Assembly: GCA_965231775.1 (NCBI GenBank)
Contig: OZ246888.1
Coordinates: forward strand, 338,853 to 402,852
DNA: 64,000 bases
Source: Candidatus Binatia bacterium
GTDB taxonomy: Bacteria > Desulfobacterota > Binatia > Bin18
Reading direction: 5' to 3'
The position numbers and the translations under genes were made by a program. The notes below the pieces were generated by a model that saw only the letters and a list, made by a program, of their open reading frames with translations, searched no databases and had not been told where the DNA came from. Numbering within the stretch: the first letter of the stretch is position 1; every line of letters begins with the position of its first letter. Of this stretch, positions 1 through 64,000 are shown one piece after another.

Positions 1-613
1 CAAGTCCCGGAATTTCCTCTAAATGCGGCAAGGGACGGCCCAGCACATCGGAGAACAGGGTCAGCACACGCAAGGTGATACCCCAGATCATCTGGTCCTG
101 AAAACGGATCGCCGGATAGTACAGTGTCTTGCCGTCCGCAGACAATTTCAGGTGGGTGGCGTTCTCGGCCTGCCAGGGATGTGCCAACGGCATCCAGTAG
201 GCTTCGGCGACCTCGTGATTCAGCGTTAATGCCGGGATGGCCGGCCCCAGGTAATAGACCGCAGCAAAAAGGTCCAAGGGCTGGTCCCGTCCGCTCAGCC
301 GGATGGATACCGGGGCGAGCGAGCCCAGACGGTGGGCCGGGTCCAGGCGCAGGCCCACTTCTTCGTGGGTTTCGCGCTCGGCCGTGACCTGAAGATCGGC
401 ATCCTCGGGAGAAAAGCGCCCGCCCGGAAGGGCCATATGGCCCGACCACGGATCGCCCGATTTTTCAGCCCGCCGGATCATACATAGTCTTAGGTTGTCT
501 TCCCGCCCCACGAGTATCATGGCTACAGCGGCACAACCGCGATGGGCATTGAGACGATTAAGAGCAGGCTGATGGGCGGTCAGGGCGTTCCGGATTGCTT
601 CAACGCTCAACAC
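1..613 (-). CDS. NUDIX hydrolase, CoA pyrophosphatase-like (5' part; runs off window start)
   Basis: Manual translation of the minus strand gives a Nudix box, GGRFSPEDADLQVTAERETHEEVGL (GX5EX7REUXEEXGU pattern). GTG start at 611-613. Not in the ORF track because it is truncated at the window edge. Confidence 0.7.
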   Translation of the reverse strand, partial: MLSVEAIRNALTAHQPALNRLNAHRGCAAVAMILVGREDNLRLCMIRRAEKSGDPWSGHMALPGGRFSPEDADLQVTAERETHEEVGLRLDPAHRLGSLAPVSIRLSGRDQPLDLFAAVYYLGPAIPALTLNHEVAEAYWMPLAHPWQAENATHLKLSADGKTLYYPAIRFQDQMIWGITLRVLTLFSDVLGRPLPHLEEIPGL

Positions 614-659
614 AATCGACCTCCAGGGCTGTGCATCATCAGCCTAAAGCATCCTGAGC

Positions 660-1661
660 CTAGAACACTGCCAACGGATTGAGCGGCGAGCCCGTTCCGC
701 CAGGGACGCGCAAGGGCGCAGCCACAAAGAGGAAGGTCCAGCGTTTGCGTGCCTGCGCTTCACGGGCCAGGTCTTCGAGGTTTAGGTTATCCAGCAGCGG
801 CATGCCTAGGGCGACCACGGCCAGCCGGTGAATCGGAAACGGCATCCCTTCGATCCCGGACGGGAAGACTTCATTCGTGCCGTCAGAACCAACCGTTGCT
901 ACGTCGCGCGCCTTGAGCCAGGCTGCGACCGCAGCGTGCAGGCCCGAGGCCCGCTGGGTGAAATCCCAGGAGCCGACCTCCTGGTGTCGTTTGTACAGCC
1001 CGGTGCGGACCAGCAGCACATCGCCGCTTGTTATGTGTATGCCGGTCTTTTGTTCCCAGGCCTCCAGGTCTTCGACCCGGACTGCGGTGCCCGGTTCGAG
1101 ATAGGGCACGTCCTTTAACCAGGGCATATCCACCAGGATGCCGCGGGTAAAAATACCCTGGTGCATGGCCTGCACGCCGAGTTGCTCCGCGCCGTCGGGT
1201 TTTACCGCCGAGCGCGGGAAGCCGTTATACATCTTGCCCTGATGAAAAATATGACACAGCGCGTCCACATGCGAATGGGCAAAGCCGTGATATCGGATCG
1301 TATAGGTATCCTCGGCAAAGACGCCACCATCGTTCTCGTGCACCCGGAGGCTATGCTCAAGCGGAAACTCGTTATTGGTGCTGGCCTCTTTCGCCAAGTC
1401 AAAGGCCACAGAAACCGAGACGCCCTCGGTCACCAGCGCGGCCGCCTGACGCCGCTTCTCGGGGGTAATCAGATTGAGCGTGCCGAGTTCGTCGTCTTCT
1501 CCCCAGCGGCCCCAATTCGAGAGGCTGGACATCCACTGCTCCAGCGTCGCTGGCGTGAGCGGGGGGAGGGCGTCTGCCGCCTGAGCGACGTGTGGACGTT
1601 CCAGCATGAGAGCAGTCACCAGGATGATGCTCACCGGCAATACCATGGATCGATATCTCAT
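660..1661 (-). CDS. cyclase-family protein (kynurenine formamidase-like), secreted
   Basis: The 486-aa track ORF is over-extended at its 5' end. The real start is MRYRSMVLPVSIILVTALMLERPHVAQA (signal peptide) at 1661. The HxGTHxD-like motif YHGFAHSHVDALCH is typical of the cyclase family. Confidence 0.7.
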   Translation of the reverse strand: MRYRSMVLPVSIILVTALMLERPHVAQAADALPPLTPATLEQWMSSLSNWGRWGEDDELGTLNLITPEKRRQAAALVTEGVSVSVAFDLAKEASTNNEFPLEHSLRVHENDGGVFAEDTYTIRYHGFAHSHVDALCHIFHQGKMYNGFPRSAVKPDGAEQLGVQAMHQGIFTRGILVDMPWLKDVPYLEPGTAVRVEDLEAWEQKTGIHITSGDVLLVRTGLYKRHQEVGSWDFTQRASGLHAAVAAWLKARDVATVGSDGTNEVFPSGIEGMPFPIHRLAVVALGMPLLDNLNLEDLAREAQARKRWTFLFVAAPLRVPGGTGSPLNPLAVF

Positions 1662-1833
1662 CACTCCCCTCCTCGCTGGAATGTGTACTCGGGATGAGGC
1701 TGAAGAGCAAGCCAAGACAGGAACGCGCGCGGCGGGTTCCGTCGCCGCTGGAGTCTTTTGCAGCGGCCCGGCCACAGGTAAGCTGTCCCGGTATGGACGG
1801 GATGGATGCGAGGGACAAAAGGAGCCACAACAC

Positions 1834-2631
1834 ATGCCACGCCTGAGCAAGCTGAGTCGATCAATCACAGGGAAAATTGCGTTGGTGACCGGGGCCGCAA
1901 GCGGTATGGGACGGGCAACCGCCCATCTCTTTGCCGACGAAGAGGCCCAGGTTGCCGTGCTGGACAGAAATGCGGACGGCGTCGCCCGCGTCGTCGAGGA
2001 GATTACCCAAGCCGGCGGTACGGCCACGGGCTGGACCCTGGACCTTGCCAACGCTGTGGAGATCGAACCGACGCTGGCCCGGATTGTCGAACATTTCGGC
2101 GGACTCGACATTCTGGTCAATAATGCCGGTATCGATGCCTCCGCCCGTATTCAGAGCAGCAAATACGAAGAGGTCTGGGAGCGCTGTTTCAGCGTGAATC
2201 TGACGGCCCACCAGCGTCTCATTCGCGCGGCTCTGCCCTATCTCACAAAAAGCGGAGCCGGACGGATCGTGAATATCGCTTCGACCGAAGCGGTCGGCGG
2301 CAGCGCCTTTGCCAGCCCCTATACCGCAGCCAAGCACGGCGTTATGGGCCTCACCCGGGCGCTGGCGGTGGAACTGGCCACCCATGGCGTCACCGTCAAC
2401 TGCATTTGTCCGGGCGCAATTCATACCGGCCTGACCGCCACCATCCCGGAGAAAGCAAAAAACATCTTTGCCCGGCGGCGCGTGCCGCTCAAACGCTACG
2501 GCGACCCCGAAGAAGTCGCCCACGCGACGCTCAGCCTCGTCCTGCCGGCCGCGTCGTATATCAACGGCGCCACGCTGGTCGTCGACGGCGGCTTTACGAT
2601 TCAAAATAACGGTGGTGCGTTGAGCCGGTGA
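1834..2631 (+). CDS. SDR-family oxidoreductase
   Basis: TGAASGMG Rossmann motif, NNAG and the YxxxK-type catalytic region. RBS ggagcc precedes the ATG at 1834. The upstream part of the track ORF overlaps the cyclase gene. Confidence 0.85.
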   Translation: MPRLSKLSRSITGKIALVTGAASGMGRATAHLFADEEAQVAVLDRNADGVARVVEEITQAGGTATGWTLDLANAVEIEPTLARIVEHFGGLDILVNNAGIDASARIQSSKYEEVWERCFSVNLTAHQRLIRAALPYLTKSGAGRIVNIASTEAVGGSAFASPYTAAKHGVMGLTRALAVELATHGVTVNCICPGAIHTGLTATIPEKAKNIFARRRVPLKRYGDPEEVAHATLSLVLPAASYINGATLVVDGGFTIQNNGGALSR

Positions 2632-2709
2632 AGTACGCTCTCGCTCCCCCGACCGATGGTCCACGTCCTCACCTATCATTTGGATAGCCAAGGTCGGGAA
2701 GGCAAAGAC

Positions 2710-2928
2710 CTACGGGGCCCACTTCATGCGGAGTTTGCGTTCATTCATGGCACAGTCACGCAGGTATAAATTAATGAGGCTCTGGTATGGAATGCCTGTT
2801 TCCTCGGCCAGAGACTTAAAGTAGGCAATCGTGTCCCGGTCCAGGCGCATGGTCACTGGCTGTTTGAGATGCTTGAGGTAGGGGTTTTTCCGCCCCTTCA
2901 TCTTTGAGAAGTCATAATGGTCTCTCAT
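2710..2928 (-). CDS. BrnA-family (COG3514-like) ribbon-helix-helix antitoxin-like protein; no adjacent toxin
   Basis: The C-terminal 72 aa, MRDHYDF...VTMRLDRDTIAYFKSLAEETGIPYQSLINLYLRDCA, match the BrnA antitoxin pattern. The upstream extension in the track ORF is out of frame with the MFS gene 3' end. Confidence 0.55.
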   Translation of the reverse strand: MRDHYDFSKMKGRKNPYLKHLKQPVTMRLDRDTIAYFKSLAEETGIPYQSLINLYLRDCAMNERKLRMKWAP

Positions 2929-4276
2929 GTTTGTTGCCTCCAGTAATGTCGCTCCTCTCCGCCAGAGCCCGCCGCGCGGCCAGGCGCTCCACTTGGCCGG
3001 CCACCACGCGCACCTTGCGCGGACCGGCCAGCCACATGCTGCCAATGGACACGAAGGCAAACGTCAGCGCAATCCAGAAGGCAGCCGTATAACTGCCGGT
3101 GCGGTCAAAGAGCAGGCCGGTCACCCAGGGGCCGGTCCCGCCGCCCAGACTGCCGGCAATGCTCAGCGTGCCGTAGATACGGCCGTACTGTTTGCCCTGA
3201 AAAATCTCCGCCGGGATGGCGCCGAACACCGAGACTGTGCCGTAGCCCAACATGCCCTGGGCCGCAACCATGGCGTATAACAGCACCAGACTGGGCTGCT
3301 CGGGCATACCGAGCAGGATGACGTAACACAAGACAAAGCCCATCATGCTGATGGTCCAGACCCACTCGCGTCCAATCCGGTCGGAAAGCATGCCCAGCCC
3401 AATCTGGCCGCCGCAGGCGGTCAGCCCAACCAACCCGAGGGCAAAGGCCGCCACCTCGGGTGAAAAGCCGCTATCGGTCAGGTATTTGGTCTGATGCACC
3501 TGGATGGCGTACCAGGCGTACAGACTGCTGAAAAAAGAGAGACCCAACCACCAGAAACGGGAGGTGCGTATGGCGCGCGCCAGGGTCCAGTCGGTCGCGG
3601 CCCAGGCGTGGTCCACGACATTATCGGCCGGGCGCTGTCCACTGTGAATGCTGCTTGGGGCGAGGTCTCCGTCGGGCGCCAAGCCGAGGTCCTCGGGTCG
3701 CCGGCGTTGCAGGATCGCGTTCAACGGCAACACGATCACCACCAAGGTCCCGGCCACCACCCAACACGCCTCCCGCCAGCCGGCCTGATCAATAATGCTT
3801 TGGATCCACGGAAAGAGCAGGATGGAGCCAACGCCCACGCCGGAAAAGGCAAGCCCCAGGGCCAGCCCGCGGCGGCGCACAAACCAGTAGGGTAAAAACA
3901 GGGAGTGACCGAGATAGCTGATGGAGGTACTCGCACCGCCGACCAGGATGCCGAAGGTGACATACAGATGCCACGGCTGAGAGACCAGAGTAATCGAGAC
4001 CATGCCGATGCTGACCAGTACCGCGCCCAGCGGGATGACCACGCGTGGCCCCCAGCGATCCATGAGCATGCCGACCAGGGGGGCGTACACGGTGGCCGCC
4101 AGAAAACCGCAAGAAAAGGCCGCGGCCGTACTGCCCCGGTCCCAACCGAATTCCGCCAGAATGGGCGGAAACAACAAGGAGAAGGTCGTGCGCGTGTTCA
4201 CGCCGATCGCCAGGGTGACAAAGGCCACGGCCACGACCGCCCAGCCATAATAAAAGGGGAATTCTTTTCGCCGCAT
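2912..4276 (-). CDS. MFS transporter
   Basis: 12-TM hydrophobic profile with MFS-like loops. Start taken at MRRKEFPFYYGWAVVA (4276) rather than at the upstream track start. Confidence 0.8.
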   Translation of the reverse strand: MRRKEFPFYYGWAVVAVAFVTLAIGVNTRTTFSLLFPPILAEFGWDRGSTAAAFSCGFLAATVYAPLVGMLMDRWGPRVVIPLGAVLVSIGMVSITLVSQPWHLYVTFGILVGGASTSISYLGHSLFLPYWFVRRRGLALGLAFSGVGVGSILLFPWIQSIIDQAGWREACWVVAGTLVVIVLPLNAILQRRRPEDLGLAPDGDLAPSSIHSGQRPADNVVDHAWAATDWTLARAIRTSRFWWLGLSFFSSLYAWYAIQVHQTKYLTDSGFSPEVAAFALGLVGLTACGGQIGLGMLSDRIGREWVWTISMMGFVLCYVILLGMPEQPSLVLLYAMVAAQGMLGYGTVSVFGAIPAEIFQGKQYGRIYGTLSIAGSLGGGTGPWVTGLLFDRTGSYTAAFWIALTFAFVSIGSMWLAGPRKVRVVAGQVERLAARRALAERSDITGGNKHERPL

Positions 4277-4433
4277 CGGATAGCGTCGTGATGAAGGAGT
4301 AGACGCGCACCTTACACAAAGTCGGCGGCTTTGTCTGTGGCCGACCCGCCCATTGTCTTCCTTCCTCGGAGCGATTACCCTCGCCCCATCAGGCTGCTGT
4401 TCACCTGAGCGGCCGCACACAAGGAGGGAGCGT

Positions 4434-5288
4434 ATGGAATTTGAAACCTTGGCCAGCGGCTACGGACTCGTCGAGGGACCCCGGACCGACGAGCAGAATC
4501 GGCTCTATTATAGCGATGTGCGCGGTGGCGGGGTCTTCCGGCGCAGCCCCGACGGGGAGATTGAAACCTTGCTGGCGGACCGCAAGTTTGTTGGCGGCAT
4601 CGGCTTGAATGCCGGCGGCGGCATCTTGGTGACGGGCCTGTCGCTGGCGCACTGGGACGAGGCGTCCGGCGCGCTGCGGGATATCTTCGCCGAATGGCAG
4701 GGGAAGCCCCTGTTCGGCCTGAACGACCTCACCATGGATGACCAGGGCAGTATTTGGGTCGGTTCGTTTGGCTGCAATATCCATGAGTTCGATTTTAAGA
4801 GCACGCCACCACCGGGCTCGCTCTTCCGCATCGATCCACCGGGCCAGGTGACGCACCTCTGGGAGGGGGTGGAGGTGACCAACGGCCTGGGCTTCAGTCC
4901 GGACCGTAAATTGCTCTACCACTGTGATTCAACCACCAAGGCCGTCTGGGCCTATGGGGTGCGGGCCGACCGCACCGTCAGCGACCGGCAACTGTTCGCG
5001 CAGCTACCCGAGGGCATGCCCGACGGCATGACCGTTGATGTCGAAGGCGGGGTGTGGGTCGCCACGGTGGCCGGGCGGGGTGAGATCGTGCGTTTCAAAC
5101 CGGACGGCACGGTCGACCGGCGCATCAAGGTGCCGGCCAAAACGGTCACCAGCGTGGCCTTTGGCGGCCCCGACATGTCGGACCTGTACGTGGTCACCGC
5201 CAACAACGATCAACGCGAGCTCAAGGGCAGCGTCTTTCGGGCGCGTTCGGATATTCCTGGGCTGCCCGTACCCCAGGCACGCTTCTAA
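4434..5288 (+). CDS. SMP-30/gluconolactonase/LRE-family protein
   Basis: Beta-propeller lactonase-like sequence (YYSDV..GGV.R, NGLGFSPD, DGMTVD). RBS aaggaggg lies 6 nt upstream of the ATG at 4434. Confidence 0.8.
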   Translation: MEFETLASGYGLVEGPRTDEQNRLYYSDVRGGGVFRRSPDGEIETLLADRKFVGGIGLNAGGGILVTGLSLAHWDEASGALRDIFAEWQGKPLFGLNDLTMDDQGSIWVGSFGCNIHEFDFKSTPPPGSLFRIDPPGQVTHLWEGVEVTNGLGFSPDRKLLYHCDSTTKAVWAYGVRADRTVSDRQLFAQLPEGMPDGMTVDVEGGVWVATVAGRGEIVRFKPDGTVDRRIKVPAKTVTSVAFGGPDMSDLYVVTANNDQRELKGSVFRARSDIPGLPVPQARF

Positions 5289-5299
5289 GGAGGGAACCA

Positions 5300-5967
5300 T
5301 GTTAAAGTTTATGGCCGCTGTTCGGCGTCTGGATCATATTTCGCACGATGAGCTGGTCCACGCCTGGGAACACATTCACGCCCCGCATGTCGTTTCGCTG
5401 GTCAAGCCGGAACGCTATCGCATCACCTTCTTCGACCCGCCCTCGGACAGCGCCGATGCGGACAGCCGTCCACCGGACGGTATGGCCGAGCTGTGGTTCC
5501 GGGATAGAGAGCATTTTGAGACCACGATCGGACGGCAGGCCCCGCCCAATATAGACGCCGACAAATTCAGTACCTATGCCGCCATCCAACCGGGCTGCAA
5601 TCTGTTTGTGACCGAGCATCTCAACGTTGATGGGCCGACGACCCGCGACACCACCAAGCTCACCTTCTTTATCAAGAGACGCCAGGGAATCGAGCGCGCC
5701 CACCTGGACGACTACTGGCTGAAGGTCCATGTGCCGAACGTTGTTGCGGCCATCAATAATACGCCGGACGCGGTACGCTATTCCGTGGACTTGGTGGATC
5801 AGGCCGAGTCTGAGCGAGAGCGCACCTACGACGGCGTGGCCCAAATCTGCATCGACCATGCCAACGCCACCTTCGCCGACATCCAGGGCTATGAGCCGGA
5901 CGGTTTCGGCGAGCTGGTCGAACCCATGCTGGTGGTTAGTGGGCACGAGGTGCGTATTGTGGGCTGA
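5300..5967 (+). CDS. tandem EthD-like / dimeric alpha+beta-barrel protein
   Basis: Two internal repeats, each with the EthD-like pattern (HxxxH..P, W..VHVP). RBS aaggaggg precedes the ATG at 5300. Its last ~58 codons have a divergent second copy at 10859-11032. Confidence 0.6.
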
Positions 5968-5970
5968 CTG

Positions 5971-6243
5971 GTGTCGGGAACGACAATGAACGGGAACGAA
6001 CGCTCTATACCCCGAGATTTTGATCGAGATACGGCACCAGACCTGTCTAGGGACGGCTGGCCGGAGAAGTTCGCCAAGGCGACTGTCCGCCGTGGCCGGC
6101 TACCGGTCGCCAAACCGAAAGTGTCAACGACCATCCGTCTGTCACAGGACGTGATCGATCACTTCAAGGCCGGCGGTCGCGGCTGGCAGACGCGAATCGA
6201 TAAGGCGCTCCGCGAGTGGATCTGGAAACATAACGCCGCGTGA
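5971..6243 (+). CDS. BrnA-family ribbon-helix-helix protein (orphan)
   Basis: C-terminus KVSTTIRLSQDVIDHFKAGGRGWQTRIDKALREWI matches the BrnA/COG3514 signature (TIRLDxDVLDWFKAQGKGYQTRINAVLRAY). Starts 4 nt after the EthD stop. No BrnT-like ORF is adjacent. Confidence 0.6.
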   Translation: MSGTTMNGNERSIPRDFDRDTAPDLSRDGWPEKFAKATVRRGRLPVAKPKVSTTIRLSQDVIDHFKAGGRGWQTRIDKALREWIWKHNAA

Positions 6244-6268
6244 TGATGGATCGGCTGCGTGACCTTAC

Positions 6269-6519
6269 TCAGCTTCCATCCGCGAGAAGTGCCTTGAGCT
6301 TGGCTTCCGTCAAGCCGTTCGTGGATGCCTCCTCGCCCAAGGCATCCATCGTCATTGTCAGGCGTTCCCAGGCAGCGCCACGAAGTTGCTCATAGTGTTC
6401 ACCGACATCATCACGCCGACCACCCTGCCTTTCTTGGTCACACGCACGGGGGCGCGCTGCACAGCGTCAAGCAAATAGCCGAAGCGATTCTTGGCATCCC
6501 TGGCGGTAATTTCTTTCAT
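6269..6519 (-). pseudogene. Phd/YefM-family antitoxin, frameshifted (1-nt deletion near 6392)
   Basis: Manual translation: MKEITARDAKNRFGYLLDAVQRAPVRVTKKGRVVGVMMS, then a frame break. The next frame continues EHYEQLRGAAWERLTMTMDALGEEASTNGLTEAKLKALLADGS. Rejoined, this gives a typical ~83-aa Phd/YefM antitoxin. No cognate toxin gene is present. Confidence 0.55.
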
Positions 6520-6559
6520 GGGGGATGTAATAGCTACTATGCTCTCTTCTCACAATGAG

Positions 6560-6632
6560 AGATCACATCTTATAACTACAAATTATATGTATAATAAGGC
6601 ACGCCGTTATTTTCTTAAAGGCATAGAGTGAA
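6560..6632 (+). promoter_or_regulatory. AT-rich putative promoter region upstream of the STAND gene
   Basis: AT-rich stretch ...tacaaattatatgtataataaggcacg... containing a TATAAT-like hexamer, in an otherwise GC-rich context and immediately 5' of the 6633 ATG. Confidence 0.35.
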
Positions 6633-9600
6633 ATGTTTGACATCTCCAAGGATCAACTGCGCCAACTCAACGATGTGGATTTACGAGAATTGGTCGCTCG
6701 TTTGTGTGAAGCGGAATTGAGTCGCGCAGGGGCACCAGTCAGCGCGGTGAGATGGGGTGGTGCTCAGACCGCTCCCGATGGGGGCTTAGATGTTGAAATC
6801 CTAGTCAAAGACCAAGAGTTTGCAGGCGACTTCGTACCCCGTACTTGGACCGGAATTCAGGTCAAGAAATCAAACATGCCGGCTAGCAAGATCGCCGAGG
6901 AAATGTCTCCCAAAGGAGTTCTGAGACCCATCTTCCCGGAGCTTGCGAGACATAACGGCTGCTACATCATCGTTAGCCTGGCCGATGATCCCGCTGGCAC
7001 CAATCTTGGTGATCGAGAGAAGGCAATGCAGACGCAGATCGAGCCGGTCAAGGACCAGGGAGACCTGCGAGTAGAGTTTTACGGATGCGGCCGTCTTGCC
7101 GACCGGCTGCGTCAGCATCCTGGTGTCCAGCTTTGGGTGTGCGAAAAGCTGGGCTTGCCGTTGAGTGGATGGAGGCCGTTCGGGAGGTGGAGTACGACAC
7201 CGCCGGGCGTTGAGGACGACCTGATCTGCGAAGCGGGTGTTACTATTGCGCTTCCGGGAGGGAGGGACAAGTTAGATATCGCGCAAGGAATAGATGGAAT
7301 CCGAGAACTTATAAGAAGCTCAGGCAAAACGGTGCGGATTGTCGGTCTATCCGGGGTTGGTAAATCCCGAATCGTCCAAGCTTTGTTTGAAGAAACCGTC
7401 GGAGACAGACCCCTCGACAGACACCGTGCGATATACGCGGACCTTGGTGAGGTACCGGACCCGCCACCCCGAACGGTTCTTGGGCGTCTTGCTGCTGAAA
7501 AACATCTAGCAATCATAGTATTGGACAACTGTTCGTCCGATGTACACAACCGAATTGCTAGCCAAGCTGCTTCCTCGTCAAACCTTCGCCTTGTCACGGT
7601 CGAATACGACATCCGAGAGGACAAGCCCGAAGAGACCAGGGTTGTTCGGATTGATGCCGAAGGCCCCGAAATAGCTGAAACGCTAATTAAAAGACGGCAC
7701 CCTGACCTCGGTCCAGTCAATGCACAACGGGTCGCCGAGTTCTCGGGCGGCAACGCCCGGGTCGCGCTCGCGCTTGCAGACACGGCAAGTGAGGAGAAAG
7801 AAAGCCTTTTAAGTTTCTCCCCTGCACAACTCTTCGACAGGCTATTCTATCAGCGAGGTGCACCCGACGCAGACCTGCTCAAGGCTGCTGAGGTTTTGGC
7901 GCTCGTATACTCGTTTTCCATTAGCGCCAATGAAGGCGGTGTGGATGAACTCGCCACGCTTGCCGGATTGCTGGATCAGAATCGACGTGCACTACACAGG
8001 GAGGCACAAACGCTTGTTGAGCGACAGCTCGCGCAGAAGCGAGGAGCTTGGCGTGCAGTTTTGCCACATGCACTGTCCAATCGGCTTGCTAAAAGGGCAC
8101 TCGAAAATATCCCCGTTGACGACATCCTCAATACTTTTCAAGGGCTATCAAATCCTCGCCTGCTGAAGTCGTTCGGAAAACGTCTTGGATATCTCCATGA
8201 TCACGAGATCTCACAGGATATCGTCAAATCCTGGCTATCACCCGGTGGACTATTGCACGACCTGTATCTGCTTGATGAAGATGGTATCCAACTCCTTCTG
8301 AATGTGGCTCCGGTAGCTCCAGAAGATGTCTTGAACGCCATTGAGGCTCAGGATACAGGCGGAACAACTGAAATATCCTTCTCTAGGGGAAGTCTACGCC
8401 TCAGGGGAAACTCGCGCCTCTCTACATTTGCGGATCTCTTAGTCGCGATCGCATATGACCCCGATCTCTTCGAAAGATGCGTCGTCCGCCTAGCCAAGTT
8501 TGCTCTGATGGAAACAGAAGAAGAGGGGGAAAATGTCAGTGGTATACGGGGCCGTCTCTATGGTCTGTTTTCATTGTATTTTTCGGAGACCGAGGCTGGC
8601 CCAGACGCTCGTGAGCATGTTGCTCGCCGTTTTTTGTCAAGTGGAGACCGAAACGAACAGAGGCTTGGCTTGGGGATGCTCAGGGCAGCGTTGCGGGGTA
8701 CAAATCAGTTCTTGGCTGGGACTGTCGAATTCGGTGCTCGACTAAGGTTCTACGGTTACCATCCCCAGACTCACGAAGAACACGACCAGTGGTTTATACG
8801 GTTTGTTGCGCTAGCGTGGAAGATAGCCACTGGCGAAGATGTATATCTTTCGACTCAAGTGCGCGCTCTACTCGCGAGCGAGTTACGGGGGCTCTGGGAC
8901 CATTCGGGACTGCGCGAAGCGCTAGTGGATTTAGCGATGGCCCTCAATGAGCAGCGGCCTTGGCTGGAAGGTTGGCGGGCTGTCCGACAAATCAAGCACT
9001 ACGACTATCGCAGGACCCGTGGTACCAAATTATTAGATAAGCTCGATGAGATGCCAGAGTCAGAGCGACCGTCCGATAAAGAAACCAAAACCTATGTTCT
9101 CAGCGCACGATTATTAGATAAGCTGGATGAGACGCTGAAACCAAGAGGACTTGCCGATGAGGTCAGAACCTATGTTCTCAGAGCAGATCACGAACTGTCT
9201 ACCTTGGATGAAGAGTTCGACTTCGATGACAATCAGAGCTGGCAGGAGGCAAACAAACGCGCGGCTGCAAGGGCCTACGACCTTGGTACAGTCGTGGCAG
9301 ATGAGTCGAACGTCCTGAATGAGCTATCGGAGGAGCTCTTCACGGCTCAGAACGGCTATCTCTTTGAATTTGGGAAGGGTGTAGCGTCGAAGTGTAATGA
9401 CCTACAAGGTCTTTGGGAGCGTCTTATTGAGTGGCTCGAACTCGCTGGCGATCAGGCGTGCCATGGTGGTGTCTTGAATGGCGTCCTTAAGGTTACTCAC
9501 GAGCGCGATGAACCGTTAGCACAGAAAATCCTTGATGAAGCGGTACAAAAACGCATTCTCAGAAAATTCATTGTCAGCCTCCAGGTATCGGTTCCATTAG

Positions 9601-10559
9601 GTGATACAGGCGTTTACCGTCTTCACAGGTCACTCGACTTCGAAGATACGCCACTGCGACAATTCGGCAACCTTGCTTGGCATCGTCCGCTCAACACGCT
9701 AAGCGAAGCAGATATTCGGGACCTGATGCTAAAGATGTTGGGCAGGCCTGAAGGCGCTGAAGTCGTCCTTGATGGCTTGAGTATGCGACTGCACGTGTTG
9801 AAAAATGACAACCTCACCTTGGGCCCTGACCTCAAAGGAGCAGGCATACTTGCCTCCGCCGCACTGCTACGCCATAGAGCGGATTATTACGATGGTGGCT
9901 CAATCGATCTTCACCTGTCGGAAGTCTTGAAGTCCTGCATGGACGAAGTCGAGTTTCCCACAGAGACCGGTGAAGTCTTCGATGCGTTTCTCACCAGATT
10001 GAGAGCGTCGTATGGCTACGTGAGTGGTATAGAGAAGGCAGTAGCGGTTCTGGCGGAGAAGACAACATTTCGATTCCTCGATGGCATCTTCCTTGATGCT
10101 GCGCTTAAGGACTATCGCCACACGATTTTTCGGGTAGGGCGTGACGAGGAAAACCCGCTTTCTGGTGTCTCCGTTACGACACTATTAGATTGGTGTGGGC
10201 AAGACGACTTTCAGGAACGGCTGATCATGCTCTCGGAAGCGATTTATCCGTTTGAAAAAGAGCCAGAGGGTGATGGCATCGTATTGTCAGAACAAGCATA
10301 TGCCATTATAGACGCAACACAGGACCCCTCTACAGTTCTGAGAAATTTCTGCTCTTCTGCGAGGCCTAATGGATGGTCGGGGAGTTTGGCGAACATCATC
10401 GCGAAGCGAGGCCAGGCTTTTATGACATTGTTAGAGCATGGCCAATCCGATATCCGCGATGCGGCCGCAGCACAAATCGCTCAAATCAATCAGTGGGAAG
10501 AACAGCAGCGAAGCTACGAGCGGGCCGGGGATGAACAACGTGAGCAGCGTTTTGAGTAA
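6633..10559 (+). CDS. Avs/AVAST-like antiviral STAND NTPase with N-terminal Mrr-like PD-(D/E)xK nuclease domain
   Basis: N-terminus (aa 15-125) matches the Mrr_cat pattern: LRELVARLCEAEL...PDGGLDVEI...GIQVKK...CYIIVSLA (D...QxK). Walker A GLSGVGKS is at aa 238-245 (nt 7344-7367). Walker B is LAIIVLDNC. About 850 aa of helical-repeat C-terminus follow. Compositionally lower GC than the flanks. Confidence 0.65.
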   Translation: MFDISKDQLRQLNDVDLRELVARLCEAELSRAGAPVSAVRWGGAQTAPDGGLDVEILVKDQEFAGDFVPRTWTGIQVKKSNMPASKIAEEMSPKGVLRPIFPELARHNGCYIIVSLADDPAGTNLGDREKAMQTQIEPVKDQGDLRVEFYGCGRLADRLRQHPGVQLWVCEKLGLPLSGWRPFGRWSTTPPGVEDDLICEAGVTIALPGGRDKLDIAQGIDGIRELIRSSGKTVRIVGLSGVGKSRIVQALFEETVGDRPLDRHRAIYADLGEVPDPPPRTVLGRLAAEKHLAIIVLDNCSSDVHNRIASQAASSSNLRLVTVEYDIREDKPEETRVVRIDAEGPEIAETLIKRRHPDLGPVNAQRVAEFSGGNARVALALADTASEEKESLLSFSPAQLFDRLFYQRGAPDADLLKAAEVLALVYSFSISANEGGVDELATLAGLLDQNRRALHREAQTLVERQLAQKRGAWRAVLPHALSNRLAKRALENIPVDDILNTFQGLSNPRLLKSFGKRLGYLHDHEISQDIVKSWLSPGGLLHDLYLLDEDGIQLLLNVAPVAPEDVLNAIEAQDTGGTTEISFSRGSLRLRGNSRLSTFADLLVAIAYDPDLFERCVVRLAKFALMETEEEGENVSGIRGRLYGLFSLYFSETEAGPDAREHVARRFLSSGDRNEQRLGLGMLRAALRGTNQFLAGTVEFGARLRFYGYHPQTHEEHDQWFIRFVALAWKIATGEDVYLSTQVRALLASELRGLWDHSGLREALVDLAMALNEQRPWLEGWRAVRQIKHYDYRRTRGTKLLDKLDEMPESERPSDKETKTYVLSARLLDKLDETLKPRGLADEVRTYVLRADHELSTLDEEFDFDDNQSWQEANKRAAARAYDLGTVVADESNVLNELSEELFTAQNGYLFEFGKGVASKCNDLQGLWERLIEWLELAGDQACHGGVLNGVLKVTHERDEPLAQKILDEAVQKRILRKFIVSLQVSVPLGDTGVYRLHRSLDFEDTPLRQFGNLAWHRPLNTLSEADIRDLMLKMLGRPEGAEVVLDGLSMRLHVLKNDNLTLGPDLKGAGILASAALLRHRADYYDGGSIDLHLSEVLKSCMDEVEFPTETGEVFDAFLTRLRASYGYVSGIEKAVAVLAEKTTFRFLDGIFLDAALKDYRHTIFRVGRDEENPLSGVSVTTLLDWCGQDDFQERLIMLSEAIYPFEKEPEGDGIVLSEQAYAIIDATQDPSTVLRNFCSSARPNGWSGSLANIIAKRGQAFMTLLEHGQSDIRDAAAAQIAQINQWEEQQRSYERAGDEQREQRFE
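9030..9191 (+). repeat. in-frame tandem duplication (2 x 81 nt) inside the STAND gene C-terminal region
   Basis: ttattagataagctcgatgag...aaaacctatgttctcagcgcacga is directly followed by ttattagataagctggatgag...agaacctatgttctcagagcagat. The peptide repeat is LLDKLDEMPESERPSDKETKTYVLSA / LLDKLDETLKPRGLADEVRTYVLRA. Confidence 0.8.
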
Positions 10560-10608
10560 CTGTACGGAGCGCAAATATCCGAACGGTTGAGGGAAAGGTA
10601 GGCTTATC

Positions 10609-10869
10609 ATGAGTGGATACGATAAACCCCTCACCCCCAGACAGATCGCGACCACGAAGGACGAGAGCATCGATTTCAGCGATATTCCTGAGTTGGATGA
10701 GACCTTCTGGCAGCAGGCGGAACTCGTCGAACCCGACCTCACCGACCAGATTACCCTGCGTGTCAAACGGTCCGTGTTGGCCTATTTCAAGGCTCCGGGA
10801 AAGGGCTACCAGACGCGGATCAACCAGGTGCTCGAAAGCTACGTGCGGTCGCAACGCGGACCTGGTTGA
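10609..10869 (+). CDS. BrnA-family ribbon-helix-helix protein (orphan)
   Basis: ELDETFWQQAELVEP...ITLRVKRSVLAYFKAPGKGYQTRINQVLESYV is the BrnA/COG3514 signature. It starts 49 nt after the STAND gene stop. Its last 11 nt overlap the start of the EthD-like fragment. Confidence 0.6.
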   Translation: MSGYDKPLTPRQIATTKDESIDFSDIPELDETFWQQAELVEPDLTDQITLRVKRSVLAYFKAPGKGYQTRINQVLESYVRSQRGPG

Positions 10870-11032
10870 TCTGACCGATTCTGAGCGTGCTTACGGTGGC
10901 GTCGTACAAATCTGTATCGATCATCCCAACGCCACATTCGCGGATATTCAGGGCTATGAGCCAGACGGTTTTGGTGAGTCGGTCAAACCCATGCTGGTAA
11001 TCAGTAGGCATGAGGTTCATATTGTGAGTTGA
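10859..11032 (+). pseudogene. 3'-terminal fragment (~57 codons) of an EthD-like gene, divergent copy of 5788-5967
   Basis: DLVDLTDSERAYGGVVQICIDHPNATFADIQGYEPDGFGESVKPMLVISRHEVHIVS* aligns with DLVDQAESERERTYDGVAQICIDHANATFADIQGYEPDGFGELVEPMLVVSGHEVRIVG* of the intact gene. No start codon or N-terminal half. Third codon positions are AT-shifted relative to the intact copy. Confidence 0.75.
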
Positions 11033-11068
11033 TATAGGGGAGGCGGGGAAACCCATAGGGAAATCTAC

Positions 11069-12274
11069 ATGAGGCAGAGCATAGGCAAACATTCTGGCGT
11101 ATTGCTCTGTCTTCTCCTCTCCCATCTTCTGCTTGCTCCTTCGCTCTCTTCCGCGCAGGACACAGACGACCAGACGCGCGGGTTGCAACTCGACGGGTGG
11201 CAGGGAACGCGGCCAGCGCCACAACAAACTCCCCGGCCCTCTTCCCCGCAGCGCTATGCCCCCGCCCGGCCCCAAGTCCTGGAACTGCCGTCGGTCTCGC
11301 AACCGTCTATGCAGACCCTTCCGCGTCAACAGGACATTCCGCCTACGCATCTCCAAAAACGGACTCCAAGACCCACCCAACTCCTCACTGTCACTGTGAC
11401 AGATCAGAACGGTCAATATATCAACGGTCTGACCCCCGAGGATTTTATCATCTACGAAGGGGGCCAGTCTCAGCTCATTACCTATTTTAATACTGGCCAA
11501 CAGGAGCCGGTCAGTCTGGGCCTCCTGGTTGACATGAGTGAAAGCATGCACGGCAAACGGCGCCGGGCCGTCCTTGCCCTGCGGAGTTTTGCTCAAGCGA
11601 TTAAACCCGGCGATGAGGTTTTTCTTCTAGGGTTTAATCACCAGCTCACGATCTTACAGGACTTTACCGACAGTCCCAGCCTGTTGACGCAGGCTACGGC
11701 CGGTCTCCAGCCGAGCGGCGAGACGGCCCTGTACGACGCCGTGTTGGGCGGTCTGCAACGCATCCAACGCGGCCAGCGTCAGAAGAAAGCCCTCATCCTC
11801 ATGAGTGATGGCCTGGATACCTCAAGCACGGCCTCACGTGAAGACGCTTTTCGGGCGGCGCGGGAAGCCAACCTTCTCATATACACCATCGGTATCGGTA
11901 ATCTCAGCCAAGGTGTCCGAAGCCAGCGGATGCCCATGTGGGGGATGGGCGGGATGGGACGAATGGGCGGGATGGGTGGTCCCTTCATGCCCAGTCGGGG
12001 CCGGCCCAATCTTGGCTCGGTGGATGTTGACCTGCTGCAATCGCTGAGTGACACGACCGGTGCCCAACATTTTTTTCTGAATACGAAAGATATTCTGGGG
12101 AGCCATACAGTACTCGAACAAGCAACCCAGACCATTGCCCACGAACTTCGCCAGCAATACAGCATCGGCTACCTCTCGCCCCTCAAGGGAGATGTCTACC
12201 GCGACGTTCAAGTCGAGACGCGACATCCACAACATCAAGGACTCATCGTGCGGACGCATAAGGGGACGGGGTAG
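11069..12274 (+). CDS. secreted von Willebrand factor A (VWA) domain protein
   Basis: Signal peptide (LLCLLLSHLLLAPSLSSA) and a Pro/Gln-rich linker. VWA/MIDAS-like region DMSESM...SDGLDTSS. Gly-Met repeat MGGMGRMGGMGG. Confidence 0.65.
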   Translation: MRQSIGKHSGVLLCLLLSHLLLAPSLSSAQDTDDQTRGLQLDGWQGTRPAPQQTPRPSSPQRYAPARPQVLELPSVSQPSMQTLPRQQDIPPTHLQKRTPRPTQLLTVTVTDQNGQYINGLTPEDFIIYEGGQSQLITYFNTGQQEPVSLGLLVDMSESMHGKRRRAVLALRSFAQAIKPGDEVFLLGFNHQLTILQDFTDSPSLLTQATAGLQPSGETALYDAVLGGLQRIQRGQRQKKALILMSDGLDTSSTASREDAFRAAREANLLIYTIGIGNLSQGVRSQRMPMWGMGGMGRMGGMGGPFMPSRGRPNLGSVDVDLLQSLSDTTGAQHFFLNTKDILGSHTVLEQATQTIAHELRQQYSIGYLSPLKGDVYRDVQVETRHPQHQGLIVRTHKGTG

Positions 12275-12355
12275 CCCGCGTTTCCCCTTGCCTCCGCCGC
12301 CCGTCTCTTATATTTCTGGTTTTTTCACAGCAGTTTCACAGCAGGAGGACAGACT

Positions 12356-13705
12356 ATGCATTTCATGTGGTTCACGGAACGTGCGTATCACTACGACCCG
12401 GAAGAACATCCGGAGCAATACCGCGACCTCGAAAACGAGATTATTCGCAAACGCAGCTTTTTCGGGACGCCAAACCGCTATTTTGATCGCCAGCACGGCG
12501 CGCGGCTGCTCAATCAGTATCTCGACGAGAAGATCTATACCGACCAGGAGCTGATGAACTTTGACGGCATTATGCTCAACGAGCACCATGCCAACCCCTT
12601 CTGCCTGGGCGCGGTCATGGATGTCGAAGCCTCGGTCCTGGCCAAGGCGACCAGCCGGGTCAGAATGGCGCTGCTCGGCAACCCGGTTCCGACCGTATCG
12701 AACGCGCTCCGGCTGGCCGAAGAGCTGGCCATGATCGACCTGATCTCCAACGGCCGCCTGATCTCCGGCTGGGTGCGTGGCGCGGGCAGCGAACAGCTCG
12801 CCAATAATGCCAACCCGGCCTTTAATCGCGAATATTTTGAAGAGGGCATCGACTTTATCATCAAGTCGTGGACCAAACCCGGCCCGTTTCGGTATGAGGG
12901 CAAGCACTTCCACTTCCGGCACGTCAATCCCTGGGTGCTGCCCGTCCAAGAGCCGCATCCGCCCTTCTGGATTCCCGGTCTCATCAGCCCCGAAACGGTC
13001 GCGTGGTGCGCCAAGAATCGCTATCCCTACGTGGCCCTGGCCACCCGACTCGAACCGACCCTGGAGCTGTGGGATTTCTACAATACAGCCGCAGCCCGTG
13101 AAGGCTATCAGGCCGGGCCGGAGAATTTTGGCTATCTGCAACCCGTCATGGTCGCGGATACGCAGGAACGCGCGGAAGAAATGGGCAAGCGCATTCTGTA
13201 CGGTGGCGCCTTTGCGCATTTCGCCCGGCCCGAATGGATGTTCCCGCCGGGCTATAACTCGAAAGCGGCCACCCGCCGGCTGGCCCGGACGAACTTCGGC
13301 GTGAATGCCTCTGCCGGGCCGCTGTACGGTGAGGGCGGGGAAACGACGGTCGAAGAGATCGAGGCCGTCAAAAAGACTATTTACGATAGCTATCCCGGTG
13401 TCCTCAAAGATATGGTCATGATCGCGGGTACGCCGGACAACGTGATTCCGAAGCTCAAGAAAATCCAGGATATCCTGCGTCCGGGCATCTTCTCCTTCTG
13501 GCTGGACGGCCCGGTGCCGGCCAAGGACCGGATGCGCTGTCTGGAACTGCTCAACCGCGACGTCATTCCGGTCATGCGCGAGCACGGCAAGACGCTGGGG
13601 CTGGTTGACCCGTTTGAGCAAAAACCCGGCTCCCGGCCGCTGGCCAACGGCCGGCCCGAGCCCGTCAGCGATGCCGAGGCTTTGGCCGAGTTGATGGCCG
13701 CCTAA
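12356..13705 (+). CDS. LLM-class flavin-dependent oxidoreductase (luciferase-like monooxygenase)
   Basis: Luciferase-like TIM-barrel pattern (NEHHANPF, LISNGRL..GW). RBS aggagg precedes the ATG. Paralog of 57139-58479. Confidence 0.8.
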   Translation: MHFMWFTERAYHYDPEEHPEQYRDLENEIIRKRSFFGTPNRYFDRQHGARLLNQYLDEKIYTDQELMNFDGIMLNEHHANPFCLGAVMDVEASVLAKATSRVRMALLGNPVPTVSNALRLAEELAMIDLISNGRLISGWVRGAGSEQLANNANPAFNREYFEEGIDFIIKSWTKPGPFRYEGKHFHFRHVNPWVLPVQEPHPPFWIPGLISPETVAWCAKNRYPYVALATRLEPTLELWDFYNTAAAREGYQAGPENFGYLQPVMVADTQERAEEMGKRILYGGAFAHFARPEWMFPPGYNSKAATRRLARTNFGVNASAGPLYGEGGETTVEEIEAVKKTIYDSYPGVLKDMVMIAGTPDNVIPKLKKIQDILRPGIFSFWLDGPVPAKDRMRCLELLNRDVIPVMREHGKTLGLVDPFEQKPGSRPLANGRPEPVSDAEALAELMAA

Positions 13706-13718
13706 GGTTCATCTTGTT

Positions 13719-13746
13719 GACCGGCTCCTGCAAGCGGGAGCCGGTC
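13719..13746 (+). terminator. GC-rich hairpin downstream of the LLM gene (terminator-like)
   Basis: gaccggctcc-tgcaagc-gggagccggtc forms a 10-bp perfect stem. No U-tract follows. Confidence 0.35.
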
Positions 13747-13798
13747 AGTCTATCTCCCAACCCCAACTGCATCCTTCCGCGATGAGGGGAGAACAGCA

Positions 13799-14608
13799 AT
13801 GAGCGATATCGATCCAACCCAGCGCGGCTTTGTCAGCTATATCGACAAATCGCGCGAATACTACTTGGCGAAGGGCTACGGCAATCCCTACCGCTGGGCG
13901 TCCAACCCGGACGCGCCGTTTACGCCGCTAACCAAGCCGCTGGCTGAAAGCCGGGTCGCTCTGGTCACTACCGCGGCCCCGGACTTGCAAGGCGGACGGA
14001 AGCGCAGCCGCTATGCCGCGGCCACCCGACCTGCCCCCGAGGCGCTCTACACCCGGCACCTGTCGTGGCACAAAACGGCGACCCATACCGACGATGTCGA
14101 AACCTTCCTGCCGGTCCGCCGCTTAACCGAGTACGTGACCGAAGGCCGGCTGGGCAGCCTGTCGCCGCGCTTTTACGGCGTGCCCACGGTCTATAGTGCG
14201 CGCCAGACAGTTCAGGAGGATGCCCCGGCCGTGCTCGACTTCTGTCGTGAGGATAGGGTCGATATTGCCCTGCTGGTCGCCCTGTGACCGGTGTGTCACC
14301 AGACCGTGAGTCTGGTCGCCCGACATCTGGAGACGCAGGGTATTCCCACGGTCGTCCTCGGCTCGGCGCGCGATATTGTCGAGCAGTGTGGCGTGCCGCG
14401 CTTTGTCTTTACCGACTTTCCGCTCGGCAATCCGTGCGGCAAGCCCGACGACACGGCTATGCAGCGGGCTATCGTCGGCATGGCGCTCGACCTGCTTGAG
14501 ACCGCCCGCTATCCGCGCACGACGCTGCAAACGCCCTTTCAGTGGGACGAAACCGGCGAGTGGCGCGCAACGTATATGGAGCTTGCTGAGGACACGCAAG
14601 CGGCGTAG
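13799..14608 (+). CDS. selenoprotein, glycine/sarcosine/betaine/D-proline reductase protein B (GrdB/PrdB) family; selenocysteine encoded by TGA at 14285-14287
   Basis: The track ORFs 13799-14287 and 14291-14608 are in the same frame, separated only by TGA. Read-through gives ...ALLVAL-U-PVCHQTVSL, a UxxC redox motif. A stem-loop ccagac-cgtga-gtctgg starts about 14 nt after the UGA with GU in its loop (bacterial SECIS-like). The N-terminus resembles selenoprotein B family proteins, from recollection. Confidence 0.6.
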
Positions 14609-14649
14609 GGCAATTCATTATTCCGTATAGCCTGCCGGCCCCTGCCGTC

Positions 14650-14716
14650 ATTCCGGCGGAAGCCGGAATCCAGGCTTTCGACCCCTGACCTCTGGATGCC
14701 GGATCAAGTCCGGCAT
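14650..14716. terminator. two hairpins between convergent genes (bidirectional terminator-like)
   Basis: attccggc-ggaa-gccggaat (14650-14669) and atgccgga-tcaag-tccggcat (14696-14716). They lie between the selenoprotein stop and the stop of the minus-strand LLM gene. Confidence 0.35.
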
Positions 14717-14771
14717 GACGAGAGCGGAATGGCAGCCGCGCAGGTCGGGTTAGCCGTAGGCGTAATCCGAC

Positions 14772-16076
14772 CTACTGACTCTGGCCGCACAGATGCTCGC
14801 GCAGGGTCGTGCCCGTGTAGTCGTCCCGATACACTCCGCGTTTCTGGAGTTCCGGGACGAGGAGGTTCACCAGGTCTTCATAATAGTCGGGAGCATAGAA
14901 CGGCGGCGTAATCTGAAAGCCGTTGCCGCCGCCCGCTTCGAGGAAGTGCTGCATGGCGTCCGCCACCTGCGACGGAGTGCCGACCAAGGGATTGGTGTCG
15001 CTGCCAGCCAGATAGGTTTTGGCGATATCACGCAGCGTGATGTTGGCGTCGTATTTTTGATACATCTCGAACAGGCCCCTGGTGCCGGGCACGTCCAAGT
15101 CCTGGACCGGCACGTCAAGGTCAAACCGAGACAGGTCGAGATTGAAGTGCATCGACATCTGGGCCAAGGAGGCTTCGAGCGGAATCCGGGCGCGAATGGC
15201 GGCAAAGCGTTCACGCGCCTCGGCCCCACTCTCCGCCACCAGCGGCTGACCGGCCCACATGATGGGAATGTCGTCCGGATTGCGGCCCAGGCGTTCCGCC
15301 CGGCTGGCGATGTCCTCACAAAACGCCCGCATCTGCTTGACGCCGCGGGCGGCGCTGAATATGCCCTCGGCGTGCTGGGCGGCAAAGGCCCGACCCCGGT
15401 CCGACTGGCCGGCCTGAAACAGAAACGGCCGGCGGCGAACCGAGGGCATGACCGTAAACGGCCCCTGGACTTGGTACCACTGGCCCTGAAAATCGACGCG
15501 GTGAACCTTGGACGGGTCGGCAAAGACCTTGTGCTCCATGTCCATTTGGACGGCATCCGGGTCCCAACTGTTCCACAGGCCGTAACAGACCTGCATATAC
15601 TCGTCGGCGCGCTCATAGCGGTCGTCGTGGGCCGGCAGGCTCTCCAGCCCGAAGTTTCTCGCCTCGGCCGTCGAGGTCGAAGACACGATGTTCCAGCCAA
15701 TCCGACCCTGGGTCAGATGATCGAGCGTCGATAAGGTCCGGGCCAGCAGAAACGGCGGGTAAAACGTGGTGGACATGGTGACGGCGAAACCGAGTTTTTT
15801 GGCCACCGCCGAGAGATAGGTTATCAGCGAGACCGGGTCGTGGCTGGGGAATTGGATGGCGTAGCGCACCTGGTCGGGCTGGGTGCCGCCCGCCAGGCTG
15901 TCCGCGAAGAACAGCATGTCGAACTTGCCGCGCTCCAGGGTGCGGACCACGGCTTCCCAGTACTCGCCCTCATACCATTTGTGGCGAATTTTCTCGCGCG
16001 GATAGATCCACGACAGCGGCATATGCGGAGCCGGGGTAAAGAGGGCGAAGCCGGCGAGATGAATTTGCTTGGACAT
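14772..16076 (-). CDS. LLM-class flavin-dependent monooxygenase (NtaA/SnaA/DszA-like)
   Basis: Start MSKQIHLAGFALF, preceded by gaggatac. Family-typical motifs. Several antisense ORFs in the track overlap it and are spurious. Confidence 0.8.
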   Translation of the reverse strand: MSKQIHLAGFALFTPAPHMPLSWIYPREKIRHKWYEGEYWEAVVRTLERGKFDMLFFADSLAGGTQPDQVRYAIQFPSHDPVSLITYLSAVAKKLGFAVTMSTTFYPPFLLARTLSTLDHLTQGRIGWNIVSSTSTAEARNFGLESLPAHDDRYERADEYMQVCYGLWNSWDPDAVQMDMEHKVFADPSKVHRVDFQGQWYQVQGPFTVMPSVRRRPFLFQAGQSDRGRAFAAQHAEGIFSAARGVKQMRAFCEDIASRAERLGRNPDDIPIMWAGQPLVAESGAEARERFAAIRARIPLEASLAQMSMHFNLDLSRFDLDVPVQDLDVPGTRGLFEMYQKYDANITLRDIAKTYLAGSDTNPLVGTPSQVADAMQHFLEAGGGNGFQITPPFYAPDYYEDLVNLLVPELQKRGVYRDDYTGTTLREHLCGQSQ

Positions 16077-16199
16077 GGCCGTATCCTCATGAACGATCAA
16101 CGCAGGCGCGGACCATACCTAGCCTACTGCGTTCAGGGCCGCCTTGTCGAGCGTCTGGCAACGCTTGCTCTGAACACCGGACCGTTTTATGCTGAGCGC

Positions 16200-16571
16200 A
16201 TGGCACGTAAAAGACTCCCAAGGCGCATTCAACGCAAACGCACCAAAGACTGGAAGATGCCGAAAAACGCGGTCTATGTCGGACGGCCCGGTAAGTGGGG
16301 CAATCCGTTCTTTCGGCTCAAGGAAAACCCCGACATGACCGTTGACCGGGGCTTTCTGGTTGCGGTGTACAAGCTGTGGCTGAATGACCAGTTGGTCCCA
16401 GGGCTGGCCGCGCTTTTTACGAGCGGTGACACGCTCCCGCCTCCGCCCTCAGCCGAGACCATTCAGCAACACTTCAAAGGAAAGAACCTGGCCTGCTGGT
16501 GTCCGCTGGATGACGACTGTCACGCGGATGTGCTGCTCGCTATCGCAAACGAAGCGGGCCAGGAAGGCTAG
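16200..16571 (+). CDS. DUF4326 domain protein
   Basis: VYVGRPGKWGNPF...LACWCPLDDDCHADVLLAIANE matches the DUF4326 pattern. Start uncertain (16200 or 16257). The upstream part of the track ORF is antisense overlap with the LLM gene. Confidence 0.5.
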   Translation: MARKRLPRRIQRKRTKDWKMPKNAVYVGRPGKWGNPFFRLKENPDMTVDRGFLVAVYKLWLNDQLVPGLAALFTSGDTLPPPPSAETIQQHFKGKNLACWCPLDDDCHADVLLAIANEAGQEG

Positions 16572-16592
16572 GGGTCCTGCCCGCAGGCTGGC

Positions 16593-16859
16593 CTACCACC
16601 AGCCCAGCTCAAACGTATGCAGGGCGCGGCGCTTATAGTCGTACAGGGACGTGCCGCAGAACCCGCATTTAAGCGAGGACCACACCGAGCGCGGGCGAAT
16701 CGCCGCGTGGAGCGGCTTCATATAGTGCTGGTTGTCTTCCAGCAAATCCTGGGTGAGCGCCCAGCGCGTGATCTCGTACAGTGCATAGCCGCACTTCGGC
16801 TCCGGGCAGGTCAGGACCATCCCGGCGATAAAGGGTCGATTCGATATGGCGCGGGCCAC
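16593..16859 (-). CDS. hypothetical 4-Cys (zinc-ribbon-like) small protein
   Basis: CPEPKCG...CGFCG motif. Abuts the acyl-CoA dehydrogenase stop, giving an operon position. No recognised family. Confidence 0.35.
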   Translation of the reverse strand: MARAISNRPFIAGMVLTCPEPKCGYALYEITRWALTQDLLEDNQHYMKPLHAAIRPRSVWSSLKCGFCGTSLYDYKRRALHTFELGWW

Positions 16860-18080
16860 TTAGCGCACTCCTTTGGCATCGCGCTGAGTCCAGCGACCTA
16901 ATTGTGACATATGGACCTCGTCCGGCCCGTCGGCGATGCGGCAGAAGCGGCTGGTCAAAAACACGTGCTGGATCGGCGTGTCCTGACTGACCCCCTTGCC
17001 GCCGAAGGCCTGCGTGGCCCGGTCGGCCACGGTCTGGCACATCTGCGGGGCGACGATTTTGACCATGGAAATGAAATCGCGCGCACCCTTCGGTCCCTCG
17101 CGGTCCATCTTGTCTGCCGCCGCAAGCACCAGCAGCCGGCACTGCTCGATGTCACACCGGGAGCGGGCGATGTCATGTTGGATGCTGGTCTTTTTGCTGA
17201 GGGTCTCGCCAAATGCCACCCGGTCGCCCACCCGCTGGCACATGAGCTCAAGACAGCGCTGGGCCATGCCGACAAACATCATGGCGTACTGAAAGCGGCC
17301 CGGCCCCAATCGGCCCTGGGCAATCTCAAACCCGCGGCCTTCGCCCAGAATGAGGTTCTCTCTGGGGACGCGGACATCCTCAAATACAAGCTCGCCTTCT
17401 CCGCCGGGAGAGTGGTAGCTGCCAAAGGCCCTGAGTGGCCGGACAATCCGAAAGCCCGGCGTGTCAACCGGGACCAGGATGGTCGAGTGCTGGGAATGAC
17501 GCTCCGCCTCGGGATTCGACCTGCCCATGACCAACATGACCTGGCAGCGCTCGCTCAACACCCCGGTGATCCACCACTTGCGCCCGTTGAGCACATAGTG
17601 GTCCCCATCGCGCACGATAGACAGCTCCATATTCGTCGCGTCCGAGGAGGCAACCTGGGGTTCGGTCATGGCATAGGCCGACCGAATCTCCCCGTTCAGT
17701 AAGGGCTTGAGCCACTGCTCCTGCTGGGCCGGCGTCCCGTATTTTGCCAGGACCTCCATATTGCCCCGGTCCGGCGCGCTACAGTTGAAGACTTCCTGCG
17801 CCCAGAACACCTTGGCCATCACCTCCATGAGCGGCGCGAACTCCAGATTGGACAGGCCCGGACTCCAGGGCTCATATTCACGCGGCAGGAACCAGTTCCA
17901 GATACCGGCCGCCTTTGCCTTGCGCTTGAGGTCTTCAAAGAAGGGCGGATATTTCCACAGATTGTTCTGATCCTCGACAAACTCGTAATAGGCGGGCTCG
18001 ACCGGATAGATATGCTCGTCCATGAAGCGCTCAAGTTGTGCTCGCATGGCCAGGATCTTGTCGCTCGGGGCAAAGCTCAT
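16860..18080 (-). CDS. acyl-CoA dehydrogenase family protein
   Basis: ACAD fold motifs (YAMTEP, GRKWWITG, C-terminal FGG.G). 4-bp overlap with the upstream SDR gene. Confidence 0.85.
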   Translation of the reverse strand: MSFAPSDKILAMRAQLERFMDEHIYPVEPAYYEFVEDQNNLWKYPPFFEDLKRKAKAAGIWNWFLPREYEPWSPGLSNLEFAPLMEVMAKVFWAQEVFNCSAPDRGNMEVLAKYGTPAQQEQWLKPLLNGEIRSAYAMTEPQVASSDATNMELSIVRDGDHYVLNGRKWWITGVLSERCQVMLVMGRSNPEAERHSQHSTILVPVDTPGFRIVRPLRAFGSYHSPGGEGELVFEDVRVPRENLILGEGRGFEIAQGRLGPGRFQYAMMFVGMAQRCLELMCQRVGDRVAFGETLSKKTSIQHDIARSRCDIEQCRLLVLAAADKMDREGPKGARDFISMVKIVAPQMCQTVADRATQAFGGKGVSQDTPIQHVFLTSRFCRIADGPDEVHMSQLGRWTQRDAKGVR

Positions 18081-18868
18081 GGCAGGTCCTGCTCTTCCTT
18101 GGCCGCACCCAGGCGTTCCTGCAAACGGTTCATGCCCCTCAGCCAGCGATCATAGTCGCCGGTTTTGCGTTGCATATACTCCAGGACCTGGGGATGCGGC
18201 AAAATAAGGAAACGCTCGGCCCGCAGGCCCTCGACGACCACCTCGGCCAACTCCTCCGGCTCCATCAGGCCGTCAACACTCGCCGCGCGGCTGCTCTCAT
18301 TGTTCTCCAGCATGGGCGTTCTGACCGCTTGGGGACACAGCAGTGAAACCTTGATGCCCTGGTGCGCGTGTGTCAGCGCCAACCACTCCCCAAAGCCGAC
18401 CGTGGCATGTTTGGTCACACCATAGGAGGCCGAACCGATCTGATTGAGCAAGCCCGCGGCCGAGGCGGTATTCAGCAGATAGCCTCCACCCCGGGCAATC
18501 ATGCGCGGCACCAGCGTGCGGGCGGCATAGATATGCGACATGACGTTGACATCCCAACTCTTCTGCCAGACCTCGTCCGAGGTTTCCAGGCCACCGGTCA
18601 GCGCAATGCCGGCGTTGGAACAGAACAGATCGATCGGGCCGATGTCGCGCTCGGTGTGGTCAATCACCCGCACCACGTCAGCCTCTGTGGATACATCCGC
18701 CGTCATGGCGACCGCGCCAATCTCGGCCGCGACCTCAGCCGCCCCGGTCGCGTTCAGGTCCACCACCACGACCGACCGCGCGCCCTCGGCCGTAAAGCGC
18801 CGACACAGCGCTCTGCCGATGCCACTCGCCCCACCGGTGACGACGATGATTTTCTCCTTGAGTTCCAC
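18077..18868 (-). CDS. SDR-family oxidoreductase (GTG start)
   Basis: VVTGGASGIGRA motif. Strong RBS gaggagg lies 7 nt upstream of the GTG at 18868. The track's longer N-terminus lacks support. Confidence 0.75.
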   Translation of the reverse strand: MELKEKIIVVTGGASGIGRALCRRFTAEGARSVVVVDLNATGAAEVAAEIGAVAMTADVSTEADVVRVIDHTERDIGPIDLFCSNAGIALTGGLETSDEVWQKSWDVNVMSHIYAARTLVPRMIARGGGYLLNTASAAGLLNQIGSASYGVTKHATVGFGEWLALTHAHQGIKVSLLCPQAVRTPMLENNESSRAASVDGLMEPEELAEVVVEGLRAERFLILPHPQVLEYMQRKTGDYDRWLRGMNRLQERLGAAKEEQDLP

Positions 18869-18879
18869 CCTCAACCTCC

Positions 18880-20004
18880 TCAGCCCAACTGATACACCCG
18901 GGCGGCATTGCCGCCGACAATTTTGGCCCACTCTTCTTCGGTGCAGTCGGCCAGCAGGTCGCCGAGAAACTCCTGGCTCTTGGGAAAGGTCGATTCGAAA
19001 TGGGGGTAGTCGGAGCCCCACAACAGGCTGTCCACGCCAATGATATCCCGGTCACGAATCCCCAGCCCGTCTTCCTGAAAACTCAAAAAGACGTGGCGAT
19101 GAAAGAACTCGCTCGGCATAATGTCCTCTTTGAAGCGTTCCCCGGCAATCTCCCGTGCGCGCTGGGTATAATTATAGTCCAGACGGTCCAGGAAGTGGGG
19201 CACCCAGGACAGTTCCATTTCGACCGAACCGACCTGGAGTTTGGGATAGCGTTCAAACACGCCGCTGAAAATCATGTCGGTCAGACACACCCGCGGCCAG
19301 TGATCCAGATTGACGAAAAAGGACGGCTTGGCCGCGTCCAGCAGGAGGGCGCTCGGGTCGTCCGGGTCGGGCCGGTTGGTGGTGACGTGCAGGCTGATGG
19401 GTAGGGCCAAGTCCTGGGCTGCGGCCCACACGGGTTCGTACTCCGGCCTATCGTAGCTCATACCGCCCAGGGGCTGAATGGTAATCATAATGCCGCGATG
19501 GCCCAGCTTGGCGCAGTGTTCCATTTCCTCGATCCCCGACGGGATATCGTCGAGGTTAATCATGGCGATACCCCGCAGACGATCCGGAAAGGTGTCGCAG
19601 AACTCGGCCAGCCAGTCGTTATAGACCCGGAACAGGACGGTCAGCAGCTCGCTGTCCTGAATGCGCTGGTAGAGTTGCAGCCCGACGGTTGGATACACCA
19701 GCCCCATGTCGATGCCATCGGCATCCATGTCCTTGATATGCTCTTCCGGGATATAGGCGCCGGGTCGGACATTCTCTATCTTATCCTGAAAGCTCAGTCT
19801 GTCCGGGTCCTCGAAGCGCAGGCCGGCCTGCGCGGCGGCCGCCGCGGTCTGGACTTTAATGCCCTCGCAATACCACCAGTCGCCGTCCTCAGCCGGGATC
19901 ACTCGCGGGGCGCGGTCGCGAAATTTTTTATCCAGCCGCGTCGTCCACAGGTCGAGCGGTTCAAAAATATGATCGTCCGACGAAATGACCTTGTGCTTTT
20001 GCAT
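18880..20004 (-). CDS. amidohydrolase-2 family protein (ACMSD-like metal-dependent hydrolase)
   Basis: MQKHKVISSDDHIFEP...GSDYPH pattern of PF04909-type amidohydrolases. Paralog at 50147-51304. Confidence 0.75.
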   Translation of the reverse strand: MQKHKVISSDDHIFEPLDLWTTRLDKKFRDRAPRVIPAEDGDWWYCEGIKVQTAAAAAQAGLRFEDPDRLSFQDKIENVRPGAYIPEEHIKDMDADGIDMGLVYPTVGLQLYQRIQDSELLTVLFRVYNDWLAEFCDTFPDRLRGIAMINLDDIPSGIEEMEHCAKLGHRGIMITIQPLGGMSYDRPEYEPVWAAAQDLALPISLHVTTNRPDPDDPSALLLDAAKPSFFVNLDHWPRVCLTDMIFSGVFERYPKLQVGSVEMELSWVPHFLDRLDYNYTQRAREIAGERFKEDIMPSEFFHRHVFLSFQEDGLGIRDRDIIGVDSLLWGSDYPHFESTFPKSQEFLGDLLADCTEEEWAKIVGGNAARVYQLG

Positions 20005-20175
20005 ACGATCCCCTCCTATGGAAAGCGCTGTCTTATGGAAAGAACGGTTGTGCCCGCATTATCCGTCTGGAGGCGCAATTTTGTCAATCGAAACTGAGTA
20101 TTTCTGCATTGACCCGTCCGTTCTTTGGCGCTACAGGGAATCTCAGGCATCAATAGTATTGGCAGGAGGGACGAT

Positions 20176-20538
20176 ATGGAACTCAAAGTGACCCGTTGGA
20201 ACAGGCCCGAACCACCCACCCAGTCAGAACTGGTCCGCGCCCTGGAGGCCGAAGGGCTGGCCGCCTATATCGAGGACGACGAACCCAACCATTCCTATGA
20301 GGCGCATACCCACCCGAACGACGAGGTGCTGGTTGCCGTCCTGGGAGAGATCACCCTGGGCGTCGGCGACCAGAAGTGGGTGCTCAAACCCGGCGACCGG
20401 CTCGACCTGCCGGCCAATACGCTGCACTGGGCCGAAACCCCGTCGACCGGTCCCATCCGGCTGTTGGGCGTAAGCATCGGGGATGAATACGATCCGACCC
20501 GCGCAGACCGCTCCGAAGAAACCCGCGCACATCCGTAG
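20176..20538 (+). CDS. cupin domain protein
   Basis: RBS aggagg then ATG at 20176 (MELKV...). Cupin motifs (HTHPNDEVLVAV...G). Confidence 0.7.
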   Translation: MELKVTRWNRPEPPTQSELVRALEAEGLAAYIEDDEPNHSYEAHTHPNDEVLVAVLGEITLGVGDQKWVLKPGDRLDLPANTLHWAETPSTGPIRLLGVSIGDEYDPTRADRSEETRAHP

Positions 20539-20561
20539 GACAGCGCGGAGAAAGAACGCCT

Positions 20562-20963
20562 ATGCCGGCCCGAACCCCCAAGGAAGTAGAAGACCTCTTC
20601 CCCAGGGCGATGAACGCCCGCGATATTGACGCGATGCTGGCGCTCTATGAGCCGGACACGGTGTTCGTGCCTGAACCGGGGCAGGCTCCGGTCCAAGGCG
20701 AGCAGGCTCTCCGCGCGCACTTGCGCACGTTTACCGACGCGCAGCCTGAGCTCTCGACTGAGGTCAGACACGTTGTGCAGGCTGGAGATATCGCCCTGTC
20801 CTGGATTCCCTGGAGTATGAAGCGCACGAGAGCCGACGGCACGGAAGAAACCATCTCCGGCCGGGCGGTCAATGTCGTGCGCCGCCAGCCCGACGGCACC
20901 TGGCGCACGCTGATCGACAATCCATTCTTCGAGGAATACTGGGAAACACCAGCAGAGTCGTAG
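20562..20963 (+). CDS. NTF2-like (SnoaL/DUF4440-like) protein
   Basis: ARDIDAMLALYEPDTVF... is the ketosteroid-isomerase-like fold pattern. Confidence 0.6.
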   Translation: MPARTPKEVEDLFPRAMNARDIDAMLALYEPDTVFVPEPGQAPVQGEQALRAHLRTFTDAQPELSTEVRHVVQAGDIALSWIPWSMKRTRADGTEETISGRAVNVVRRQPDGTWRTLIDNPFFEEYWETPAES

Positions 20964-20972
20964 ATAGCCGGG

Positions 20973-22166
20973 CTACTTCATCGGCGGCGGAATCTCGTGC
21001 GGATCAAGACCCAGTTCTAGCGACCCGAGGCTGGACAGGCAGAAATCGCTGGGCGGAAACTGAATGGCGCCGACCGTACCATCCCGGAACAGCCGTTCCA
21101 GCGGCGAAGTCTTAAACAGGGTGTGCGCGCCGCCGAGGGTCAGGGCGTTGCGCCCGATGCGCGCCGCGGCTTCCCCGACCAGATATTTGGCCCGATACAG
21201 GGCGGCGATGGCGTTCTGCGTCGGGCCTTCGGTGTCGCTCAGCCAGGCCGAGTGATACACGCTCAGCCGTGCCGATTCGAGGTCGGCGTTCATCTCGGCA
21301 ATCTTTCGGCGCACGTCGGGATGATAGGCCATGGCTTGGGTAAAGCCCTTCGGCACCCGCGCCTGCACGACCTTCAGGATTTCGGCGTAAATCGCCGCGG
21401 CCACGCCCAAATAGACCGCCGTATACGAGGCCCAGAACCAGTTTGCCCCGCGGGCAATGGAAGGAAAGAAATTATCGGTGTCAAATACGACCGATTCTTC
21501 AGGCACAAAGCAGTTTTCTAGGAGCAGGCAGTCGCTCCGGGTACCGCGCATCCCCAGGACATCCCAGACCTCCTCAATCGTCTGACCGGGGGCGTCCCGC
21601 GGAACCAGAAAAACGATCGCCGCGCTGGGGGCGGTGGCGTCCTCACGACGGGCCGGGACCGCCCGGAAATCCGCCGCCCCAACCATGGACGAAAAAAACT
21701 TCTTGCCGTCTATGACATAGCCGCCGTCCACCGGTCTCGCCTGGGTGGCCGGGGCGTACGACGCCAGCAGGGCCGAGGTGCTCGCCTCGGACGTCGAGCC
21801 GGCAACCAGATTGTTGCCCTTGACCACCCAGTCTGCCACGCGCCGCTTCACGTCGGGTGTAATCTCGATATTTTCCATCAGATAGCCGACCCAGGCCAGG
21901 TGCATATTGAAGGACAGCGCCGTGGCCGGGCAGCCCAGGGCGAGCTGTTCCAGGGCGAGCGAGTGGCCGAACAGTTGTTCTCCCCAGCCGCCCAGCTCTG
22001 TGGGGATGTTGAGCGTGTGAAACCCGGCCTCGCGCAGCAGGGCATAGTTCTCGACCGGATTGCTCGCCTCGCGGTCGTGCTCGGCCGCCCTGGTGGCAAA
22101 GTCTGTGGCCAGCTCCCGGCACTGGGCCTGAATGCGCTTGTGTTGGGTCGTCAGCTCGAAATTCAT
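20973..22166 (-). CDS. acyl-CoA dehydrogenase family protein
   Basis: ACAD-like domains. Many small antisense and overlapping ORFs in the track are spurious. Confidence 0.75.
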   Translation of the reverse strand: MNFELTTQHKRIQAQCRELATDFATRAAEHDREASNPVENYALLREAGFHTLNIPTELGGWGEQLFGHSLALEQLALGCPATALSFNMHLAWVGYLMENIEITPDVKRRVADWVVKGNNLVAGSTSEASTSALLASYAPATQARPVDGGYVIDGKKFFSSMVGAADFRAVPARREDATAPSAAIVFLVPRDAPGQTIEEVWDVLGMRGTRSDCLLLENCFVPEESVVFDTDNFFPSIARGANWFWASYTAVYLGVAAAIYAEILKVVQARVPKGFTQAMAYHPDVRRKIAEMNADLESARLSVYHSAWLSDTEGPTQNAIAALYRAKYLVGEAAARIGRNALTLGGAHTLFKTSPLERLFRDGTVGAIQFPPSDFCLSSLGSLELGLDPHEIPPPMK

Positions 22167-22296
22167 ACCGCCCCCTTTGCTCTGCCCGGATGCTAGTCTT
22201 CGTTAGGCCGCAGAGTCAAGAGAAAAATACTTTGGCTCTCATCCCCAGTCGTGGTAAGAGACAGGAACGCAGGCGATGATCGCACAGGAGGAGCGT

Positions 22297-23115
22297 ATGG
22301 CTATCGTTGATTTTTCTTTGGATGGCAAAGTCGCCATTGTGACCGGTGGCTCCAAAGGCATCGGCCGGGCGATTGCCCTGGCCTTTGCCGAGCATGGCGC
22401 GGACCTGGTGCTGGCCGCGCGTAGACCGGAAGCCCTGGAGCGGGCCAAACAGGATGTCGCGGCGACCGGTCGCCGCGTTTTGACGGTACAGGCCGATATG
22501 TCGATCAGCGCGGACTGCGACAAGCTGTATCAGGCAACGCTTGAGGAATTCGGCGGCGTCGATATCCTGGTCAATAACGCCGCCGGCGTTTCACTGGTGA
22601 CCCTGGCTGAGGAAAACGAAGCGGATTTCCTCAGAGTCATGAAGACCAATGTCTGGACTCCGCTGCATTTGGCACGGCTGTGTCGGGAGTCCATGCGCCA
22701 GCGCGGCGGCGGCGCGGTGATTAACATCACCTCGAATGAGGGCGTCCGGCCGTCCATGGGTATCGGCACCTATGCCCTGTCCAAGGCGGCCCTGATCAAT
22801 ATGGCCCAACTCCTGGGCAAGGAGTGGGCGGCCGATAAAATTCGGGTGACCTGTATCGCGCCGGGTCTGATCCGGACCGACCTGGCAAAGGATTTGGTCG
22901 AGGCGGTTGAGACCAGCGGCTCGCCGATCAATCCGCAGAAGCGGGTGGGCGAACCCTACGAAATCGCCGGTCTGGCCTTATTCCTGGCCAGCCCGGCCGG
23001 GACGTTTGCGACCAGCATGACCTATGTGGTCGACGGTGGCGAGGTCAGCGCCGGGCCGGGCGACGTGGTGGTCATGACCGCCGAGGAAACGGTCCAGGCG
23101 CAGAAGCAGGACTGA
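22297..23115 (+). CDS. SDR-family oxidoreductase
   Basis: RBS aggagg then ATG at 22297. VTGGSKGIGRA and NNAA motifs. Confidence 0.85.
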   Translation: MAIVDFSLDGKVAIVTGGSKGIGRAIALAFAEHGADLVLAARRPEALERAKQDVAATGRRVLTVQADMSISADCDKLYQATLEEFGGVDILVNNAAGVSLVTLAEENEADFLRVMKTNVWTPLHLARLCRESMRQRGGGAVINITSNEGVRPSMGIGTYALSKAALINMAQLLGKEWAADKIRVTCIAPGLIRTDLAKDLVEAVETSGSPINPQKRVGEPYEIAGLALFLASPAGTFATSMTYVVDGGEVSAGPGDVVVMTAEETVQAQKQD

Positions 23116-23178
23116 AGAACGGATAGTATTCCCAGCGTCTGTTGTGACCCGCGATCCCTGTTGTATAAAGGCCGCCGG

Positions 23179-23415
23179 CTAACCCAGCGTCTGCCGGATG
23201 ATCGCGGCCACACGCTCCTGTTCTTGCGGCACCTCCGGGGGTTCAACCGGAATGGGCAAGCGGTCCAGCTCGTCCTTGACGACGCCGGTGAGCACCTCCG
23301 CCTCGTGGGTTGAGAGCTGCCACTGGGCAACGATGTCCTCGGGGCTCCACTGCACGATCTGTCGAAAGCCGTAATCCGCCACCGCTTTATTGCTAATCTC
23401 GATGAGCTTTTCCAT
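23179..23415 (-). CDS. hypothetical small protein (78 aa), co-transcribed with the SDR
   Basis: RBS aaggggga precedes the ATG. Lies immediately downstream of the SDR gene. No recognised domain. Confidence 0.45.
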   Translation of the reverse strand: MEKLIEISNKAVADYGFRQIVQWSPEDIVAQWQLSTHEAEVLTGVVKDELDRLPIPVEPPEVPQEQERVAAIIRQTLG

Positions 23416-23424
23416 AGTTCCCCC

Positions 23425-24195
23425 TTAGAGCCGACTGGCAACCGACCACGCGCCTCCGTCCACAATAAAGGTCGAACCGCTGATGTAGGAAGACTCGTCC
23501 GATGCCAGAAAGAGAATCGTGTTCGCAATCTCCTCGGGCCGACCAATCCGCCCCAGGGGATGGTAGCGGGCCGCTTTCTCGATGGCTTCCGTACTCTGGG
23601 TGCTGCCACGCGCCTGCGGCGTATCCACAAAACCGGGGGCGATGCAGTTCAGCCGAATGCCCTGAGACGTATATTGGCTGGCGGCTACCGAGTTGAGATG
23701 GATGATGCCGGCCTTACTGACGGCATAGGGTAGGGACTGACCATAGGCCTGGACACCGGCCATGGAGGCAATGTTGACGATGGAGCCGCCGCCGTTTTGC
23801 AGCATGGCCGGGATGGCGGCTTTGCAGCAAAAGAAGAGCCCTTTGAGATTGGTGGACATCATCAGGTCCCAGTGCCGTTCGTCCACTTCGGCTAGCGGTG
23901 GTGTCAGGATCAGGACCCCGGCCGCGTTGACCAGGACGTCCAGGCGACCGAAGCGCTCAACTGTGGCGTCAACCATCTGCGTGACCTGGTCCAGCTTGGA
24001 CACGTCTACGGTCACGGTCTCGATATCCGGGCCGATCTTTTGCGCCAGGCTTTTGGTCTGCTCCAGACCGCCCGGGTTGCGGTCGGCGGCCATGACCGCC
24101 GCCCCTTCTTCGGCGAAGCGGAGCACCGTCGCCCGCCCAATCCCTGAAGCGCCACCGGTCACAAGAGCGATTTTGTCCGTCAGTCTACCGGCCAT
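23425..24195 (-). CDS. SDR-family oxidoreductase
   Basis: LVTGGASGIGRA. Catalytic YxxxK region. Confidence 0.85.
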   Translation of the reverse strand: MAGRLTDKIALVTGGASGIGRATVLRFAEEGAAVMAADRNPGGLEQTKSLAQKIGPDIETVTVDVSKLDQVTQMVDATVERFGRLDVLVNAAGVLILTPPLAEVDERHWDLMMSTNLKGLFFCCKAAIPAMLQNGGGSIVNIASMAGVQAYGQSLPYAVSKAGIIHLNSVAASQYTSQGIRLNCIAPGFVDTPQARGSTQSTEAIEKAARYHPLGRIGRPEEIANTILFLASDESSYISGSTFIVDGGAWSVASRL

Positions 24196-24255
24196 ATTTT
24201 GCCTCCTCTGTTAGATGTAGACCTGCGCGGGTCCTCTTCCGAGATATTCCGGCGT

Positions 24256-25298
24256 TCACACCGGCGCGCCCCAGGTCAGCACGCGCCGCGGATTCTCCAC
24301 GATCAAGGTGTCGATCTGTTCGGTACTCAGGCCGCTGCGACTCAGCATGGGGACGACGTTCTTGACTAGGTGGGCGTAGCCCCAGCCGCCGTAGCGGGTG
24401 AGTTGGACCTTCATCGCAATATCGTGGGACAGGAGCAGCCGCTCCAAAAAACCCGCGTCGATCAGGCGTTTCAGCGCGACGACACTCCCGGCATCCGAGC
24501 CCGTGTAGCGGCCCACGCTGTCCACGTAGTATTCCATGCCAAAGAAGTCGTACTCAACATACGCGCCGCGCTTGGCCAAGGTCGTATGATAGGCCAAGTC
24601 ATCGCCCGTCGGGCTGAGATGGCACAGTATGACCTGATGCGGATTTGCGCCTTCGCCTTCGAGAATATCGAGGACTTCGATGCCGTTTTTCTGCCACGGC
24701 AGCAGATGGACACTGATCGGCGCTCCGGTGCGTCGCTGCGCACGAGCGGCGGCGCGTAAGACCTTCTGCTCGTTCTCGCGCACCTTGAAGCTGGTGCCGA
24801 TCTCGCCGATGAGGCCGGAGCGCACCCCGGTATCGGCAACGCCCTGCATGAGATCGGATTCAATCTCGTCGGCTATCATCTCAACGGACCGATCTACCAT
24901 GTCGTAGGGGTGAGAGCGGCCGATATAATAGCCTGAGCCCATAACGATGTTGATCTCGGTCGCCTGGGCAATTTTTGCTAAGGCCAGCGGTGTGCGTCCC
25001 AGGCCATTATTCGTACAGTCCACCACGCTACCGCCGCCGGCAGTCTTAAACCGGCGCAATTCCTCAATAGCCAGGGCGGTGTCATCCAGGACGCAGTTAT
25101 CCAGATTGCCGAATGGTTCGCGGCGAATTGCGCGAGCGTCGCCATTTCTACCGGCGCATGCACAAATGCCTTTTGCTCCTCGTCTTCGGACTCTTCGCAC
25201 CACACCCGGAGATCGATGAGCAGATGTTCATGCGTCAGGGTAATCCCCAGGGCCTCGGGCTCAATCGGGCCGAGAACGGTCATCACTTTGCCTTGCAT
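24256..25298 (-). pseudogene. phosphotriesterase-related (PTE/Php family) gene, frameshifted
   Basis: The N-terminus MQGKVMTVLGPIEPEALGITLTHEHL (track ORF 24978-25394) is in one frame. The remainder, ...VVDCTNNGLGRTPLAL...GSGYY...HLLPWQ..., is in another (track ORF 24256-25203). The frames switch near 25125-25145. RBS ggaggaagag precedes the ATG at 25298. Confidence 0.6.
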
Positions 25299-25455
25299 TG
25301 CTCTTCCTCCGCCGGAGTCATATTGAGGGAATACGCTATCGAGGCAGATGCAGGCTATACCAACTCTCATTTCAAAGAAAAGAGCGCCGAGCAAATTCTC
25401 GCTGTCTTATTCGGACGGAGGGCTGATCGCGCTCGAATTACAGGAGGCAGCCACC

Positions 25456-26013
25456 ATGCCGAACAGCACGCGACGCATCGTGACCGGACACGACATACAT
25501 GGGCGGGCAACTGTCCTGTCCGACACTCCAGCGCCGGTATTCCACCCAAAGAACCGGCCGGGGGTTGAGGTCACCAATCTATGGGTGACAACCGAGACGC
25601 CCGCCAGCCTGACCGACGCAACCGACCGGACACAGGGGTCGGTCGCCCTGATTCCTCCCGTACACGGTACGGTCTTGCGGATTGTCGAGTTTTCGCCGGA
25701 AAAGGACTGGATCGAGCAGCTAGACCGCAAGGCCGCGCGGGAGAGCTTCGCCTCGTTCGGAGCGGAGCAGGCCCTGGATGACTCGGAGCAGCCCCGGCAT
25801 CCGCTTATGCACAAGACCGAAACGATTGATTACGCGCTCGTGCTTTCGGGTGAATGCCATATGGTCCTGGACGACTCGGAGGTACTGGTCACAGCCGGTG
25901 ACGTGATTATCCAACGCGGCACCAATCACGCCTGGAGCAACCGCTCGGACCGGCCGTGTCGGATTGCCTTTGTGCTGATCGACGGAACAGGGGAGAAACC
26001 GGAGCAGGTCTGA
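25456..26013 (+). CDS. cupin domain protein
   Basis: RBS aggagg then ATG at 25456. C-terminal cupin barrel motifs. Confidence 0.65.
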   Translation: MPNSTRRIVTGHDIHGRATVLSDTPAPVFHPKNRPGVEVTNLWVTTETPASLTDATDRTQGSVALIPPVHGTVLRIVEFSPEKDWIEQLDRKAARESFASFGAEQALDDSEQPRHPLMHKTETIDYALVLSGECHMVLDDSEVLVTAGDVIIQRGTNHAWSNRSDRPCRIAFVLIDGTGEKPEQV

Positions 26014-26113
26014 CAGAGATACCCTTCCGCCCTACCGTCCTTTACGGAGGACTTACCCAGCTCTGCTATTCCGCTGCATTGTCCCAGATCCGTTACCAGA
26101 GTACTCTCTTGGC

Positions 26114-26377
26114 ATGGCTATCGCCCGATCACGCCTGACGGCACAGGGGCAGATTTCCATCCCGGCCGAGATCCGACGCCGACTCGGGATAGGGCCCGGC
26201 GCTGTACTTGAATGGGACCAGGTCGGGGAACAGATCGTCGTCAGAAGGGCCGAACAGTTTACTTCCGAAGATATTCATCGTGCCCTGTTTCCTCAGGGTC
26301 GTCCGAAGAGAGGAACACCTACGGAGATGAAAGAAGGCATAAAACAACACAGCAGAGACCGGTATGGACGCGGTTGA
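26114..26377 (+). CDS. AbrB/MazE/SpoVT-family antitoxin (VapB-like)
   Basis: QISIPAEIRRRLGIGPGAVLEW is the swapped-hairpin AbrB-type antitoxin signature. Confidence 0.65.
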   Translation: MAIARSRLTAQGQISIPAEIRRRLGIGPGAVLEWDQVGEQIVVRRAEQFTSEDIHRALFPQGRPKRGTPTEMKEGIKQHSRDRYGRG

Positions 26378-26504
26378 TATCAATCTCCTGGTCCGGTTGG
26401 TCCCGTGGGCTGGCCCCTTCAGCTCTTTCCTCCGTTTCCCCCTATCCCCCAGGCCGTCCTCTTGCCGTAACTGCGCAAGTTGCTTAGGCTTACGCCTCAG
26501 ATGA
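26364..26504 (+). pseudogene. possible truncated PIN/VapC toxin remnant (46 codons)
   Basis: Overlaps the antitoxin stop in ATGA fashion. It begins MDAVDINLLVRLV (compare the VapC N-terminal LDTNVL region), then runs into low-complexity sequence and the HlyD start. Confidence 0.25.
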
Positions 26505-27571
26505 AGAAACGCCTGCCATTTATTCTGCTCGGCCTGATCGCCATTGGGGCCGGTCTGTTTCTGTACACGAGAGCCGAGAAGAGCGAGCAACTCTCGTTCA
26601 CCGGTTTTGTTGAGGGCGAGGAGAAAGTCATCAAGAGTGAGATTAGCGGCCGGGTTGAGACCGTAGCGTTTACCGACGGCAGTCAGGTTGAGCAGGGCGA
26701 CCTGCTGGCCGAGATAGACGCGCGGGAATATCGCTCGCAGGTGGTCCAACAGGAGCTCAGCCTGGAACTCCGTAAAGCGAAAATCCGTCAGTTGGAGACC
26801 CAACTCGCCCTTGCCCAAGACACCCATCCGATCCAGCTTCGGACGGCGAAAGCCAATATTGCCAAGGCACGCTCGGACGTCAGCTTTGCCGAAAAAGAAC
26901 TGACGCGGCGGCAGGACCTGCTCGATACGGAATATCTGAGCCAACAGTCCTACGACCGAGCCGAAAATCAACTGGAGACGGCCCAGGCCGTGCTGGCCCG
27001 TGAGCAGGCGGCCCTGGCGCGGGCGGAAGCCAATCTGCGTCAAATAGAACTGGCTGAAAACGCGCTCGAAGTCCAAAAACAGGAACTGGCCGTGGATACC
27101 GAAAAGCTGGGGCAGATGCGTATCATCCTGGACAAATATACGATTCGCGCTCCGTGTGCCTGTACGGTGCAGACCCGTTTGATCCGCGCCGGCGAGTACG
27201 TCAATCCGGGCACGGGCGTTGCGACCCTGCTGGACCCACTCGATAAATATGTTCGCGTCTACGTTCCCGTACCCGACCTGGGCAAAGTCCATATTGGCGA
27301 CACGGTCAGCGTTGAACCCGATGCCCTGCCCGGTGTGTTGATTCCCGGTGAGATCAGCTTCATCCAAGACATCGCCCAGTTCACGCCCAAGAATATTGAA
27401 ATCAAGAGTGACCGCATGACCCAGGTGTTTGCGACCAAAGTGCGCATTTTAGACCAACTCGAACGCCTGAAACCGGGCATGGAAGGCACCGTGTACCTGA
27501 ACGGCGCGCGTCAGCCCGCGCAGCCGGACGAGCCGGCGGAGCGTCCCCAAGAGGCGCAGTCCTCGCCATGA
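26501..27571 (+). CDS. HlyD-family efflux periplasmic adaptor
   Basis: N-terminal TM then long coiled-coil. HlyD-like beta-barrel region. First gene of the ABC cluster. Confidence 0.8.
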   Translation: MKKRLPFILLGLIAIGAGLFLYTRAEKSEQLSFTGFVEGEEKVIKSEISGRVETVAFTDGSQVEQGDLLAEIDAREYRSQVVQQELSLELRKAKIRQLETQLALAQDTHPIQLRTAKANIAKARSDVSFAEKELTRRQDLLDTEYLSQQSYDRAENQLETAQAVLAREQAALARAEANLRQIELAENALEVQKQELAVDTEKLGQMRIILDKYTIRAPCACTVQTRLIRAGEYVNPGTGVATLLDPLDKYVRVYVPVPDLGKVHIGDTVSVEPDALPGVLIPGEISFIQDIAQFTPKNIEIKSDRMTQVFATKVRILDQLERLKPGMEGTVYLNGARQPAQPDEPAERPQEAQSSP

Positions 27572-28500
27572 CAGCACCGGTTGTCAGCCTGACGCAGCTC
27601 CATAAGCAGTTCGATGCCAGCGTCGCTCTGGACGGGATTGATCTCGTCATTGAGCGGCCGTGCATCTTTGGTGTGGTCGGCCCGGATGGCGCGGGCAAGA
27701 CCACCCTGTTGCGCTCTCTGGTTGGGCTGCTGGAGTTTGAGGCCGCCCAGGCCCACGTCTTGGGCTATGATGTCGTGCGCGAACCGCACCGCATCCGAGA
27801 ACATCTCGGCTATGTGCCGCAGGCGTTTGGGCTCTACCCTGAACTCAGCGTGCTGCATAACCTCAGGTTCTTTGCCGATATCCACGGCATTGCGGCTGCC
27901 ACGTTTCAGCAGCGCGCAGACGAGTTGCTGACGATTGCCGGGCTCAAGGATTTTCACACCCGCCTGACCGGCGATCTGTCGGGCGGGATGAAACAAAAGC
28001 TGGCGGTGATCTGTGCGTTGATCCATCGCCCCGAACTCTTGATCTTAGACGAGCCGAACAACGGCGTGGATGTCATCGCCCGGGCTGAGGTGTGGGAAAT
28101 TCTGCGCCACTTGCCGGACGTGACCATCATCATGTCCACCGGCTATCTTGACGAGGCCGAGCGGTGCGACGAGCTGATCTATCTGTATGAGGGCCGTATC
28201 CGTACCCGTGGCACGCCGGATGCCATTCGGTCGAACTACCCGTATCGGGCCTATCGGCTGGTCGGCAGGAACGTGGAGGCGGCGCTCGCCGCCCTCCAGC
28301 CCGCGGCCTGGCTCGTCCGAACGCAAACGCTGGCCGGCAGCGTCGTGCTGGAGGCAACGGCCGAGATTGCCCAAGTCCGCGCCGGGCTGCACGAGCTGGG
28401 CACGGCGGAGGTGTGGGTCGAGCCGCTGCCGCCGACCCTGGAGTTGGTCTTCACGCATCTGACCCACGAGGCCCAGGCCGATGACGCAGGCGGCCACTAG
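27568..28500 (+). CDS. ABC transporter ATP-binding protein
   Basis: Walker A GPDGAGKTT. LSGGMKQKL signature. Walker B LILDEP. Confidence 0.9.
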   Translation: MTAPVVSLTQLHKQFDASVALDGIDLVIERPCIFGVVGPDGAGKTTLLRSLVGLLEFEAAQAHVLGYDVVREPHRIREHLGYVPQAFGLYPELSVLHNLRFFADIHGIAAATFQQRADELLTIAGLKDFHTRLTGDLSGGMKQKLAVICALIHRPELLILDEPNNGVDVIARAEVWEILRHLPDVTIIMSTGYLDEAERCDELIYLYEGRIRTRGTPDAIRSNYPYRAYRLVGRNVEAALAALQPAAWLVRTQTLAGSVVLEATAEIAQVRAGLHELGTAEVWVEPLPPTLELVFTHLTHEAQADDAGGH

Positions 28501-29443
28501 CGCAGACGCGGTTCTTATCGCCGAAGACCTGACGCGGCGCTTTGGCGATTTTACGGCGGTCGACCGCGTCAGCTTTCAGGTGCGGCGGGGTGAGGTTTTC
28601 GGCTTCCTGGGCTCCAATGGGGGCGGCAAGTCCACCACGATTCGGATGTTCTGCGGCTTATTGGCCCCAACCGAGGGGACGGCCCGGGTTGCGGGCCTGG
28701 ATATTCAGACCCAGGCCGAAGCCGTGCGCGCGCGTATCGGCTATATGTCCCAGAAAGTTTCCCTCTATGCCAATCTGACCGTGGCGGAAAACCTCCGGTT
28801 TTTTTCCGGCCTGTACGGGGTGCCGAGTCAAAAAGTCGAACACCAGAAGCAGCACTTCTATCCCCGTCTGGGTCTGGAGGGGCTCGACCGGTCTTTTGTG
28901 CACTCCCTGCCGAGCGGCATCAAGCATCGGATCGCCCTGGTCTGCTCTCTGCTGCACGACCCGGACATCATCTTTCTGGACGAGCCGACGGCCGGGGTGG
29001 ACGTTGTCAATCGCCAGGTCTTCTGGCGATTGATCCGCGAGTTGGCCCAGGAGGGCCGGACGCTGTTTGTCACCACCCATTACCTGGACGAGATGGAGTA
29101 CACCGACCGGATGGGCTTTATTGATCGCGGCGAGTTGATCGGTCTGGATACCCCGACCGGCCTCAAAATCCAGTTCGCCGGCGGCTATCGGGTGCGCCTG
29201 GTCCATACGGATCAAACCGTTGCGCACAACGCGGCCCAACGCCTGGCCGAAACCCATCATATTCGGCGGCCTGAGGCGCAGGCCGCCTTGCTCCTCCTGC
29301 CTGATGACGCGGCACAGACGCTTCAACAGCTCCGCCAGGCGTTGATGGCGATCGATCCCGGACTGGGCTTCGCCCCGGCCCTGCCTTCCATTGAAGAGGT
29401 GTTTGCCGGCATGATACGCCAACGCCAGGAGGCGCATTCATGA
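28481..29443 (+). CDS. ABC transporter ATP-binding protein
   Basis: GSNGGGKSTT. LPSGIKHRI. IFLDEPT. Confidence 0.9.
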   Translation: MTQAATSADAVLIAEDLTRRFGDFTAVDRVSFQVRRGEVFGFLGSNGGGKSTTIRMFCGLLAPTEGTARVAGLDIQTQAEAVRARIGYMSQKVSLYANLTVAENLRFFSGLYGVPSQKVEHQKQHFYPRLGLEGLDRSFVHSLPSGIKHRIALVCSLLHDPDIIFLDEPTAGVDVVNRQVFWRLIRELAQEGRTLFVTTHYLDEMEYTDRMGFIDRGELIGLDTPTGLKIQFAGGYRVRLVHTDQTVAHNAAQRLAETHHIRRPEAQAALLLLPDDAAQTLQQLRQALMAIDPGLGFAPALPSIEEVFAGMIRQRQEAHS

Positions 29444-30585
29444 GCCGCTTACGGGTCAAGCTGGCACGCCTGCTGACCTTGCTGTGGCGCGAATCACTGG
29501 AACTGCGCCGTGACCGTTTTACGCTGGGCGTCCTGTTTCTGATGCCGGTCCTGCAACTGGTGCTGTTCTCCTACATCATTACCACTGACTTCGATCATCT
29601 GCCCTTGGGTGTCCTGGATCAGTCCCGGACCCGTCACAGTCGAGCCTTGCTGGAAGCCATCGAATCCACCGGCTATTTCAGCGTTTTGCCGCTGCGTGAC
29701 CTGGACGAAATCCATCACATGTTCGGCCGGGAACAGAGCCGGGCCGCTTTGGTCATCCCGTCGAACTTCAGCGAGACCATCGTCAACGGCAAAGAGGTGA
29801 GACTGGGGCTCCTGCTGGACGGCTCAGACACGACCCTGAGTACCAGTACCGAAGGGTTTCTGACGGCTATTGCGAGGACCTATTACACCCAGAGCCGGCT
29901 GGAGCGCAGCCCGCCCACGGAACGCAATCTCCGACCGGTCGGGCAGGTGACGACGACCCGGCGGGTGCTGTTCAACCCGAGCCTGTCGGGCACGGCCTAT
30001 ATGATCCCCGGCCTGCTGGGGTTGATCACCCTTTTTGTGACCGTGCTGAACACCACCCTGGCCATGGTCCGTGAGCGCGATGCCGGTACGCTCGAACAAC
30101 TCCTGGTCACCCCGGTGACGTCAACCGAGGTGGTGTTCGGGAAGATTCTGCCCTTTGGCGGGGTCGCCCTGGTGGCGGCGATGCTCATCGTGGTGGTGGG
30201 CTGGCTGTTCTTTGGCGTGATTCCCAAGGGCAGCCTGCTGCTGCTGCTGGCGGTGACGCCCATCTTTTTGCTGATCGGCCTGTCCATCGGCCTGCTCATC
30301 TCAAACTCGGCCACCTCGTCCGGGGAAGCCGTCGAACGCTCGGTCTTAACCATGGTGCCTCAGTTGATGCTCTCAGACGCCATTTTTCCGCTGTCGCTCA
30401 TGGCGACGCCCTTCCAGATCATTGGGGAGATCATCCCCCTGACCCACTATATACGGATTACGCGGGGGATTTATCTCAAGGGCCAGGGGCTGGATGAACT
30501 CTGGATCGAAATCGCCTTTTTGGTCGGCTTTCTGGTGTTGCTGCTGGTGCGCGCGGCCAAGGGGATTCAGAAGCAGGCGGCATAA
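29440..30585 (+). CDS. ABC-2 family transporter permease
   Basis: N-terminal TM, large periplasmic loop, then a cluster of C-terminal TMs. Confidence 0.8.
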   Translation: MSRLRVKLARLLTLLWRESLELRRDRFTLGVLFLMPVLQLVLFSYIITTDFDHLPLGVLDQSRTRHSRALLEAIESTGYFSVLPLRDLDEIHHMFGREQSRAALVIPSNFSETIVNGKEVRLGLLLDGSDTTLSTSTEGFLTAIARTYYTQSRLERSPPTERNLRPVGQVTTTRRVLFNPSLSGTAYMIPGLLGLITLFVTVLNTTLAMVRERDAGTLEQLLVTPVTSTEVVFGKILPFGGVALVAAMLIVVVGWLFFGVIPKGSLLLLLAVTPIFLLIGLSIGLLISNSATSSGEAVERSVLTMVPQLMLSDAIFPLSLMATPFQIIGEIIPLTHYIRITRGIYLKGQGLDELWIEIAFLVGFLVLLLVRAAKGIQKQAA

Positions 30586-30597
30586 GGATTGAGGCGT

Positions 30598-31725
30598 ATG
30601 CGTTTCCGCAATGTTTTGGCCATGGTCCGCAAAGAGGGCCGGACCATGTTGCACGATCATGCCCTGCTGGCCGCCATCCTGGCCCAGCCGGTGCTGTATC
30701 TCATCCTGTTTGGTCTGGCGATCACCAACGACGTCAATGATGCCCCCTGGATCGTGTACGACCAGTCGCAGTCGGTCATCTCGCGCCGGCTCATTCGTGA
30801 TCTGTCTTCCATGACGGCTCTCCAGCCGCCGGCGTTGGCCTCAAGCGAGGGCGCGGTCGTCGACTTCCTGCGTCGGCAGGACGGTATGGTCGGCGTGGTG
30901 GTTCCCTGGAACTTCGACGACAAACTCCAGCGCGGCGAGCCCGCTCCCATCCAGGTCTTGATTAATGGCGCCAAGCCCACCAGCGCCCTGCGCCTGACCA
31001 ATTATATCAACCAGGCGGCCGGCGCGTTTTCTCTCAGCCAGCTCCCCAGCCGCGACCGCGCCGAACGGCGCGTGACGAACGCCGCCATCTCTATCGAAAA
31101 ACGCTATTGGTACAACCCCGGTATTCAGGATCGCTACGGCTTCCTGTCCGCCATGCCGGCCAATATGCTGACCCAGATTCTGTTTATGATCGCCGCGATC
31201 TCGCTGGTCCGCGAACGCGAACGCGGCACCTTTGAGCAGTTGTTGTCTACGCCGCTGTCGCTCACCGAGATTATGGTCGGCAAAATGTTGCCCTATGTGG
31301 GCGTGGGCTATCTGGGCTTGTGCATTATGCTGACCGGTAGCTATCTCTGCTTCGGTATCAGCGTGCAGGGCAGTCTGCCGCTGCTGTTTGCGGTCGCCTT
31401 GGTGTTTATGCTGGCGACGCTGGCGTTTGGCATTTTCTGCTCGGCCTGGGCGGATAACCAGCAGCAGGCGATTTTTCTGAGCTTCTTTGTGATGTTTCCT
31501 TCGGTGATTATCACCGGCATCCTGGTCCCGACCGAGAATTATCCACCCTTCGTCAGCTTCCTGTCCCACTGCCTGCCCGCCCGCTATTTCGCCCATGCGC
31601 TGCGCTCCATTATTCTGAAAGGGGGCGACTTTGCCGCCGTCGCTCAGGATTTCATTTTTCTGACGAGCTTTTTTCTGGTCGCGTTGTGGGCCGCGGTCAA
31701 GGTCACCAAGCCCAAGCTGGGCTGA
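30598..31725 (+). CDS. ABC-2 family transporter permease
   Basis: Same architecture as the preceding gene. ATG at 30598. Confidence 0.8.
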   Translation: MRFRNVLAMVRKEGRTMLHDHALLAAILAQPVLYLILFGLAITNDVNDAPWIVYDQSQSVISRRLIRDLSSMTALQPPALASSEGAVVDFLRRQDGMVGVVVPWNFDDKLQRGEPAPIQVLINGAKPTSALRLTNYINQAAGAFSLSQLPSRDRAERRVTNAAISIEKRYWYNPGIQDRYGFLSAMPANMLTQILFMIAAISLVRERERGTFEQLLSTPLSLTEIMVGKMLPYVGVGYLGLCIMLTGSYLCFGISVQGSLPLLFAVALVFMLATLAFGIFCSAWADNQQQAIFLSFFVMFPSVIITGILVPTENYPPFVSFLSHCLPARYFAHALRSIILKGGDFAAVAQDFIFLTSFFLVALWAAVKVTKPKLG

Positions 31726-31842
31726 TCGCCGCTACAGGAGGGCGGGTTCAACATCTGCCCCTACTCACCGGACAGTACTCGTGCTATGGCGCAAAAAGAC
31801 CGCAGGACCGAAACCCACCCCGAGCTGGAGGAGAGGCAGGCC

Positions 31843-33339
31843 ATGTCATTCAAGCTGGAAGAAACGACTATCGCACAGATTCACACCGCCCTGCGCGCCG
31901 GTGAAATAACCTGCGTCGATCTTGTAAACGGCTATCTTGCCCGAATTGAGGCATACGACCGGCGCGGCCCGACAATTAATTCCATCGTGACCGTGAATCC
32001 GCACGCTCGGGACGAGGCCGCCCGGCTTGATGCCCAGCTCGCAACGTCCGGCCAGTTGTCAGGCCCGTTGCACGGCATCCCCGTTGTGGTGAAGGATCAG
32101 GCGGAAACGGCCGGGATTATGACCTGCTTTGGCTCGATAGCCTTGGACGGTTATATTCCCACCAAAGATGCGACCGCGATAGCCAAGCTCCATGCCGCCG
32201 GAGCGATCATTCTGGCCAAGACGGCCATGCCGGACTTTGCCACCTCCTGGTTCGGCTACTCGTCCAAGTCCGGCACAACCAGGAACCCGTATGAGCTGGC
32301 GCACGACCCGGGCGGCTCCAGCGGCGGCACCGGTGCGGCGGTGGCCGCTAATCTGGGGGCTATTGGGTTGGGTGAGGACACCGGCGGCTCGATCCGTCTG
32401 CCGTCTTCGTTCGATAATCTGGTCGGCCTCAAGGTCACACCCGGCCTCATCAGTCGGGCCGGCATGTCGCCGCTGGTGGTCTTTCAGGATTCTGCCGGAC
32501 CCATGTGTCGCACCGTGACGGATACGGCAAAAATGCTTGAGGTATTAGTTGGATTTGACCCGGCCGACCCATACACGGCGACGGCTGCTATTGCGGGCGC
32601 CGTCAAATATTCGGAACGGCTCGACAAGGCCGCCCTCTCGGCTGCCCGGATCGGTGTGGTCCGCCAGGTATTTGGGGATGCTTCCGACCCGCAGGCCGCC
32701 GAGGTCAATGCGGTCATCGAAGCGGCACTGGCAGCGATGGTCACCGCAGGCGCAACTCCGGTTGATATCGCGATCCCCGATCTACAGCACTATATCGAAT
32801 TATCTTCGATGTACGTTACGCATTCGCGCCACGATATCGACGGCTTTTTGGCAGCCCGCCCTCAACTGCCGCTGAAAACGTTGAAAGACATCGTCGATGC
32901 TAAAAAATACCACCCCAAATGCGACCTCATTGATGCCCTGGTCGAAGGCCCCGAAGACCCCTACTCCGACCCTGAGTACTATCAGCGCTATACCGCCCGC
33001 GAACAGTTCCAGCGGGTCGTGATCAACGAGATGGCAAAGGTCGGGGCAACAGCGCTCGTCTTTCCCACCACGCAAGTGCCCTCGCCGTCGAGGGCGGAGC
33101 TTGATGCGGGTAAATGGCCTCTGTTGGATTTCCCGACCAATACGCTCATCGCCGCCCAGACCTGGATGCCCGCCGTGAGCGTGCCGGCGGGCTTTACACC
33201 CAACGGTCTGCCCGTGGGTCTGGAGATCGTCGGCTTCCCGTATCGTGAAGCCGAGCTCCTTTCGTTGGCCTACGCGTATGAACAGCTCACCCGGCACCGC
33301 ACACCGTCCGTCCACGTTCCTGAGTTGACGGGGCAATAG
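31843..33339 (+). CDS. amidase (amidase-signature family)
   Basis: GGSSGGTGAAVAANLGAIGLGEDTGGSIRLPSS is the AS-family signature. RBS ggaggag precedes the ATG at 31843. Confidence 0.85.
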   Translation: MSFKLEETTIAQIHTALRAGEITCVDLVNGYLARIEAYDRRGPTINSIVTVNPHARDEAARLDAQLATSGQLSGPLHGIPVVVKDQAETAGIMTCFGSIALDGYIPTKDATAIAKLHAAGAIILAKTAMPDFATSWFGYSSKSGTTRNPYELAHDPGGSSGGTGAAVAANLGAIGLGEDTGGSIRLPSSFDNLVGLKVTPGLISRAGMSPLVVFQDSAGPMCRTVTDTAKMLEVLVGFDPADPYTATAAIAGAVKYSERLDKAALSAARIGVVRQVFGDASDPQAAEVNAVIEAALAAMVTAGATPVDIAIPDLQHYIELSSMYVTHSRHDIDGFLAARPQLPLKTLKDIVDAKKYHPKCDLIDALVEGPEDPYSDPEYYQRYTAREQFQRVVINEMAKVGATALVFPTTQVPSPSRAELDAGKWPLLDFPTNTLIAAQTWMPAVSVPAGFTPNGLPVGLEIVGFPYREAELLSLAYAYEQLTRHRTPSVHVPELTGQ

Positions 33340-33342
33340 GAT

Positions 33343-34632
33343 TCAGACCCGCTCCGTATCGAAGAAGCGCAGCAATATCCGGTGCAGATGAAACGCGTCG
33401 GCGGTCCCCGCGACCTCCCGAATAGAATGCATCGCCCACTGCGGGACGCCGACATCTATGGTGCGCACCCCAATCTCAGCCGCGGTCAGTGGTCCGATGG
33501 TGCTGCCACAGGCCATGTCGCTCCGTACGACAAATGCCTGGACCGGTACGTCCCTGTCCGCGGCCAGTTTGTGCAGGATGGCGCTGGTTTCGCTGTTGCT
33601 CGCATAGCGTTGGTTGGCATTGAGTTTGATGACCACGCCGTGATTCAGGCGGGGGCCGTGGTTGTCGTCGTGCCGGTCGGAAAAATTCGGATGCACGCCG
33701 TGGGCATTATCGGTCGAGATCAGCATGGAGCGGGCCAGGGCGCGTCCGCGCTCTTCCGCGTCCGGCATGACGCGTTCCAGCATGTGTTTCAGCATGGGTC
33801 CACACGCACCGGATGCCGACGTGCTGCCAACCTCTTCGTGATCGTTGCACACCAGCAACGCGCCGTGTTCGCTAGCGCTCGTCGTCAGGGCCTGGAGGCC
33901 GACAAAACAGCTTAATAAGTTGTCCAGGCGGGCCGAGGTGATGAACTCGTTTGCCAGGCCGACAAGCTGCGGCGGCTGGGTGTCATAAAAAAACAATTCG
34001 TAGTCCAGTACCCGAAGGACATCGGTGACGCCGTCCGCTGCGAGTCGCTTCTGCAGGAGCGCCTTGAAATCCGGCTTCTCACCAGCTTGACCGACGATGG
34101 GTGGCAGATAGGTCTGGGCGTTGATGGAGCGGCTCTTATTCGCCTCGCGGTCGAGATGAATGGCCAGGCTGGGAATAACGGCCATCGCTTGAGCGAAATC
34201 GAACAGCGCGTGGGCTACCTCGTTCCGCTGATTCAGATAACTGACCCGCCCGGCAATCGATAAATCGCGATCAAACCACGGGTTGAGCAGCGCGCCGCCA
34301 TAGACCTCGACCCCGAGTTGCAGATAGCCGTGGCGATGCAGTTCGGGCTGAGGCTTGACCTTCAGGCATGGCGAATCCGTGTGGGCGCCGACCAGGCGAA
34401 AGCCACTCTCGGCCAGGGGGCAGCGCGCCGGCATCCTCCAGGCAATAAGGGCCGAGTCGTTGCGGCTGAGCCAATAGCGACCGCCTGGGACGAGTTGCCA
34501 CGCCTCGGCCTCGTCCAGGTGCTCAAAGCCCGCGTCCGACAGCCGCGCGGTCATCTGGGCGACCGCGTGGAACGGAGTTGGCGATGATGCTAAGAATTCG
34601 ATCAGAGCCTGGTTGAACTGGTGTTGATCCAT
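33343..34632 (-). CDS. M18-family aminopeptidase
   Basis: Overall similarity pattern to aspartyl aminopeptidase (HTDSPCLKVKP..., HEEVGS). Confidence 0.75.
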   Translation of the reverse strand: MDQHQFNQALIEFLASSPTPFHAVAQMTARLSDAGFEHLDEAEAWQLVPGGRYWLSRNDSALIAWRMPARCPLAESGFRLVGAHTDSPCLKVKPQPELHRHGYLQLGVEVYGGALLNPWFDRDLSIAGRVSYLNQRNEVAHALFDFAQAMAVIPSLAIHLDREANKSRSINAQTYLPPIVGQAGEKPDFKALLQKRLAADGVTDVLRVLDYELFFYDTQPPQLVGLANEFITSARLDNLLSCFVGLQALTTSASEHGALLVCNDHEEVGSTSASGACGPMLKHMLERVMPDAEERGRALARSMLISTDNAHGVHPNFSDRHDDNHGPRLNHGVVIKLNANQRYASNSETSAILHKLAADRDVPVQAFVVRSDMACGSTIGPLTAAEIGVRTIDVGVPQWAMHSIREVAGTADAFHLHRILLRFFDTERV

Positions 34633-34757
34633 TGCTCCCTCCGCTCGTCACCGGGTGTGTAGATACGTAGATTTTCCAATACCACGAAGCGTCCAATGCG
34701 AGCCACGGCCATGAACGGAACGGCTATGAAAAGAAAACTGGGCGCGGGGAGGCTGAT

Positions 34758-34984
34758 ATGCACGGCATCACACTAGCACTGATCGCGTGGGCGCTTCTCC
34801 TTCCGTGGCTGCTACCGTCTTGGGCCTATGCTCATAGGGGCTTCGGACCGGCGGAGTTGGGCCTGCCGCTCGGAGCAACGGTGGGGCTCGGCGTTGTGTG
34901 CTATTGGGTCGTGATGCTCTGGCCCGCGTCGAAGAAGAAAGACTCCTCGGTACGGTCGGGGCGACGCATGCATCGCCCCGACTC

Positions 34985-34988
<4 letters not shown>
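34758..34988 (+). CDS. hypothetical small membrane protein
   Basis: RBS ggggagg precedes the ATG. Two hydrophobic helices. No recognised family. Confidence 0.3.
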
Positions 34989-37075
<2,087 letters not shown>

Positions 37076-37156
37076 AGTGCCACCTTCCTTCACTCCTGGT
37101 TCTCTCTTCCGCTGGGTTTGATGTCGAGTTCTTCCGTGCTGGCCAGCCTGTGACTC

Positions 37157-39223
37157 CTACAGCTCGCGACCACATTGCTCACCGTCAAAAATGGCCGCCG
37201 TCACATCTCGCGGGGCAGCTACATCGCCGATTCTGACGACTTCCGGGAAAGAATCTTTGGCCGCAACATAGAGTGCATCGTTGGGCGCGCGAAGAATCGA
37301 CATCACCACGCTATCGATCCGCTCTCGGGTTTCCAGTACTTCCGGCCCGACCCAGATATCATACACGTCGACTTCGCCAGGACGGATCGCTTCGACAAAA
37401 TATTGCTGGGTAATCCGTACGCCCAGCTGCTTCAGCCTCGGAAAGATATACATGATATCCAGGTTGCGAAAGAGGCGTTCGCCGGCAAACATGCGCGGGC
37501 TGAGGATTTCGACCTCCACCCCTGCTTTGGCCAGCACCTGGGCCAGGGCAAAAGGCAAATGGCTGCCCGTTTCATCCAGGATGAGCACGCGTGAGCCGAG
37601 TGCCTGGGTGTCTTCGAGGGCTCGCTTGGTTGCCGTGCCAACATCAAGCACGTGGGGGAGATCAGTTCCGGGAATGGCTTGGCGCTCAGGACGATAGAGG
37701 CTCTCACCAGTGCATTCGTAAGAGGCGCCGGTTGCAACCACAACGCTGGAGGCCTCGATATCCCGCAGGGATTGCCGGGTGACCTCAAGGCCGCAGCGGA
37801 CATCGACTCTCGCATTCTCGACCTCTCGCTCCAGGTTGTCGATCGCAATCGACCAGTCTGCCATTCCTGGCAGTTGTTCAAGCACGCGCAAATGGCCGCC
37901 TAGCTTGTCAGCGCGTTCAAGCAAGGTGACTGCGTGACCGCGCTTGGCCGCAACCGCGGCGGCTTTCATCCCAGCGGGCCCGCCACCGATGACCACAATA
38001 TGCTTTTGGTCCGCCTCCGGGACGCTCTTGAGCGAACCCTCTCCCCAGTAGGCTTCTCTGCCGCTGACCGGATTCAGGGTGCAGACGAGTTCACGGTGTT
38101 CAAACAGCCGCGCCCCGCATTCATTACATCGGTTGCAGCGGATGATCTCGTGTTCGCGGCCTTCGCGCGTCTTTTTCACCGTAAAGGGATCGGTCAGGAG
38201 CTGTCTGGCCAAGGCGACCATGTCTGCGGCGTCGCTTGCCAAGATGGCTTCCGCCGTGTGCAGATCACGGACCTTCCCCACAACAAAGACCTTGCCACGG
38301 TCGCCAACGATTTCTTTGGCGCGTTTACTGAACGGCGCCAGCCAGCCATCCGGCTCGTCCCCTTCCATACTGGGCAGCGCCAGATGGAGGGTGTGGTAGC
38401 CACCAGCCGAGATGTTGAAGAAGTCAAACAAGCCGGTCGCCGCCAGCACCTCGACCTGTTCTTCCGCCTGCTCCGGGGTAATCCCGCCCGCGGGGCCCAG
38501 GAATTCATCCCACGACAGCCGCACCCCTACCACAAAATCGGCCCCAACCCGCTTCCGTACCTGCTCGGCGCATTCGATGAGCAGTTGACAGCGCTTGGCC
38601 GGTGTCCCGCCGTAGGCGTCGTCGCGCTTATTATAGGTCGGGCTCATAAACTGGCCCAGGCCGTAGCTATGCGCGCCGTGCAACTCGACCCCGTCAAGTC
38701 CGGCTCGCTTGACGTTGGCCGCCGACTGCCCGAAGTCGCGGGTTAATTCCGCGATTTCGTCGGTCCCCATCACCAGGGGGATTTCGTTGTGGACGACCGA
38801 GGGGATACGTGACGCACCCCAGATGGGTTTGTTGCGGTCGATGAACATCCGGCCACGATCGTGGACACCCATGGAGGCGAGCTGGACAAAGATGCTGGTG
38901 TCATGCTGATGCACGGCGGCGGCCAGCTTGCTCATGGAGGGAATACAACCTTCATTCCAGACATCAACGATATGGAAAAACGAACCCAGCGCGCTCCGGG
39001 CTGCCGCCACGGTTTCGGTAATGCACAGCGCAACACCACCTTTGGCGCGCTCGCGAAAATAGGCGATCTGTCGGTCAGAGAACACATGGTCGCGCGGGTC
39101 GCCGTGCTGCGAGCTATGGGCCGGTTGCAGAATACGATTCCGCAGGGTGAGAGTGCCGAGTTGCAGCGGCTCCCACACGCGTGACAGATCGGAACTTTGT
39201 GGTTGCTGTGCCGACGTGCTCAT
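37157..39223 (-). CDS. 2,4-dienoyl-CoA reductase-like (OYE TIM barrel fused to FAD/NAD-binding oxidoreductase)
   Basis: N-terminal old-yellow-enzyme-like barrel. C-terminal GGGPAGMKAA dinucleotide-binding motif. Confidence 0.75.
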   Translation of the reverse strand: MSTSAQQPQSSDLSRVWEPLQLGTLTLRNRILQPAHSSQHGDPRDHVFSDRQIAYFRERAKGGVALCITETVAAARSALGSFFHIVDVWNEGCIPSMSKLAAAVHQHDTSIFVQLASMGVHDRGRMFIDRNKPIWGASRIPSVVHNEIPLVMGTDEIAELTRDFGQSAANVKRAGLDGVELHGAHSYGLGQFMSPTYNKRDDAYGGTPAKRCQLLIECAEQVRKRVGADFVVGVRLSWDEFLGPAGGITPEQAEEQVEVLAATGLFDFFNISAGGYHTLHLALPSMEGDEPDGWLAPFSKRAKEIVGDRGKVFVVGKVRDLHTAEAILASDAADMVALARQLLTDPFTVKKTREGREHEIIRCNRCNECGARLFEHRELVCTLNPVSGREAYWGEGSLKSVPEADQKHIVVIGGGPAGMKAAAVAAKRGHAVTLLERADKLGGHLRVLEQLPGMADWSIAIDNLEREVENARVDVRCGLEVTRQSLRDIEASSVVVATGASYECTGESLYRPERQAIPGTDLPHVLDVGTATKRALEDTQALGSRVLILDETGSHLPFALAQVLAKAGVEVEILSPRMFAGERLFRNLDIMYIFPRLKQLGVRITQQYFVEAIRPGEVDVYDIWVGPEVLETRERIDSVVMSILRAPNDALYVAAKDSFPEVVRIGDVAAPRDVTAAIFDGEQCGREL

Positions 39224-41412
39224 CTGCTTCCTCCTTTTTGGGACAACGGCTCGGGAGCGTCTCTCTGCTCAGGCTCCCCGGATTCAGGTAGAGCGAAGGG
39301 CAGGGGATCGGCAAAGCGGCGTACCACATTGGCCGTAATCTGGGCGATATCGTTGTCATAGCCATTGCGGGCAAGCGACCCAAACCACGAAATCGAGCCC
39401 ACTGAAAACACGGCCCCACCGGCCGGTGTCTCAAAAAACACCAAGTCTGCCCGGACAACCGGGTCAGGGGAGGGCACGACGGTCGATGCATGGATCTCTT
39501 CCTTGGTCCGGGTCATGTCGGGCCCAAACTCGGTTGCGGAAGCGAGGATAAGCGCGTGGGCGGGGGAACCGAGCGTTTGGCTATAGCGATCAACCTCCTG
39601 ACCGGCCGCCCCGCCACCGAGCCCTGAGGTGCCGATCTCTTCAGCCGGCACGCCTGCAAACATCCAGGCGGCACGAGAGGTATAGCTTGCCGCACTACGC
39701 CGATAGCCGATGGCCCGTTCAAAGCCCTGAGCGGCAAACCCCACTCCGACGAGGGTATTCGGCGCCCGACCTAAACGCCGCCACAAGCCGCCGTACTCAC
39801 CGGTAAAGGCGTGGTAAGACTCGCCCGGCTCGGTTTGCCAGTTGCGCACGCCGTCCTCAGCCCGCCGTAATTCGACTGCCCCAGGCCAGGCATCGCTCAG
39901 CGCCACCCGCCAATAAAATCCGTTACCGCCGAGATACATCAACCGCCCCCCCCGCCGCAGCCAGACTTCAAGAGTGTCGAGCATCTGGGTTGACCAATAC
40001 TCTGGGTGGGTGCCGGTCACAATGACTCGGTACGGAGCCAGCGCGGCTATCCCTTCGGCATGGACATCTTCGTCGGCGAGAATATCGTGACCAACCCGGA
40101 GATGGTCGAGGAAGGCGTTAATGTCCGTATCCGGTGTGAAATTCCAACCGTCCGCACCAGGCCGGAGTTGGAGCACCGGGCGGCGTCGAGAGCTGAACAT
40201 GACGCCACTGCCATCCGTGTGTTTCTCATACGTGGAGCGCCCAACTTCAGGATGATGGCGCAGATATTCGTGCTCAGGCCGCAGGCGGGAGCGCGTGGCG
40301 ATAAAGTCTGCGCCTTCAAACAGCATGCGGTGATTGGCGTAGGCCATATAGGTGCAGGAGGACATAAGCAGGGCGACGGCGGCCGTTGGCGCCTGCCGGG
40401 CGGGACGAACGAAAAACGGTATCCGATCCTGGCCCTGAGCGGTTCGGAGGCGAAAGGCATAGATGCCGCTCGCAAGATCAACTGGCAAGGTCAGCTCTGC
40501 GATGGCCGGCCAACCGGCGTCATAGACATCGTCAGTATGAAAATGAATGGCGTCATAATGTGAGGGCATCGCTGTCCAGGCTTGATGGCTGCCGTCCCAA
40601 GCGGGACCGGTGACCGCCCGAGCGGGAAGCTGGTGGAGGAGGCCGTGGCGTTCATGGCCGCTGACCTCAACGATCTGCCTGCCTCCCATGTCTTTGGAGA
40701 AGTCCCATTCCAGGGTCGTCGCATCAAGTGTCAGCACGGGTCTGGCAAGGCGACCGTCGAAGCGAGCGCCGTCAGCGGAAGCCGCGAACAAACAGCACTG
40801 GAGCGGTCCCGTTGGGATTTCGCTGAGTGAGGTGCGAGCGATGTGGGGCTCGAATCGCTCAAAGATGTCCTGGCCAGGTGAACGGCTGGGCTGGGGGGTG
40901 AGTGTTCCGGTAACAACTCCGTCCTTCAGGTCCGCCGTGATTTCGACTTGGTACCAGCGCTTGGCCTGGAGGGGTTGCTCTCGGAGCAGCAGCTCGGTCT
41001 TCCCCATGCGCGTAACAAGACGCCTCTTTGACAGCGCAAGTACCAGAATCGGTCCGGATTCAGCGACGACCGAAAACAGGGTCTGATCTTGGTCTGGGCG
41101 CGTCGCGAAGACGTGCACCTTGAATTTTATCTGTCGCGTTACCGAGAAACCCGACAGATCAACTGCGCCGTAAGAGCCGGGCTGTACACACTGCTCATGC
41201 AGCCCGACCTCGGTGGGGAGATCGCTCGGCACTTCGATTTCCTTGAAACCAGGTCCGCTCCGGGTCGGGTCGCCACAGATAATACGGACGAGATCGAGTC
41301 GGGCAGGGCCGGGCGTGTGGCTGGAGGCCATACAGCGGATCGATTCCCCGGCGCGGAGTGAAAGGGGTTCACAGTAGCCGGTAATGGTCTTTGTGTTCTG
41401 GGGATCGTCCAT
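39220..41412 (-). CDS. hypothetical protein, N,N-dimethylformamidase large-subunit (DmfA2)-like
   Basis: Large protein. Resemblance to the DmfA2-like family is from recollection only. Confidence 0.35.
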   Translation of the reverse strand: MDDPQNTKTITGYCEPLSLRAGESIRCMASSHTPGPARLDLVRIICGDPTRSGPGFKEIEVPSDLPTEVGLHEQCVQPGSYGAVDLSGFSVTRQIKFKVHVFATRPDQDQTLFSVVAESGPILVLALSKRRLVTRMGKTELLLREQPLQAKRWYQVEITADLKDGVVTGTLTPQPSRSPGQDIFERFEPHIARTSLSEIPTGPLQCCLFAASADGARFDGRLARPVLTLDATTLEWDFSKDMGGRQIVEVSGHERHGLLHQLPARAVTGPAWDGSHQAWTAMPSHYDAIHFHTDDVYDAGWPAIAELTLPVDLASGIYAFRLRTAQGQDRIPFFVRPARQAPTAAVALLMSSCTYMAYANHRMLFEGADFIATRSRLRPEHEYLRHHPEVGRSTYEKHTDGSGVMFSSRRRPVLQLRPGADGWNFTPDTDINAFLDHLRVGHDILADEDVHAEGIAALAPYRVIVTGTHPEYWSTQMLDTLEVWLRRGGRLMYLGGNGFYWRVALSDAWPGAVELRRAEDGVRNWQTEPGESYHAFTGEYGGLWRRLGRAPNTLVGVGFAAQGFERAIGYRRSAASYTSRAAWMFAGVPAEEIGTSGLGGGAAGQEVDRYSQTLGSPAHALILASATEFGPDMTRTKEEIHASTVVPSPDPVVRADLVFFETPAGGAVFSVGSISWFGSLARNGYDNDIAQITANVVRRFADPLPFALPESGEPEQRDAPEPLSQKGGSR

Positions 41413-41994
41413 TTACCGAACTTTGCCTGCTTGTGTTGCTTCGGGCACCTCTTCAAGCCTGCCCGTTTTGACGTCGTAGATATAACCGTAGATGGGGATA
41501 TCGCCGGGAACCAAGGGATGATTGCGGATGCGCGTTACGTCTTCGACCAGACTTTGTGCGCTGTCGGAGATCGTCAGCCAATCGACATAGCTGCCCTCTG
41601 TCGAACCGGGCCCCTGACCCGAGTCCTGCCAGCCGGAATCACCTATACTGGCGGTCCGCAGGCTGCTGGCCAGGAGATTGCGCATCACCTCATCGGTGAA
41701 GGTTTCCATGCCGCACTGGGTGTGATGAATCACAAACCATTCCCGCGTCCCCAGGAGTTTATACGAAATCACCAAGGAGCGGATGGCGTCATCACTCGCC
41801 CGTCCACCCGCGTTGCGGATCACATGCGCGTCGCCCTCCGCCAAGCCGGCGTATTGGGCGGGATCGAGCCGGGCGTCCATACAGGTCAGAATGGCAAAAC
41901 GTCTGCCGGGCGGGGCTGGCAGGTCGGCCTTCTTGCCAAAATCTTTCGCGTAGGCGGCGTTGGCCGCAAGGACTTCATCTCGAATCTGACTCAT
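41413..41994 (-). CDS. beta-class carbonic anhydrase
   Basis: [10 protein letters not shown] (CxDxR) and HTQCG motifs. Confidence 0.8.
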
Positions 41995-42135
41995 CAGGCG
42001 TCTCCTTTGCTGACACGTTGGTATACCGGATTATCGGGTCGCTGTCGTAGGCCCGCGTATGGGTGTGCCACCCGGCAGACGTTAGCCGTATAAACTGATA
42101 TGCCTCGACGAAAAGTAACGGAAAGGAAATCACGC

Positions 42136-42750
42136 ATGGCAAAACCTAAGCTGTACGGAATTTCGGGCTCGCGGGCGATACGTTCGCTCTGGGCTATTGA
42201 GGAGGTGGGCATCGAGTATGAGCACGTCTCGGTCAATTTCATGGACGAGTCGAAGAAGCCGGAGTATCTGGCGGTGAATCCGAACGGTCGTATTCCGGCC
42301 CTACAAGACGGCGAGGTGACCCTGTTTGAGTCCATGGCGATCAATCTCTATCTGGCCAAAACCTACGGCGGTGATCTCTATCCCCGTAATCCTGCCAATG
42401 AAGCCCTGGTTTGGCAATGGAGTGTGTGGGTCATGACCGAGATCGAGTCGGCGCAGATGGACATCGTGGTCCAAAAGTTTTTTACGCCCGAGGAAAAGCG
42501 CGACGCGGCTGTCCTCGTCGCTGCCGAGAAAACCCTGGCCCGACCCTTGAAGGTGCTTGACGACACCTTGGCCAATAAAGACTGGCTGCTTGGGGATGCC
42601 TTCAGCATCGCCGATCTCAACGTCTCCGGGGTGATGCTGATTTTAGCGATGGTGAAATTCGATTCCTCGGCCTACGCCAACGTGCAGCGCTGGACGGAGG
42701 CGTGCTATGCCCGGCCCTCGCTTGATCGGGCCAAGGCGGTGGGCAAGTAG
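42136..42750 (+). CDS. glutathione S-transferase
   Basis: N-terminal thioredoxin-like GST fold (KLYG...RIPALQDG..LFES). Confidence 0.75.
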   Translation: MAKPKLYGISGSRAIRSLWAIEEVGIEYEHVSVNFMDESKKPEYLAVNPNGRIPALQDGEVTLFESMAINLYLAKTYGGDLYPRNPANEALVWQWSVWVMTEIESAQMDIVVQKFFTPEEKRDAAVLVAAEKTLARPLKVLDDTLANKDWLLGDAFSIADLNVSGVMLILAMVKFDSSAYANVQRWTEACYARPSLDRAKAVGK

Positions 42751-42777
42751 GCTGCCGGAGACGCTCCGGTTCTCTTT

Positions 42778-43731
42778 TTACAGGCCGCGTAAAAAGCGCA
42801 GGATACAGGCGGTTGTTTCCTGCGGCTTTTCCGCCTGCACCCAATGCCCGGCGCCGTCAATGATTTCGAGCATGCGCAGGTCTTCAAACGCAGCTGGAAA
42901 CGTGGCGCGCCAGTCGGGATCGTAGAGCAGGACATCATCCGCCGCCCCGGCCACAAAGGCCGCCGGCTGGGAGAATTTTTTGCCTTCGAGCTCGGGCGTA
43001 ATGCCGTTATTCGTCGGGATATTGCGGTACCAGTTGACCGGCCCTCTGAAACCGCTCGTCCGGTACTGCTCGACGTAATAGTCGAGGTCTTCCCGTGTGA
43101 GCCAGCCTGGAAGTTGTTTTGGCTCGGGCAGCGCGTCCAGCAGGCCGCTCGACCGGGGGTGCTCCAGTTGCTTCATCCAACTCTGCACCGGCGCGTCGGC
43201 GCAGAGCCCGTAGTAGAGAATGCGCAGGCTGCGTTCCAGATCCTTTTCAAGCTCGGCTTCAACCCGGCCTTCTTCCTGAAAATAGCGCATATACCAGAAC
43301 TGGTCGTCCATGCCCGGCGGATTCAGCGCGGCATCCGTCATCCGCCAAAAGGGAACGGACAGGCCCATCACGGCCGTACAGCTATCCTCGTGCAGCAGGG
43401 CGGTATTCCAGGCCACAACACAGCCCCAATCATGGCCGATGAGGGTGAATTCATCATAGCCCAGGGCTGGAGCGATGCCAGCCACATCGGCGGCCAGCGT
43501 ACGAATATTGTAATCCGAAATATCGGGCGGACACTCACTGCCGCCATAGCCGCGTTGGTCGGGTACGGCGACGCGATAGCCCGCCGCCACGAGCGGGTCA
43601 ATCTGGTGTCGCCACAGATACCAGCACTGCGGCCAACCGTGGAGCAGAATCACCAGCGGTCCATCGCCCTCCACAACAGTCCGCAGCCGGACTCCGTTGG
43701 TTTGAATCATCTCAAAATTGCGATCGATCAT
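42778..43731 (-). CDS. alpha/beta hydrolase (epoxide hydrolase-like)
   Basis: HGWP motif and GHDWG nucleophile elbow. Confidence 0.75.
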   Translation of the reverse strand: MIDRNFEMIQTNGVRLRTVVEGDGPLVILLHGWPQCWYLWRHQIDPLVAAGYRVAVPDQRGYGGSECPPDISDYNIRTLAADVAGIAPALGYDEFTLIGHDWGCVVAWNTALLHEDSCTAVMGLSVPFWRMTDAALNPPGMDDQFWYMRYFQEEGRVEAELEKDLERSLRILYYGLCADAPVQSWMKQLEHPRSSGLLDALPEPKQLPGWLTREDLDYYVEQYRTSGFRGPVNWYRNIPTNNGITPELEGKKFSQPAAFVAGAADDVLLYDPDWRATFPAAFEDLRMLEIIDGAGHWVQAEKPQETTACILRFLRGL

Positions 43732-44660
43732 AGATTCCCCTTGTCTGCGGCGTCCGCGCTCGCCGCTCCGGTCAGGCCGGTCGCGGTTTGGATTTCCCGG
43801 CGCAGCTCCGCGCTGCCCAGGCCTTCTCCGTCTTGCTCACGGCCCAGGGCGTATTGTGGTCCGATGGACTCGGGGCCTTCTCCCGGTGGCAGTGGCGGCG
43901 TGTAATAGCCCAGGGCGTAACTCCCCAGCGTATAGCCGAGCAGGTCCTGCAATTCTGTTGATAGGGTTTTTGCAATCTCGGGCGGACAGGACAGGTACTG
44001 GTTTTCCTCCTGGCGTAGCCAGGCCAGCGAGTAGGTGATGTTCAGGCCGATACGGTCGTCGTCCGAGTCATTCGTGCCTGCGGCGTGCAAGACCGAGCCG
44101 GTATACAGCAGCACCGAGCCTCGCGTCATCTCGGCCTGAGCAATTTCGTCCTTGTCCGCCCGACGCCCGTCCGGCCAGTCCGGACTGCCCGGAATAACCC
44201 GCGTTGCGCCGTTTTTACGGGTAAAATCCGTCAGTGCCCACATGGTGTTGAACTGGGGCTCGATGCCTTTCAGATACGTTCCCCAGGCCCAGCGGTCCCG
44301 GTGGATCGCCTGCTTGGGTTGGCCGGGTCGGATGCGAATAATCTGGCCGAGATGAAGTTGAATGCGGGAGCAGTAGGGTGCCAGAAAGGTCCGGGCAGCT
44401 TTCAACACTGATTGATTGGTCACCAGGTCGCAGCACGCCGGCGAGCGGGCCACCAGCGCGCCTGTGCGTGTGGTCCGAAGGCCAACGAAAGGGTCCTGGC
44501 CGTTGCGCGTGGCGTCAATATACGGTCCGGTTTCGTTCAGAACCTGATCGACCCCGGCAGGGGTGAGCATATCCTTCAGGATAACCGCTCCGTCCCTTTC
44601 AATGATCGGGAGAATGTCCGTGGTGTCTGCCGTTGCCGGAAGGGTTGTCAGGTGTGCCAT
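43728..44660 (-). CDS. phytanoyl-CoA dioxygenase (PhyH) family protein
   Basis: Fe/2OG dioxygenase-like pattern. Moderate certainty. Confidence 0.5.
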   Translation of the reverse strand: MAHLTTLPATADTTDILPIIERDGAVILKDMLTPAGVDQVLNETGPYIDATRNGQDPFVGLRTTRTGALVARSPACCDLVTNQSVLKAARTFLAPYCSRIQLHLGQIIRIRPGQPKQAIHRDRWAWGTYLKGIEPQFNTMWALTDFTRKNGATRVIPGSPDWPDGRRADKDEIAQAEMTRGSVLLYTGSVLHAAGTNDSDDDRIGLNITYSLAWLRQEENQYLSCPPEIAKTLSTELQDLLGYTLGSYALGYYTPPLPPGEGPESIGPQYALGREQDGEGLGSAELRREIQTATGLTGAASADAADKGNL

Positions 44661-44694
44661 GATGCTCTCCTTCTAAATTTCTCCTGATCCATCG

Positions 44695-46314
44695 TTATGA
44701 GCTGCACGACAGCATGGAACAGCCGGGACGCTGGCGGGCCCAGTCGGGCCGTTTTTGGGCGTAGGCTTCTTGGTCCGGCTGCTCACCATAGGGATGGCGG
44801 AGGAGTTCCAGCAAGTCGTGCACCATGGAGGGGTCGCCCTGCTCGGCCTTGTCGATAGCGAGCTGGGCGAGATAGTTGCGGAGCACATATTTTGGGTTGA
44901 CGGCGTTCATCCGTTTTCGGCGCGTCTCGTTATCCGTTCCATCTTCCCTCACCCGGTCGTGATAGCGGCGTAGCCACGCGGCGATGCGGGTCGTTGTCTC
45001 CGGGGTTAGCTGTTCCGGGACGTAATAGGCGTCGAACAGGGGTTGTATGAAAGTGGCATCGTCGATCTGGTCTACAGGTTTGGCACCGAGCTCAAGGCTC
45101 GCCAGCCGTCGATAGAAGATAGTCATATCGGTCTCGGCCAGTTGCAAAATATCCAGCAGGCCGGCGACCAAGATGTCGTCCAGGTCGGGCTTGAAGGCTT
45201 GAAGGCCCAGTTTGTGGGCCATCATGGCTTGCCAGCACGACTCAAATTCCTGGCCGTAACTCTTCAGCGCTTTTTCCAGCGGTTCCGTCTGTTCAATCAG
45301 GGGGTAAATCGCGTTGGCAAGCTGAACCAGGTTCCAATGGGCAATCTGGGGCTGTTTGCCAAAGGCGTAGCGATGACCCGCGGCATCGGTGGTATTGGGC
45401 GTCCAGTTGGAGTCATAGTTTTCCAGCCAGCCGTACGGGCCGTAGTCTATCGTCAACCCCAGGATGGACATATTATCCGTGTTCATGACCCCGTGGACAA
45501 AGCCGACCCGCAGCCAGTGTACGATCATCTGGGCGGTTGTCCGGCAGACCTCCTCGAACCAAGCCAGATAGGTCGCCTGGGACGGCTCGCCCAGGTGAGG
45601 AAAGTCGGTGCGGATTGTGTAGTCTACCAACTGTTGTAATACGTCGATTTCCCCTCGGGCGGCAAAGATCTGAAAATTGCCAAAGCGCACAAAAGACGGT
45701 GCGACCCGACACACCACGGCTCCCGGCTCGGGTTTGGGGTTGCCATCGTAAAACATATCGCGGACGACGTGTTCACCCGTTGAGACCAGGCTGAGCGCCC
45801 GAGTGGTCGGGACACCGAGGTGGTACATGGCTTCGCTGCACAAGAACTCGCGGATGGACGAGCGCAGGACGGCCAGTCCGTCCGCGCTGCGCGAATAGGG
45901 CGTCAGGCCAGCACCCTTGAGCTGGACCGCCCAGTGTTTTCCGGTCGGACCGACGATCTCGCCCAGGTTAATGGCCCGGCCATCCCCGAGTTGCCCGGCC
46001 CAGTTGCCAAACTGATGACCGCCGTAACACATTGCGTAGGGGTCCATGCTGTCCAACACCCGATTCCCAGAGAAGATGTGTGGAAAATCGTCCGACTCGC
46101 AAAACGCGCGGGAAAGGCCCAATTCCTCGGCCACTTCCCAGGCGTAGGCAACCAACTGGGGTTGAGCGACCTGCGTCGGTTGGACACGGGAATAACACGC
46201 CCGCGTGACCTGACGGCGGGCGGTTCCGGTTTGAGGGTCGGCGGGCAATTCCCGCGTAAAGCGATTGTCGAAGGTGAGCGTCTCGTGCGGCTGGTATTCC
46301 TGTTGGGCATTCAT
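44695..46314 (-). CDS. selO: protein adenylyltransferase SelO (YdiU/UPF0061)
   Basis: Characteristic SelO kinase-like motifs (HGVMNTDNMSILGLTIDYGP). Confidence 0.8.
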   Translation of the reverse strand: MNAQQEYQPHETLTFDNRFTRELPADPQTGTARRQVTRACYSRVQPTQVAQPQLVAYAWEVAEELGLSRAFCESDDFPHIFSGNRVLDSMDPYAMCYGGHQFGNWAGQLGDGRAINLGEIVGPTGKHWAVQLKGAGLTPYSRSADGLAVLRSSIREFLCSEAMYHLGVPTTRALSLVSTGEHVVRDMFYDGNPKPEPGAVVCRVAPSFVRFGNFQIFAARGEIDVLQQLVDYTIRTDFPHLGEPSQATYLAWFEEVCRTTAQMIVHWLRVGFVHGVMNTDNMSILGLTIDYGPYGWLENYDSNWTPNTTDAAGHRYAFGKQPQIAHWNLVQLANAIYPLIEQTEPLEKALKSYGQEFESCWQAMMAHKLGLQAFKPDLDDILVAGLLDILQLAETDMTIFYRRLASLELGAKPVDQIDDATFIQPLFDAYYVPEQLTPETTTRIAAWLRRYHDRVREDGTDNETRRKRMNAVNPKYVLRNYLAQLAIDKAEQGDPSMVHDLLELLRHPYGEQPDQEAYAQKRPDWARQRPGCSMLSCSS

Positions 46315-46323
46315 GCCGACACG

Positions 46324-46434
46324 TTAGCCCAGCGTGGGAGAGCGCTCAAGGCGTGTAGAGCCGGGGATTCTCTTGTCAGACGACCTATACGGGGGGATGA
46401 ACGGCGTTACATGGGTGTCGAGCAGCAGAGTCAC
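46324..46434 (-). pseudogene. truncated PIN/VapC toxin stub (36 codons)
   Basis: GTG overlaps the antitoxin stop (GTGA). Begins VTLLLDTHV, the VapC N-terminal motif, then terminates. SelO starts 10 nt further on. Confidence 0.4.
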
Positions 46435-46664
46435 GCCAACATGTCCCAGTCGTCGGTCGAGTCAGTGTAGACGAGGTCGCCGTGAATAGTCATCTGGCCC
46501 TTCAGCCCACCGAGTTGTTTGCCCGCAGGAAGTTCTGCGAACGGCTGGATGGCCACAAGGGGTTTTCCACGCAGCGTCACGATCATGGGCTCGCGGGAAC
46601 ACTGGACTTCCTTGAGTACAGCTATGCACTTTGCTTTGAATTCAGACACGAGCATTGTCTTCAT
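46431..46664 (-). CDS. Phd/YefM-type antitoxin (VapB-like)
   Basis: MKTMLVSEFKAKCIAVLKEV...PMIVTLRGKPLVAIQP is a typical prevent-host-death family antitoxin. Confidence 0.65.
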   Translation of the reverse strand: MKTMLVSEFKAKCIAVLKEVQCSREPMIVTLRGKPLVAIQPFAELPAGKQLGGLKGQMTIHGDLVYTDSTDDWDMLA

Positions 46665-46806
46665 GGGAAAATCCTAATCGGGTCAAGTTGAAGTGAAGTG
46701 TCGACGAACGTCATTCTTTAGTATGTCAGACCTTCTCTCTTCTTGAGATGCGTGCAAAATTGAGGGGCTGTGTTGTCAGCCTGTTCGAGTGTAAGCCGCG
46801 GGCTTT

Positions 46807-47301
46807 TTACGGCGTCTCCGATTCTCCATAGAGCGGTTCCGCTACTGGCTCCGTGTCATACTTGCGCATTAACTCGAGGAGGGCGCGTTGGTCCGGCGGT
46901 TTTCCGTCTTTGGTGAGTTCGGCCAGACCCTCGAAATATTTCTCGCGCGAGTCGGCCGGACAAAACATGATCAACAATACTGAGCGCTGCGCGCCTGGGT
47001 TGGAGAAGGCGTGTATCGCTTCCTTGGGGACGAGGGCGGTCGTTCCGGCCTGGGCCGTCATCTTCTCGTCCCCGACGAGGAGTTCGATTGCGCCCTCGAC
47101 CACGTAGAATATTTCCGCCATCTGGCGGTGAATATGGCGGCGCGGTCCCTCAGTCCCAGGTTCCATCGTATACTCGAACAGACCGAAATGACCCTCGGTG
47201 TCTTTTCCCCTCACCTTAAAGGTACACCGGGTGCCGGTCCCAATGGCTACCGAGTCGCCCTCTCCCCGCTGAAGCACGATGGCAGAATCAGGCAGTGTCA
47301 T
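46807..47301 (-). CDS. cupin domain protein
   Basis: RBS aaggagag precedes the ATG at 47301. Cupin motifs. Confidence 0.65.
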   Translation of the reverse strand: MTLPDSAIVLQRGEGDSVAIGTGTRCTFKVRGKDTEGHFGLFEYTMEPGTEGPRRHIHRQMAEIFYVVEGAIELLVGDEKMTAQAGTTALVPKEAIHAFSNPGAQRSVLLIMFCPADSREKYFEGLAELTKDGKPPDQRALLELMRKYDTEPVAEPLYGESETP

Positions 47302-47311
47302 CCCGCTCTCC

Positions 47312-48472
47312 TTACACGACCCCAAAGACCTGCTCGACCGCAGCCTGAATAGGCTTGAAGGTCACCGTGGGATTATGGACCATGCGGTTGTGACAGATCG
47401 CCACCGCTAGGCGCGCGTCCGGGTCGGCCCAGGCAATCGCTCCGCCGGCACCCGGATGAAACACTGTATGTGGATTCAAACCTGCCAGGCGAAACGGATA
47501 TTTGGGATCTTTCACCCCACCGACCCACAGCCCGGCGGTCCCCATGCGGATCGCCATGCCCAGCACCGTGTCCGGCTGATCGGTATCGGGACGTGGGGTG
47601 CTGAACGTCTTCACCCGATCTTCGGACAGTAAGCGCACGCCGTCCAGTTCTCCGCCATTGGCCAGCATGGCAAATAGCCGGGCTGAGCTGCGGGCGTTCA
47701 TAATGCCGTGGGCACCCGGAATGCAGCCGCGTCGCATATCGGAACGGCCGAAGACCTCCTCAGTCGCTCCGACCTGAGGCGGCATGGCACGCAGGATCGG
47801 CGCATCTGCCGGTAAGGGCAGTGGAGGCGCGTTCTTCAGCCGAGCCACGTGCGGTTCGGCTTCTTCAGGAATCCCGATCCAGAGATCCGTCATGCCAAGC
47901 GGCGCACATATCTCTTCCTGTACGAACGTGCTGTATGGCCGATGTTTGGGATCGGTCCGGCGCACGCACTCGGCAATGACCCAGCCGAAGGTGTAACACA
48001 TATAGGCATTCTGCGTGCCGGCCGCAAAGATCGGCTTCATATTAGCCAGTTGATCGACCATCCAGTCATAATTGCTCATGAGTTCGGGCGTGACGCCCTC
48101 GGGCATATACGGAATGCCCAGGCGGTGGCTCAGCGCATCCCGGACGGTGGCGGTGTCTTTGCCGTGCGCCGCGAACTCGGGCCAGTAGTGCGCAATCGGC
48201 GTGTCATACTCAATCAAGCCCCGTTCGGCCTGGAGGTGGAGCGCAGTTGCCGTGGTCGCCTTGATGACAGAGAAGGAGGGGAAGAGCGTATCCCCATCGA
48301 CTGCTCGTCCAGTGGTCTCGTCGGCAATACCACCCCAGACATCCACGACTTGCTCGCCATCGAGATACACGGCAACTTGCATCCCAAGCTCACCGTTCTC
48401 CTGGAGCGTGGTTGCAACGGCCTGTTGAAAAATGCTGTTTGCCTCTGGTTTACGTTCCGCCGTCGCTGGCAT
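47312..48472 (-). CDS. serine hydrolase (beta-lactamase/esterase family)
   Basis: SVIK (SxxK) active-site motif. RBS aagggggg precedes the ATG. Confidence 0.75.
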   Translation of the reverse strand: MPATAERKPEANSIFQQAVATTLQENGELGMQVAVYLDGEQVVDVWGGIADETTGRAVDGDTLFPSFSVIKATTATALHLQAERGLIEYDTPIAHYWPEFAAHGKDTATVRDALSHRLGIPYMPEGVTPELMSNYDWMVDQLANMKPIFAAGTQNAYMCYTFGWVIAECVRRTDPKHRPYSTFVQEEICAPLGMTDLWIGIPEEAEPHVARLKNAPPLPLPADAPILRAMPPQVGATEEVFGRSDMRRGCIPGAHGIMNARSSARLFAMLANGGELDGVRLLSEDRVKTFSTPRPDTDQPDTVLGMAIRMGTAGLWVGGVKDPKYPFRLAGLNPHTVFHPGAGGAIAWADPDARLAVAICHNRMVHNPTVTFKPIQAAVEQVFGVV

Positions 48473-48517
48473 GGATTGTTCCCCCCTTTTCTCTGACGTA
48501 CACGTCTTACTGCTGGT

Positions 48518-48631
48518 TTGACTCTTCCTCCTGAGCGGCCTCGTCTCGTATCCGGTCTGCCCGTTGGGCGAGCAGGCCGACCAGAACCAAAGCGATAAGA
48601 AAGAACGCGGTTATCGCAAGGATGGTAGTCA
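48518..48631 (-). CDS. possible 37-aa single-TM peptide
   Basis: Strong RBS gaaggaggg lies 5 nt upstream of the ATG. Translates as MTTILAITAFFLIALVLVGLLAQRADRIRDEAAQEEESNQQ. Below the ORF-track size cut-off. Confidence 0.3.
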
Positions 48632-48713
48632 TGAAACCCTCCTTCACTCAGTCTCTTCTTTACCTCTCTACTCCTTCTCACTACTGGAAATCAACGCTTT
48701 CGAGCGAGTTTTG

Positions 48714-49991
48714 TCACGGCCGCGCGGCATCTCCGCCATGCCGGTTAGGATCGAGGACTTCGGTTTTGATCGTCACGATCGAGGTGAACCACTGCTCCAT
48801 GCTCGTCGCGTCCATGTGCGACCAGTCGGGAATTTCCAGGACGAGCGCGCGTCCGAGCTGATTGCCAAATCTCACCAAGTCGTTGTTGGTGTCGGTCCGG
48901 GTTGTGTCCCACTGGTTGAGAGCCGCTTCGAATGAGCTATGAGTCGTGAGTGCTTCGCCCAGGGCGATGGCATCGTTAATCCCTTTGAGTGCGCCGGCAG
49001 CGGTGTGTGGGCGGGCGAAGGCCCCGGCGTCGCCGACCAAACAGACCCGGCCTTTGCGATAGGCTGGGACTTCACAATCATAAATGGCGTAGGCAAAGGT
49101 GTCCCGGCAGGTAGCGACGATCTCGGCATAATAGTCGGGTAGCCGTTCGGAGGCGCGCCGTTTCAACTCGGCTTCCGTGGCCAAGGGCATACCACCGGGG
49201 GGGAGCGATCCCGAGTGTACGTGGCCGTCTTTGTCAGTCAGAAAATCCGTCAGCCGGGAGGCGGCAACCGGGACATACATCCCCCAATTTACCAGACGCT
49301 TGCCCGGCGCAACCGCTCCGTCCAAGCCTGGCACAAAGTAAAAAATGCCGTGCCCGCCCGGATAGCCCAAACAGCGTACGCCGCTTGCGAGCGGCTGTGA
49401 TTCTTCAAGTTCCTCCTCAAGCAGGAAGCCCCGCCACAAGACATAGCCGGCATACCGCAGGGCGATATCGGGGAAGAGGGTACGCCGGCCCAGCGAGGTG
49501 TAGCCATCCGCACAGACCACCAGATCAAATACAGCCGTGGACCCATCGGCCAACTCCACCCGGACCGTCCCATCGGGTCGCTGGTGCAAGGCCACGGCTT
49601 GCTGCCCTGAGCGATATACCCTGTCCGGAACGCGTTTGCGCAGGTTTCTATACAACCCGCCCCAGTTGAGCAAGGCCAGATTTGCGGGCTGGTCCCAGGC
49701 AAGATAGCCGTAGCGGCGCTCTTTTTCTGTGCGCCAGATACGCGTGAAGGCATGACCGGCGAAGAAGGGGGTATCGGCGTCAACCAGGTCACGCTCAATG
49801 AAGGTGTCCATGACCGAGGGCGGAACGCCGATACCCGCCCCTCTATCCTTCAAGGTGTCGCCCGTGCGCTCTAAAAGCGTGACCTCGCAGCCTGCCCGCA
49901 GCAGTTCGATCGCCGCAGTACAGCCGGCAATTGACCCGCCGATAATGCCGACTCGGAGTCCTTGTGTGAGTGTACTGTTTGTTGCTGGCAT
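48714..49991 (-). CDS. FAD-dependent monooxygenase
   Basis: VGIIGGSIAGCTAA dinucleotide-binding motif. RBS gaggaggggg precedes the ATG at 49991. Confidence 0.75.
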   Translation of the reverse strand: MPATNSTLTQGLRVGIIGGSIAGCTAAIELLRAGCEVTLLERTGDTLKDRGAGIGVPPSVMDTFIERDLVDADTPFFAGHAFTRIWRTEKERRYGYLAWDQPANLALLNWGGLYRNLRKRVPDRVYRSGQQAVALHQRPDGTVRVELADGSTAVFDLVVCADGYTSLGRRTLFPDIALRYAGYVLWRGFLLEEELEESQPLASGVRCLGYPGGHGIFYFVPGLDGAVAPGKRLVNWGMYVPVAASRLTDFLTDKDGHVHSGSLPPGGMPLATEAELKRRASERLPDYYAEIVATCRDTFAYAIYDCEVPAYRKGRVCLVGDAGAFARPHTAAGALKGINDAIALGEALTTHSSFEAALNQWDTTRTDTNNDLVRFGNQLGRALVLEIPDWSHMDATSMEQWFTSIVTIKTEVLDPNRHGGDAARP

Positions 49992-50146
49992 GGCCCCCTC
50001 CTCTGACGTTGTGTCCCCCCTACCACAAGTCCCTATAGAAATCACTGTTTCGCCTGCTTTCTTGAAAAGAGAGAGAGCTTTCCGTACTCTGGGCCGCAAG
50101 CGTTTGTATGTAATCCTCGATCCGATCTGGAACGGAGAGCAACAGA

Positions 50147-51304
50147 ATGATGCAAGAGATACCAGCGGGAATCATTTCATCGGACGGCCATGTGTGTGAG
50201 CCGGCCAATTGTTATATCGACTATATTGAACCAAAATACCGGGATGTCGCGCCGCGCATCGTGGAACAACCGGACGGCACGGACGCCTTTGTCGTCCACG
50301 GCATGAAGCGGCCGATTCCCCTGGGATTCATTGATGGCGCCGGCTTCACGGTCACGGAGCGCAATAAACGCGCAAAAAAAGCCAAGTTCTCGGATATCCG
50401 TGAGGGAGCCTACGGCGGCCATGCACGGATTCCGTATATGGACCAGGATGGGATTGCGGCTGAAGTCATCTACGCTTCTATTGGGATGGGCCTGTGCATG
50501 CACCGCGACCCCGATTATAAAAACGCCTGCATGTTAGCCTATAACCGTTGGCTGCAAGCCATGTGCGGCGAAGCGCCGAACCGCATCCTGGGTCTGGCCC
50601 AGACGGCGGTCTTGAGCGTGGACAGTGCGATTGAGGATTTCCGGCGCGCCAAGGACATGGGTATGGTCGGCATGATGATGCCCGGTCGGCCCATCTACGA
50701 AGACTATGATCACGCCGACTACGACGCCCTGTGGGAGTGCGCAACGGACCTCGGTCTGCCGATCTGTTTTCATATTCTGACCTCGCGCGACGGCAGCCTG
50801 AACATGCCGCACCGCGGCCATGAGATGAATAATTTTCTGGGCATTATCCGGGCCGTCCAGGATGTTGTCGGCCTCCTGGTCCTGGGTGGCGTCTTCGAGC
50901 GTCATCCGCAATTGAAACTGGTGTGTGCCGAGGGCGACGCCGGCTGGATGCCGCACTATATGTACCGCATGGACCACGCCGCCAAAATTAACGCCGAGGG
51001 CGGAATCATGGACGGCCTGTCACAACTGCCCAGCGCATATATCAAACGCAACGTATGGATGACGTTCCAGGACGACCCGACGGCGTTTCATGCGGTCGAT
51101 ATCATGCCGCACCAGCAACTGCTGTGGGCCAGCGATTTTCCGCATACGGATTCCACCTGGCCGCGCTCCCAGCAATTACTGGCCGACCACGCGGCCCATA
51201 TCACCGAAGAGCAACGCCAGGACATCATGCGCGAGAATGCCGCCAAGCTGTTTAATCTGCCGGCGGGAAAGAAGTCGTGGCGGATGCATGAGGCCCCTGT
51301 GTAG
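50147..51304 (+). CDS. amidohydrolase-2 family protein
   Basis: Paralog of 18880-20004 (ASDFPH motif). Confidence 0.75.
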   Translation: MMQEIPAGIISSDGHVCEPANCYIDYIEPKYRDVAPRIVEQPDGTDAFVVHGMKRPIPLGFIDGAGFTVTERNKRAKKAKFSDIREGAYGGHARIPYMDQDGIAAEVIYASIGMGLCMHRDPDYKNACMLAYNRWLQAMCGEAPNRILGLAQTAVLSVDSAIEDFRRAKDMGMVGMMMPGRPIYEDYDHADYDALWECATDLGLPICFHILTSRDGSLNMPHRGHEMNNFLGIIRAVQDVVGLLVLGGVFERHPQLKLVCAEGDAGWMPHYMYRMDHAAKINAEGGIMDGLSQLPSAYIKRNVWMTFQDDPTAFHAVDIMPHQQLLWASDFPHTDSTWPRSQQLLADHAAHITEEQRQDIMRENAAKLFNLPAGKKSWRMHEAPV

Positions 51305-51308
51305 GGAA

Positions 51309-51345
51309 ACCCTCACCCTGGCCCTCTCCCAGAGGGAGAAGGGAA
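51309..51345. repeat. partial copy of the GC-rich inverted-repeat element found complete at 57037-57132
   Basis: ccctcaccctggccctctcccagagggagaaggg contains the hairpin ccctctccc-aga-gggagaaggg. The first ~37 nt are near-identical to 57040-57076. The second hairpin and the closing outer stem are lacking. Confidence 0.6.
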
Positions 51346-51352
51346 ATGCACT

Positions 51353-51514
51353 TTACGAACTCGGCTGCATGCCAAGGTCCTTTAACGGCGTGCGGTCCAC
51401 GATCGGCAGGCGGCGTGTCCTCGGCGTGAGTTTGACCGAGCCCGGTACGCGGCTGAACTGATCGACCAGGTCGATTTCCTTGGCGTATGTTGCGGGGCTG
51501 GTGAAGTTGCTCAT
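51353..51514 (-). pseudogene. 3' fragment (~50 codons) of an LLM monooxygenase; copy of the 3' end of 57139-58479
   Basis: Minus-strand translation ...YAKEIDLVDQFSRVPGSVKLTPRTRRLPIVDRTPLKDLGMQPSS* aligns with YAKEIELVDQFTRVPGSVKLTPGTRRLPIVDRTPLKDLGLQPKA*. High nucleotide identity over ~150 nt. No N-terminal body. Confidence 0.7.
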
Positions 51515-51573
51515 TGGGTCATCTTAGTATTACGTCTGATGGGTTTATCAATGATTACCCGTCCTCTAATACT

Positions 51574-52206
51574 CTACTTTGAGCGCTCCCATATCCTGCC
51601 GAAATACTCTAAGGTTCTATCGCCGAAGAATAAGAGTGTGATGACAAGGATACCAAAACAGGCACTTGCCCATAACGGCGCGCAAAGCCACTCTGCCCTC
51701 ACAAGGACAAGAAGCGTCCCGAAGACCAAAAACAAAGCGATCGCGGTGAATCCGCTACGCTGGCATCGATTGAGCCAGAAAAGCTTCTCTGTGTTCGGCT
51801 GAACCGCTTGACGACATTCCCACAGTATAGCCGTGATTTCTTCCCGCAGTGCATCTTCATGTGATAGCTCCTGGAAATCATACACGGTTTCCAGCGCCAC
51901 CCGATATGGTTTCCTGACACTCAATACTTTGATCGCATAGAACAACCCTTTTCCTAGGAAAAGGACGCTGGCTAGAAAAGCAACCAGAAGAAGCCACCTG
52001 CTATCCCCGGCGATCTTTACGAGGGATTCAATTCTCGGAACGATGAGGCTAGCAAGGACGCCGAGTATTGCTAGCATCGCCGTGGCGCGGGTCTCAGCAG
52101 CTTTACCACGTTCTACCTCTTGTACCGCACGCTGTTTGACGAATGTGAGTGACTGCTCCAAAACTTTGACATCGTTTGACGTGATACAGTTCCGTATATC
52201 AAGCAT
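51574..52206 (-). CDS. 4-TM membrane protein (last gene of the ATP-grasp operon)
   Basis: Four hydrophobic segments with a ~60-aa soluble insert. Its ATG overlaps the ATP-grasp stop (ATGCTTGA). Low-GC sequence. Confidence 0.5.
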   Translation of the reverse strand: MLDIRNCITSNDVKVLEQSLTFVKQRAVQEVERGKAAETRATAMLAILGVLASLIVPRIESLVKIAGDSRWLLLVAFLASVLFLGKGLFYAIKVLSVRKPYRVALETVYDFQELSHEDALREEITAILWECRQAVQPNTEKLFWLNRCQRSGFTAIALFLVFGTLLVLVRAEWLCAPLWASACFGILVITLLFFGDRTLEYFGRIWERSK

Positions 52207-53182
52207 GAATCTCTTCCCGCACATTGAGACAGTCAATAATCGCGTCTCTGATCGGATACCCAACCTTTCGCTCTATCCACGCCCACTGCCCATTCGGATT
52301 CAATTCGAGAAAGTAGAATTCATTGTCAGTGCCCTTCACGAGGTCAATTGCTGAGTACTTTAAGCCAAAGTGACGCGTAATAGCGCGACACCTACACGCT
52401 ATCGGGTTCGGCAACTGGATCGCCTCGTGCTTCAGGTCAAACGCATTAACATCCCACAAACGCCAGTCAACTTCAGTTTCAGAGTAATCCTGCGAATGGA
52501 TCGCAGTGGCAAAAACCTGATCCCCGACAACCGTCACCCTGATATCAAACAGCTTTGGAATTTCTCGCTGGTAGATCATCGGTACTGGCGCATACTTATC
52601 GAAGTCGCTCAGAAATTGCTGATCGACTCTTTTCGTAGGTGCTACGGTTACGATATTCTCCCCCCGAGTAAATCCGTGCTTCACGGCCTTACAGACAACG
52701 CGTCCACCATGCATTCTATGAAAGGCACGCACCCGTGCCCCTGTCATGGTTACGCAAGTCTCAGGGATCAAGTAACCGAGGCCACGGGCTACTGAAAGCT
52801 GCTCTATTTTGTTGGAAGCTAACCACAGATCGCGCGGATGATTTAGCCATATATCCCGATCAATCAGCCGCCAAAGGCTCCTGAGAGCTTCCTTCAACTC
52901 TCGATGTACGAAGGGGCGGTCAGCGCATGCTACAGTGTCTGGAACACTTGGCGAAATCGGCTGCCGGAAATAAACTGCTGAAACTGACGAATTCGAGATT
53001 GTCTGGCCGTCCGCCTTGGTGAGACGAAAATCAGACGAAGATGCGCTGAGCTCAACCTCCAGATCAAAACGGATACCAAAATCCTCAGTATTCAGTCGCG
53101 TAAAGGGAATGCCACGTTCTTTGAGACGTAAGATAAGGTAATCGCACGCTAGGTCCGTTTTATTGGTGACAATTAGTAACAT
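52199..53182 (-). CDS. MvdD-family ATP-grasp ribosomal peptide maturase (graspetide ligase)
   Basis: MLLIVTNKTDLACDYLILRLKERGIPFTRLNTEDF, DIRVTVVGDQVFATAIHSQDY..VDWR and YSAIDLVKGTDNEFYFLELNPNGQWAWIE align along their length with microviridin ligase MvdD (recollected). Confidence 0.7.
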   Translation of the reverse strand: MLLIVTNKTDLACDYLILRLKERGIPFTRLNTEDFGIRFDLEVELSASSSDFRLTKADGQTISNSSVSAVYFRQPISPSVPDTVACADRPFVHRELKEALRSLWRLIDRDIWLNHPRDLWLASNKIEQLSVARGLGYLIPETCVTMTGARVRAFHRMHGGRVVCKAVKHGFTRGENIVTVAPTKRVDQQFLSDFDKYAPVPMIYQREIPKLFDIRVTVVGDQVFATAIHSQDYSETEVDWRLWDVNAFDLKHEAIQLPNPIACRCRAITRHFGLKYSAIDLVKGTDNEFYFLELNPNGQWAWIERKVGYPIRDAIIDCLNVREEIHA

Positions 53183-53412
53183 CCCTCATCCTCGGGATCA
53201 GGATCATCGTCACCGGGGGCTGCGAAAGTCTTAGACTCAGTCCTAATAGAATCCTCTTTAGAAACCAGGGGAGACCTCGTTCCATCCCGGGTTACGATAT
53301 TGATCTGTTGGTCTTCATCATAGTGAACGACTACATCTTCCAACTCGTACTGTTTTGCAGTCACAAGAAGGTACGCACGTTTTCCAGTCACTAGACCCCT
53401 CCTATCCTCCAT
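53173..53412 (-). CDS. small acidic protein; candidate graspetide precursor peptide
   Basis: 79 aa. Its stop overlaps the ATP-grasp start by 10 nt. The C-terminal region TRDGTRSPLVSKEDSIRTESKTFAAPGDDDPDPEDEGCY is rich in Thr/Ser/Lys donors and Asp/Glu acceptors. Confidence 0.4.
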   Translation of the reverse strand: MEDRRGLVTGKRAYLLVTAKQYELEDVVVHYDEDQQINIVTRDGTRSPLVSKEDSIRTESKTFAAPGDDDPDPEDEGCY

Positions 53413-53496
53413 GGACGTTATCTTCTGGCATGTCCCGAATGGCTCCCTTAAACGGACTCCAATAATAGCCGAAGGGGAGACTTGAAGAATATTCCT

Positions 53497-56334
53497 TCAG
53501 CGACGTTCCGACAAGTTAAGCATCAGTAACTCCCGAAGAACCTCGTCATCGCTCACATCCGCGTTCCAGCCGTAAGCTGCCGCCACGGCGGCATCAAGGG
53601 CAGTGTGTGCATCAGTCAACCATTGCGGGCGGGTGTTGTAGAGATTGGTCAGGGTGCGTTTCTTGAGTGCTTTCGCTACGTCCTCGTTGCGGGGAACCGG
53701 GCGTTTGGGATAGCCGGGGACCGGCTCGTCTACCCACTCCACCCATTCCGGCGGGTTGAGCCAATTATCACGCAACTCGACCTGCCGCCGGGCGGCCTCA
53801 GCAATGGCAATGGCGCGGGGGTCCTTGGCGTAATCGGATGCGGGGATATCGGGCGACAGTCCATCTGGAAACGGGAACGTCTCAAATGTTGTGGTCGGCG
53901 TGTAGCGCGGGCGGTCTTCCAAGGTGGTGCCGAGCCGGAGCGACCATATTTCATGAAACCGACTATGCAAAATGCCGAAGGTCGTGTCATCGTCGCGGGC
54001 GACGACAACCAACAGATTCTCGGGGTAGATTGCCGGATCGCGCCAGACAAACAATCGGTATTTTGCTGTCATCGACGTTGCGATGTAGCGGGAAACGGTT
54101 TTAATTTTCCTGAACATGGCCTGTCCAGAACGGTCATGCCGCCACCAGTTTTTCCGCAAATCAGTGCGCCGATTGAGGTCCCTTTCGGGCTTTACATGCT
54201 TTTGAACATAGGCGAACGGCGCTTCGTAAAGTGCCGCGTCGGCTTCGCTCATTTCGTGCCCGAAGTCGATGACCCATTTGTCGGCTGGCCGCCGGGTAAC
54301 ATCCATACCGTTGATCCACGGCTTGAGAACATCCGCGTTGGGTCTGCCGTTCGGGTTCGTGGGCAGACAGAGCCATTCACGAGCCAGATCGCCCGGAATG
54401 TCGAAACTTCCCCTTTTGTATCCTCCCCGGAAAGCCGTCTGTCTATTTCGTTCTTGCTCTCGGGCTTCCGTAAGATCGACAATTCCGCCCGTCAGGTCAG
54501 CGTTGATTTGCGGAGCGGCGTTCCCATTGAGGCGAACGGGCAGCTTGGCCGCTTTGTCGGTAAAGCAAACCAGAGACACGCGGACAGCGGCGCCATCAAT
54601 CACCCATGGCTCATCCGACCAAGCATCGTAAATCGTCGAATGCCCAACAATCCGGCTCAGCACGGTGCGATTCTTTCCGTCGCGGATCGAATTCGTCGCG
54701 ACCAAACCAGCGCGGGCGAGCTTGCGATCGGCTACCAGACGAGTAGCCTTGTCGAACCAGTAGCAAACGAGATCGGCGAAGGCTGGTACCAATCCCTTTC
54801 GGGATCGATAAAGGTTTTCCGTATAGGCGTCGCCAAGCACTTGGCGCATCCTCTTGTTCCCCAAAAACGGTGGATTGCCGATCACGACATCGGCCTTGGG
54901 CCAGTCGGATTCACTACCCTCTGGCGTCAGGATGGCGTCCCGGCATTCGATGGTGTCAAGCGGTTTGAGAATCGGGTCGCGAGATTCGTTGAATCCGTTG
55001 CGCCGCATCCATTGGATTTCGCCAATCCACACCGACACACGGGCTAACTCCGCAGCGTAGGCGTTAATCTCGATGCCCTTGACGTTGGCCGGGCCGATAG
55101 CAGGGAATTCTCTCTCTAAGCCCAGCGCTTCGGCCTCCAACTGTACACGATGCTCCAAGTCCTTGAGGGCATGCAGCGCCAGATAAAGGAAGTTGCCCGA
55201 GCCGCAGGCCGGGTCAAGCACGGTGAAGCTCCGCAGCCGGTGGAGAAACGCGCTCAACAGGCGCTCGGCTTCGGCCTGTCGGCGCGTGCGCGTGGCCGTG
55301 GATTTGGCGGTCTCCGCTTTTTCCAGGACAGCAGCGATCTCGGCCTTGGCCGTCTCCCACTCGGTCAACCAGGGGCGAATGATTACCGGCGCGACAATCA
55401 GCATGATCTTGTCGCGGTCGGTGTAATGCGCGCCCAGTTGCGAGCGCTTGTCAGGGTCAAGCCCGCGCTCGAACAGCGTACCGAGAATTGAGGGATCAAT
55501 CTCCGACCAGTCGAGGGCCGCAGCCGCGAGTACGGTATCAATGTCGGTTTTCTCCAGTGGTAGGGTCGTATCGTCGTTAAACAACCCACCGTTGAACCAC
55601 GCCACCGGCTCAAAGCCGACCAGGCCGCCTCTGGCCATCGCCCCGAACAGGGCACGGGCCATCGTGGCGAACTCTTCAGGCCGCTTGTGGGCCTCCTCCA
55701 GCATCCGCGTGAACATGTTGTTCGGCAGCAGGCCCACGTCTTCGGCGAACATGCAGAACACAAGCCGGTTCACGAAATGCGCTACAACGTGACTCTCGTG
55801 GCGGCGTTCCCGTAATGCCTGCGCCAGGGTGGCAAAAGTGGTGGCTGCGCGTTCGGTGACGGTTTGGCGCGTTTCGCCGGGCCGGAGCCGTTCGGGCTCG
55901 GCCATCGCCCATTTTAAGATATTGCGCGTGGCTGCGTCCGCGAGATCGTCCAGCGTAAACTCGTGGGTCTCGCTGACGCTGTTGGTCCAGTTGGTGCGGA
56001 TACGGAACCGCGCCATGTCCGAGACGATCAACAGTGGCGGATTCTCCAGTGCCAGGGCGTACTGCCGTAACTGATTGAAGGCCGCGTCCAGATTCTTGTG
56101 TTTGCCCTTGTACTCCCAGGCAAAGTGATATCGCTTCCACACATCGGCCCAGCCCTTGCCGCCGGTGTCTTTACGCGCGCCACGCTCGAAGCAGTAATGG
56201 TCGCCGGTGGGGTCGGCTTGGGCCGGCGTGGATTCACCGAGCAGACGACACAGGTCAATGAAATGCTCTTGCGACGCCGAACGCTCTTTTAGCTCCGAGG
56301 CGCGCCACTTGGTAATGAATTCGCTTGGCGTCAT
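53497..56334 (-). CDS. MmeI-like type IIL restriction-modification enzyme (single-chain endonuclease + gamma-class N6-adenine methyltransferase + TRD)
   Basis: The N-terminus aligns with the MmeI nuclease domain (D...EYK in DTGGKGWADVWKRYHFAWEYKGK, then PPLLIVSDMARFRIRTNW). Motif I is VLDPACGSGNFL. Motif IV is VVIGNPPF. The 945-aa length matches the family. Confidence 0.7.
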   Translation of the reverse strand: MTPSEFITKWRASELKERSASQEHFIDLCRLLGESTPAQADPTGDHYCFERGARKDTGGKGWADVWKRYHFAWEYKGKHKNLDAAFNQLRQYALALENPPLLIVSDMARFRIRTNWTNSVSETHEFTLDDLADAATRNILKWAMAEPERLRPGETRQTVTERAATTFATLAQALRERRHESHVVAHFVNRLVFCMFAEDVGLLPNNMFTRMLEEAHKRPEEFATMARALFGAMARGGLVGFEPVAWFNGGLFNDDTTLPLEKTDIDTVLAAAALDWSEIDPSILGTLFERGLDPDKRSQLGAHYTDRDKIMLIVAPVIIRPWLTEWETAKAEIAAVLEKAETAKSTATRTRRQAEAERLLSAFLHRLRSFTVLDPACGSGNFLYLALHALKDLEHRVQLEAEALGLEREFPAIGPANVKGIEINAYAAELARVSVWIGEIQWMRRNGFNESRDPILKPLDTIECRDAILTPEGSESDWPKADVVIGNPPFLGNKRMRQVLGDAYTENLYRSRKGLVPAFADLVCYWFDKATRLVADRKLARAGLVATNSIRDGKNRTVLSRIVGHSTIYDAWSDEPWVIDGAAVRVSLVCFTDKAAKLPVRLNGNAAPQINADLTGGIVDLTEAREQERNRQTAFRGGYKRGSFDIPGDLAREWLCLPTNPNGRPNADVLKPWINGMDVTRRPADKWVIDFGHEMSEADAALYEAPFAYVQKHVKPERDLNRRTDLRKNWWRHDRSGQAMFRKIKTVSRYIATSMTAKYRLFVWRDPAIYPENLLVVVARDDDTTFGILHSRFHEIWSLRLGTTLEDRPRYTPTTTFETFPFPDGLSPDIPASDYAKDPRAIAIAEAARRQVELRDNWLNPPEWVEWVDEPVPGYPKRPVPRNEDVAKALKKRTLTNLYNTRPQWLTDAHTALDAAVAAAYGWNADVSDDEVLRELLMLNLSERR

Positions 56335-56455
56335 GGCGTTATTATTTTGGAGTGCCTGTGCATGGATGACGTTCCAAGACGATCCAAAATCGTTTCATCT
56401 TTGGAAAAGGGGGAAGAGATGTTGGGGAAGTTAGATTGAGGGGGCTCCGTGTAGT

Positions 56456-56797
56456 TTAGCCACCAAGAATATCATGCAATAATTCTTGGAGAGTCTTTTG
56501 ATCCTGCTCCCCTAAGCGGCCCAGCTTCTTGAGAATAAGCGTTTTTTCGATAGTGGCCAGTACTGGTTTGATGGTAGACGGTTTCAAAAGGCCGGCTGCT
56601 TTCCAGCCCACAATATGGGCCTCCCCCCGTGTGGATGTTGGTCTGGCCTGACTGGTGATTGCAATAATGATGAGGTCAAGGCGACCTCGGTTATAAGCAG
56701 ACGAACTCACTACCGCTGCCGGGCGCTGTTTACTTGTGGTCTGGTCCGTAAAAGGAAAGGGCGCGAGGACGATGTCTCCAAACTCATAGCTGGTCAT
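56456..56797 (-). CDS. MazF/PemK-family toxin
   Basis: MTSYEFGDIVLAPFPFTD...KQRPAAVVSS...DLIIIAITS is the PemK/MazF signature. Start chosen at 56797. Confidence 0.65.
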   Translation of the reverse strand: MTSYEFGDIVLAPFPFTDQTTSKQRPAAVVSSSAYNRGRLDLIIIAITSQARPTSTRGEAHIVGWKAAGLLKPSTIKPVLATIEKTLILKKLGRLGEQDQKTLQELLHDILGG

Positions 56798-56999
56798 AGT
56801 CGGCATCGTCCGGATTATCCCAGACGCGAGCAAAGGCCGACTCGGACAACTTGGTCGCTGCCTGGCTTAGGCGACGGTCGGCGTCACGCTGACAGAGAAA
56901 ATCGACAAAGTCTTCAACCTCGGAGACTTTAGCCGGTGGCAGGAGCCGGATTTTTTCGATCAGCTCCCGGACATGTGTATCATCAGTAGCCATTCTCAC
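56784..56999 (-). CDS. putative antitoxin of the MazF-like toxin
   Basis: 71-aa acidic protein immediately upstream of the toxin and overlapping it. LPPAKVSEVEDFVDFL is the antitoxin-like motif. Confidence 0.5.
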   Translation of the reverse strand: MRMATDDTHVRELIEKIRLLPPAKVSEVEDFVDFLCQRDADRRLSQAATKLSESAFARVWDNPDDADYDQL

Positions 57000-57036
57000 C
57001 TCTGTATTGTGTCGATAGGCTTTTTAATAATACCTC

Positions 57037-57132
57037 AAGGAACCCTCACCCCGGCCCTCTCCCAGCGGGAGAGGGGATAAAAGGTAGGGGCAACCCCCTG
57101 TGGTTGCCCGGTCCCCCGTCGGTGAGGGAAAA
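57037..57132. repeat. structured GC-rich element with nested inverted repeats, 3' of the LLM gene (terminator or REP-like)
   Basis: The outer stem cctcacc...ggtgagg encloses two hairpins: ccctctccc-agc-gggagaggg and gggcaacc-ccctgt-ggttgccc. A partial copy lies at 51309-51345. Confidence 0.6.
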
Positions 57133-57138
57133 CCCAAC

Positions 57139-58479
57139 CTACGCCTTCGGTTGCAGGCCAAGGTCCTTCAAGGGTGTGCGGTCCACGATCGGCAGGCGGC
57201 GTGTCCCCGGCGTGAGTTTGACCGAACCCGGTACGCGGGTGAACTGATCGACCAGCTCGATTTCCTTGGCGTATTCTTTGACCGCAGGAATGACCTCCTG
57301 GCCCATCAGGCGGATGCTGTTCAGCCGGTCTTCGTTGCCGACTGGCCCTTGAACCTGGAAGCAGGCGAACGTCCCTGGCCGCAGCACGCGGATCATGGTC
57401 TTGATCTTTTCAATCACGGTCTTGGGCGAGCCGACGATCATCAGGTAGTCGTCCTGGGCGCGCTTATACGACTTCTCCAGCTTACGACGGACCTCACCCA
57501 GGTCCGTACTCCTCTTTTTCCGGCCCTGCTGGGCCTCCTTGAGCCGGTCCGAATCAACCCCGACCCAGCCGCCGCTCGGACGCTGGGCCAGCAGGCGAAT
57601 GGCGTTTTTGGAATTATAGCCCGGCGGTAAGGTGTGTTCCGGTCTGGAGAAGGAACTCGCTCCACCGCCCCACACAAACCCTTTGCCCAGCTCCTGAGCC
57701 TTTTCATCCGTGTCCGCGCAGAACACCCCAATCAAATAGGCAAAATTTTCCGTGCCGGCCTGATAGCCGTTTTCGGCCGCGGTATCGGCGTAATAGTCCA
57801 GCAGGTCGCAGGTTGGACTCAGGGCGGTCACCAGGGCCAGATAGGGATAGTTATGCTGGGCCGCCCAGTGCACCGTCTCGGGGCTCAACACGCCGGGAAT
57901 CCACATTTGCGGATGCGGCTTCTGGTAGGGTAGCGCCCACGGATTGACATGGCGGTAGTGAAAATGCTTGCCCTCGTAGCGCCACGGGCCGGGCTTGGTC
58001 CACGCCTGGATAATGAAGTCGTGGGCTTCGTTGAACATCTCGCGGTTATAGGCCGGGTTGGCATTATTGAAGAACTGCTCGCTGCCCGCCCCGCGCACCC
58101 AGCCGGTGACGAGACGCCCGCGTGAGATCAGATCGATCTCGGCCAGCTCTTCGGCCATGCGCAGCGGATGCTTCAGCACCGGCAACGGATTGCCGATCAG
58201 GACGATCTTGGCCTTGCTGGTAATACGCGCCAGGATGGCGGCTTCGACATTCATGACGCTGCCCATACAGAAGGGGTTGCCGTGGTGCTCGTTCAGCATG
58301 AGCGCATCAAAACCGACCTCTTCGGCATAGCAATATTCATCTAGAAAAAAGTTATAATCGTCGGCCGCCTTTTCGCGGTCAAAGCGCGCGTTGGGCAGGG
58401 CAAAGAAACCCCGGTGTTCAAGCACTTCGTCTTCGTCGACCCAGCGATACGGTCGCTCAGTAAAATAGCCAAATAGCAT
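57139..58479 (-). CDS. LLM-class flavin-dependent oxidoreductase
   Basis: Paralog of 12356-13705 (NEHHGNPFC, LISRGRLVTGWVRGAGSEQ). Confidence 0.8.
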   Translation of the reverse strand: MLFGYFTERPYRWVDEDEVLEHRGFFALPNARFDREKAADDYNFFLDEYCYAEEVGFDALMLNEHHGNPFCMGSVMNVEAAILARITSKAKIVLIGNPLPVLKHPLRMAEELAEIDLISRGRLVTGWVRGAGSEQFFNNANPAYNREMFNEAHDFIIQAWTKPGPWRYEGKHFHYRHVNPWALPYQKPHPQMWIPGVLSPETVHWAAQHNYPYLALVTALSPTCDLLDYYADTAAENGYQAGTENFAYLIGVFCADTDEKAQELGKGFVWGGGASSFSRPEHTLPPGYNSKNAIRLLAQRPSGGWVGVDSDRLKEAQQGRKKRSTDLGEVRRKLEKSYKRAQDDYLMIVGSPKTVIEKIKTMIRVLRPGTFACFQVQGPVGNEDRLNSIRLMGQEVIPAVKEYAKEIELVDQFTRVPGSVKLTPGTRRLPIVDRTPLKDLGLQPKA

Positions 58480-58562
58480 ATCCGTCTCTCCTTTTTGTCA
58501 GTGTCCTGAAATGAGTAAACGTGCCAACATCTGCCTATCTATTCTATTAAGCGCGCGTTGAC

Positions 58563-59348
58563 TCATTTGAATACAGGCTTCCGTTTTTCCACAAACGCCC
58601 GGGCCGCCTCTTTGGCATCCTCGCTCCCCGTCAGCTCGTGCGTCATATTTTGCTCAAAGCGGTAGCCATCGCGCAGCTCCATGAATTCAATCGCATTCAT
58701 AGCATGTTTGGCAAGCCGGATGGCCAGCGGACTCTTGTCGGCAATCACTTGGGCCTGGGCGCGGGCTTCGTCCATGAGTTGCTCCGGCGGAACAACTTTT
58801 TCCACAATGCCCCGACGGTATAGCTCCTGCGCGTCGAGCCGTTCTCCCGTGTACATCATCTTGCGGGCTTTATAGACACCAAAGAGGCGCTGGGTATGGC
58901 GACCGCCGCCCAACAGACCAACGTCGATTTCGGGCAGACCGAGCAGCGCCCGTTCCGACGCAATCAGCATATCGCACGATGCCACCAGGGCCAGCCCTCC
59001 ACCCAGAGCCGGGCCATTGATCGCGCCGATGACCGGGACGGAACATTCCAGAATAGAATGAAAAGCTTCGCGGGCGGCCCGCGAGTGGGCCCACATGGCT
59101 CCGTGACGCGGCTGTTGTGCGCCGTCATCCAGCGAGCGCGAACGCGCCTTCATATCCGCGCCAGCACAAAAACATTTTCCCGCCCCGGTAAAGATGGCCA
59201 CCCGGACATCGGCACGATTATTCAGGGCATCGAAGGCGGCTTGAATCTCGTCAAACATCTGCCGGTTCATGGCATTCACGGGCGGGCGATCGATCGTGAC
59301 CGTGGCAATATAGTCTCTGATATCGGTTTTAATGCTTGCGGTGTCCAT
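58563..59348 (-). CDS. enoyl-CoA hydratase/isomerase family protein
   Basis: Crotonase fold motifs (AFCAGADMK, GGGLALV). Confidence 0.85.
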   Translation of the reverse strand: MDTASIKTDIRDYIATVTIDRPPVNAMNRQMFDEIQAAFDALNNRADVRVAIFTGAGKCFCAGADMKARSRSLDDGAQQPRHGAMWAHSRAAREAFHSILECSVPVIGAINGPALGGGLALVASCDMLIASERALLGLPEIDVGLLGGGRHTQRLFGVYKARKMMYTGERLDAQELYRRGIVEKVVPPEQLMDEARAQAQVIADKSPLAIRLAKHAMNAIEFMELRDGYRFEQNMTHELTGSEDAKEAARAFVEKRKPVFK

Positions 59349-59418
59349 TATACACCTCTTGAGTCTTGAAGCGCACTGTACGGGAAGTTCGGGGAGATGT
59401 CGATAATTCCCAGGCCGG

Positions 59419-59784
59419 CTAGCGCAGTGTTCTTTTACTCTGCTCGTTGGCTTTCCGGGTCTGCCGGGGCAGAGAAAAGAGATCGACCCACCACCATACC
59501 CCGATAACGGGCAGGGCCAGCAGCCCGCTCACCAGGGGCAGGCTTGGCGAGGGGATGGTGAACACAAGATTCTGCCACAGCCTCGACAATGCCAGTCCAA
59601 TGACAATCGGGATACTCGGCGAAGGAAGAATGAGCACCTGGGTAAGTGCCCAGAGTCCGGCCCAGGTCGCAAGCAAAAAAAAGACCCCCTTCCGTGGCTT
59701 TCCCAAGTAGATCGTATGCAGGCCAGCAAGTCCAAAAAGACTCAGAGCAAAGAAGAGGTAGGCCCAGCCAAGCGACTTTTTCAT
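59419..59784 (-). CDS. TM2 domain membrane protein
   Basis: GLHTIYLGKPRKG TM2-domain motif plus hydrophobic helices. Confidence 0.55.
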   Translation of the reverse strand: MKKSLGWAYLFFALSLFGLAGLHTIYLGKPRKGVFFLLATWAGLWALTQVLILPSPSIPIVIGLALSRLWQNLVFTIPSPSLPLVSGLLALPVIGVWWWVDLFSLPRQTRKANEQSKRTLR

Positions 59785-59944
59785 CTTTGTTCGTCCAGAG
59801 ACGGATAGTGAACTTATCGTAATCGGTCAGCGGATAAAGGCCAAGGCGTAGCCGCGTGTGGTGCTTCTCGCCGGGTTCTGTTAGAGCACAATTCTGTTAG
59901 AGAGCAGGACAGTCGCAGAGTCAGTCGAATGAGGAGAGATGCTT

Positions 59945-60712
59945 ATGCCAGGACGATTAGCGGATAAGGTCGTATTAATTACAGGCTCCGGCGGTGGACA
60001 GGGACGCGCCGCTGCGCTGATGTTCGCCCAGGAAGGCGCAAAAGTCGTTGTCACAGACATTAAAGTCGAGGGTGGCAACGAGACGGTCGAGCTGGTCAAA
60101 GCAGCCGGGGGAGACGCGGTGTTTCAAGAGACCGACGTCTCAAATGCAGCCAATATCAAAACGGCGGTTGACTGTGCGGTCGAGACGTACGGGGGTTTAC
60201 ACATCATGTATAACAACGCGGCTGTCCTGCATAAGCACGACACGACCGTCACCAACCTTGAAGAGGAGATGTGGGATTTCGTTCTGAATGTGAATCTCAA
60301 GAGCGTCTACTTGGGCTGTAAATATGCGATTCCCGAAATGACTAAGGTCGGGGGTGGATCGATTATCAACGTTTCTTCGTTGGCCGGGATCCTGGGCGTT
60401 GGTAATGTCCATGCGTATACTGCGGCCAAAGGGGGCGTGGTTTCGCTCACCAAGGCGATTGCGACGGCCTATGCTTCCAAGAACATTCGTTGCAATGTCA
60501 TGTGTCCCGGCGCTGTGGATACGCCGATGATGGCCCATGTTCTGCATAGTTCCAATCCCAAACGCCTGGAACGTGTGGCCAAGAGCCACCCGCTTGGTCG
60601 TGTGGGCACGCCAGAAGACGTTGCATCCATGGGGCTCTTTCTGGCCTCGGATGAGTCGTCATGGGTCACTGGTTCGGTGTTCACGGTTGACGGGGGATAT
60701 GCAGCCCAATAG
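59945..60712 (+). CDS. SDR-family oxidoreductase
   Basis: ITGSGGGQGRA motif and NNAA. RBS gaggagag is spaced better for the ATG at 59945 than for 59939. Confidence 0.85.
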   Translation: MPGRLADKVVLITGSGGGQGRAAALMFAQEGAKVVVTDIKVEGGNETVELVKAAGGDAVFQETDVSNAANIKTAVDCAVETYGGLHIMYNNAAVLHKHDTTVTNLEEEMWDFVLNVNLKSVYLGCKYAIPEMTKVGGGSIINVSSLAGILGVGNVHAYTAAKGGVVSLTKAIATAYASKNIRCNVMCPGAVDTPMMAHVLHSSNPKRLERVAKSHPLGRVGTPEDVASMGLFLASDESSWVTGSVFTVDGGYAAQ

Positions 60713-60747
60713 GTCATGGGTGTTACGAAATCGAAAGGAGAGGCTGG

Positions 60748-62136
60748 ATGCGGAGCGAGCCTGGACGGATTAAACATCTTCTCGACCTGAGCGTAGGACT
60801 CATCGGCCTGCTTGGTTGCAGTCTCGTTTTTTACGCGCAGCCCCTCTGGGCCGTGGAAGACCAGAACGGGCGACCGGAGAAAACCTGGAAGAAGCTGGCC
60901 GAGCTCTCCGAAGAAGAGCGGAGCGCCATCGATATGGCGCAGGACACGCCGCGCGATGCGACCATCCCGTATCTGCCGGCCGAAGCCTATCCGTTTCGTG
61001 CTCCCTACACAGCTGAGGAAATGGGCTTTCGCGCTATGGAATTCCCGCATATGCCGCGCTGGAACTGCGTTCAGGTCGAGGATATGGGGCTGCTGACTCC
61101 CAGCGGCTCCCTGTCCAGTTCACAAATTCTCGTCCTGGTGCATTATCGAAAACCCGAGGGTCTGATTGGACACCTGACCGCGCAACCGGGGGAACTGTTG
61201 ACGCACTGGCTGACGCAGGGTCTCTCTCCACCTGAAAATTACGGCAATCAAATGCTCTTCATGACCTACCGGACCGACCAGGAAAAGCGCACCAAGGCCG
61301 ACCTGTTCGGCTACTCGCCGGCCATCCGTCGGGTGCGCCGCTTCCCGCAACCCCAGCGCGAAGACAAAATGGCCACCTGGCCGATGACATTCGATGATTC
61401 GCTCGGGCGCGACGCCTGGGAGTTTTCGTGGCGCGTACTCGGAACCGATACCCTGACCGAGACGGTCCGCTTCCCGAAAACGCGCCCGATCATTACTCTG
61501 GCGACCGCGGAGGGAAGCTTTACCGACGTTCCGGTCCAGGACCTGAAAATCATGGGGGACGACTATCCACACTATCAGCCGGACGGGGGCGTGCGCACCT
61601 ACGTCCTGGAATCCCGTCCAAAGTCGGACTGGTTGCCAGATTATTACGCCACTAAGGTCCTGTATTGGTTAGAGCAGTACTATTTCTATCCGCTGCGGAT
61701 AGAGGTCTACGGGCAGCAGGACGAGCTTATCTTTGTTGAGGAGCGGATGACCCAAATGATGAATCCGAACCTCGGGGAGCGTGGCTATCACAACCTGATT
61801 GCGGTCTGGTGGGACGCCCAGGCCGACTATTATGGCTACACCCTGCACGACGCCATGCAGGTCAAAGACTGGTCACAGAAAGATGTGGATGTGTTCTTCT
61901 CACCCGACTTTATGCGGCGCGGCTGGTTCCCCGCACCTCTAAAAACTCAAGCGATCATCAGAACTCCGGAAGAATTCTTTTTACGTCCGCACTTATACAA
62001 GGACAAGTTTCCTGAGGAGCGCAACTTGCAGTTATCGCCTACAATCGAAGCGCGTATTCGCGCCCAGGATGCGGCCGGCCAGATTGTCTTTGGGGAAGAG
62101 CCGGAACTCGTCAAGACGAATACCGCACCGAACTGA
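60748..62136 (+). CDS. secreted hypothetical protein (DUF1329/LolA-like fold suspected)
   Basis: N-terminal signal/TM. No catalytic motif recognised. Family assignment is from weak recollection. Confidence 0.4.
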   Translation: MRSEPGRIKHLLDLSVGLIGLLGCSLVFYAQPLWAVEDQNGRPEKTWKKLAELSEEERSAIDMAQDTPRDATIPYLPAEAYPFRAPYTAEEMGFRAMEFPHMPRWNCVQVEDMGLLTPSGSLSSSQILVLVHYRKPEGLIGHLTAQPGELLTHWLTQGLSPPENYGNQMLFMTYRTDQEKRTKADLFGYSPAIRRVRRFPQPQREDKMATWPMTFDDSLGRDAWEFSWRVLGTDTLTETVRFPKTRPIITLATAEGSFTDVPVQDLKIMGDDYPHYQPDGGVRTYVLESRPKSDWLPDYYATKVLYWLEQYYFYPLRIEVYGQQDELIFVEERMTQMMNPNLGERGYHNLIAVWWDAQADYYGYTLHDAMQVKDWSQKDVDVFFSPDFMRRGWFPAPLKTQAIIRTPEEFFLRPHLYKDKFPEERNLQLSPTIEARIRAQDAAGQIVFGEEPELVKTNTAPN

Positions 62137-62144
62137 AGCGCGCC

Positions 62145-62891
62145 CTAATCCGCCAGGGGCTTGAAGCCGCCAAAAATCGCAAAATTCAGAAACTTCCAAT
62201 AGCAGTCCACAATAGTGAAGCCGGCCTCTCGCCACCAGTTTAGCTGAGGTTCCAGTGGAGCAATATGGCTACTCTGCCCCTTGGGACGCTGCATGGCGGT
62301 CCGCACCTGGCGAATTTCTTCGAGCGAGTGCAGCTCTCCTGTCTGCTCCTGGACCTGCTGCTGGATAACCCGATCCGCCAAGGGGGTGAACTGGTCGCGT
62401 AACGCAGGCTCCCCGGCAACCACGTCATTGTTGAGGAACAGGCCGCCAGGCTGGAGCAGACCGAACACCTCAGCACAAAGCGTTCGCTTGCGCTCATCGG
62501 TCAGGTGATGCAGCGCAATGGCTGAGACTGCGGCATGAAACGGTCCGGGCAGATCGGCGTGCCAGGTGGGATCGGCCAGATCGCGCAGAAAAAGTTCGAC
62601 TTGCACGCCATACTTGCTGAGGCGGGGCTCGGCATGCTCGTGCATGGCGGTCGAGCCGTCAACCCAGGTGACTGTTGCGTGTGGATAATAGGAGAGAATC
62701 GTCTCTGTGACCGCCCCATAGCCCGCGCCTAAATCGAGCACACGGATCGGTTCATCAGCCGACCAAGGGAAGAGGTCGAGCAAGGTATTGAGTTGCTCAA
62801 GGCGCTTCGGAATCAAAAACGCGCTCCGCTGTACAAAATAGTCAACTTTGTCTTGATCTCCCCAGCCACACAGGGTATCCGGCTCGGCCAT
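62145..62891 (-). CDS. class I SAM-dependent methyltransferase
   Basis: VLDLGAGYGAVT motif I. Small-molecule MTase size. Confidence 0.7.
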   Translation of the reverse strand: MAEPDTLCGWGDQDKVDYFVQRSAFLIPKRLEQLNTLLDLFPWSADEPIRVLDLGAGYGAVTETILSYYPHATVTWVDGSTAMHEHAEPRLSKYGVQVELFLRDLADPTWHADLPGPFHAAVSAIALHHLTDERKRTLCAEVFGLLQPGGLFLNNDVVAGEPALRDQFTPLADRVIQQQVQEQTGELHSLEEIRQVRTAMQRPKGQSSHIAPLEPQLNWWREAGFTIVDCYWKFLNFAIFGGFKPLAD

Positions 62892-63050
62892 GAGTCTCCC
62901 TCCCGTATAATCTCGATTCTGTCATCAATGCGTAAGAACGGTCTGCGCAGGCTCCTCCCTCATAAAGGTTCCGTTGCTCTGGGGTCAATCCTCTAGCTAA
63001 TGTATCGCGTGAATCATTGAAGTGGTATGACGCATACCAAGGAGGGAGCC

Positions 63051-64000
63051 ATGATCGTCCCAGCGCGCAAACAATACAAAGTCACCACCGAAGAGAATGT
63101 GCCGATGACAACCCGGGATGGGATCACGCTGTACGCCGACGTGGTCCGGCCGGACTCGGACGAGCGTTTTCCCGTCCTGCTGAGCCGGACGCCCTATGGC
63201 AAAAAGGGCTCCGCCGACCCCAACGGTCTCAATGCCTCGTATGCGCAGTATGGCTATGTCTGTATGACCCAGGACTGTCGCGGCCGTTTTGCGTCCGAAG
63301 GAGAATACGACACCATCTTTCAGGAGGCTGCCGACGGCTACGATGCCGTGGAATGGGCCGCCCGCCTGCCGTGGTCGAACGGTCGGGTAGGGACGACCGG
63401 CCAGTCCTATTTGGGGCTGACGCAGTATCTGATTGCCTGTAACGACCCCATGCCGCCGTCCCTCCAGTGCATGGCGCCGGTTTCCGCTTCGGCCGACTAT
63501 CATGCCAGTTGGATCTATCAGACCGGCGGGGTGTCAAAATGGGGCTGGATGGTGCCGTATGCCATCTTCAAGGGCCTCGACACACTCAAGCGCCAGGGCC
63601 GCAGAGACCTGATGGAAAAGATGAAGGAGTATGTCGAAGGCGGCAAGTTAGCCGGCGTGCGGACGACCCGCTGGGGCTTGAACGCCTTCACCCCCCTGAC
63701 AGACGAATGGTATCGCCACCTGCCGATCAAAGACTGGGGTGAACTGCTCAAAGAAACCGCTCCGTATATGGCCGAGCACATCGCCCATGCCGATGACGGA
63801 GAATATTGGGACCGGGCCAATGTGAACCGTTTTGCTGAGACGATCAGCACGCCGATGCTGCATGTCACCTCGTGGTACGATACGTTTGCCGAGGGTGGAC
63901 CGGCCGCCTATCAGAGCATCACTCGTAGAAGTCAGTTTGAGGTAGCCCGAACCGGCCAACGGCTGATCATCGGACCGTGGGGCCATCTCTTACCCTATAC
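63051..64000 (+). CDS. CocE/NonD-family (S15 X-Pro dipeptidyl-peptidase-like) hydrolase, 3' truncated by window end
   Basis: RBS aaggaggg precedes the ATG at 63051. GQSYLG nucleophile motif. Not in the track because it has no stop within the window. Confidence 0.7.
   Translation, partial: MIVPARKQYKVTTEENVPMTTRDGITLYADVVRPDSDERFPVLLSRTPYGKKGSADPNGLNASYAQYGYVCMTQDCRGRFASEGEYDTIFQEAADGYDAVEWAARLPWSNGRVGTTGQSYLGLTQYLIACNDPMPPSLQCMAPVSASADYHASWIYQTGGVSKWGWMVPYAIFKGLDTLKRQGRRDLMEKMKEYVEGGKLAGVRTTRWGLNAFTPLTDEWYRHLPIKDWGELLKETAPYMAEHIAHADDGEYWDRANVNRFAETISTPMLHVTSWYDTFAEGGPAAYQSITRRSQFEVARTGQRLIIGPWGHLLPY

What the first reader, a model, noticed from the sequence alone, without database searches (positions are those of the whole stretch)
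13799..14608. Selenoprotein gene split by the ORF track: in-frame TGA with UxxC motif and SECIS-like hairpin
- ORFs 13799-14287 and 14291-14608 are in one frame, separated only by TGA (14285-14287).
- Read-through gives a 268-aa protein with ...LVAL-U-PVCHQ... The Sec-x-x-Cys pattern is a classic selenoprotein redox motif.
- A stem-loop ccagac-cgtga-gtctgg begins about 14 nt 3' of the UGA with GU in the apical loop. This matches bacterial SECIS geometry.
- The N-terminal region resembles the glycine/sarcosine/betaine/D-proline reductase selenoprotein-B family.
- No partner Grd/Prd subunits are nearby, so this is probably a stand-alone family member of unknown substrate.
Basis: partly seen in the sequence, partly recalled or inferred. 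Interest (0 to 1): 0.6.

Follow-up and report, generated by a model that had tools for sequence, protein, structure and literature searches.

The report
Orphan PrdB-like selenoprotein gene
The two adjacent ORFs are really one gene for a selenocysteine-containing enzyme related to clostridial proline/glycine reductase subunit B; that family is already known to use selenium, but this stand-alone branch has no known partner or substrate.

Summary
ORFs 13799-14287 and 14288-14608 form one 269-aa reading frame interrupted only by TGA 14285-14287. That TGA sits on a column where every full-length homolog has Cys (C-P-V-C-H-Q), and it aligns with Sec151 of bona fide PrdB. TGA is kept in 120 of 136 related loci from many phyla. 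The 106 codons after it are under purifying selection (dN/dS 0.11). A 6-7 bp hairpin with loop CGUGA lies 11 nt after the UGA. It is fully paired in 90/101 Sec forms and 0/12 Cys forms, and it shows compensatory synonymous changes.

So this is a genuine selenoprotein gene that gene callers split in two. It is not D-proline reductase PrdB in the strict sense: it scores 100 bits against a cutoff of 300 (real PrdB scores 310), it has no Prd/Grd neighbours, and it carries a family-specific N-terminal segment.

Selenoproteome surveys have listed such sequences as "PrdB, UxxC" since 2005, so the Sec usage is not new. The substrate and partner are unknown. The Sec machinery (selABCD) could not be checked with these tools. 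Verdict: new member of a known kind, moderate interest.

The parts
13784..13791 (+). Shine-Dalgarno-like GAGGGGAG, 7 nt before the ATG
   Evidence: Read directly from the sequence; not tested further.
13799..14608 (+). Complete selenoprotein coding sequence: 269 aa (Sec at residue 163) plus TAG stop. Orphan member of the PrdB/GrdB reductase-B superfamily.
   Evidence: Single frame. NCBIfam TIGR04483 E=1.3e-28 over residues 37-247. 53-66% identical full-length Cys homologs. dN/dS is 0.15 before and 0.11 after the TGA.
14285..14287 (+). UGA codon read as selenocysteine (U163)
   Evidence: Aligns with an invariant Cys in full-length homologs and with U151 of Peptoclostridium PrdB. TGA in 120/136 related loci, TGC/TGT in the other 16.
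14294..14296 (+). Cys166 codon (TGT), the +3 partner of Sec in the U-P-V-C-H motif; presumed resolving cysteine
   Evidence: P164, V165, C166, H167 and Q168 are invariant in 53 sequences. The same U-x-x-C-H is found in true PrdB. The role is inferred from PrdB/GrdB chemistry.
14298..14316 (+). SECIS-like hairpin: stem 14299-14304 / 14310-14315 (plus A14298-U14316), apical loop CGUGA 14305-14309
   Evidence: Upper-stem pairs are 94-100% paired over 98 distinct sequences, with compensatory changes at 3 pairs. G in the loop (column 22) is invariant. Present in Sec forms, broken in Cys forms. Third-codon-position diversity is halved here.
14606..14608 (+). True stop codon (TAG)
   Evidence: Orthologs of the same length end at the same place.
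14123..14599 (-). Antisense shadow ORF (158 aa) over the 3' half; not a gene
   Evidence: It recurs across loci only because it overlaps the conserved gene. Related frame-shadow ORF clusters give low-complexity, Arg-rich translations.

Best explanation
This is one gene for a 269-residue selenoprotein. During translation the UGA at 14285-14287 is decoded as selenocysteine, presumably by SelB with Sec-tRNA(Sec), recruited by the hairpin that starts 11 nt downstream (6-7 bp stem, loop CGUGA). The protein belongs to the PrdB/GrdB 'reductase protein B' superfamily and keeps its catalytic U-x-x-C-H motif. It forms a separate, stand-alone branch with a conserved N-terminal segment of its own and no pyruvoyl-bearing partner gene nearby.

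By analogy with PrdB/GrdB, Sec163 is the nucleophile that attacks a substrate carbon or sulfur, Cys166 resolves the adduct into a selenenyl-sulfide, and a thiol or thioredoxin-type donor reduces it again. The many invariant Arg/Asp/Ser/Thr/His residues point to a defined small-molecule substrate, which remains unknown.

Shown here: one frame, the Sec/Cys column, selection on the downstream part, the hairpin and its covariation, superfamily membership, and absence of nearby partners. Inferred: SelB dependence, the redox cycle, and the nature of the substrate.
For: - Single frame with one TGA.
- Cys at that column in all full-length homologs, in the motif C-P-V-C-H-Q.
- TGA in 50/50 genome loci and 67/79 metagenome loci, spanning Binatia, Chloroflexota, Acidimicrobiia, Gammaproteobacteria, Myxococcota and Acidobacteriota.
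- Downstream dN/dS 0.11; diversity by codon position 0.06/0.06/0.29.
- Hairpin core fully paired in 90/101 Sec forms vs 0/12 Cys forms. Ser codon AGT in 90/101 vs 1/12. MFE -16.1 vs -11.7 kcal/mol, p = 2.7e-5.
- Compensatory pairs CG->UA (10 sequences), GC->AU (5, through synonymous CAG->CAA plus CTG->TTG), and AU->GC/UA. 84% of cells paired vs 24-40% when slid.
- Geometry fits the published bacterial SECIS description: a hairpin just after UGA with a small apical loop holding a conserved G (PMC1088965).
- TGA is otherwise a normal stop in this genome, ending 16 of 40 genes.
- U163 aligns with U151 of PrdB. PrdB U151 is the catalytic residue (PMC11229817).
- Superfamily homology: E = 1.3e-28.
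- No Prd/Grd genes in the window, and no recurrent neighbour in 136 loci.
Against: - Sec machinery genes and tRNA-Sec were not found, but only the window and about 1.5 Mb of flanks could be searched.
- The hairpin alone is not statistically unusual in this GC-rich sequence (z = -0.39).
- The lower stem predicted for the window is not conserved (about 50% paired).
- No selenium incorporation data exist.
- The functional part rests on analogy with enzymes that are only 26-31% identical and that need a pyruvoyl subunit absent here.
- Natural Cys forms are common, whereas the U151C variant of C. difficile PrdB is inactive (PMC11229817), so the chemistry may differ.
Confidence: 0.85

Rival explanations
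1. A genuine two-gene arrangement or a pseudogene: TGA terminates translation, and the 105-codon ORF after it is separate or dead.
For: Gene callers annotate it this way in all public records, as 162 aa plus 100/105 aa 'hypothetical proteins'. TGA is a common stop in this genome.
Against: The TGA aligns with an invariant Cys. The downstream part is homologous in frame to the C-terminal half of full-length homologs and has dN/dS 0.11. TGA is kept in 120 loci across phyla, whereas a nonsense mutation would not be. A hairpin specific to the TGA forms covaries.
Confidence: 0.02
2. UGA is read through without selenium, by near-cognate insertion of Trp, Cys or Arg, or by a reassigned code.
For: The Sec machinery was not demonstrated for this genome.
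Against: TGA ends 16 of 40 confident genes in the window, so the code is standard. The column is Cys in homologs and Sec in authentic PrdB. The hairpin with a conserved loop G is the known signature of SelB-dependent recoding. The same family is counted as a selenoprotein in published surveys.
Confidence: 0.03
3. It is the B subunit of a true D-proline (or glycine/sarcosine/betaine) reductase whose other subunits are encoded elsewhere in the genome.
For: The best family match is PrdB. JGI labels homologs 'D-proline reductase (dithiol) PrdB' and NCBI labels some 'glycine reductase' or 'glycine/sarcosine/betaine reductase selenoprotein B family protein'. The Sec column and U-x-x-C-H motif are the same as in PrdB.
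Against: It scores 100 bits against the equivalog cutoff of 300, while real PrdB scores 310. It also fails TIGR01918 (37 vs 65) and has no Pfam GRDB hit. Identity to real PrdB is only 26-31%. No prdA/grd gene lies in the window, and no neighbour recurs across lineages in 136 loci. It has a family-specific conserved N-terminal segment and motifs (YSxRxT, FTDFPLGNPCG) that PrdB lacks. By my reading of the surrounding genes (monooxygenases, acyl-CoA dehydrogenases) the hosts look like aerobic heterotrophs rather than Stickland fermenters.
Confidence: 0.07
4. It works as a general selenol/thiol-disulfide oxidoreductase (Trx/Grx/DsbA-like use of a U/C-P-x-C motif) rather than as a C-X bond reductase.
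For: The motif C/U-P-V-C sits in the loop that leads into a helix after a beta-strand in a confident model (pLDDT 89), as in CxxC oxidoreductases. The surveys class it among thiol-based redox proteins. Natural Cys forms are frequent. There is no obligate partner.
Against: The fold is not thioredoxin-like, and no solved structure resembles it (best Foldseek E = 0.036). Some 38 invariant positions are spread over the whole chain, including several Arg/Asp/Ser/Thr, which suggests a specific ligand pocket. Its homology is to substrate-specific reductase B proteins.
Confidence: 0.2

Closest known systems
D-proline reductase subunit PrdB (TIGR04483; Clostridioides difficile, Acetoanaerobium sticklandii, Peptoclostridium acidaminophilum)
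   Same: Homologous over residues 37-247 (E = 1.3e-28). Sec is at the equivalent column (U163 = U151) in a shared U-x-x-C-H motif. Similar size (237-241 vs 269 aa). Sec is encoded by UGA followed by a hairpin.
   Different: Only 26-31% identical. Fails the equivalog cutoff that real PrdB passes (100 vs 310 bits). No prdA, prdC or prdH nearby. Extra conserved N-terminal segment (YIDKSREYY...PYRWA) and different motifs around the active site. Different hairpin sequence. Cys forms are common, whereas PrdB U151C is inactive (PMC11229817). The hosts look like aerobic heterotrophs, judged from the surrounding genes.
Glycine/sarcosine/betaine reductase selenoprotein B (GrdB/GrdF/GrdH; TIGR01917/01918, Pfam PF07355)
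   Same: Residues 85-236 match the C-terminal half that holds the Sec (E = 1e-7 to 3e-11). Same superfamily and the same idea of a Sec nucleophile.
   Different: GrdB is about 435 aa and its motif is reported as UxxCxxC (PMC13188914). Here the protein is 269 aa and the motif is U-P-V-C-H-Q-T, with no third Cys. Below the subfamily cutoff (37 vs 65 bits) and no Pfam hit. No grdA/C/D/E nearby.
'Proline reductase PrdB (UxxC)' class of marine metagenome selenoproteome surveys (Sargasso Sea 2005, GOS 2008)
   Same: PrdB homologs with UxxC, found mostly as Sec forms in aerobic surface-ocean communities: 42 Sec vs 1 Cys, and 235 Sec vs 110 Cys (PMC1088965, PMC2398784). This matches the Sec-dominated, environmentally widespread family seen here (67 of 79 metagenome loci have TGA).
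   Different: I could not compare the actual survey sequences, so identity of the two sets is inferred. The surveys treat them as proline reductase and do not separate an orphan branch. Binatia members have not been described, as far as my searches show.
Cys-form homologs in cultured bacteria (Bradyrhizobium spp. 'glycine reductase'; Roseomonas haemaphysalidis p546-2; Haematobacter massiliensis pOT1-1)
   Same: Same orphan family (45-57% identity, full length). Same C-P-V/I-C-H-Q motif, and they equally fail the PrdB/GrdB cutoffs.
   Different: Cys instead of Sec, and no hairpin: the Ser codon is AGC, so the stem is broken. About 25 extra C-terminal residues (a helix) are missing from the Binatia form.

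Membership tests
Bacterial selenoprotein gene (UGA-Sec recoding) | In-frame UGA aligned with Cys (or Sec) in homologs | tested here: met
   Invariant Cys in 52 full-length homologs. Sec in authentic PrdB at the same column.
Bacterial selenoprotein gene (UGA-Sec recoding) | Coding conservation continues downstream of the UGA | tested here: met
   dN/dS 0.11 downstream vs 0.15 upstream, with third-position-dominated diversity. The frame stays open for 100-130 codons in all 50 genome loci.
Bacterial selenoprotein gene (UGA-Sec recoding) | [quoted passage not shown] | tested here: met
   6-7 bp stem, 5-nt loop CGUGA with invariant G, 17 nt between UGA and the loop. Criterion as described in PMC1088965. 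bSECISearch itself was not available.
Bacterial selenoprotein gene (UGA-Sec recoding) | The hairpin is maintained by selection (covariation; absent in Cys forms) | tested here: met
   Compensatory changes at 3 of 7 upper-stem pairs. 0/500 shuffles reach the observed covariation score. Slide controls give 24-40% paired vs 84%. Core paired in 90/101 Sec forms vs 0/12 Cys forms.
Bacterial selenoprotein gene (UGA-Sec recoding) | selA, selB, selC, selD present in the same genome | not testable with these tools
   None in the 64-kb window or in 1.5 Mb of related loci.
Bacterial selenoprotein gene (UGA-Sec recoding) | Selenium actually incorporated | not testable with these tools
   Needs 75Se labelling or mass spectrometry.
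D-proline reductase PrdB (NCBIfam TIGR04483, equivalog) | Profile score at or above the curated cutoff (300 bits) | tested here: not met
   100.1 bits. Positive control, Peptoclostridium PrdB: 310.2 bits. Five other members of this family score 80-93 bits.
D-proline reductase PrdB (NCBIfam TIGR04483, equivalog) | Catalytic Sec in the U-x-x-C motif at the PrdB position (U151) | tested here: met
   MAFFT alignment: LVAL-U-PVCH vs FTAG-U-GTCH.
D-proline reductase PrdB (NCBIfam TIGR04483, equivalog) | Encoded with prdA (pyruvoyl proprotein) and other prd genes | tested here: not met
   40 window ORFs scanned with Pfam: none is Prd/Grd. Neighbour clustering over 136 loci finds no recurrent partner.
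D-proline reductase PrdB (NCBIfam TIGR04483, equivalog) | D-proline to 5-aminovalerate activity | not testable with these tools
   Biochemical assay needed.
Glycine/sarcosine/betaine reductase selenoprotein B (TIGR01918 subfamily, Pfam PF07355 GRDB) | Profile score at or above the cutoff | tested here: not met
   TIGR01918 scores 37.3 bits vs 65.45. No Pfam family at E <= 1. Real PrdB scores 76 on TIGR01918.
Glycine/sarcosine/betaine reductase selenoprotein B (TIGR01918 subfamily, Pfam PF07355 GRDB) | UxxCxxC motif and a ~430-aa two-part architecture | tested here: not met
   The motif is U-P-V-C-H-Q-T and the length is 269 aa. Only the C-terminal half of the GrdB profile is matched (positions 269-423 of 431). 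The motif definition is from PMC13188914.
Glycine/sarcosine/betaine reductase selenoprotein B (TIGR01918 subfamily, Pfam PF07355 GRDB) | Partner genes grdA, grdC/D, grdE nearby | tested here: not met
PrdB/GrdB superfamily (homology only) | Significant sequence similarity across the Sec-bearing domain | tested here: met
   E = 1.3e-28 to PrdB and 3e-11 to GrdH. tblastn finds annotated prdB genes at E = 1e-13 to 1e-24.

The most novel reading that the evidence does not exclude
The 'PrdB' that selenoproteome surveys rank among the most abundant selenoproteins of aerobic waters and soils is not proline reductase. On this reading it is a separate, PrdA-independent selenoenzyme family, mostly in the Sec form, with its own N-terminal module and a nearly phylum-invariant SECIS, that catalyses a still unknown reductive reaction in aerobic heterotrophs such as Binatia, Chloroflexota, Acidimicrobiia and Proteobacteria.
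Probability: 0.55. Interest if true: 0.6.

Novelty: new member of a known kind. Interest (0 to 1): 0.4.

Why it matters
For annotation: this gene is split into two 'hypothetical proteins' in every public record I saw. The same error affects over a hundred related loci, so the family's size and its Sec usage are underestimated.

For biology: it shows Sec decoding in Candidatus Binatia, an uncultured lineage. It also draws attention to a large Sec-dominated branch of the reductase-B superfamily that lacks the pyruvoyl partner needed by every characterised member. Its function is an open question, and it can now be tested in cultured Cys-form carriers (Bradyrhizobium, Roseomonas, Haematobacter).

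The hairpin is almost identical in nucleotide sequence across phyla. That makes it a convenient natural example of protein-coding and RNA-structure constraints overlapping on the same codons.

Tried and rejected
- Pfam scan of the read-through protein: no family, not even GRDB.
- PDB sequence searches with the single protein and with a 52-sequence profile: nothing.
A 66%-identical natural Cys form was modelled instead.
- tRNA-Sec search in the window and 50 loci: none.
- tblastn of E. coli SelA/SelB/SelD against 1.5 Mb of held DNA: only one weak SelA-like PLP-fold hit, in L136.
- Scan of the window for other in-frame-TGA genes: 74 candidates, all explained by adjacent genes or shadow ORFs in GC-rich DNA, so uninformative.
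- Rfam: no SECIS or other family at the hairpin.
- Literature search for 'PrdB-like selenoprotein' and for Binatia plus selenocysteine: nothing specific.
- Neighbour clustering first suggested conserved partners (clusters 1, 11 and 12), but these are shadow ORFs of the gene itself.
- The lower stem of the window's MFE fold was rejected as part of the element because it is only about 50% paired across orthologs.
- Exact look-up of the 162-aa half to name the source record failed. The 105-aa half is found on several ENA contigs.

Full report
**1. The observation**

The + strand has an ATG at 13799, preceded by GAGGGGAG. The frame is open to TAG 14606-14608, interrupted only by TGA 14285-14287. 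Read-through gives 269 residues (not 268) with the context LVAL-U-PVCHQT. The hairpin CCAGAC/CGTGA/GTCTGG lies at 14299-14315. On the single sequence the hairpin is not special: MFE -20.5 kcal/mol for 61 nt, z = -0.39 against shuffles. Its meaning had to be tested by comparison.

**2. Is the TGA a sense codon?**

A database search found 5,916 relatives. The hits fall into two classes.
- Full-length proteins of about 291 aa, 53-66% identical, all with Cys at the TGA column in an invariant C-P-V-C-H-Q motif.
- Proteins of exactly 162 aa, 86-95% identical, which are N-terminal halves cut at the TGA by gene callers.

In 50 genome loci the codon is TGA in all 50, and the frame stays open for 100-130 more codons. 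By record title these loci come from Candidatus Binatia (up to 97% identical to the window), Chloroflexota, Acidimicrobiales, Gammaproteobacteria, Myxococcota, Blastocatellia and others. In 79 metagenome loci fetched with a Cys-form query, 67 have TGA and 12 have TGC/TGT.

Among 23 distinct same-length orthologs, dN/dS is 0.15 before the TGA and 0.11 after it. Diversity by codon position downstream is 0.06/0.06/0.29. TGA is otherwise the most common ordinary stop codon in the window, ending 16 of 40 genes, so the recoding is site-specific. A two-gene arrangement, a pseudogene or a sequencing error is therefore excluded for practical purposes.

**3. The recoding signal**

I compared 101 distinct Sec-form and 12 distinct Cys-form sequences over the 51 nt that start at the codon.

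| Measure | Sec forms | Cys forms |
|---|---|---|
| Six-pair core fully paired | 90/101 | 0/12 |
| Ser codon in the 3' arm is AGT | 90/101 | 1/12 (AGC in 10/12) |
| Mean folding energy, 42 nt | -16.1 kcal/mol | -11.7 kcal/mol |

The energy difference is significant (p = 2.7e-5).

A pair count on 98 distinct Sec-form sequences gives the following.
- Upper-stem pairs are 94-100% paired.
- There are double compensatory changes at three pairs: CG to UA in 10 sequences, GC to AU in 5, and AU to GC/UA in 2.
- The GC-to-AU change arises from two synonymous switches, Gln CAG to CAA and Leu CTG to TTG.
- Sliding the 3' partners by 1-3 columns drops overall pairing from 84% to 24-40%.
- No shuffle of 500 reaches the observed covariation score.
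- The loop is CGUGA with an invariant G.
- The lower stem of the window's own MFE fold is not conserved, so I leave it out of the element.

Third-position diversity is halved over the hairpin codons (0.15 vs 0.31). This geometry, a hairpin right after UGA with a small apical loop holding a conserved G, is how bacterial SECIS elements are described (PMC1088965). Rfam has no matching family. A few lineages (L095, L115) have a shifted alternative hairpin, CCGUGA-GUC-UCACGG (my reading of the sequences).

**4. What the protein is**

NCBIfam places it nearest D-proline reductase PrdB (E = 1.3e-28 over residues 37-247), and more weakly on the C-terminal, Sec-bearing half of GrdH/GrdB/GrdF. Pfam gives nothing.

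A tblastn against plasmids retrieved annotated prdB genes at 26-31% identity. Aligned to Peptoclostridium acidaminophilum PrdB, U163 falls exactly on U151: LVAL-U-PVCH vs FTAG-U-GTCH. U151 is the residue that attacks the alpha-carbon of pyruvoyl-bound D-proline in C. difficile PrdB, and the U151C variant is inactive (PMC11229817).

Membership in the PrdB equivalog fails, however.
- It scores 100 bits against a cutoff of 300. The real PrdB control scores 310, and five other members of this family score 80-93.
- The GrdB-type subfamily model also fails: 37 vs 65 bits, with real PrdB at 76.
- The family has its own conserved N-terminal segment (Y14, R19, Y22, Y31, W33) and its own motifs (YSxRxT, FTDFPLGNPCG) that PrdB lacks.

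An AlphaFold model of a 66%-identical Cys form is confident (pLDDT 89, pTM 0.88). It puts the Sec-column residue in the loop between a beta-strand and the following long helix. No solved structure resembles it.

**5. Surroundings**

In the window the gene lies between two luciferase-like monooxygenase genes: 12356-13705 on the same strand, and 14772-16100 convergent. Further out are a VWA protein, acyl-CoA dehydrogenases, an SDR and an amidohydrolase. That arrangement is conserved only within the close Binatia group.

Clustering the neighbours of 136 loci found no gene that travels with it across lineages. The apparent candidates were shadow ORFs of the gene itself. Forty ORFs across the window contain no Prd, Grd or sel gene. 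Cys forms in Bradyrhizobium, Roseomonas and Haematobacter also have unrelated neighbours. 'Stand-alone' is therefore correct.

**6. How it most likely works**

Shown:
- a site-specific UGA recoding signal;
- a PrdB-type U-x-x-C-H centre.

Inferred:
- SelB with Sec-tRNA(Sec) reads the hairpin and inserts Sec163;
- Sec163 acts as the nucleophile, Cys166 resolves the adduct into a selenenyl-sulfide, and a thiol or thioredoxin-type system reduces it again, as in PrdB/GrdB;
- no pyruvoyl subunit is encoded nearby and many polar residues are invariant, so the enzyme probably binds a specific small substrate by itself.

A general selenol/thiol-disulfide oxidoreductase role is the main functional rival (about 0.2). 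A true proline or glycine reductase with distant partners is unlikely (about 0.07).

**7. What is known and what is new**

Selenoproteome surveys have listed 'Proline reductase PrdB, UxxC' among the most abundant selenoprotein families since 2005. The Sargasso Sea survey counted 42 Sec and 1 Cys. GOS counted 235 Sec and 110 Cys (PMC1088965, PMC2398784). Reviews up to 2026 still file them under D-proline reductase. The Sec usage is thus known, and this is a new member, in Binatia, of a known kind. What remains open, and is sharpened here, is that this branch fails every test for being proline or glycine reductase and has no known function.

**8. Limits**

- The Sec machinery could not be sought genome-wide. 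No tRNA-Sec or sel gene lies in the window or in the 1.5 Mb of flanks I held, which is uninformative.
- Taxon labels are those of MAG record titles, and some look wrong (see the notes).
- The Sec:Cys ratios depend on how the loci were sampled.

Noticed in passing
window 14620-14770: The intergenic region between the convergent selenoprotein and monooxygenase genes is strongly structured (165 nt, -75.5 kcal/mol, z = -3.2) and built of small palindromic modules (e.g. CATTCCGGCGGAAGCCGGAATCC, GCCGGATCAAGTCCGGC). Close Binatia relatives have only about 54 nt here, or different combinations of related modules (L028, L002). It looks like a REP/MITE-like insertion rather than a plain terminator. There is a single copy in the window and no exact copy in the other loci.
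   Followed up: partly
window 44695-46314 (-); L026 2174-3721; L029 4393-5970; L140 6899-8371: A SelO protein adenylyltransferase gene (Pfam E = 4.6e-128; C-terminus ...CSMLSCSS, i.e. the Cys type, not Sec) lies 30 kb from the selenoprotein gene. In two Chloroflexota MAGs and in Roseomonas haemaphysalidis, selO sits tail-to-tail next to the PrdB-like gene (gaps of about 90 nt, 0.8 kb and 5 nt). That is only 3 of about 90 evaluable loci, so it is a weak hint of linkage at most.
   Followed up: partly
window 6633-10559 (+): A 1308-aa ORF with no Pfam match at all, followed by a VWA-domain protein (11069-12274).
   Followed up: no
window 53497-56334 (-): MmeI-like type IIL restriction-modification enzyme with all five MmeI domains. 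An MvdD/RimK-type ATP-grasp gene is next to it (52199-53182).
   Followed up: no
window 34985-41412 (-): Run of catabolic genes: a FadB-like enoyl-CoA hydratase/3-hydroxyacyl-CoA dehydrogenase, an OYE-type flavin plus pyridine-nucleotide-disulfide reductase, and a protein with the N,N-dimethylformamidase beta-subunit C-terminal domain (E = 5e-89).
   Followed up: no
window 12356-13705 (+), 14772-16100 (-), 57139-58479 (-): Three luciferase-like monooxygenase paralogs in 64 kb, two of them flanking the selenoprotein gene. The flanking pair is conserved only in the close Binatia group.
   Followed up: partly
L019, L021, L025 (record titles): MAGs titled 'uncultured Enterobacteriaceae' and 'uncultured Clostridia' carry orthologs 69-74% identical to the window's. 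L019 also has Binatia-like neighbours 88-91% identical, so these bin labels are probably wrong.
   Followed up: partly
window 14530-14608 vs homologs (alignment A1 columns 290-333): The Binatia form ends about 25 residues earlier than most homologs. It lacks the C-terminal helix (L..LG.ERR..QA.AK) seen in the 291-aa forms.
   Followed up: no
L095, L096, L115 (codons after the TGA): A few lineages replace the usual hairpin by a shifted one, CCGUGA-GUC-UCACGG, that uses part of the old loop as stem. This is a possible example of SECIS turnover within one family.
   Followed up: no
window 26129-27367 (-): A 412-aa ORF without any Pfam match, upstream of an ABC-2 transporter operon (27568-31725).
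   Followed up: no

What the first reader, a model, noticed from the sequence alone, without database searches (positions are those of the whole stretch)
51305..57135. Second low-GC defense-type island bounded by a duplicated LLM 3' end plus hairpin element
- About 200 nt at 51305-51512 are near-identical to 57037-57300. They comprise the last ~50 codons of the LLM gene at 57139-58479 plus the start of the GC-rich inverted-repeat element that follows its stop.
- The left copy sits directly after the amidohydrolase stop and has lost the coding body.
- The enclosed ~5.5 kb is visibly lower in G+C. It carries a graspetide-type operon, an MmeI-like RM enzyme and a MazEF-like pair.
- No integrase or transposase is present.
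- This is the same [gene][island][displaced 3' end] footprint as island 1.
Basis: seen in the sequence. Interest (0 to 1): 0.65.

Follow-up and report, generated by a model that had tools for sequence, protein, structure and literature searches.

The report
Mosaic defence island in core-gene hotspot
A 5.6-kb patchwork of a toxin-antitoxin pair, a restriction enzyme and a small modified-peptide operon sits between two conserved metabolic genes of an uncultured Binatia bacterium and has left a spare copy of one gene's tail as a scar; this is an ordinary gene-exchange hotspot, though the scar and the peptide operon have some unusual features.

Summary
The last 45 codons of the LLM gene (luciferase-like monooxygenase; 51353-51488 vs 57139-57274, 90% identical) and a 37-nt hairpin (51308-51344 vs 57041-57077, 92%) are duplicated in direct orientation around 5.55 kb of cargo.

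Sixteen orthologous loci from Binatia genomes show that this is a variable hotspot. In seven, LLM and the amidohydrolase are convergent neighbours about 60-105 nt apart. Nine carry other cargo combinations (MazEF, MmeI-like enzymes, VapBC, DndB-like genes). None has the graspetide operon or a second LLM tail.

The island is a mosaic, not one element. MazEF, a decayed amidohydrolase relic and the MmeI gene are shared with two relatives. The LLM fragment is welded to the graspetide cassette and recurs with it, at the same base, at an unrelated locus in another metagenome contig.

There is no integrase or transposase. The same [gene][cargo][displaced 3' end] footprint occurs at island 1 and at two loci in related genomes (four different target genes counting LLM), plus a decayed amidohydrolase relic inside this island.

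The best reading is integrase-independent insertion anchored by homology in the flanking core gene, followed by cargo turnover through flanking homology. It is a new member of a known kind, of moderate interest.

The parts
50147..51304 (+). Amidohydro_2 amidohydrolase, core gene on the left flank of the hotspot
   Evidence: Pfam PF04909, E=8e-28. 93-98% aa identical orthologues lie next to LLM in 16 Binatia loci.
51308..51344 (.). Distal copy of the 37-nt G+C-rich hairpin element (CCCTCTCCC-AGA-GGGAGAAGGG)
   Evidence: 34/37 identical to 57041-57077. These are the only two copies in the window.
51353..51488 (-). Displaced LLM 3' end (45 codons plus stop), colinear with the empty-site arrangement
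   Evidence: 90.4% identical to 57139-57274; 8 of the 13 differences fall at third codon positions. In empty-site relatives the stretch 51488->48700 aligns as one block.
51489..51573 (-). Spacer that belongs to the graspetide cassette; its junction with the LLM fragment is at 51488/51489
   Evidence: Homology with L086 runs to 51531. Homology with L090 runs through the junction to 51384.
51574..52206 (-). About 210-aa helical membrane protein, third gene of the cassette
   Evidence: Conserved partner of the ATP-grasp gene in all contexts examined. AF2 model has pLDDT 84. The family has 185 representatives.
52199..53182 (-). MvdD/MvdC-type ATP-grasp RiPP maturase
   Evidence: PF21068, E=4e-11. 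TIGR04187 E=5e-67, below its cutoff.
53173..53412 (-). Graspetide-type precursor peptide (probably 72 aa, starting at GTG 53391)
   Evidence: The C-terminal core T-x-SKT-xxx-PGDDDPDPEDEGCY is invariant in 9 homologues. The gene overlaps the ATP-grasp start.
53497..56334 (-). MmeI-like type IIG restriction-modification enzyme (945 aa)
   Evidence: Pfam MmeI_N, MmeI_hel, MmeI_Mtase, MmeI_TRD and MmeI_C all match. PADLOC REase_MTase_IIG E=4e-300. NPPF, DPACGSGNF and EYK motifs are visible in the translation.
56362..56449 (+). Decayed displaced amidohydrolase 3' end: 37 nt equal to 51055-51091, then a stop-proximal remnant ...GTGTAG
   Evidence: 31/37 identical and in frame, WMTFQDDP. Conserved upstream of MmeI in L006 and L011, and aligned with the L004 amidohydrolase end that abuts MazF.
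56456..56833 (-). PemK/MazF-family toxin
   Evidence: PF02452, E=4e-12. 86-94% aa orthologues at the same hotspot in L004, L011, L014 and L022.
56784..56999 (-). DUF2281-type antitoxin
   Evidence: PF10047, E=1e-5; weak VapB match in NCBIfam. Present in 7 related loci.
57041..57077 (.). Proximal copy of the 37-nt hairpin element, in the position it has in relatives (just after LLM)
   Evidence: relatives carry it 20-100 nt after the LLM stop.
57086..57109 (-). Terminator-like hairpin of LLM (GGGCAACC..GGTTGCCC followed by a T-rich run); absent from the left copy
   Evidence: Present in the ~105-nt empty sites L007, L008, L010, L012 and L013.
57139..58479 (-). Intact luciferase-like monooxygenase (LLM), core gene on the right flank; its last 136 nt (57139-57274) form the proximal repeat copy
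   Evidence: PF00296, E=4e-35. 96-98% aa orthologues on Binatia chromosomes.

Best explanation
**What is shown**
- The interval is an accessory-gene hotspot between two convergent core genes (LLM and amidohydrolase) of a Candidatus Binatia genome.
- In this genome it holds three independent modules. These are a MazF/PemK toxin-antitoxin pair, an MmeI-type single-polypeptide restriction-modification enzyme, and a three-gene graspetide-like cassette (precursor, ATP-grasp ligase, membrane protein).
- It encodes no recombinase.

**What is inferred**
- The structure was built by the host's general recombination.
- DNA from a related donor carried the LLM 3' end, the terminator, the hairpin and the cargo. 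It paired with the resident LLM gene through homology (the anchor). Its far end joined illegitimately inside the resident LLM gene, 136 nt before the stop.
- LLM is therefore completed by one 3' end. A second 3' end plus hairpin stays attached to the amidohydrolase. Both core genes keep an intact end and a terminator, which is why such events survive.
- An earlier event of the same kind, anchored on the amidohydrolase side, left the decayed amidohydrolase relic between MmeI and MazF.
- Once made, such scars are inherited with the neighbouring cargo. The cargo between the conserved edges is then exchanged by ordinary double homologous recombination.
For: **Hotspot**
- There are 7 empty sites and 9 differently filled sites among 16 orthologous loci.
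- The left repeat copy, the hairpin and the amidohydrolase are colinear with the empty site.

**No recombinase and no common target**
- The six genes fill the interval and none is a recombinase.
- The same footprint occurs at four different target genes, with no shared boundary motif:
  - LLM (this island).
  - EthD (island 1, PD-Lambda-4_A cargo; also in L094 and L095).
  - A MoCoBD gene (L067, VapBC cargo) and a secretin gene (L014, HTH/DUF4258 pair).
- A decayed amidohydrolase 3' relic inside this island looks like a fifth, older example.

**Origin of the two copies**
- In L067, eight relatives have the empty site. The copy that completes the gene is foreign-like (88% to the nearest relative). 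The displaced copy is resident-like (97.8%).
- The two LLM copies differ mostly at third codon positions (8 of 13). Each looks like a normal allele (94-95% to L002). This fits two lineages rather than in-place decay.

**Mosaic history and inherited scars**
- MazEF, the amidohydrolase relic and MmeI are shared with L006 and L011, which have deletions.
- MmeI plus the cassette are linked in L087 and L090.
- The spacer|LLM(-136) junction is identical in L090, at an unrelated locus.
- The displaced EthD fragment is orthologous in three genomes that carry different cargo.

**Precedent**
- Homology-facilitated illegitimate recombination was proposed for T6SS effector-immunity displacement and for Rhs 3' displacement (PMC5361080).
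- Core-gene-flanked hotspots and TA islets that spread by flanking homologous recombination are described in PMC10250203 and PMC13617665.
Against: - No step of the recombination is observed directly.
- No microhomology could be assessed at the 51488/51489 joint, because the donor sequence beyond the spacer is unknown.
- For island 2 itself, neither LLM copy can be assigned to donor or resident: both are 94-95% identical to the closest relative.
- The duplications are all short (69-184 nt) and the cargo is flush with them. A random illegitimate joint does not predict this without an added survival filter.
- The L067 allele pattern could also arise from later allelic replacement of either copy.
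- The shared junction in L090 shows that the scar need not have been created in this genome.
- A recombinase acting in trans from outside the 64-kb window cannot be excluded.
Confidence: 0.55

Rival explanations
1. The island is an integrase-mediated integrative element, or a decayed or cis-mobilisable remnant of one. Its attachment site carries a replacement LLM 3' end. Integration at a core site about 136 nt before the LLM stop rebuilt the gene and displaced the resident end. The integrase has since been lost or acts in trans.
For: - The topology is what 3'-end-targeting integrases produce: intact gene, then cargo, then displaced 3' end in direct orientation.
- In L067 the proximal copy is wholly foreign-like and the distal copy wholly resident-like. 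That is expected if the crossover sits at the gene-internal repeat boundary.
- The LLM fragment travels with the cassette and in L090 sits between the cassette and the MazE gene. An excised circle would have that junction.
- In Aminobacter the homologous cassette lies next to a P4-type integrase.
Against: - There is no integrase in island 2, island 1, L067 or L014.
- At least four different target genes would need several integrases or a promiscuous one.
- No shared boundary motif was seen.
- Relatives carry the same MazEF and MmeI modules at this site without any LLM duplication.
- In L067 the cargo is only a 669-nt VapBC pair flush with both repeats. Erosion of a larger element is unlikely to produce that.
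Confidence: 0.2
2. The island is a recombinase-free 'homing' cassette. Recombination between the two direct repeats releases a circle that carries one LLM 3' end. RecA-mediated single crossover (Campbell type) with the LLM 3' end of a naive genome then re-inserts the circle and regenerates the duplication.
For: - L090 has the circularly permuted order cassette-spacer-LLM fragment-MazE.
- The repeats contain a perfect run of up to 32 nt.
- The repeats persist at the EthD locus in three genomes.
Against: - In L067 the copies are not hybrids. The crossover would have to fall in the last ~5 nt of a 92-nt homology.
- L090 lies at a non-LLM locus, so homology-driven homing did not place it there.
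- No circle was observed.
- A homology of 92-180 nt at 80-90% identity is a poor RecA substrate.
Confidence: 0.12
3. The duplication arose in place at the moment of insertion, as a long target duplication from repair of a staggered or resected break or from template switching. The two copies later diverged through allelic recombination and neutral decay.
For: - L094 has nearly identical copies (167 nt, 97%), while the orthologous distal copies in the window and L095 are ~20% diverged, as if ageing.
- The duplications are of similar modest length at every locus.
Against: - The LLM copies differ by 9.6%, mainly at synonymous positions. The displaced copy shows no excess of private changes.
- I recall no bacterial mechanism that gives 90-180-nt target duplications (own knowledge).
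Confidence: 0.1
4. The feature is a chance similarity, an assembly artefact, or a conserved native operon.
For: None beyond the fact that the genome comes from a metagenome assembly.
Against: - E=1.7e-48 for the repeat.
- The copies differ at 13 sites, so they are not a collapsed or duplicated assembly segment.
- Empty and alternative states exist in 16 relatives.
- The same junction appears in an independent metagenome contig.
Confidence: 0.01

Closest known systems
Core-gene-flanked defence hotspots (P. aeruginosa cDHS1/2, PMC10250203) and TA 'islets' spread by flanking homologous recombination (PMC13617665)
   Same: - Conserved flanking core genes.
- Empty, small and large fillings in different genomes.
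- Defence and TA cargo.
- No obvious mobile-element machinery.
   Different: - The hotspot here is small (0.06-5.8 kb) and lies between convergent genes.
- It carries duplicated 3' ends of the flanking genes as scars. One search shows the authors noting that transfer by flanking homologous recombination would leave no MGE-derived scars.
Displacement arrays attributed to homology-facilitated illegitimate recombination: V. cholerae T6SS effector-immunity modules (PMC5361080) and Rhs/CDI C-terminal displacement with orphan 3' ends
   Same: - Incoming DNA is anchored in a conserved upstream gene.
- The resident 3' part is pushed downstream and kept as an orphan.
- Successive events give nested relics.
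- No integrase is involved.
   Different: - There the incoming 3' end is a new toxin domain and the orphan retains an immunity function.
- Here the incoming 3' end is an ordinary allele of a metabolic gene, and the orphan has no evident function.
Integrative elements that target the 3' end of a gene and carry a replacement end (tRNA-targeting islands; e14 and phage 21 in E. coli icd). Cited from my own knowledge, not checked here.
   Same: - The layout is intact gene, then cargo, then displaced 3' end, in direct orientation.
- The repeat copies are diverged.
- The duplicated segment is about 100-200 nt.
   Different: - No integrase is present here.
- Several unrelated target genes are involved.
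- The same cargo occurs in relatives without the duplication.
Neisseria minimal mobile elements. Cited from my own knowledge.
   Same: Alternative gene cassettes sit between the same pair of conserved genes and move by transformation and flanking homology, without their own recombinase.
   Different: Minimal mobile elements leave no duplication of the flanking genes.
Cargo families: MmeI-family type IIG/IIL RM enzymes, MazEF/PemIK toxin-antitoxin pairs, and graspetide (microviridin-type) RiPP clusters
   Same: - The MmeI-like gene has the full five-domain architecture.
- The toxin is a PemK-fold protein with an overlapping upstream antitoxin gene.
- The ATP-grasp is MvdD-like and sits next to a precursor rich in Thr/Ser/Lys and Asp/Glu.
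   Different: - The antitoxin is DUF2281/VapB-like, not MazE.
- The ATP-grasp scores below all NCBIfam equivalog cutoffs.
- The graspetide precursor core is almost invariant across distant taxa.
- The cassette is always paired with a dedicated membrane protein in defence-type neighbourhoods, unlike characterised protease-inhibitor graspetides.

Membership tests
Core-gene-flanked accessory/defence hotspot | The same two core genes flank the site in related genomes | tested here: met
   ECH-LLM and amidohydrolase-FAD monooxygenase flank the site in 16 loci.
Core-gene-flanked accessory/defence hotspot | Presence/absence and content polymorphism among relatives, including empty sites | tested here: met
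   7 empty sites and 9 sites with differing cargo.
Core-gene-flanked accessory/defence hotspot | Cargo enriched in defence or TA genes | tested here: met
   MazEF, type IIG RM, VapC, HEPN, DndB-like and TIR-like genes.
Integrase-mediated integrative island targeting a gene 3' end | Direct repeats made of the target gene's 3' end, with the gene reconstituted | tested here: met
   The LLM ORF is intact (446 aa; 96-98% to orthologues).
Integrase-mediated integrative island targeting a gene 3' end | A tyrosine or serine recombinase gene within the element | tested here: not met
   All six genes are annotated and none is a recombinase. The same holds for island 1, L067 and L014.
Integrase-mediated integrative island targeting a gene 3' end | A conserved core (crossover) sequence at the repeat boundary, shared by independent insertions | tested here: inconclusive
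   No common motif was seen at the LLM, EthD and MoCoBD boundaries. Only one independent insertion per target was available.
Homology-facilitated illegitimate recombination / 3'-displacement | The resident 3' end is displaced distal to the cargo and stays colinear with the original downstream DNA | tested here: met
   for LLM. for L067, where the distal copy is 97.8% identical to the nearest relative.
Homology-facilitated illegitimate recombination / 3'-displacement | A donor-derived tract extends from the cargo into the anchor gene | tested here: inconclusive
   In L067 the divergent tract 1606-1729 runs ~40 nt past the repeat boundary, but this is not significant. For LLM both copies are equally close to relatives.
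Homology-facilitated illegitimate recombination / 3'-displacement | Microhomology at the illegitimate joint | not testable with these tools
   The donor sequence beyond the spacer is unknown, and L086 diverges before the joint.
REP-type dispersed extragenic palindrome | Many dispersed copies in intergenic regions of the genome | tested here: not met
   Only the two copies at this locus occur in 64 kb. Relatives have one per locus, with a few extra copies in L014 and L043. A whole-genome count is not available.
MmeI-family type IIG RM enzyme | N-terminal nuclease, helical spacer, gamma-class N6A methyltransferase, TRD and C-terminal domain in one polypeptide | tested here: met
   All five Pfam MmeI domains match. 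PADLOC E=4e-300. Activity was not tested.
MazEF/PemIK type II toxin-antitoxin | A PemK/MazF-fold toxin preceded by a small overlapping antitoxin gene | tested here: met
   PF02452 toxin. A 71-aa DUF2281 protein lies upstream with overlap. The antitoxin is not of the MazE family.
Graspetide RiPP cluster | MvdD/MvdC-type ATP-grasp next to a precursor with Thr/Ser/Lys donors and Asp/Glu acceptors | tested here: met
   PF21068. TIGR04187/04185/04184 match at E 1e-46 to 1e-67 but below cutoff. The precursor core is TESKT...PGDDDPDPEDEGCY.
Graspetide RiPP cluster | Macrolactone or macrolactam cross-links in the mature peptide | not testable with these tools
   Requires mass spectrometry of the co-expressed precursor and ligase.

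The most novel reading that the evidence does not exclude
The displaced core-gene tails may not be passive scars. They could act as portable homology arms, making small TA and defence cassettes in Binatia mobile without any recombinase.
- A cassette bounded by two diverged copies of a core gene's 3' end could loop out as a circle.
- After transfer it could re-insert at the same gene in a naive genome, rebuilding the gene each time.
- The MmeI-graspetide module with its attached LLM fragment, seen at two loci, would be one such unit.

A second open possibility concerns the precursor/ATP-grasp/membrane-protein cassette. Its peptide core is invariant and all 8 contexts examined are defence-type neighbourhoods, so it could be an undescribed anti-phage or addiction system.
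Probability: 0.2. Interest if true: 0.7.

Novelty: new member of a known kind. Interest (0 to 1): 0.42.

Why it matters
- It gives a clean, comparatively documented example of how defence and toxin-antitoxin genes are slotted between core genes without any mobile-element machinery. The example comes from a little-studied, uncultured phylum with many complete genomes.
- The nested gene-tail scars record the order of insertions.
- The recurrence of the footprint at four unrelated genes (plus a decayed fifth example) suggests a general route that leaves scars. That route could be counted genome-wide to estimate how often one-sided recombination, rather than clean double crossover, brings in new genes.
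- It also flags a rare three-gene peptide cassette that keeps company with restriction and abortive-infection genes and has not been catalogued as a defence system.

Tried and rejected
- **Structured RNA or tRNA target.** Rfam (gathering thresholds) and ARAGORN found nothing in the window. The island is not tRNA-targeted and the hairpin is not a known RNA family.
- **Dispersed REP.** A fuzzy search found only the two local copies.
- **Junction search in metagenomes.** An exact pattern across the spacer|LLM joint gave 0 hits. A profile scan with the membrane protein gave only 3 short contigs.
- **Cassette on plasmids or phages.** tblastn of the membrane protein gave no match in either collection.
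- **Membrane protein as a PycTM/SLATT-type effector.**
  - The evidence is only one weak PADLOC hit (E=5e-4) and 'weak' precomputed Pfam marks on three homologues.
  - The link was not reproduced when all 22 homologues were scanned.
  - The AF2 model had no significant PDB match, and the afdb50 library was unavailable.
  - I do not claim the link.
- **Assigning donor versus resident for the two LLM copies.** Both are 94-95% identical to the nearest relative, so this was uninformative.
- **LLM paralogue loci (L044-L080) as comparators for island 1.** None contains EthD or VWA. I used VWA homologues instead.
- **Literature.** Searches for an ATP-grasp or graspetide defence system and for the core motif found nothing specific.


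Full report
**1. The observation**

- Aligning 51250-51560 with 56990-57350 shows a real direct repeat.
- The repeat finder reports 51328-51488 vs 57114-57274 (161 nt, 86%) and a 37-nt hairpin element at 51308-51344 vs 57041-57077 (92%).
- BLAST of the window against itself gives 128 nt at 93%, E=1.7e-48.
- The coding part is the last 45 codons plus stop of the LLM (luciferase-like monooxygenase) gene, 57139-57274. It is repeated at 51353-51488 with 123/136 identities. Eight of the 13 differences are at third codon positions.
- The right copy has about 60 extra bases (57078-57138) between the hairpin and the LLM stop. They hold a terminator-like stem followed by a T-rich run.
- The left copy begins 3 nt after the amidohydrolase stop.
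The repeat is shorter (it ends at 51488/57274) and less identical (86-93%) than stated.

**2. Content and composition**

- The interval holds six genes, all on the minus strand:
  - a ~210-aa membrane protein;
  - an MvdD-type ATP-grasp RiPP (ribosomally made, modified peptide) maturase;
  - a 72-79-aa precursor;
  - a 945-aa MmeI-type IIG RM (restriction-modification) enzyme, with all five Pfam MmeI domains and PADLOC E=4e-300;
  - a PemK/MazF toxin;
  - a DUF2281 antitoxin.
- There is no room for a recombinase, and none is found.
- G+C is low only for the peptide cassette (48-50%) and MazF (52%). The MmeI-like gene (59%, GC3 70%) matches the core genes (58-61%).

**3. Related genomes**

- A scan of species-representative genomes with the LLM protein returned 80 loci. 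Sixteen are orthologous (80-98% aa) and come from Candidatus Binatia genomes (one record is labelled Thermodesulfobacteriota). They share the same flanks.
- In seven (L003, L005, L007, L008, L010, L012, L013), LLM and the amidohydrolase are convergent neighbours about 60-105 nt apart. Only the terminator hairpin and/or the 37-nt hairpin lie between them.
- In those loci the window's stretch 51488->48700 aligns as one block, starting in the LLM 3' end. The left repeat copy, hairpin and amidohydrolase are therefore an intact 'empty site' cut at LLM codon -45.
- The other nine loci carry MazEF alone (L004, L014), MmeI-like genes with or without MazEF (L006, L009, L011, L043), a VapC gene (L002), a small membrane protein (L001), or an IS-like gene plus two DndB-like genes (L022).
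- None has the peptide cassette or a second LLM tail.

**4. The island is a mosaic**

- A 37-nt in-frame piece of the amidohydrolase (56362-56398 = 51055-51091) lies between the MmeI start and the MazF stop. It is followed by a remnant of the amidohydrolase stop region that abuts the MazF stop, as in L004.
- This relic is conserved upstream of MmeI in L006 and L011. Both are deletion derivatives of the same MazEF-relic-MmeI arrangement.
- That part therefore predates the split of these genomes. It records an earlier insertion that displaced the amidohydrolase end.
- Downstream of MmeI the relatives differ: HEPN protein, a 233-aa protein, a 175-aa membrane protein, or nothing.
- The peptide cassette follows an MmeI-like gene in two other contigs (L087, L090).

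**5. The LLM fragment travels with the cassette**

- L090 is a 23-kb metagenome contig with unrelated flanks.
- It carries, in order: MmeI, precursor, ATP-grasp, membrane protein, spacer, then 105 nt of the LLM tail joined to the spacer at the same base as in the window. After that come a MazE pseudogene, the VapBC pair found in the L002 hotspot, and a TIR-like gene.
- L086 is the same locus in a close relative (flank 95.7% identical). Its cassette is only 84% identical and it has no LLM fragment.
- The spacer|LLM joint was therefore formed once and has been inherited and moved with the cargo.
- The order in L090 (cassette, LLM tail, MazE) is the one expected for a circle made by recombination between the two LLM copies. 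It is also the order expected if cargo accumulated downstream of the displaced tail and the segment was then translocated. I could not decide between these.

**6. The footprint is recurrent**

- **Island 1.**
  - It has the same topology: EthD gene, then a full-length PD-Lambda-4_A homologue (E=0), then ~180 nt of the EthD tail (78% identical), then the VWA gene.
  - Two relatives carry different cargo there (BrnTA, Phd and others) but also have a displaced EthD tail before VWA. It is 97% identical in L094 and 80% in L095, and it is orthologous to the window's.
  - Scars therefore outlive the cargo.
- **L067.**
  - A 669-nt VapBC pair is flanked by a 92-nt duplication of a MoCoBD gene tail.
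  - Eight relatives have the empty site.
  - The copy completing the gene is 88% identical to the nearest relative, while the displaced copy is 97.8% identical.
- **L014.** An HTH/DUF4258 pair is flanked by a 133-nt duplication of a secretin gene tail.
- Together with LLM this makes four different target genes, plus the decayed amidohydrolase relic described in section 4. There is no recombinase and no shared boundary motif.

**7. Mechanism**

- I favour (0.55) homology-anchored, integrase-independent insertion. This is one-sided homologous recombination with an illegitimate joint inside the resident gene tail, as proposed for T6SS effector-immunity and Rhs displacement (PMC5361080).
- Cargo turnover would then follow by ordinary recombination in the conserved edges, as suggested for core defence hotspots and TA islets (PMC10250203, PMC13617665).
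- Only events that keep both convergent genes and their terminators intact would survive. That could explain the short duplications.
- Rivals:
  - an integrative element whose integrase is lost or acts in trans (0.2);
  - RecA-dependent circle 'homing' through the carried gene tail (0.12);
  - in-place duplication followed by allelic divergence (0.1).
- Shown: the hotspot, the mosaic history, the absence of a recombinase, the recurrence of the footprint and the inherited joint.
- Inferred: the recombination pathway.

**8. The peptide cassette (side finding)**

- The ATP-grasp has more than 1,100 relatives.
- In every context examined it is flanked by a 56-79-aa precursor gene that overlaps its start and by a 207-229-aa membrane protein.
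- The precursor C-terminus T-x-SKT-xxx-PGDDDPDPEDEGCY is invariant in nine copies from distant taxa.
- The neighbours are MmeI-like or type I RM systems, SIR2/DUF87/RNase T, AbiEii-WYL, HepT/MNT, SNF2+DUF1156, integrases and transposases.
- The ATP-grasp and the precursor have no PADLOC v2 hit; the membrane protein has only the weak PycTM match discussed above.
- The membrane protein family is rare (185 representatives at E<=1e-3) and has no solved-fold match.
- Literature searches found no description of it as a defence system.

**9. Verdict**

This is a real, horizontally assembled island in a Binatia-wide hotspot. It is an ordinary kind of feature with an informative scar: a new member of a known kind, of moderate interest.

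Noticed in passing
window 51574-53412 (-); L081, L084, L085, L086, L087, L088, L089, L090: A conserved three-gene cassette: a 56-79-aa precursor, an MvdD-like ATP-grasp and a ~210-aa membrane protein. The precursor core (T-x-SKT-xxx-PGDDDPDPEDEGCY) is invariant. It is always found among RM, abortive-infection, TA or integrase genes. The ATP-grasp and precursor have no PADLOC v2 hit. The membrane-protein family is rare. It is a possible undescribed defence or addiction module.
   Followed up: partly
window 54030-54865 within the MmeI-like gene; L009, L011, L090 vs L006, L043: The MmeI-like gene is itself mosaic. The nuclease/methylase part and the C-terminus are 81-86% identical in L009, L011 and L090, but the target-recognition portion is replaced. 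L006 and L043 share the window's version. This suggests swapping of recognition specificity.
   Followed up: partly
window 56362-56449 (+): A decayed amidohydrolase 3' end (37 nt in frame, then the stop-proximal remnant) lies between the MmeI start and the MazF stop. It is conserved in L006 and L011 and marks an older displacement event on the amidohydrolase side.
   Followed up: yes
window 5035-11032; L094 4264-7913; L095 5892-7964: Island 1 carries a full-length PD-Lambda-4_A homologue. EthD-VWA is a second hotspot: two relatives have other TA cargo there, and all three genomes keep a displaced EthD 3' fragment just before VWA. The two copies are 97% identical in L094 and ~80% identical in the window and L095.
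   Followed up: partly
L067 837-1689; L014 5775-6942: Small TA insertions are flanked by duplicated 3' ends of a MoCoBD gene (VapBC; 92 nt, 90%) and a secretin gene (HTH/DUF4258; 133 nt, 95%). In L067 the gene-completing copy is foreign-like and the displaced copy resident-like.
   Followed up: partly
window 51353-51514 (-); L090 10711-10866: A chimeric 53-aa ORF is made of 9 codons of cassette spacer fused to 44 LLM codons. It is also open, as 51 aa, in L090. It is probably meaningless but it is conserved.
   Followed up: no
L001, L006, L011, L022, L043, L090 (between MmeI or MazEF and the amidohydrolase): The slot downstream of MmeI is itself variable. It holds a HEPN protein (L011), a 233-aa protein (L006), or a 175-aa membrane protein (L043, with the same family in L001). 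L022 has an IS-like gene plus two DndB-like genes. L090 has a TIR-like effector.
   Followed up: partly
window 12356-13705 (+): A second LLM paralogue, 71% nt identical to the 57139-58479 gene and in inverted orientation, sits right after the island-1 hotspot. Both islands in the window therefore lie within ~1.5 kb of an LLM-family gene. This is probably a coincidence in an LLM-rich genome.
   Followed up: no

What the first reader, a model, noticed from the sequence alone, without database searches (positions are those of the whole stretch)
51574..53412. Tightly coupled operon: small acidic peptide, MvdD-type ATP-grasp ligase and 4-TM protein - candidate graspetide cluster next to an RM system
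- The 327-aa protein aligns along its whole length with microviridin-type ATP-grasp macrocyclases (MLLIVT..D...D.....L...G.....LNTEDF ... TVVGDQVFATAI ... FYFLELNPNGQWAWIE).
- Directly upstream, overlapping its start by 10 nt, is a 79-aa Thr/Ser/Lys- and Asp/Glu-rich ORF. Such residues are the donors and acceptors for omega-ester/amide crosslinks.
- Directly downstream, overlapping its stop (ATGCTTGA), is a 4-TM membrane protein.
- Graspetide clusters are usually described with GNAT or ABC partners. A minimal precursor-ligase-4TM unit embedded between a type IIL RM enzyme and a MazEF-like pair on a mobile island is unusual.
- This might be a protease-inhibitor RiPP, or a peptide-based defence or exclusion function.
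Basis: partly seen in the sequence, partly recalled or inferred. Interest (0 to 1): 0.7.

Follow-up and report, generated by a model that had tools for sequence, protein, structure and literature searches.

The report
Graspetide cassette with pore-like membrane partner
This is a real, widely scattered three-gene cassette (a 72-residue precursor peptide, the enzyme predicted to staple its side chains into rings, and a small membrane protein) of an already catalogued but untested type; it sits among mobile and often anti-phage genes, and its membrane protein weakly resembles a known cell-killing pore.

Summary
Three translationally coupled minus-strand genes encode a small acidic protein, a 327-aa MvdC/MvdD-type ATP-grasp ligase and a 210-aa 4-TM protein.

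One correction: the small gene starts at GTG 53391, behind an AGGAGG, and gives 72 aa, not 79.

The triad recurs with the same order and overlaps in many bacterial phyla and one archaeon. The small protein has a graspetide-like leader ([PA][FY]LLxxA ... YDxxxQ(L/I)N) and a near-invariant core, T-x-S-K-T-x3-P-G-D-D-D-P-D. The nucleophiles precede the acids, as in known graspetides.

The graspetide reading is therefore supported. The claim that the architecture is unusual is not:
- Makarova et al. 2022 place an Ochrobactrum homologue in the thuringinin branch and list its precursor as singleton cluster5730.
- They report an uncharacterised membrane protein as typical of that branch.
- I show the window's 4-TM protein is homologous to the one beside TKTxxxxExDD-type loci.

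What looks new:
- The core is far more conserved than the leader (81% vs 33% pairwise identity).
- About seven of ten independent Pfam-annotated neighbourhoods hold a recognised defence system; all ten hold toxin-antitoxin or mobility genes.
- MmeI gene plus triad move as one ~5 kb block.
- The membrane protein shows weak, non-compositional similarity to the Pycsar effector PycTM.

Chemistry and biological role remain untested.

The parts
53173..53391 (-). Precursor peptide gene (72 aa, GTG start): MTGKRAYLLVTAKQYELEDVVVHYDEDQQINIVTRDGTRSPLVSKEDSIRTESKTFAAPGDDDPDPEDEGCY. Leader about residues 1-47, core about 48-72.
   Evidence: Most homologues are 72-73 aa. The source genome's own call is the 72-aa P0314. 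In the 33-sequence alignment Y24, T51, S53, K54, T55, P59, D61, D62 and D63 are invariant; L8, D25, N31, P41, G60, P64, D65 and Y72 are at least 90% conserved.
53398..53403 (-). Shine-Dalgarno AGGAGG, 6 nt upstream of the GTG start of the precursor gene
   Evidence: Read directly from the sequence.
52199..53182 (-). MvdC/MvdD-family ATP-grasp ligase (327 aa), the predicted graspetide macrocyclase. Its ATG lies inside the last codons of the precursor gene (10-nt overlap).
   Evidence: Pfam PF21068 (MvdD pre-ATP-grasp domain) scores 43.5 bits against a cutoff of 27, and RimK ATP-grasp 21.7 bits. NCBIfam TIGR04187 scores 226 bits at E = 4.9e-67, full length. PDB relatives are MdnB 5ig8 (1.2e-37), 7m4s, 5ig9, 7mgv, 9bou and 7drm. 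More than 1100 homologues were found.
51574..52206 (-). 4-TM membrane partner (210 aa). Its ATG overlaps the ligase stop (ATGCTTGA). It belongs to the thuringinin-branch membrane protein family and is weakly PycTM-like.
   Evidence: Alignment A2 shows conserved motifs ExxRGKAAExRA, DFQ and QPNTxKLFWLxRCQRSG. The AlphaFold model has pLDDT 84 and four long helices. PADLOC PycTM is hit by 22 of 22 members and by 0 of 10 reversed controls. The protein is homologous to the membrane protein of the Sinorhizobium and P. aeruginosa TKT...DD loci.
53497..56334 (-). MmeI-type IIG/IIL restriction-modification enzyme (945 aa), co-directional, 105 nt upstream of the precursor start. It travels with the triad as one block.
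   Evidence: Pfam finds MmeI_N, MmeI_hel, MmeI_Mtase, MmeI_TRD and MmeI_C. PADLOC REase_MTase_IIG scores E = 3.7e-300. The block 51390-56337 is shared at 86-88% nucleotide identity with metagenome contig L096.
51308..51488 (.). Left copy of the flanking direct repeat: a palindromic REP-like element plus a duplicated 3' end of the luciferase-like monooxygenase gene. It is carried with the block.
   Evidence: Repeat families D1 and D2. Alignment. The same fragment adjoins the membrane-protein gene in L096.
57041..57274 (.). Right copy of the flanking direct repeat: REP-like element plus the 3' end of the intact monooxygenase gene (57139..58479).
   Evidence: 86% identity to the left copy.
56456..56999 (-). 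MazF/PemK-like toxin (56833..56456) and small antitoxin (56999..56784). They are neighbours on the same island and not part of the triad.
   Evidence: PemK_toxin E = 4.4e-12. The antitoxin gives weak DUF2281 and VapB hits.

Best explanation
This is a three-gene graspetide module of the thuringinin branch, carried as cargo on a small mobile island.

**Proposed mechanism**
- Shown only by sequence: the 72-aa product is a RiPP precursor. Its N-terminal leader ([PA][FY]LLxxA, then a YDxxxQ(L/I)N beta element) is the handle that the ligase's N-terminal pre-ATP-grasp domain binds.
- Inferred from the characterised relatives MdnB/C, CdnC and PsnB: the ATP-grasp domain activates side-chain carboxylates of the invariant D61/D62/D63 and the near-invariant D65 as acyl phosphates. 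It then joins them to the hydroxyls of T51/S53/T55 (omega-esters) and the amine of K54 (omega-amide). This would give a compact core with up to four rings.
- Inferred: the 4-TM protein is the dedicated membrane partner of this branch. Its conserved polar motifs sit on long helices that precede the hydrophobic segments, and I read these (not tested) as cytoplasmic. It weakly resembles the pore-forming PycTM module. The most economical reading is a small oligomeric pore or scaffold that receives the modified peptide at the inner face and lets it out. This is the role Makarova et al. proposed for the thuringinin-branch membrane proteins.

**Biological role**
The role is some form of conflict function, given where the cassette sits. 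The default expectation is protease inhibition, because every characterised graspetide is a protease inhibitor.
For: **Ligase**
- Full-length match to graspetide maturase models and solved structures, far above RimK or GshB.

**Precursor**
- Present upstream of the ligase in 14 representative-genome loci from many phyla and one archaeon, most with the same 10-nt overlap.
- A precursor frame was also read upstream of the ligase in the Pfam-annotated contigs I checked.
- The source genome calls it too.
- The four nucleophiles precede the four acids. This is the order noted for microviridin, plesiocin and thuringinin (PMC7823629).
- Leader motifs are shared with precursors of more distant branch members: PFLLRFA...RYDEARQI, and SFLLQFAE followed by a Tyr-containing ELEYSKTLNLS variant.
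- Some loci carry two precursor paralogues, as is common for RiPPs.
- AlphaFold gives a small beta element in the leader and a disordered core.

**Membrane protein**
- The same family lies immediately downstream of the ligase in 48 of about 78 loci, and no hit lies anywhere else in those loci.
- It includes plasmid loci with repeated TKTxxxxExDD cores.

**Literature**
- The Ochrobactrum homologue is placed in 'Branch_Thuringinin' with precursor cluster5730. Cluster 18 membrane proteins are described as specific to thuringinin loci and 'likely involved in peptide transport' (PMC8939145).
Against: - No cross-link has been observed; the chemistry is inference from homology.
- The ligase scores below the curated cutoffs of every named NCBIfam maturase family: 226 vs 350, 202 vs 425 and 158 vs 475.
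- The cassette holds no leader peptidase and no ABC/PCAT exporter.
- The core is much more conserved than the leader (0.81 vs 0.33 pairwise identity). This is the opposite of the hypervariable cores described for many graspetide loci (PMC8939145). It fits a fixed intracellular partner better than a diversifying secreted weapon.
Confidence: 0.6

Rival explanations
1. A peptide-signalled abortive-infection or defence module. The ATP-grasp ligase is the signal-making enzyme, the operon-encoded peptide is its substrate, and the cyclised peptide (or its loss) gates the PycTM-like membrane protein. That protein then opens a pore and kills or arrests the infected cell. This is the logic of Pycsar/CBASS with a ribosomal peptide in place of a nucleotide.
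For: - All 22 close homologues of the membrane protein hit the PADLOC PycTM model (best E = 1.7e-5), and five also hit a second PycTM model.
- Reversed-sequence controls give 0 of 10.
- In the distant tail of the family 9 of 52 hit PycTM down to 8e-8. The other hits are also membrane effector models, including RT-SLATT, 2TM effectors and CorA-like.
- Precomputed Pfam assigns PF18967 (PycTM) weakly to three cluster representatives.
- PycTM is described as a pore-forming effector (PMC11224242).
- Recognised defence genes lie near the cassette in about seven of ten independent Pfam-annotated contexts:
  - MmeI or type ISP RM (window, L088, L094)
  - SIR2-HerA (L081)
  - SNF2-DUF1156-DUF499 (L087)
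  - GmrSD (L089)
  - Shedu SduA_C (L092)

- The closest relative, L096, repeats the window's MmeI arrangement and is not counted as independent.
- The peptide core is under stronger constraint than the leader.
- The membrane protein's conserved polar residues lie on helices that precede the hydrophobic segments, which I read as the cytoplasmic face.
Against: - The PycTM similarity is weak, covers only the first helical hairpin, and is not reproduced by the current Pfam models at E <= 1.
- No PADLOC model matches the ligase or the peptide.
- No paper in the searchable library links this cassette to phage defence.
- The neighbours of the 14 representative-genome loci are mixed and include ordinary metabolism genes.
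- The same membrane family accompanies multi-core thuringinin-type precursors, which look like conventional multi-headed inhibitors.
- No toxicity, phage or trigger data exist.
Confidence: 0.2
2. An intracellular (non-exported) protease-inhibitor graspetide that blocks a phage or mobile-element protease, for example a capsid maturation protease. The membrane protein would serve as an anchor, scaffold or immunity factor.
For: - All characterised graspetides are protease inhibitors (PMC8939145).
- The cassette holds no leader peptidase or exporter.
- It sits in defence and mobile contexts.
- One copy lies in a predicted prophage or integrative element next to integrase remnants.
Against: - This reading does not explain why the membrane protein is so strictly linked and translationally coupled.
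- No target protease is encoded nearby.
- It is pure inference.
Confidence: 0.1
3. The ligase is a RimK/GshB-type small-molecule or C-terminal amino-acid ligase, and the small ORF is irrelevant or untranslated.
For: - Weak secondary hits to RimK (5e-11) and glutathione synthase (1.4e-3). These reflect the shared ATP-grasp fold.
Against: - Graspetide maturase models score about 50 orders of magnitude better and over the full length, including the leader-binding pre-ATP-grasp domain.
- The small ORF is conserved across phyla, with an invariant core and a Shine-Dalgarno sequence.
Confidence: 0.03

Closest known systems
Thuringinin-branch graspetide loci (omega-ester peptide groups 3, 5 and 6 of Lee et al. 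2020; 'Branch_Thuringinin' and 'cluster 18' membrane protein of Makarova et al. 2022, PMC8939145)
   Same: - Same gene order: precursor, single ATP-grasp ligase, then a roughly 200-250-aa membrane protein.
- The membrane proteins are homologous.
- Leader motifs are shared.
- An Ochrobactrum homologue of this very family is placed in that branch.
   Different: - Here there is one core, not tandem repeats.
- The core is T-x-SKT-x3-PGDDDPD, with a Lys and only Asp acceptors, rather than TKTxxxxExDD.
- No Lee group number is attached to the catalogued homologue.
- The clade sits mostly in defence or mobile islands.
Precursor cluster5730 (Ochrobactrum rhizosphaerae SJY1) in the supplement of Makarova et al. 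2022
   Same: - Same family as the window's precursor. Its sequence ends ...STGSKTMQAPSDDDPDPEDEGCY, it is 72 aa long, and it lies next to a 326-aa ligase.
   Different: - It is listed only as a singleton cluster, with no description, no membrane partner noted and no context analysis.
Microviridin system (MdnA with MdnB/MdnC)
   Same: - The ligase is homologous over its full length to MdnB and MdnC (1.2e-37 and 7.8e-30).
- The core has Thr/Ser/Lys donors before acidic acceptors.
- A hydrophobic leader motif is present ([PA][FY]LLxxA, compared with PFFARFL).
   Different: - One ligase instead of two.
- No GNAT and no ABC transporter.
- A different core motif.
- The ligase scores far below the MvdC and MvdD equivalog cutoffs.
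PycTM, the transmembrane effector of Pycsar (Pfam PF18967)
   Same: - Weak but consistent and orientation-specific sequence similarity over the first helix-TM1-TM2 hairpin.
- Both are found in defence islands.
   Different: - No cyclic-nucleotide-binding domain and no PycC cyclase.
- The protein is stand-alone: nearly all 150 listed representatives are about 190-290 aa.
- The similarity is below any family threshold.

Membership tests
Graspetide (omega-ester/amide RiPP) biosynthetic cluster | MvdC/MvdD-type ATP-grasp ligase with the N-terminal pre-ATP-grasp (leader-binding) domain | tested here: met
   PF21068 scores 43.5 bits against a cutoff of 27. Full-length hits to TIGR04187, TIGR04185 and TIGR04184. 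PDB relatives are MdnB, MdnC, CdnC and PsnB.
Graspetide (omega-ester/amide RiPP) biosynthetic cluster | Adjacent precursor gene with a leader and a core in which Thr/Ser/Lys donors precede Asp/Glu acceptors | tested here: met
   T51, S53, K54 and T55 precede D61, D62 and D63, all invariant in 33 sequences; D65 is at least 90% conserved. The ordering rule is taken from PMC7823629.
Graspetide (omega-ester/amide RiPP) biosynthetic cluster | Conserved hydrophobic leader recognition motif (PFFARFL, or 'Phhx(1,2)h') | tested here: inconclusive
   The window has AYLLVTA, while relatives have RPFLL, KPAFLL or KQSFLL. Distant branch members have PFLLRFA or SFLLQFA. This resembles the motif, but binding was not tested.
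Graspetide (omega-ester/amide RiPP) biosynthetic cluster | Side-chain macrolactone or macrolactam cross-links actually present in the product | not testable with these tools
   This needs mass spectrometry of the co-expressed precursor and ligase.
Named NCBIfam maturase families (TIGR04187 SAV_5884, TIGR04185 MvdC, TIGR04184 MvdD, TIGR04192 grasp-with-spasm) | Score at or above the curated cutoff | tested here: not met
   Scores against cutoffs are 226 vs 350, 202 vs 425, 158 vs 475 and 100 vs 230. The ligase belongs to the superfamily but to none of these named subfamilies.
Thuringinin-branch loci (Makarova 2022) | Family-specific uncharacterised membrane protein encoded next to the ligase | tested here: met
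   An iterated HMM finds the family downstream of the ligase in 48 loci and nowhere else in them. The Sinorhizobium partner scores E = 2.9e-4 with the close-family HMM and 4.7e-31 with the iterated HMM; the P. aeruginosa partner scores 6.8e-26.
Thuringinin-branch loci (Makarova 2022) | Core motif of groups 3, 5 and 6 (Thr...Thr...Glu...Asp-Asp, usually in tandem repeats) | tested here: not met
   The core here is single, T-x-SKT-x3-PGDDDPD, with no Glu acceptor and with a Lys present. Compare the TKTxxxxExDD repeats.
Pycsar | PycC pyrimidine cyclase in the operon | tested here: not met
   The block holds only the MmeI enzyme, the precursor, the ligase and the 4-TM protein, with MazEF next to it. 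None of the six scanned products matches a cyclase.
Pycsar | Effector carrying a cyclic-nucleotide-binding domain fused to the TM module | tested here: not met
   The 210-aa protein has no such domain. Family representatives are stand-alone.
Pycsar | PycTM transmembrane module (PF18967 / PADLOC PycTM) | tested here: inconclusive
   Weak PADLOC hits in 22 of 22 members (1.7e-5 to about 1e-3) and in 0 of 10 reversed controls. A weak precomputed PF18967 hit appears in three representatives. The current Pfam scan gives no hit at E <= 1.

The most novel reading that the evidence does not exclude
The cassette, and perhaps the whole thuringinin branch with its PycTM-like partner, is an immune or abortive-infection module. 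A ribosomally made, ATP-grasp-cyclised peptide would play the part that cyclic nucleotides play in Pycsar/CBASS. The cyclised core, or its disappearance on infection, would gate a small pore-forming membrane effector.

This would be a genetically encoded peptide second messenger, or a peptide antitoxin, for a membrane effector. It would also give graspetides a first non-inhibitor role.
Probability: 0.18. Interest if true: 0.85.

Novelty: new member of a known kind. Interest (0 to 1): 0.48.

Why it matters
Graspetides are treated as secreted protease-inhibitor natural products. This clade suggests something more specific.

- It is a compact, self-contained three-gene unit.
- Its peptide core barely changes from Alphaproteobacteria to a methanogen-related archaeon.
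- It hops between genomes together with restriction enzymes and toxin-antitoxin pairs.
- Its only non-biosynthetic gene looks more like a defence-system pore than a transporter.

If the ordinary reading holds, the clade offers a new ring topology (up to three esters and one amide in 15 residues) for a small, easily expressed system. It would also assign a function to the so-far unexplained membrane protein of the thuringinin branch.

If the defence reading holds, RiPP chemistry would join the set of immune signalling mechanisms.

Either way the experiments are cheap: three small genes, one mass-spectrometry measurement and one phage panel.

Tried and rejected
- **Pfam on the membrane protein and its relatives.** Only weak, mutually inconsistent TM-family hits appeared: DUF3995, DUF2721, DUF2207_C, MAPEG and DUF4231. 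None is usable.
- **Retrieving the source contig.** The exact-protein look-up failed and the cluster look-up gave no accession or organism name, so the organism stays unidentified.
- **Plasmid collection.** There are no close relatives (40% identity at most). It was still useful as a source of annotated thuringinin-type loci.
- **Literature.**
  - The motif 'GDDDPD' occurs in no paper text.
  - No paper links graspetide-type ATP-grasp enzymes to phage defence.
  - The 2026 RODEO update (PMC13097080) may contain this group among its 43. Its supplementary table is truncated in the library and the motif was not found in the part held.
  - Makarova's cluster 18 sequences are not held.
- **Promoter and terminator scan.** No sigma-70-like site was found in 51300-53700, and terminator-like hits are no more frequent than in shuffles. 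Transcription may read through from the MmeI gene; this is not resolved.
- **C-terminal Cys-Tyr as a modification site.** I considered this and partly rejected it.
  - The Cys codon (TGT) supplies the TG of the ligase ATG in the 10-nt overlap.
  - Cys is replaced by L, M, S, F or I in several copies, some of which do not overlap the ligase gene.
  - The terminal aromatic residue is conserved regardless.
- **Disrupted ligase in L096.** I considered this because the gene caller gave a 161-aa product. It is rejected: tblastn shows an intact 327-aa frame.
Full report
**1. The observation**

On the minus strand there are three tightly packed ORFs.
- A small ORF ends at 53173.
- A 327-aa ORF runs 53182..52199.
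- A membrane-protein ORF has its ATG at 52206, inside ...CATGCTTGA, the end of the ligase gene. It runs to 51574.

The small ORF overlaps the ligase start by 10 nt, and the membrane gene overlaps the ligase stop by 8 nt.

Several facts place the start at GTG 53391 instead, giving 72 aa.
- Most database homologues are 72-73 aa.
- GTG 53391 is preceded at 6 nt by a perfect AGGAGG.
- The source genome's own gene call is the 72-aa product (P0314).

- A 945-aa MmeI-type IIG/IIL restriction-modification enzyme lies at 56334..53497, with all five MmeI Pfam domains and PADLOC E = 3.7e-300.
- A PemK/MazF toxin with a small antitoxin lies at 56999..56456.

**2. The ligase**

It matches graspetide maturase models end to end.
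- TIGR04187: 4.9e-67
- MvdC: 1.1e-59
- MvdD: 2.5e-46
- grasp-with-spasm: 2.1e-28
- RimK: 5.1e-11
- glutathione synthase: 1.4e-3

The MvdD pre-ATP-grasp domain, which binds leaders, passes Pfam's cutoff. The best solved relatives are MdnB, AMdnB, MdnC, CdnC, 9BOU and PsnB.

The score stays below the curated cutoff of every named NCBIfam family. The ligase is therefore a member of the superfamily and not of a named subfamily. NCBI names homologues 'MvdC/MvdD family ATP grasp protein'.

**3. The small protein is real and looks like a precursor**

I scanned one genome per species with a ligase profile. This returned 575 confirmed loci, of which 80 were kept.

In 14 of the 80, a homologue of the small protein lies directly upstream of the ligase, most often with the same 10-nt overlap. 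One locus has it downstream of the membrane gene. The hosts are:
- Alphaproteobacteria, Gammaproteobacteria and Desulfobacterota
- Dadabacteria, Marinimicrobia, Bacteroidota and Zixibacteria
- Oscillospiraceae, Clostridia, Spirochaetia and Planctomycetota
- a Methanomicrobia archaeon

In a 33-sequence alignment Y24, T51, S53, K54, T55, P59, D61, D62 and D63 are invariant. L8, D25, N31, P41, G60, P64, D65 and Y72 are at least 90% conserved. This gives four nucleophiles followed by four acids, the order noted for microviridins, plesiocin and thuringinin (PMC7823629).

The leader carries [PA][FY]LLxxA and YDxxxQ(L/I)N. The same two motifs recur in precursors of ligases only 30-40% identical, for example PFLLRFAE...LRYDEARQIAQV. 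Another, SFLLQFAET, is followed by a Tyr-containing ELEYSKTLNLS variant.

Several loci have two paralogous precursors. AlphaFold gives a low-confidence model (pLDDT 68) with a small beta element at residues 21-41 and a disordered core. This is what one expects of a RiPP precursor.

One oddity concerns conservation. Pairwise identity is 0.81 in core residues 51-65 but 0.33 in the leader. The published picture for many graspetide loci is hypervariable cores (PMC8939145).

Part of the C-terminal tail is constrained by the overlap.
- The Cys codon supplies the TG of the ligase ATG.
- The GAG GAT GAG codons look like a possible Shine-Dalgarno sequence for the ligase (my reading of the sequence).
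- Cys is replaced by other residues in several copies, some of which do not overlap the ligase gene. The terminal aromatic residue stays.

**4. The membrane protein**

Twenty-one close homologues align over the full length. They share strongly conserved polar motifs:
- ExxRGKAAExRATAML just before TM1
- DFQ and QPNTxKLFWLxRCQRSG before TM3
- D196, E200 and W206 at the C-terminus

The AlphaFold model (pLDDT 84, pTM 0.71) shows two helix-hairpin units, 13-96 and 116-203. The conserved motifs lie on the long helices that lead into the hydrophobic segments. I read these as cytoplasmic, but topology was not tested.

An iterated HMM finds the family immediately downstream of the ligase in 48 of about 78 loci and nowhere else in those loci. 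Two annotated plasmid loci have precursors that are tandem TKTxxxxExDD repeats, the thuringinin-type core. Both carry a homologous 220-aa membrane protein.
- P. aeruginosa RW109: 6.8e-26 with the iterated HMM.

A profile search of 1.84 billion representatives finds only 185 relatives. Nearly all of the 150 listed are stand-alone proteins of about 190-290 aa. It is a small, dedicated family.

**5. What the literature already holds**

Makarova et al. 2022 (PMC8939145) built an ATP-grasp tree.
- An Ochrobactrum rhizosphaerae ligase (326 aa) sits in 'Branch_Thuringinin' and is flagged as found by Lee et al. 2020.
- Its precursor is singleton 'cluster5730', MVKKRSYLLEG...STGSKTMQAPSDDDPDPEDEGCY. 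This is plainly the same family as the window's peptide, and it has no Lee group number.
- The paper states that 'cluster 18' uncharacterised membrane proteins are specific to thuringinin loci and are likely involved in peptide transport.

The precursor-ligase-membrane protein unit is therefore an established, computationally described architecture. It is not an unusual one.

I found no experimental work on this clade. I also found no paper tying it to phage defence. The 2026 RODEO expansion to 43 groups may include it, but the table held is truncated.

**6. Context**

*The window.*
- The triad has 49-51% GC against 58-62% in the flanks.
- The island is bracketed by an 86%-identical direct repeat (51308-51488 and 57041-57274). 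The repeat is made of a REP-like palindrome and the 3' end of a luciferase-like monooxygenase gene.
- A 37-nt scrap of the neighbouring amidohydrolase gene lies at 56362-56398.

*The closest relative.* This is a metagenomic contig, L096.
- It shares window 51390-56337 (monooxygenase fragment, membrane gene, ligase, precursor, MmeI gene) at 86-88% nucleotide identity, in otherwise different surroundings.
- Only 54006-54865, inside the MmeI gene, is unalignable.
- So the MmeI gene and the triad move as one block of about 5 kb.

*Other contigs with Pfam annotation.*
- L081-L086: integrase | triad | RNase T-HerA-SIR2, TacAT, ArdC
- L087: MNT/HepT | two precursors-ligase-TM | SNF2-DUF1156-DUF499
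- L088: MmeI-type enzyme, HigBA, SNF2; here an IS splits the membrane gene
- L089: GmrSD, PIN, IS
- L090: ICE TraG, two integrases, PIN
- L092: IS elements and Shedu SduA_C
- L093: DNA methylase and a cyclase-like gene; ambiguous
- L094: three toxin-antitoxin pairs with a type ISP RM enzyme 90 nt away
- L095: integrase, HD protein and transposase next to smpB

About seven of ten independent contexts hold a recognised defence system within about 5 kb. All ten hold toxin-antitoxin or mobility genes.

*Weaker signals.*
- The 14 representative-genome loci are more mixed. Among 85 neighbouring ORFs there are two type III methylases, a DrmMI/IIG enzyme, QatC and QatD, a reverse transcriptase, Cas1 and two integrases, beside ordinary metabolic genes.
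- One copy lies in a predicted prophage or integrative element next to integrase remnants.
- I did not compute a formal enrichment statistic. The association is strong descriptively but not quantified against a matched control.

**7. The PycTM lead**

- The window protein hits PADLOC's PycTM model at 3.6e-4.
- All 22 close family members hit it, best 1.7e-5. Apart from single hits above E = 0.04 to CARF_TM and CorA models, PycTM models are the only PADLOC family they hit.
- In the distant tail 9 of 52 hit PycTM down to 8e-8. The remaining hits are other membrane effector models.
- Ten reversed sequences, with the same composition and hydrophobic blocks, give no PycTM hit. The signal is therefore not compositional.
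- The collection's precomputed Pfam assigns PF18967 (PycTM) weakly to three representatives.

Against this:
- The current Pfam scan shows nothing at E <= 1.
- The match covers only the first hairpin.
- There is no cyclic-nucleotide-binding domain and no cyclase.

PycTM is described as a pore-forming abortive-infection effector (PMC11224242). I treat this as a lead to remote homology of the membrane module. It is not membership of Pycsar.

**8. Mechanism and verdict**

*Best-supported reading (about 0.6).* This is a thuringinin-branch graspetide module.
- The ligase binds the leader and cross-links T51/S53/K54/T55 to D61/D62/D63/D65.
- The dedicated membrane partner handles the product at the membrane, most simply as a small pore or exporter.
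- The chemistry and the export are inferences. The homologies, the synteny and the conservation pattern are shown.

*Rival with real support (about 0.2).* The membrane protein is an effector gated by the peptide, which would make the cassette a defence or abortive-infection module.

*Third possibility (about 0.1).* The product is an intracellular protease inhibitor aimed at phage or mobile-element proteases.

The idea that the ligase is a RimK/GshB-type enzyme, or that the small ORF is spurious, is effectively excluded.

*Novelty.* This is a new member of a known, catalogued but uncharacterised kind. Three features are not, to my knowledge, described:
- the core is more conserved than the leader;
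- the cassette resides in defence islands and moves together with a MmeI enzyme;
- the membrane partner is PycTM-like.

Interest is moderate. It would be high if the defence reading proved true.

Noticed in passing
window 54006-54865 (inside the MmeI-type gene, roughly residues 490-776): The MmeI gene is 86-88% identical in nucleotides to its counterpart in contig L096 on both sides. This 860-nt stretch does not align at all. Its far end reaches the region that matches the Pfam MmeI target-recognition domain (residues 753-824), so it looks like a specificity-module swap between otherwise near-identical enzymes.
   Followed up: partly
window 51308-51514, 56362-56398 and 57041-57274: The island is flanked by an 86%-identical duplication of a REP-like palindrome plus the 3' end of the luciferase-like monooxygenase gene. 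A 37-nt scrap of the amidohydrolase gene (matching 51055-51091) sits between the MmeI and MazF genes. The monooxygenase fragment also travels with the block in L096. It may act as the element's homology or attachment segment. No integrase lies in the island.
   Followed up: partly
window 51308-51344 and 57041-57077: A 37-nt palindromic element (AACCCTCACCC..GGCCCTCTCCCAG.GGGAGA.GGGA) occurs in two copies at 92% identity. It looks like a genome-wide REP-type repeat. I did not check its copy number elsewhere in the window.
   Followed up: no
L088:9982-11994: In this relative the membrane-protein gene is split by an IS (DUF772 transposase, 10314-11666), while the precursor and ligase stay intact. 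This is a natural knockout of the membrane partner, which suggests the ligase and peptide are tolerated without it.
   Followed up: partly
L087:8462-9010; L006:5403-6010; L008:5466-6010; L010:5427-5898: Several relatives carry two tandem precursor paralogues. The cores are identical or nearly so, but the leaders and C-terminal tails differ (for example ...FMY or ...LMY instead of ...CY).
   Followed up: partly
L081:4237-4455; L090:8789-9010; L096:9043-10023: Public gene calls often truncate or miss genes of this cassette. The precursor is called as 56 aa in L081 and not called at all in L090. The intact ligase in L096 is called as 161 aa. Surveys that rely on gene calls will therefore undercount this family.
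   Followed up: yes
window 46431-46664 (minus strand): A 77-aa ORF (MKTMLVSEFKAKCIAVLKEV...) looks to me like a Phd/YefM-type antitoxin. No obvious toxin gene appears in the ORF list beside it. It was not scanned against any library.
   Followed up: no
L014, L017, L018, L033, L035, L046 and L097-L098 (upstream of the ligase): More distant branch members encode precursors with one to four tandem cores of the type (T/S)KTxxxxE(R/x)DD. They share the same leader motifs and the same membrane partner. The PycTM-like partner is thus a feature of the whole branch and not only of this clade.
   Followed up: partly
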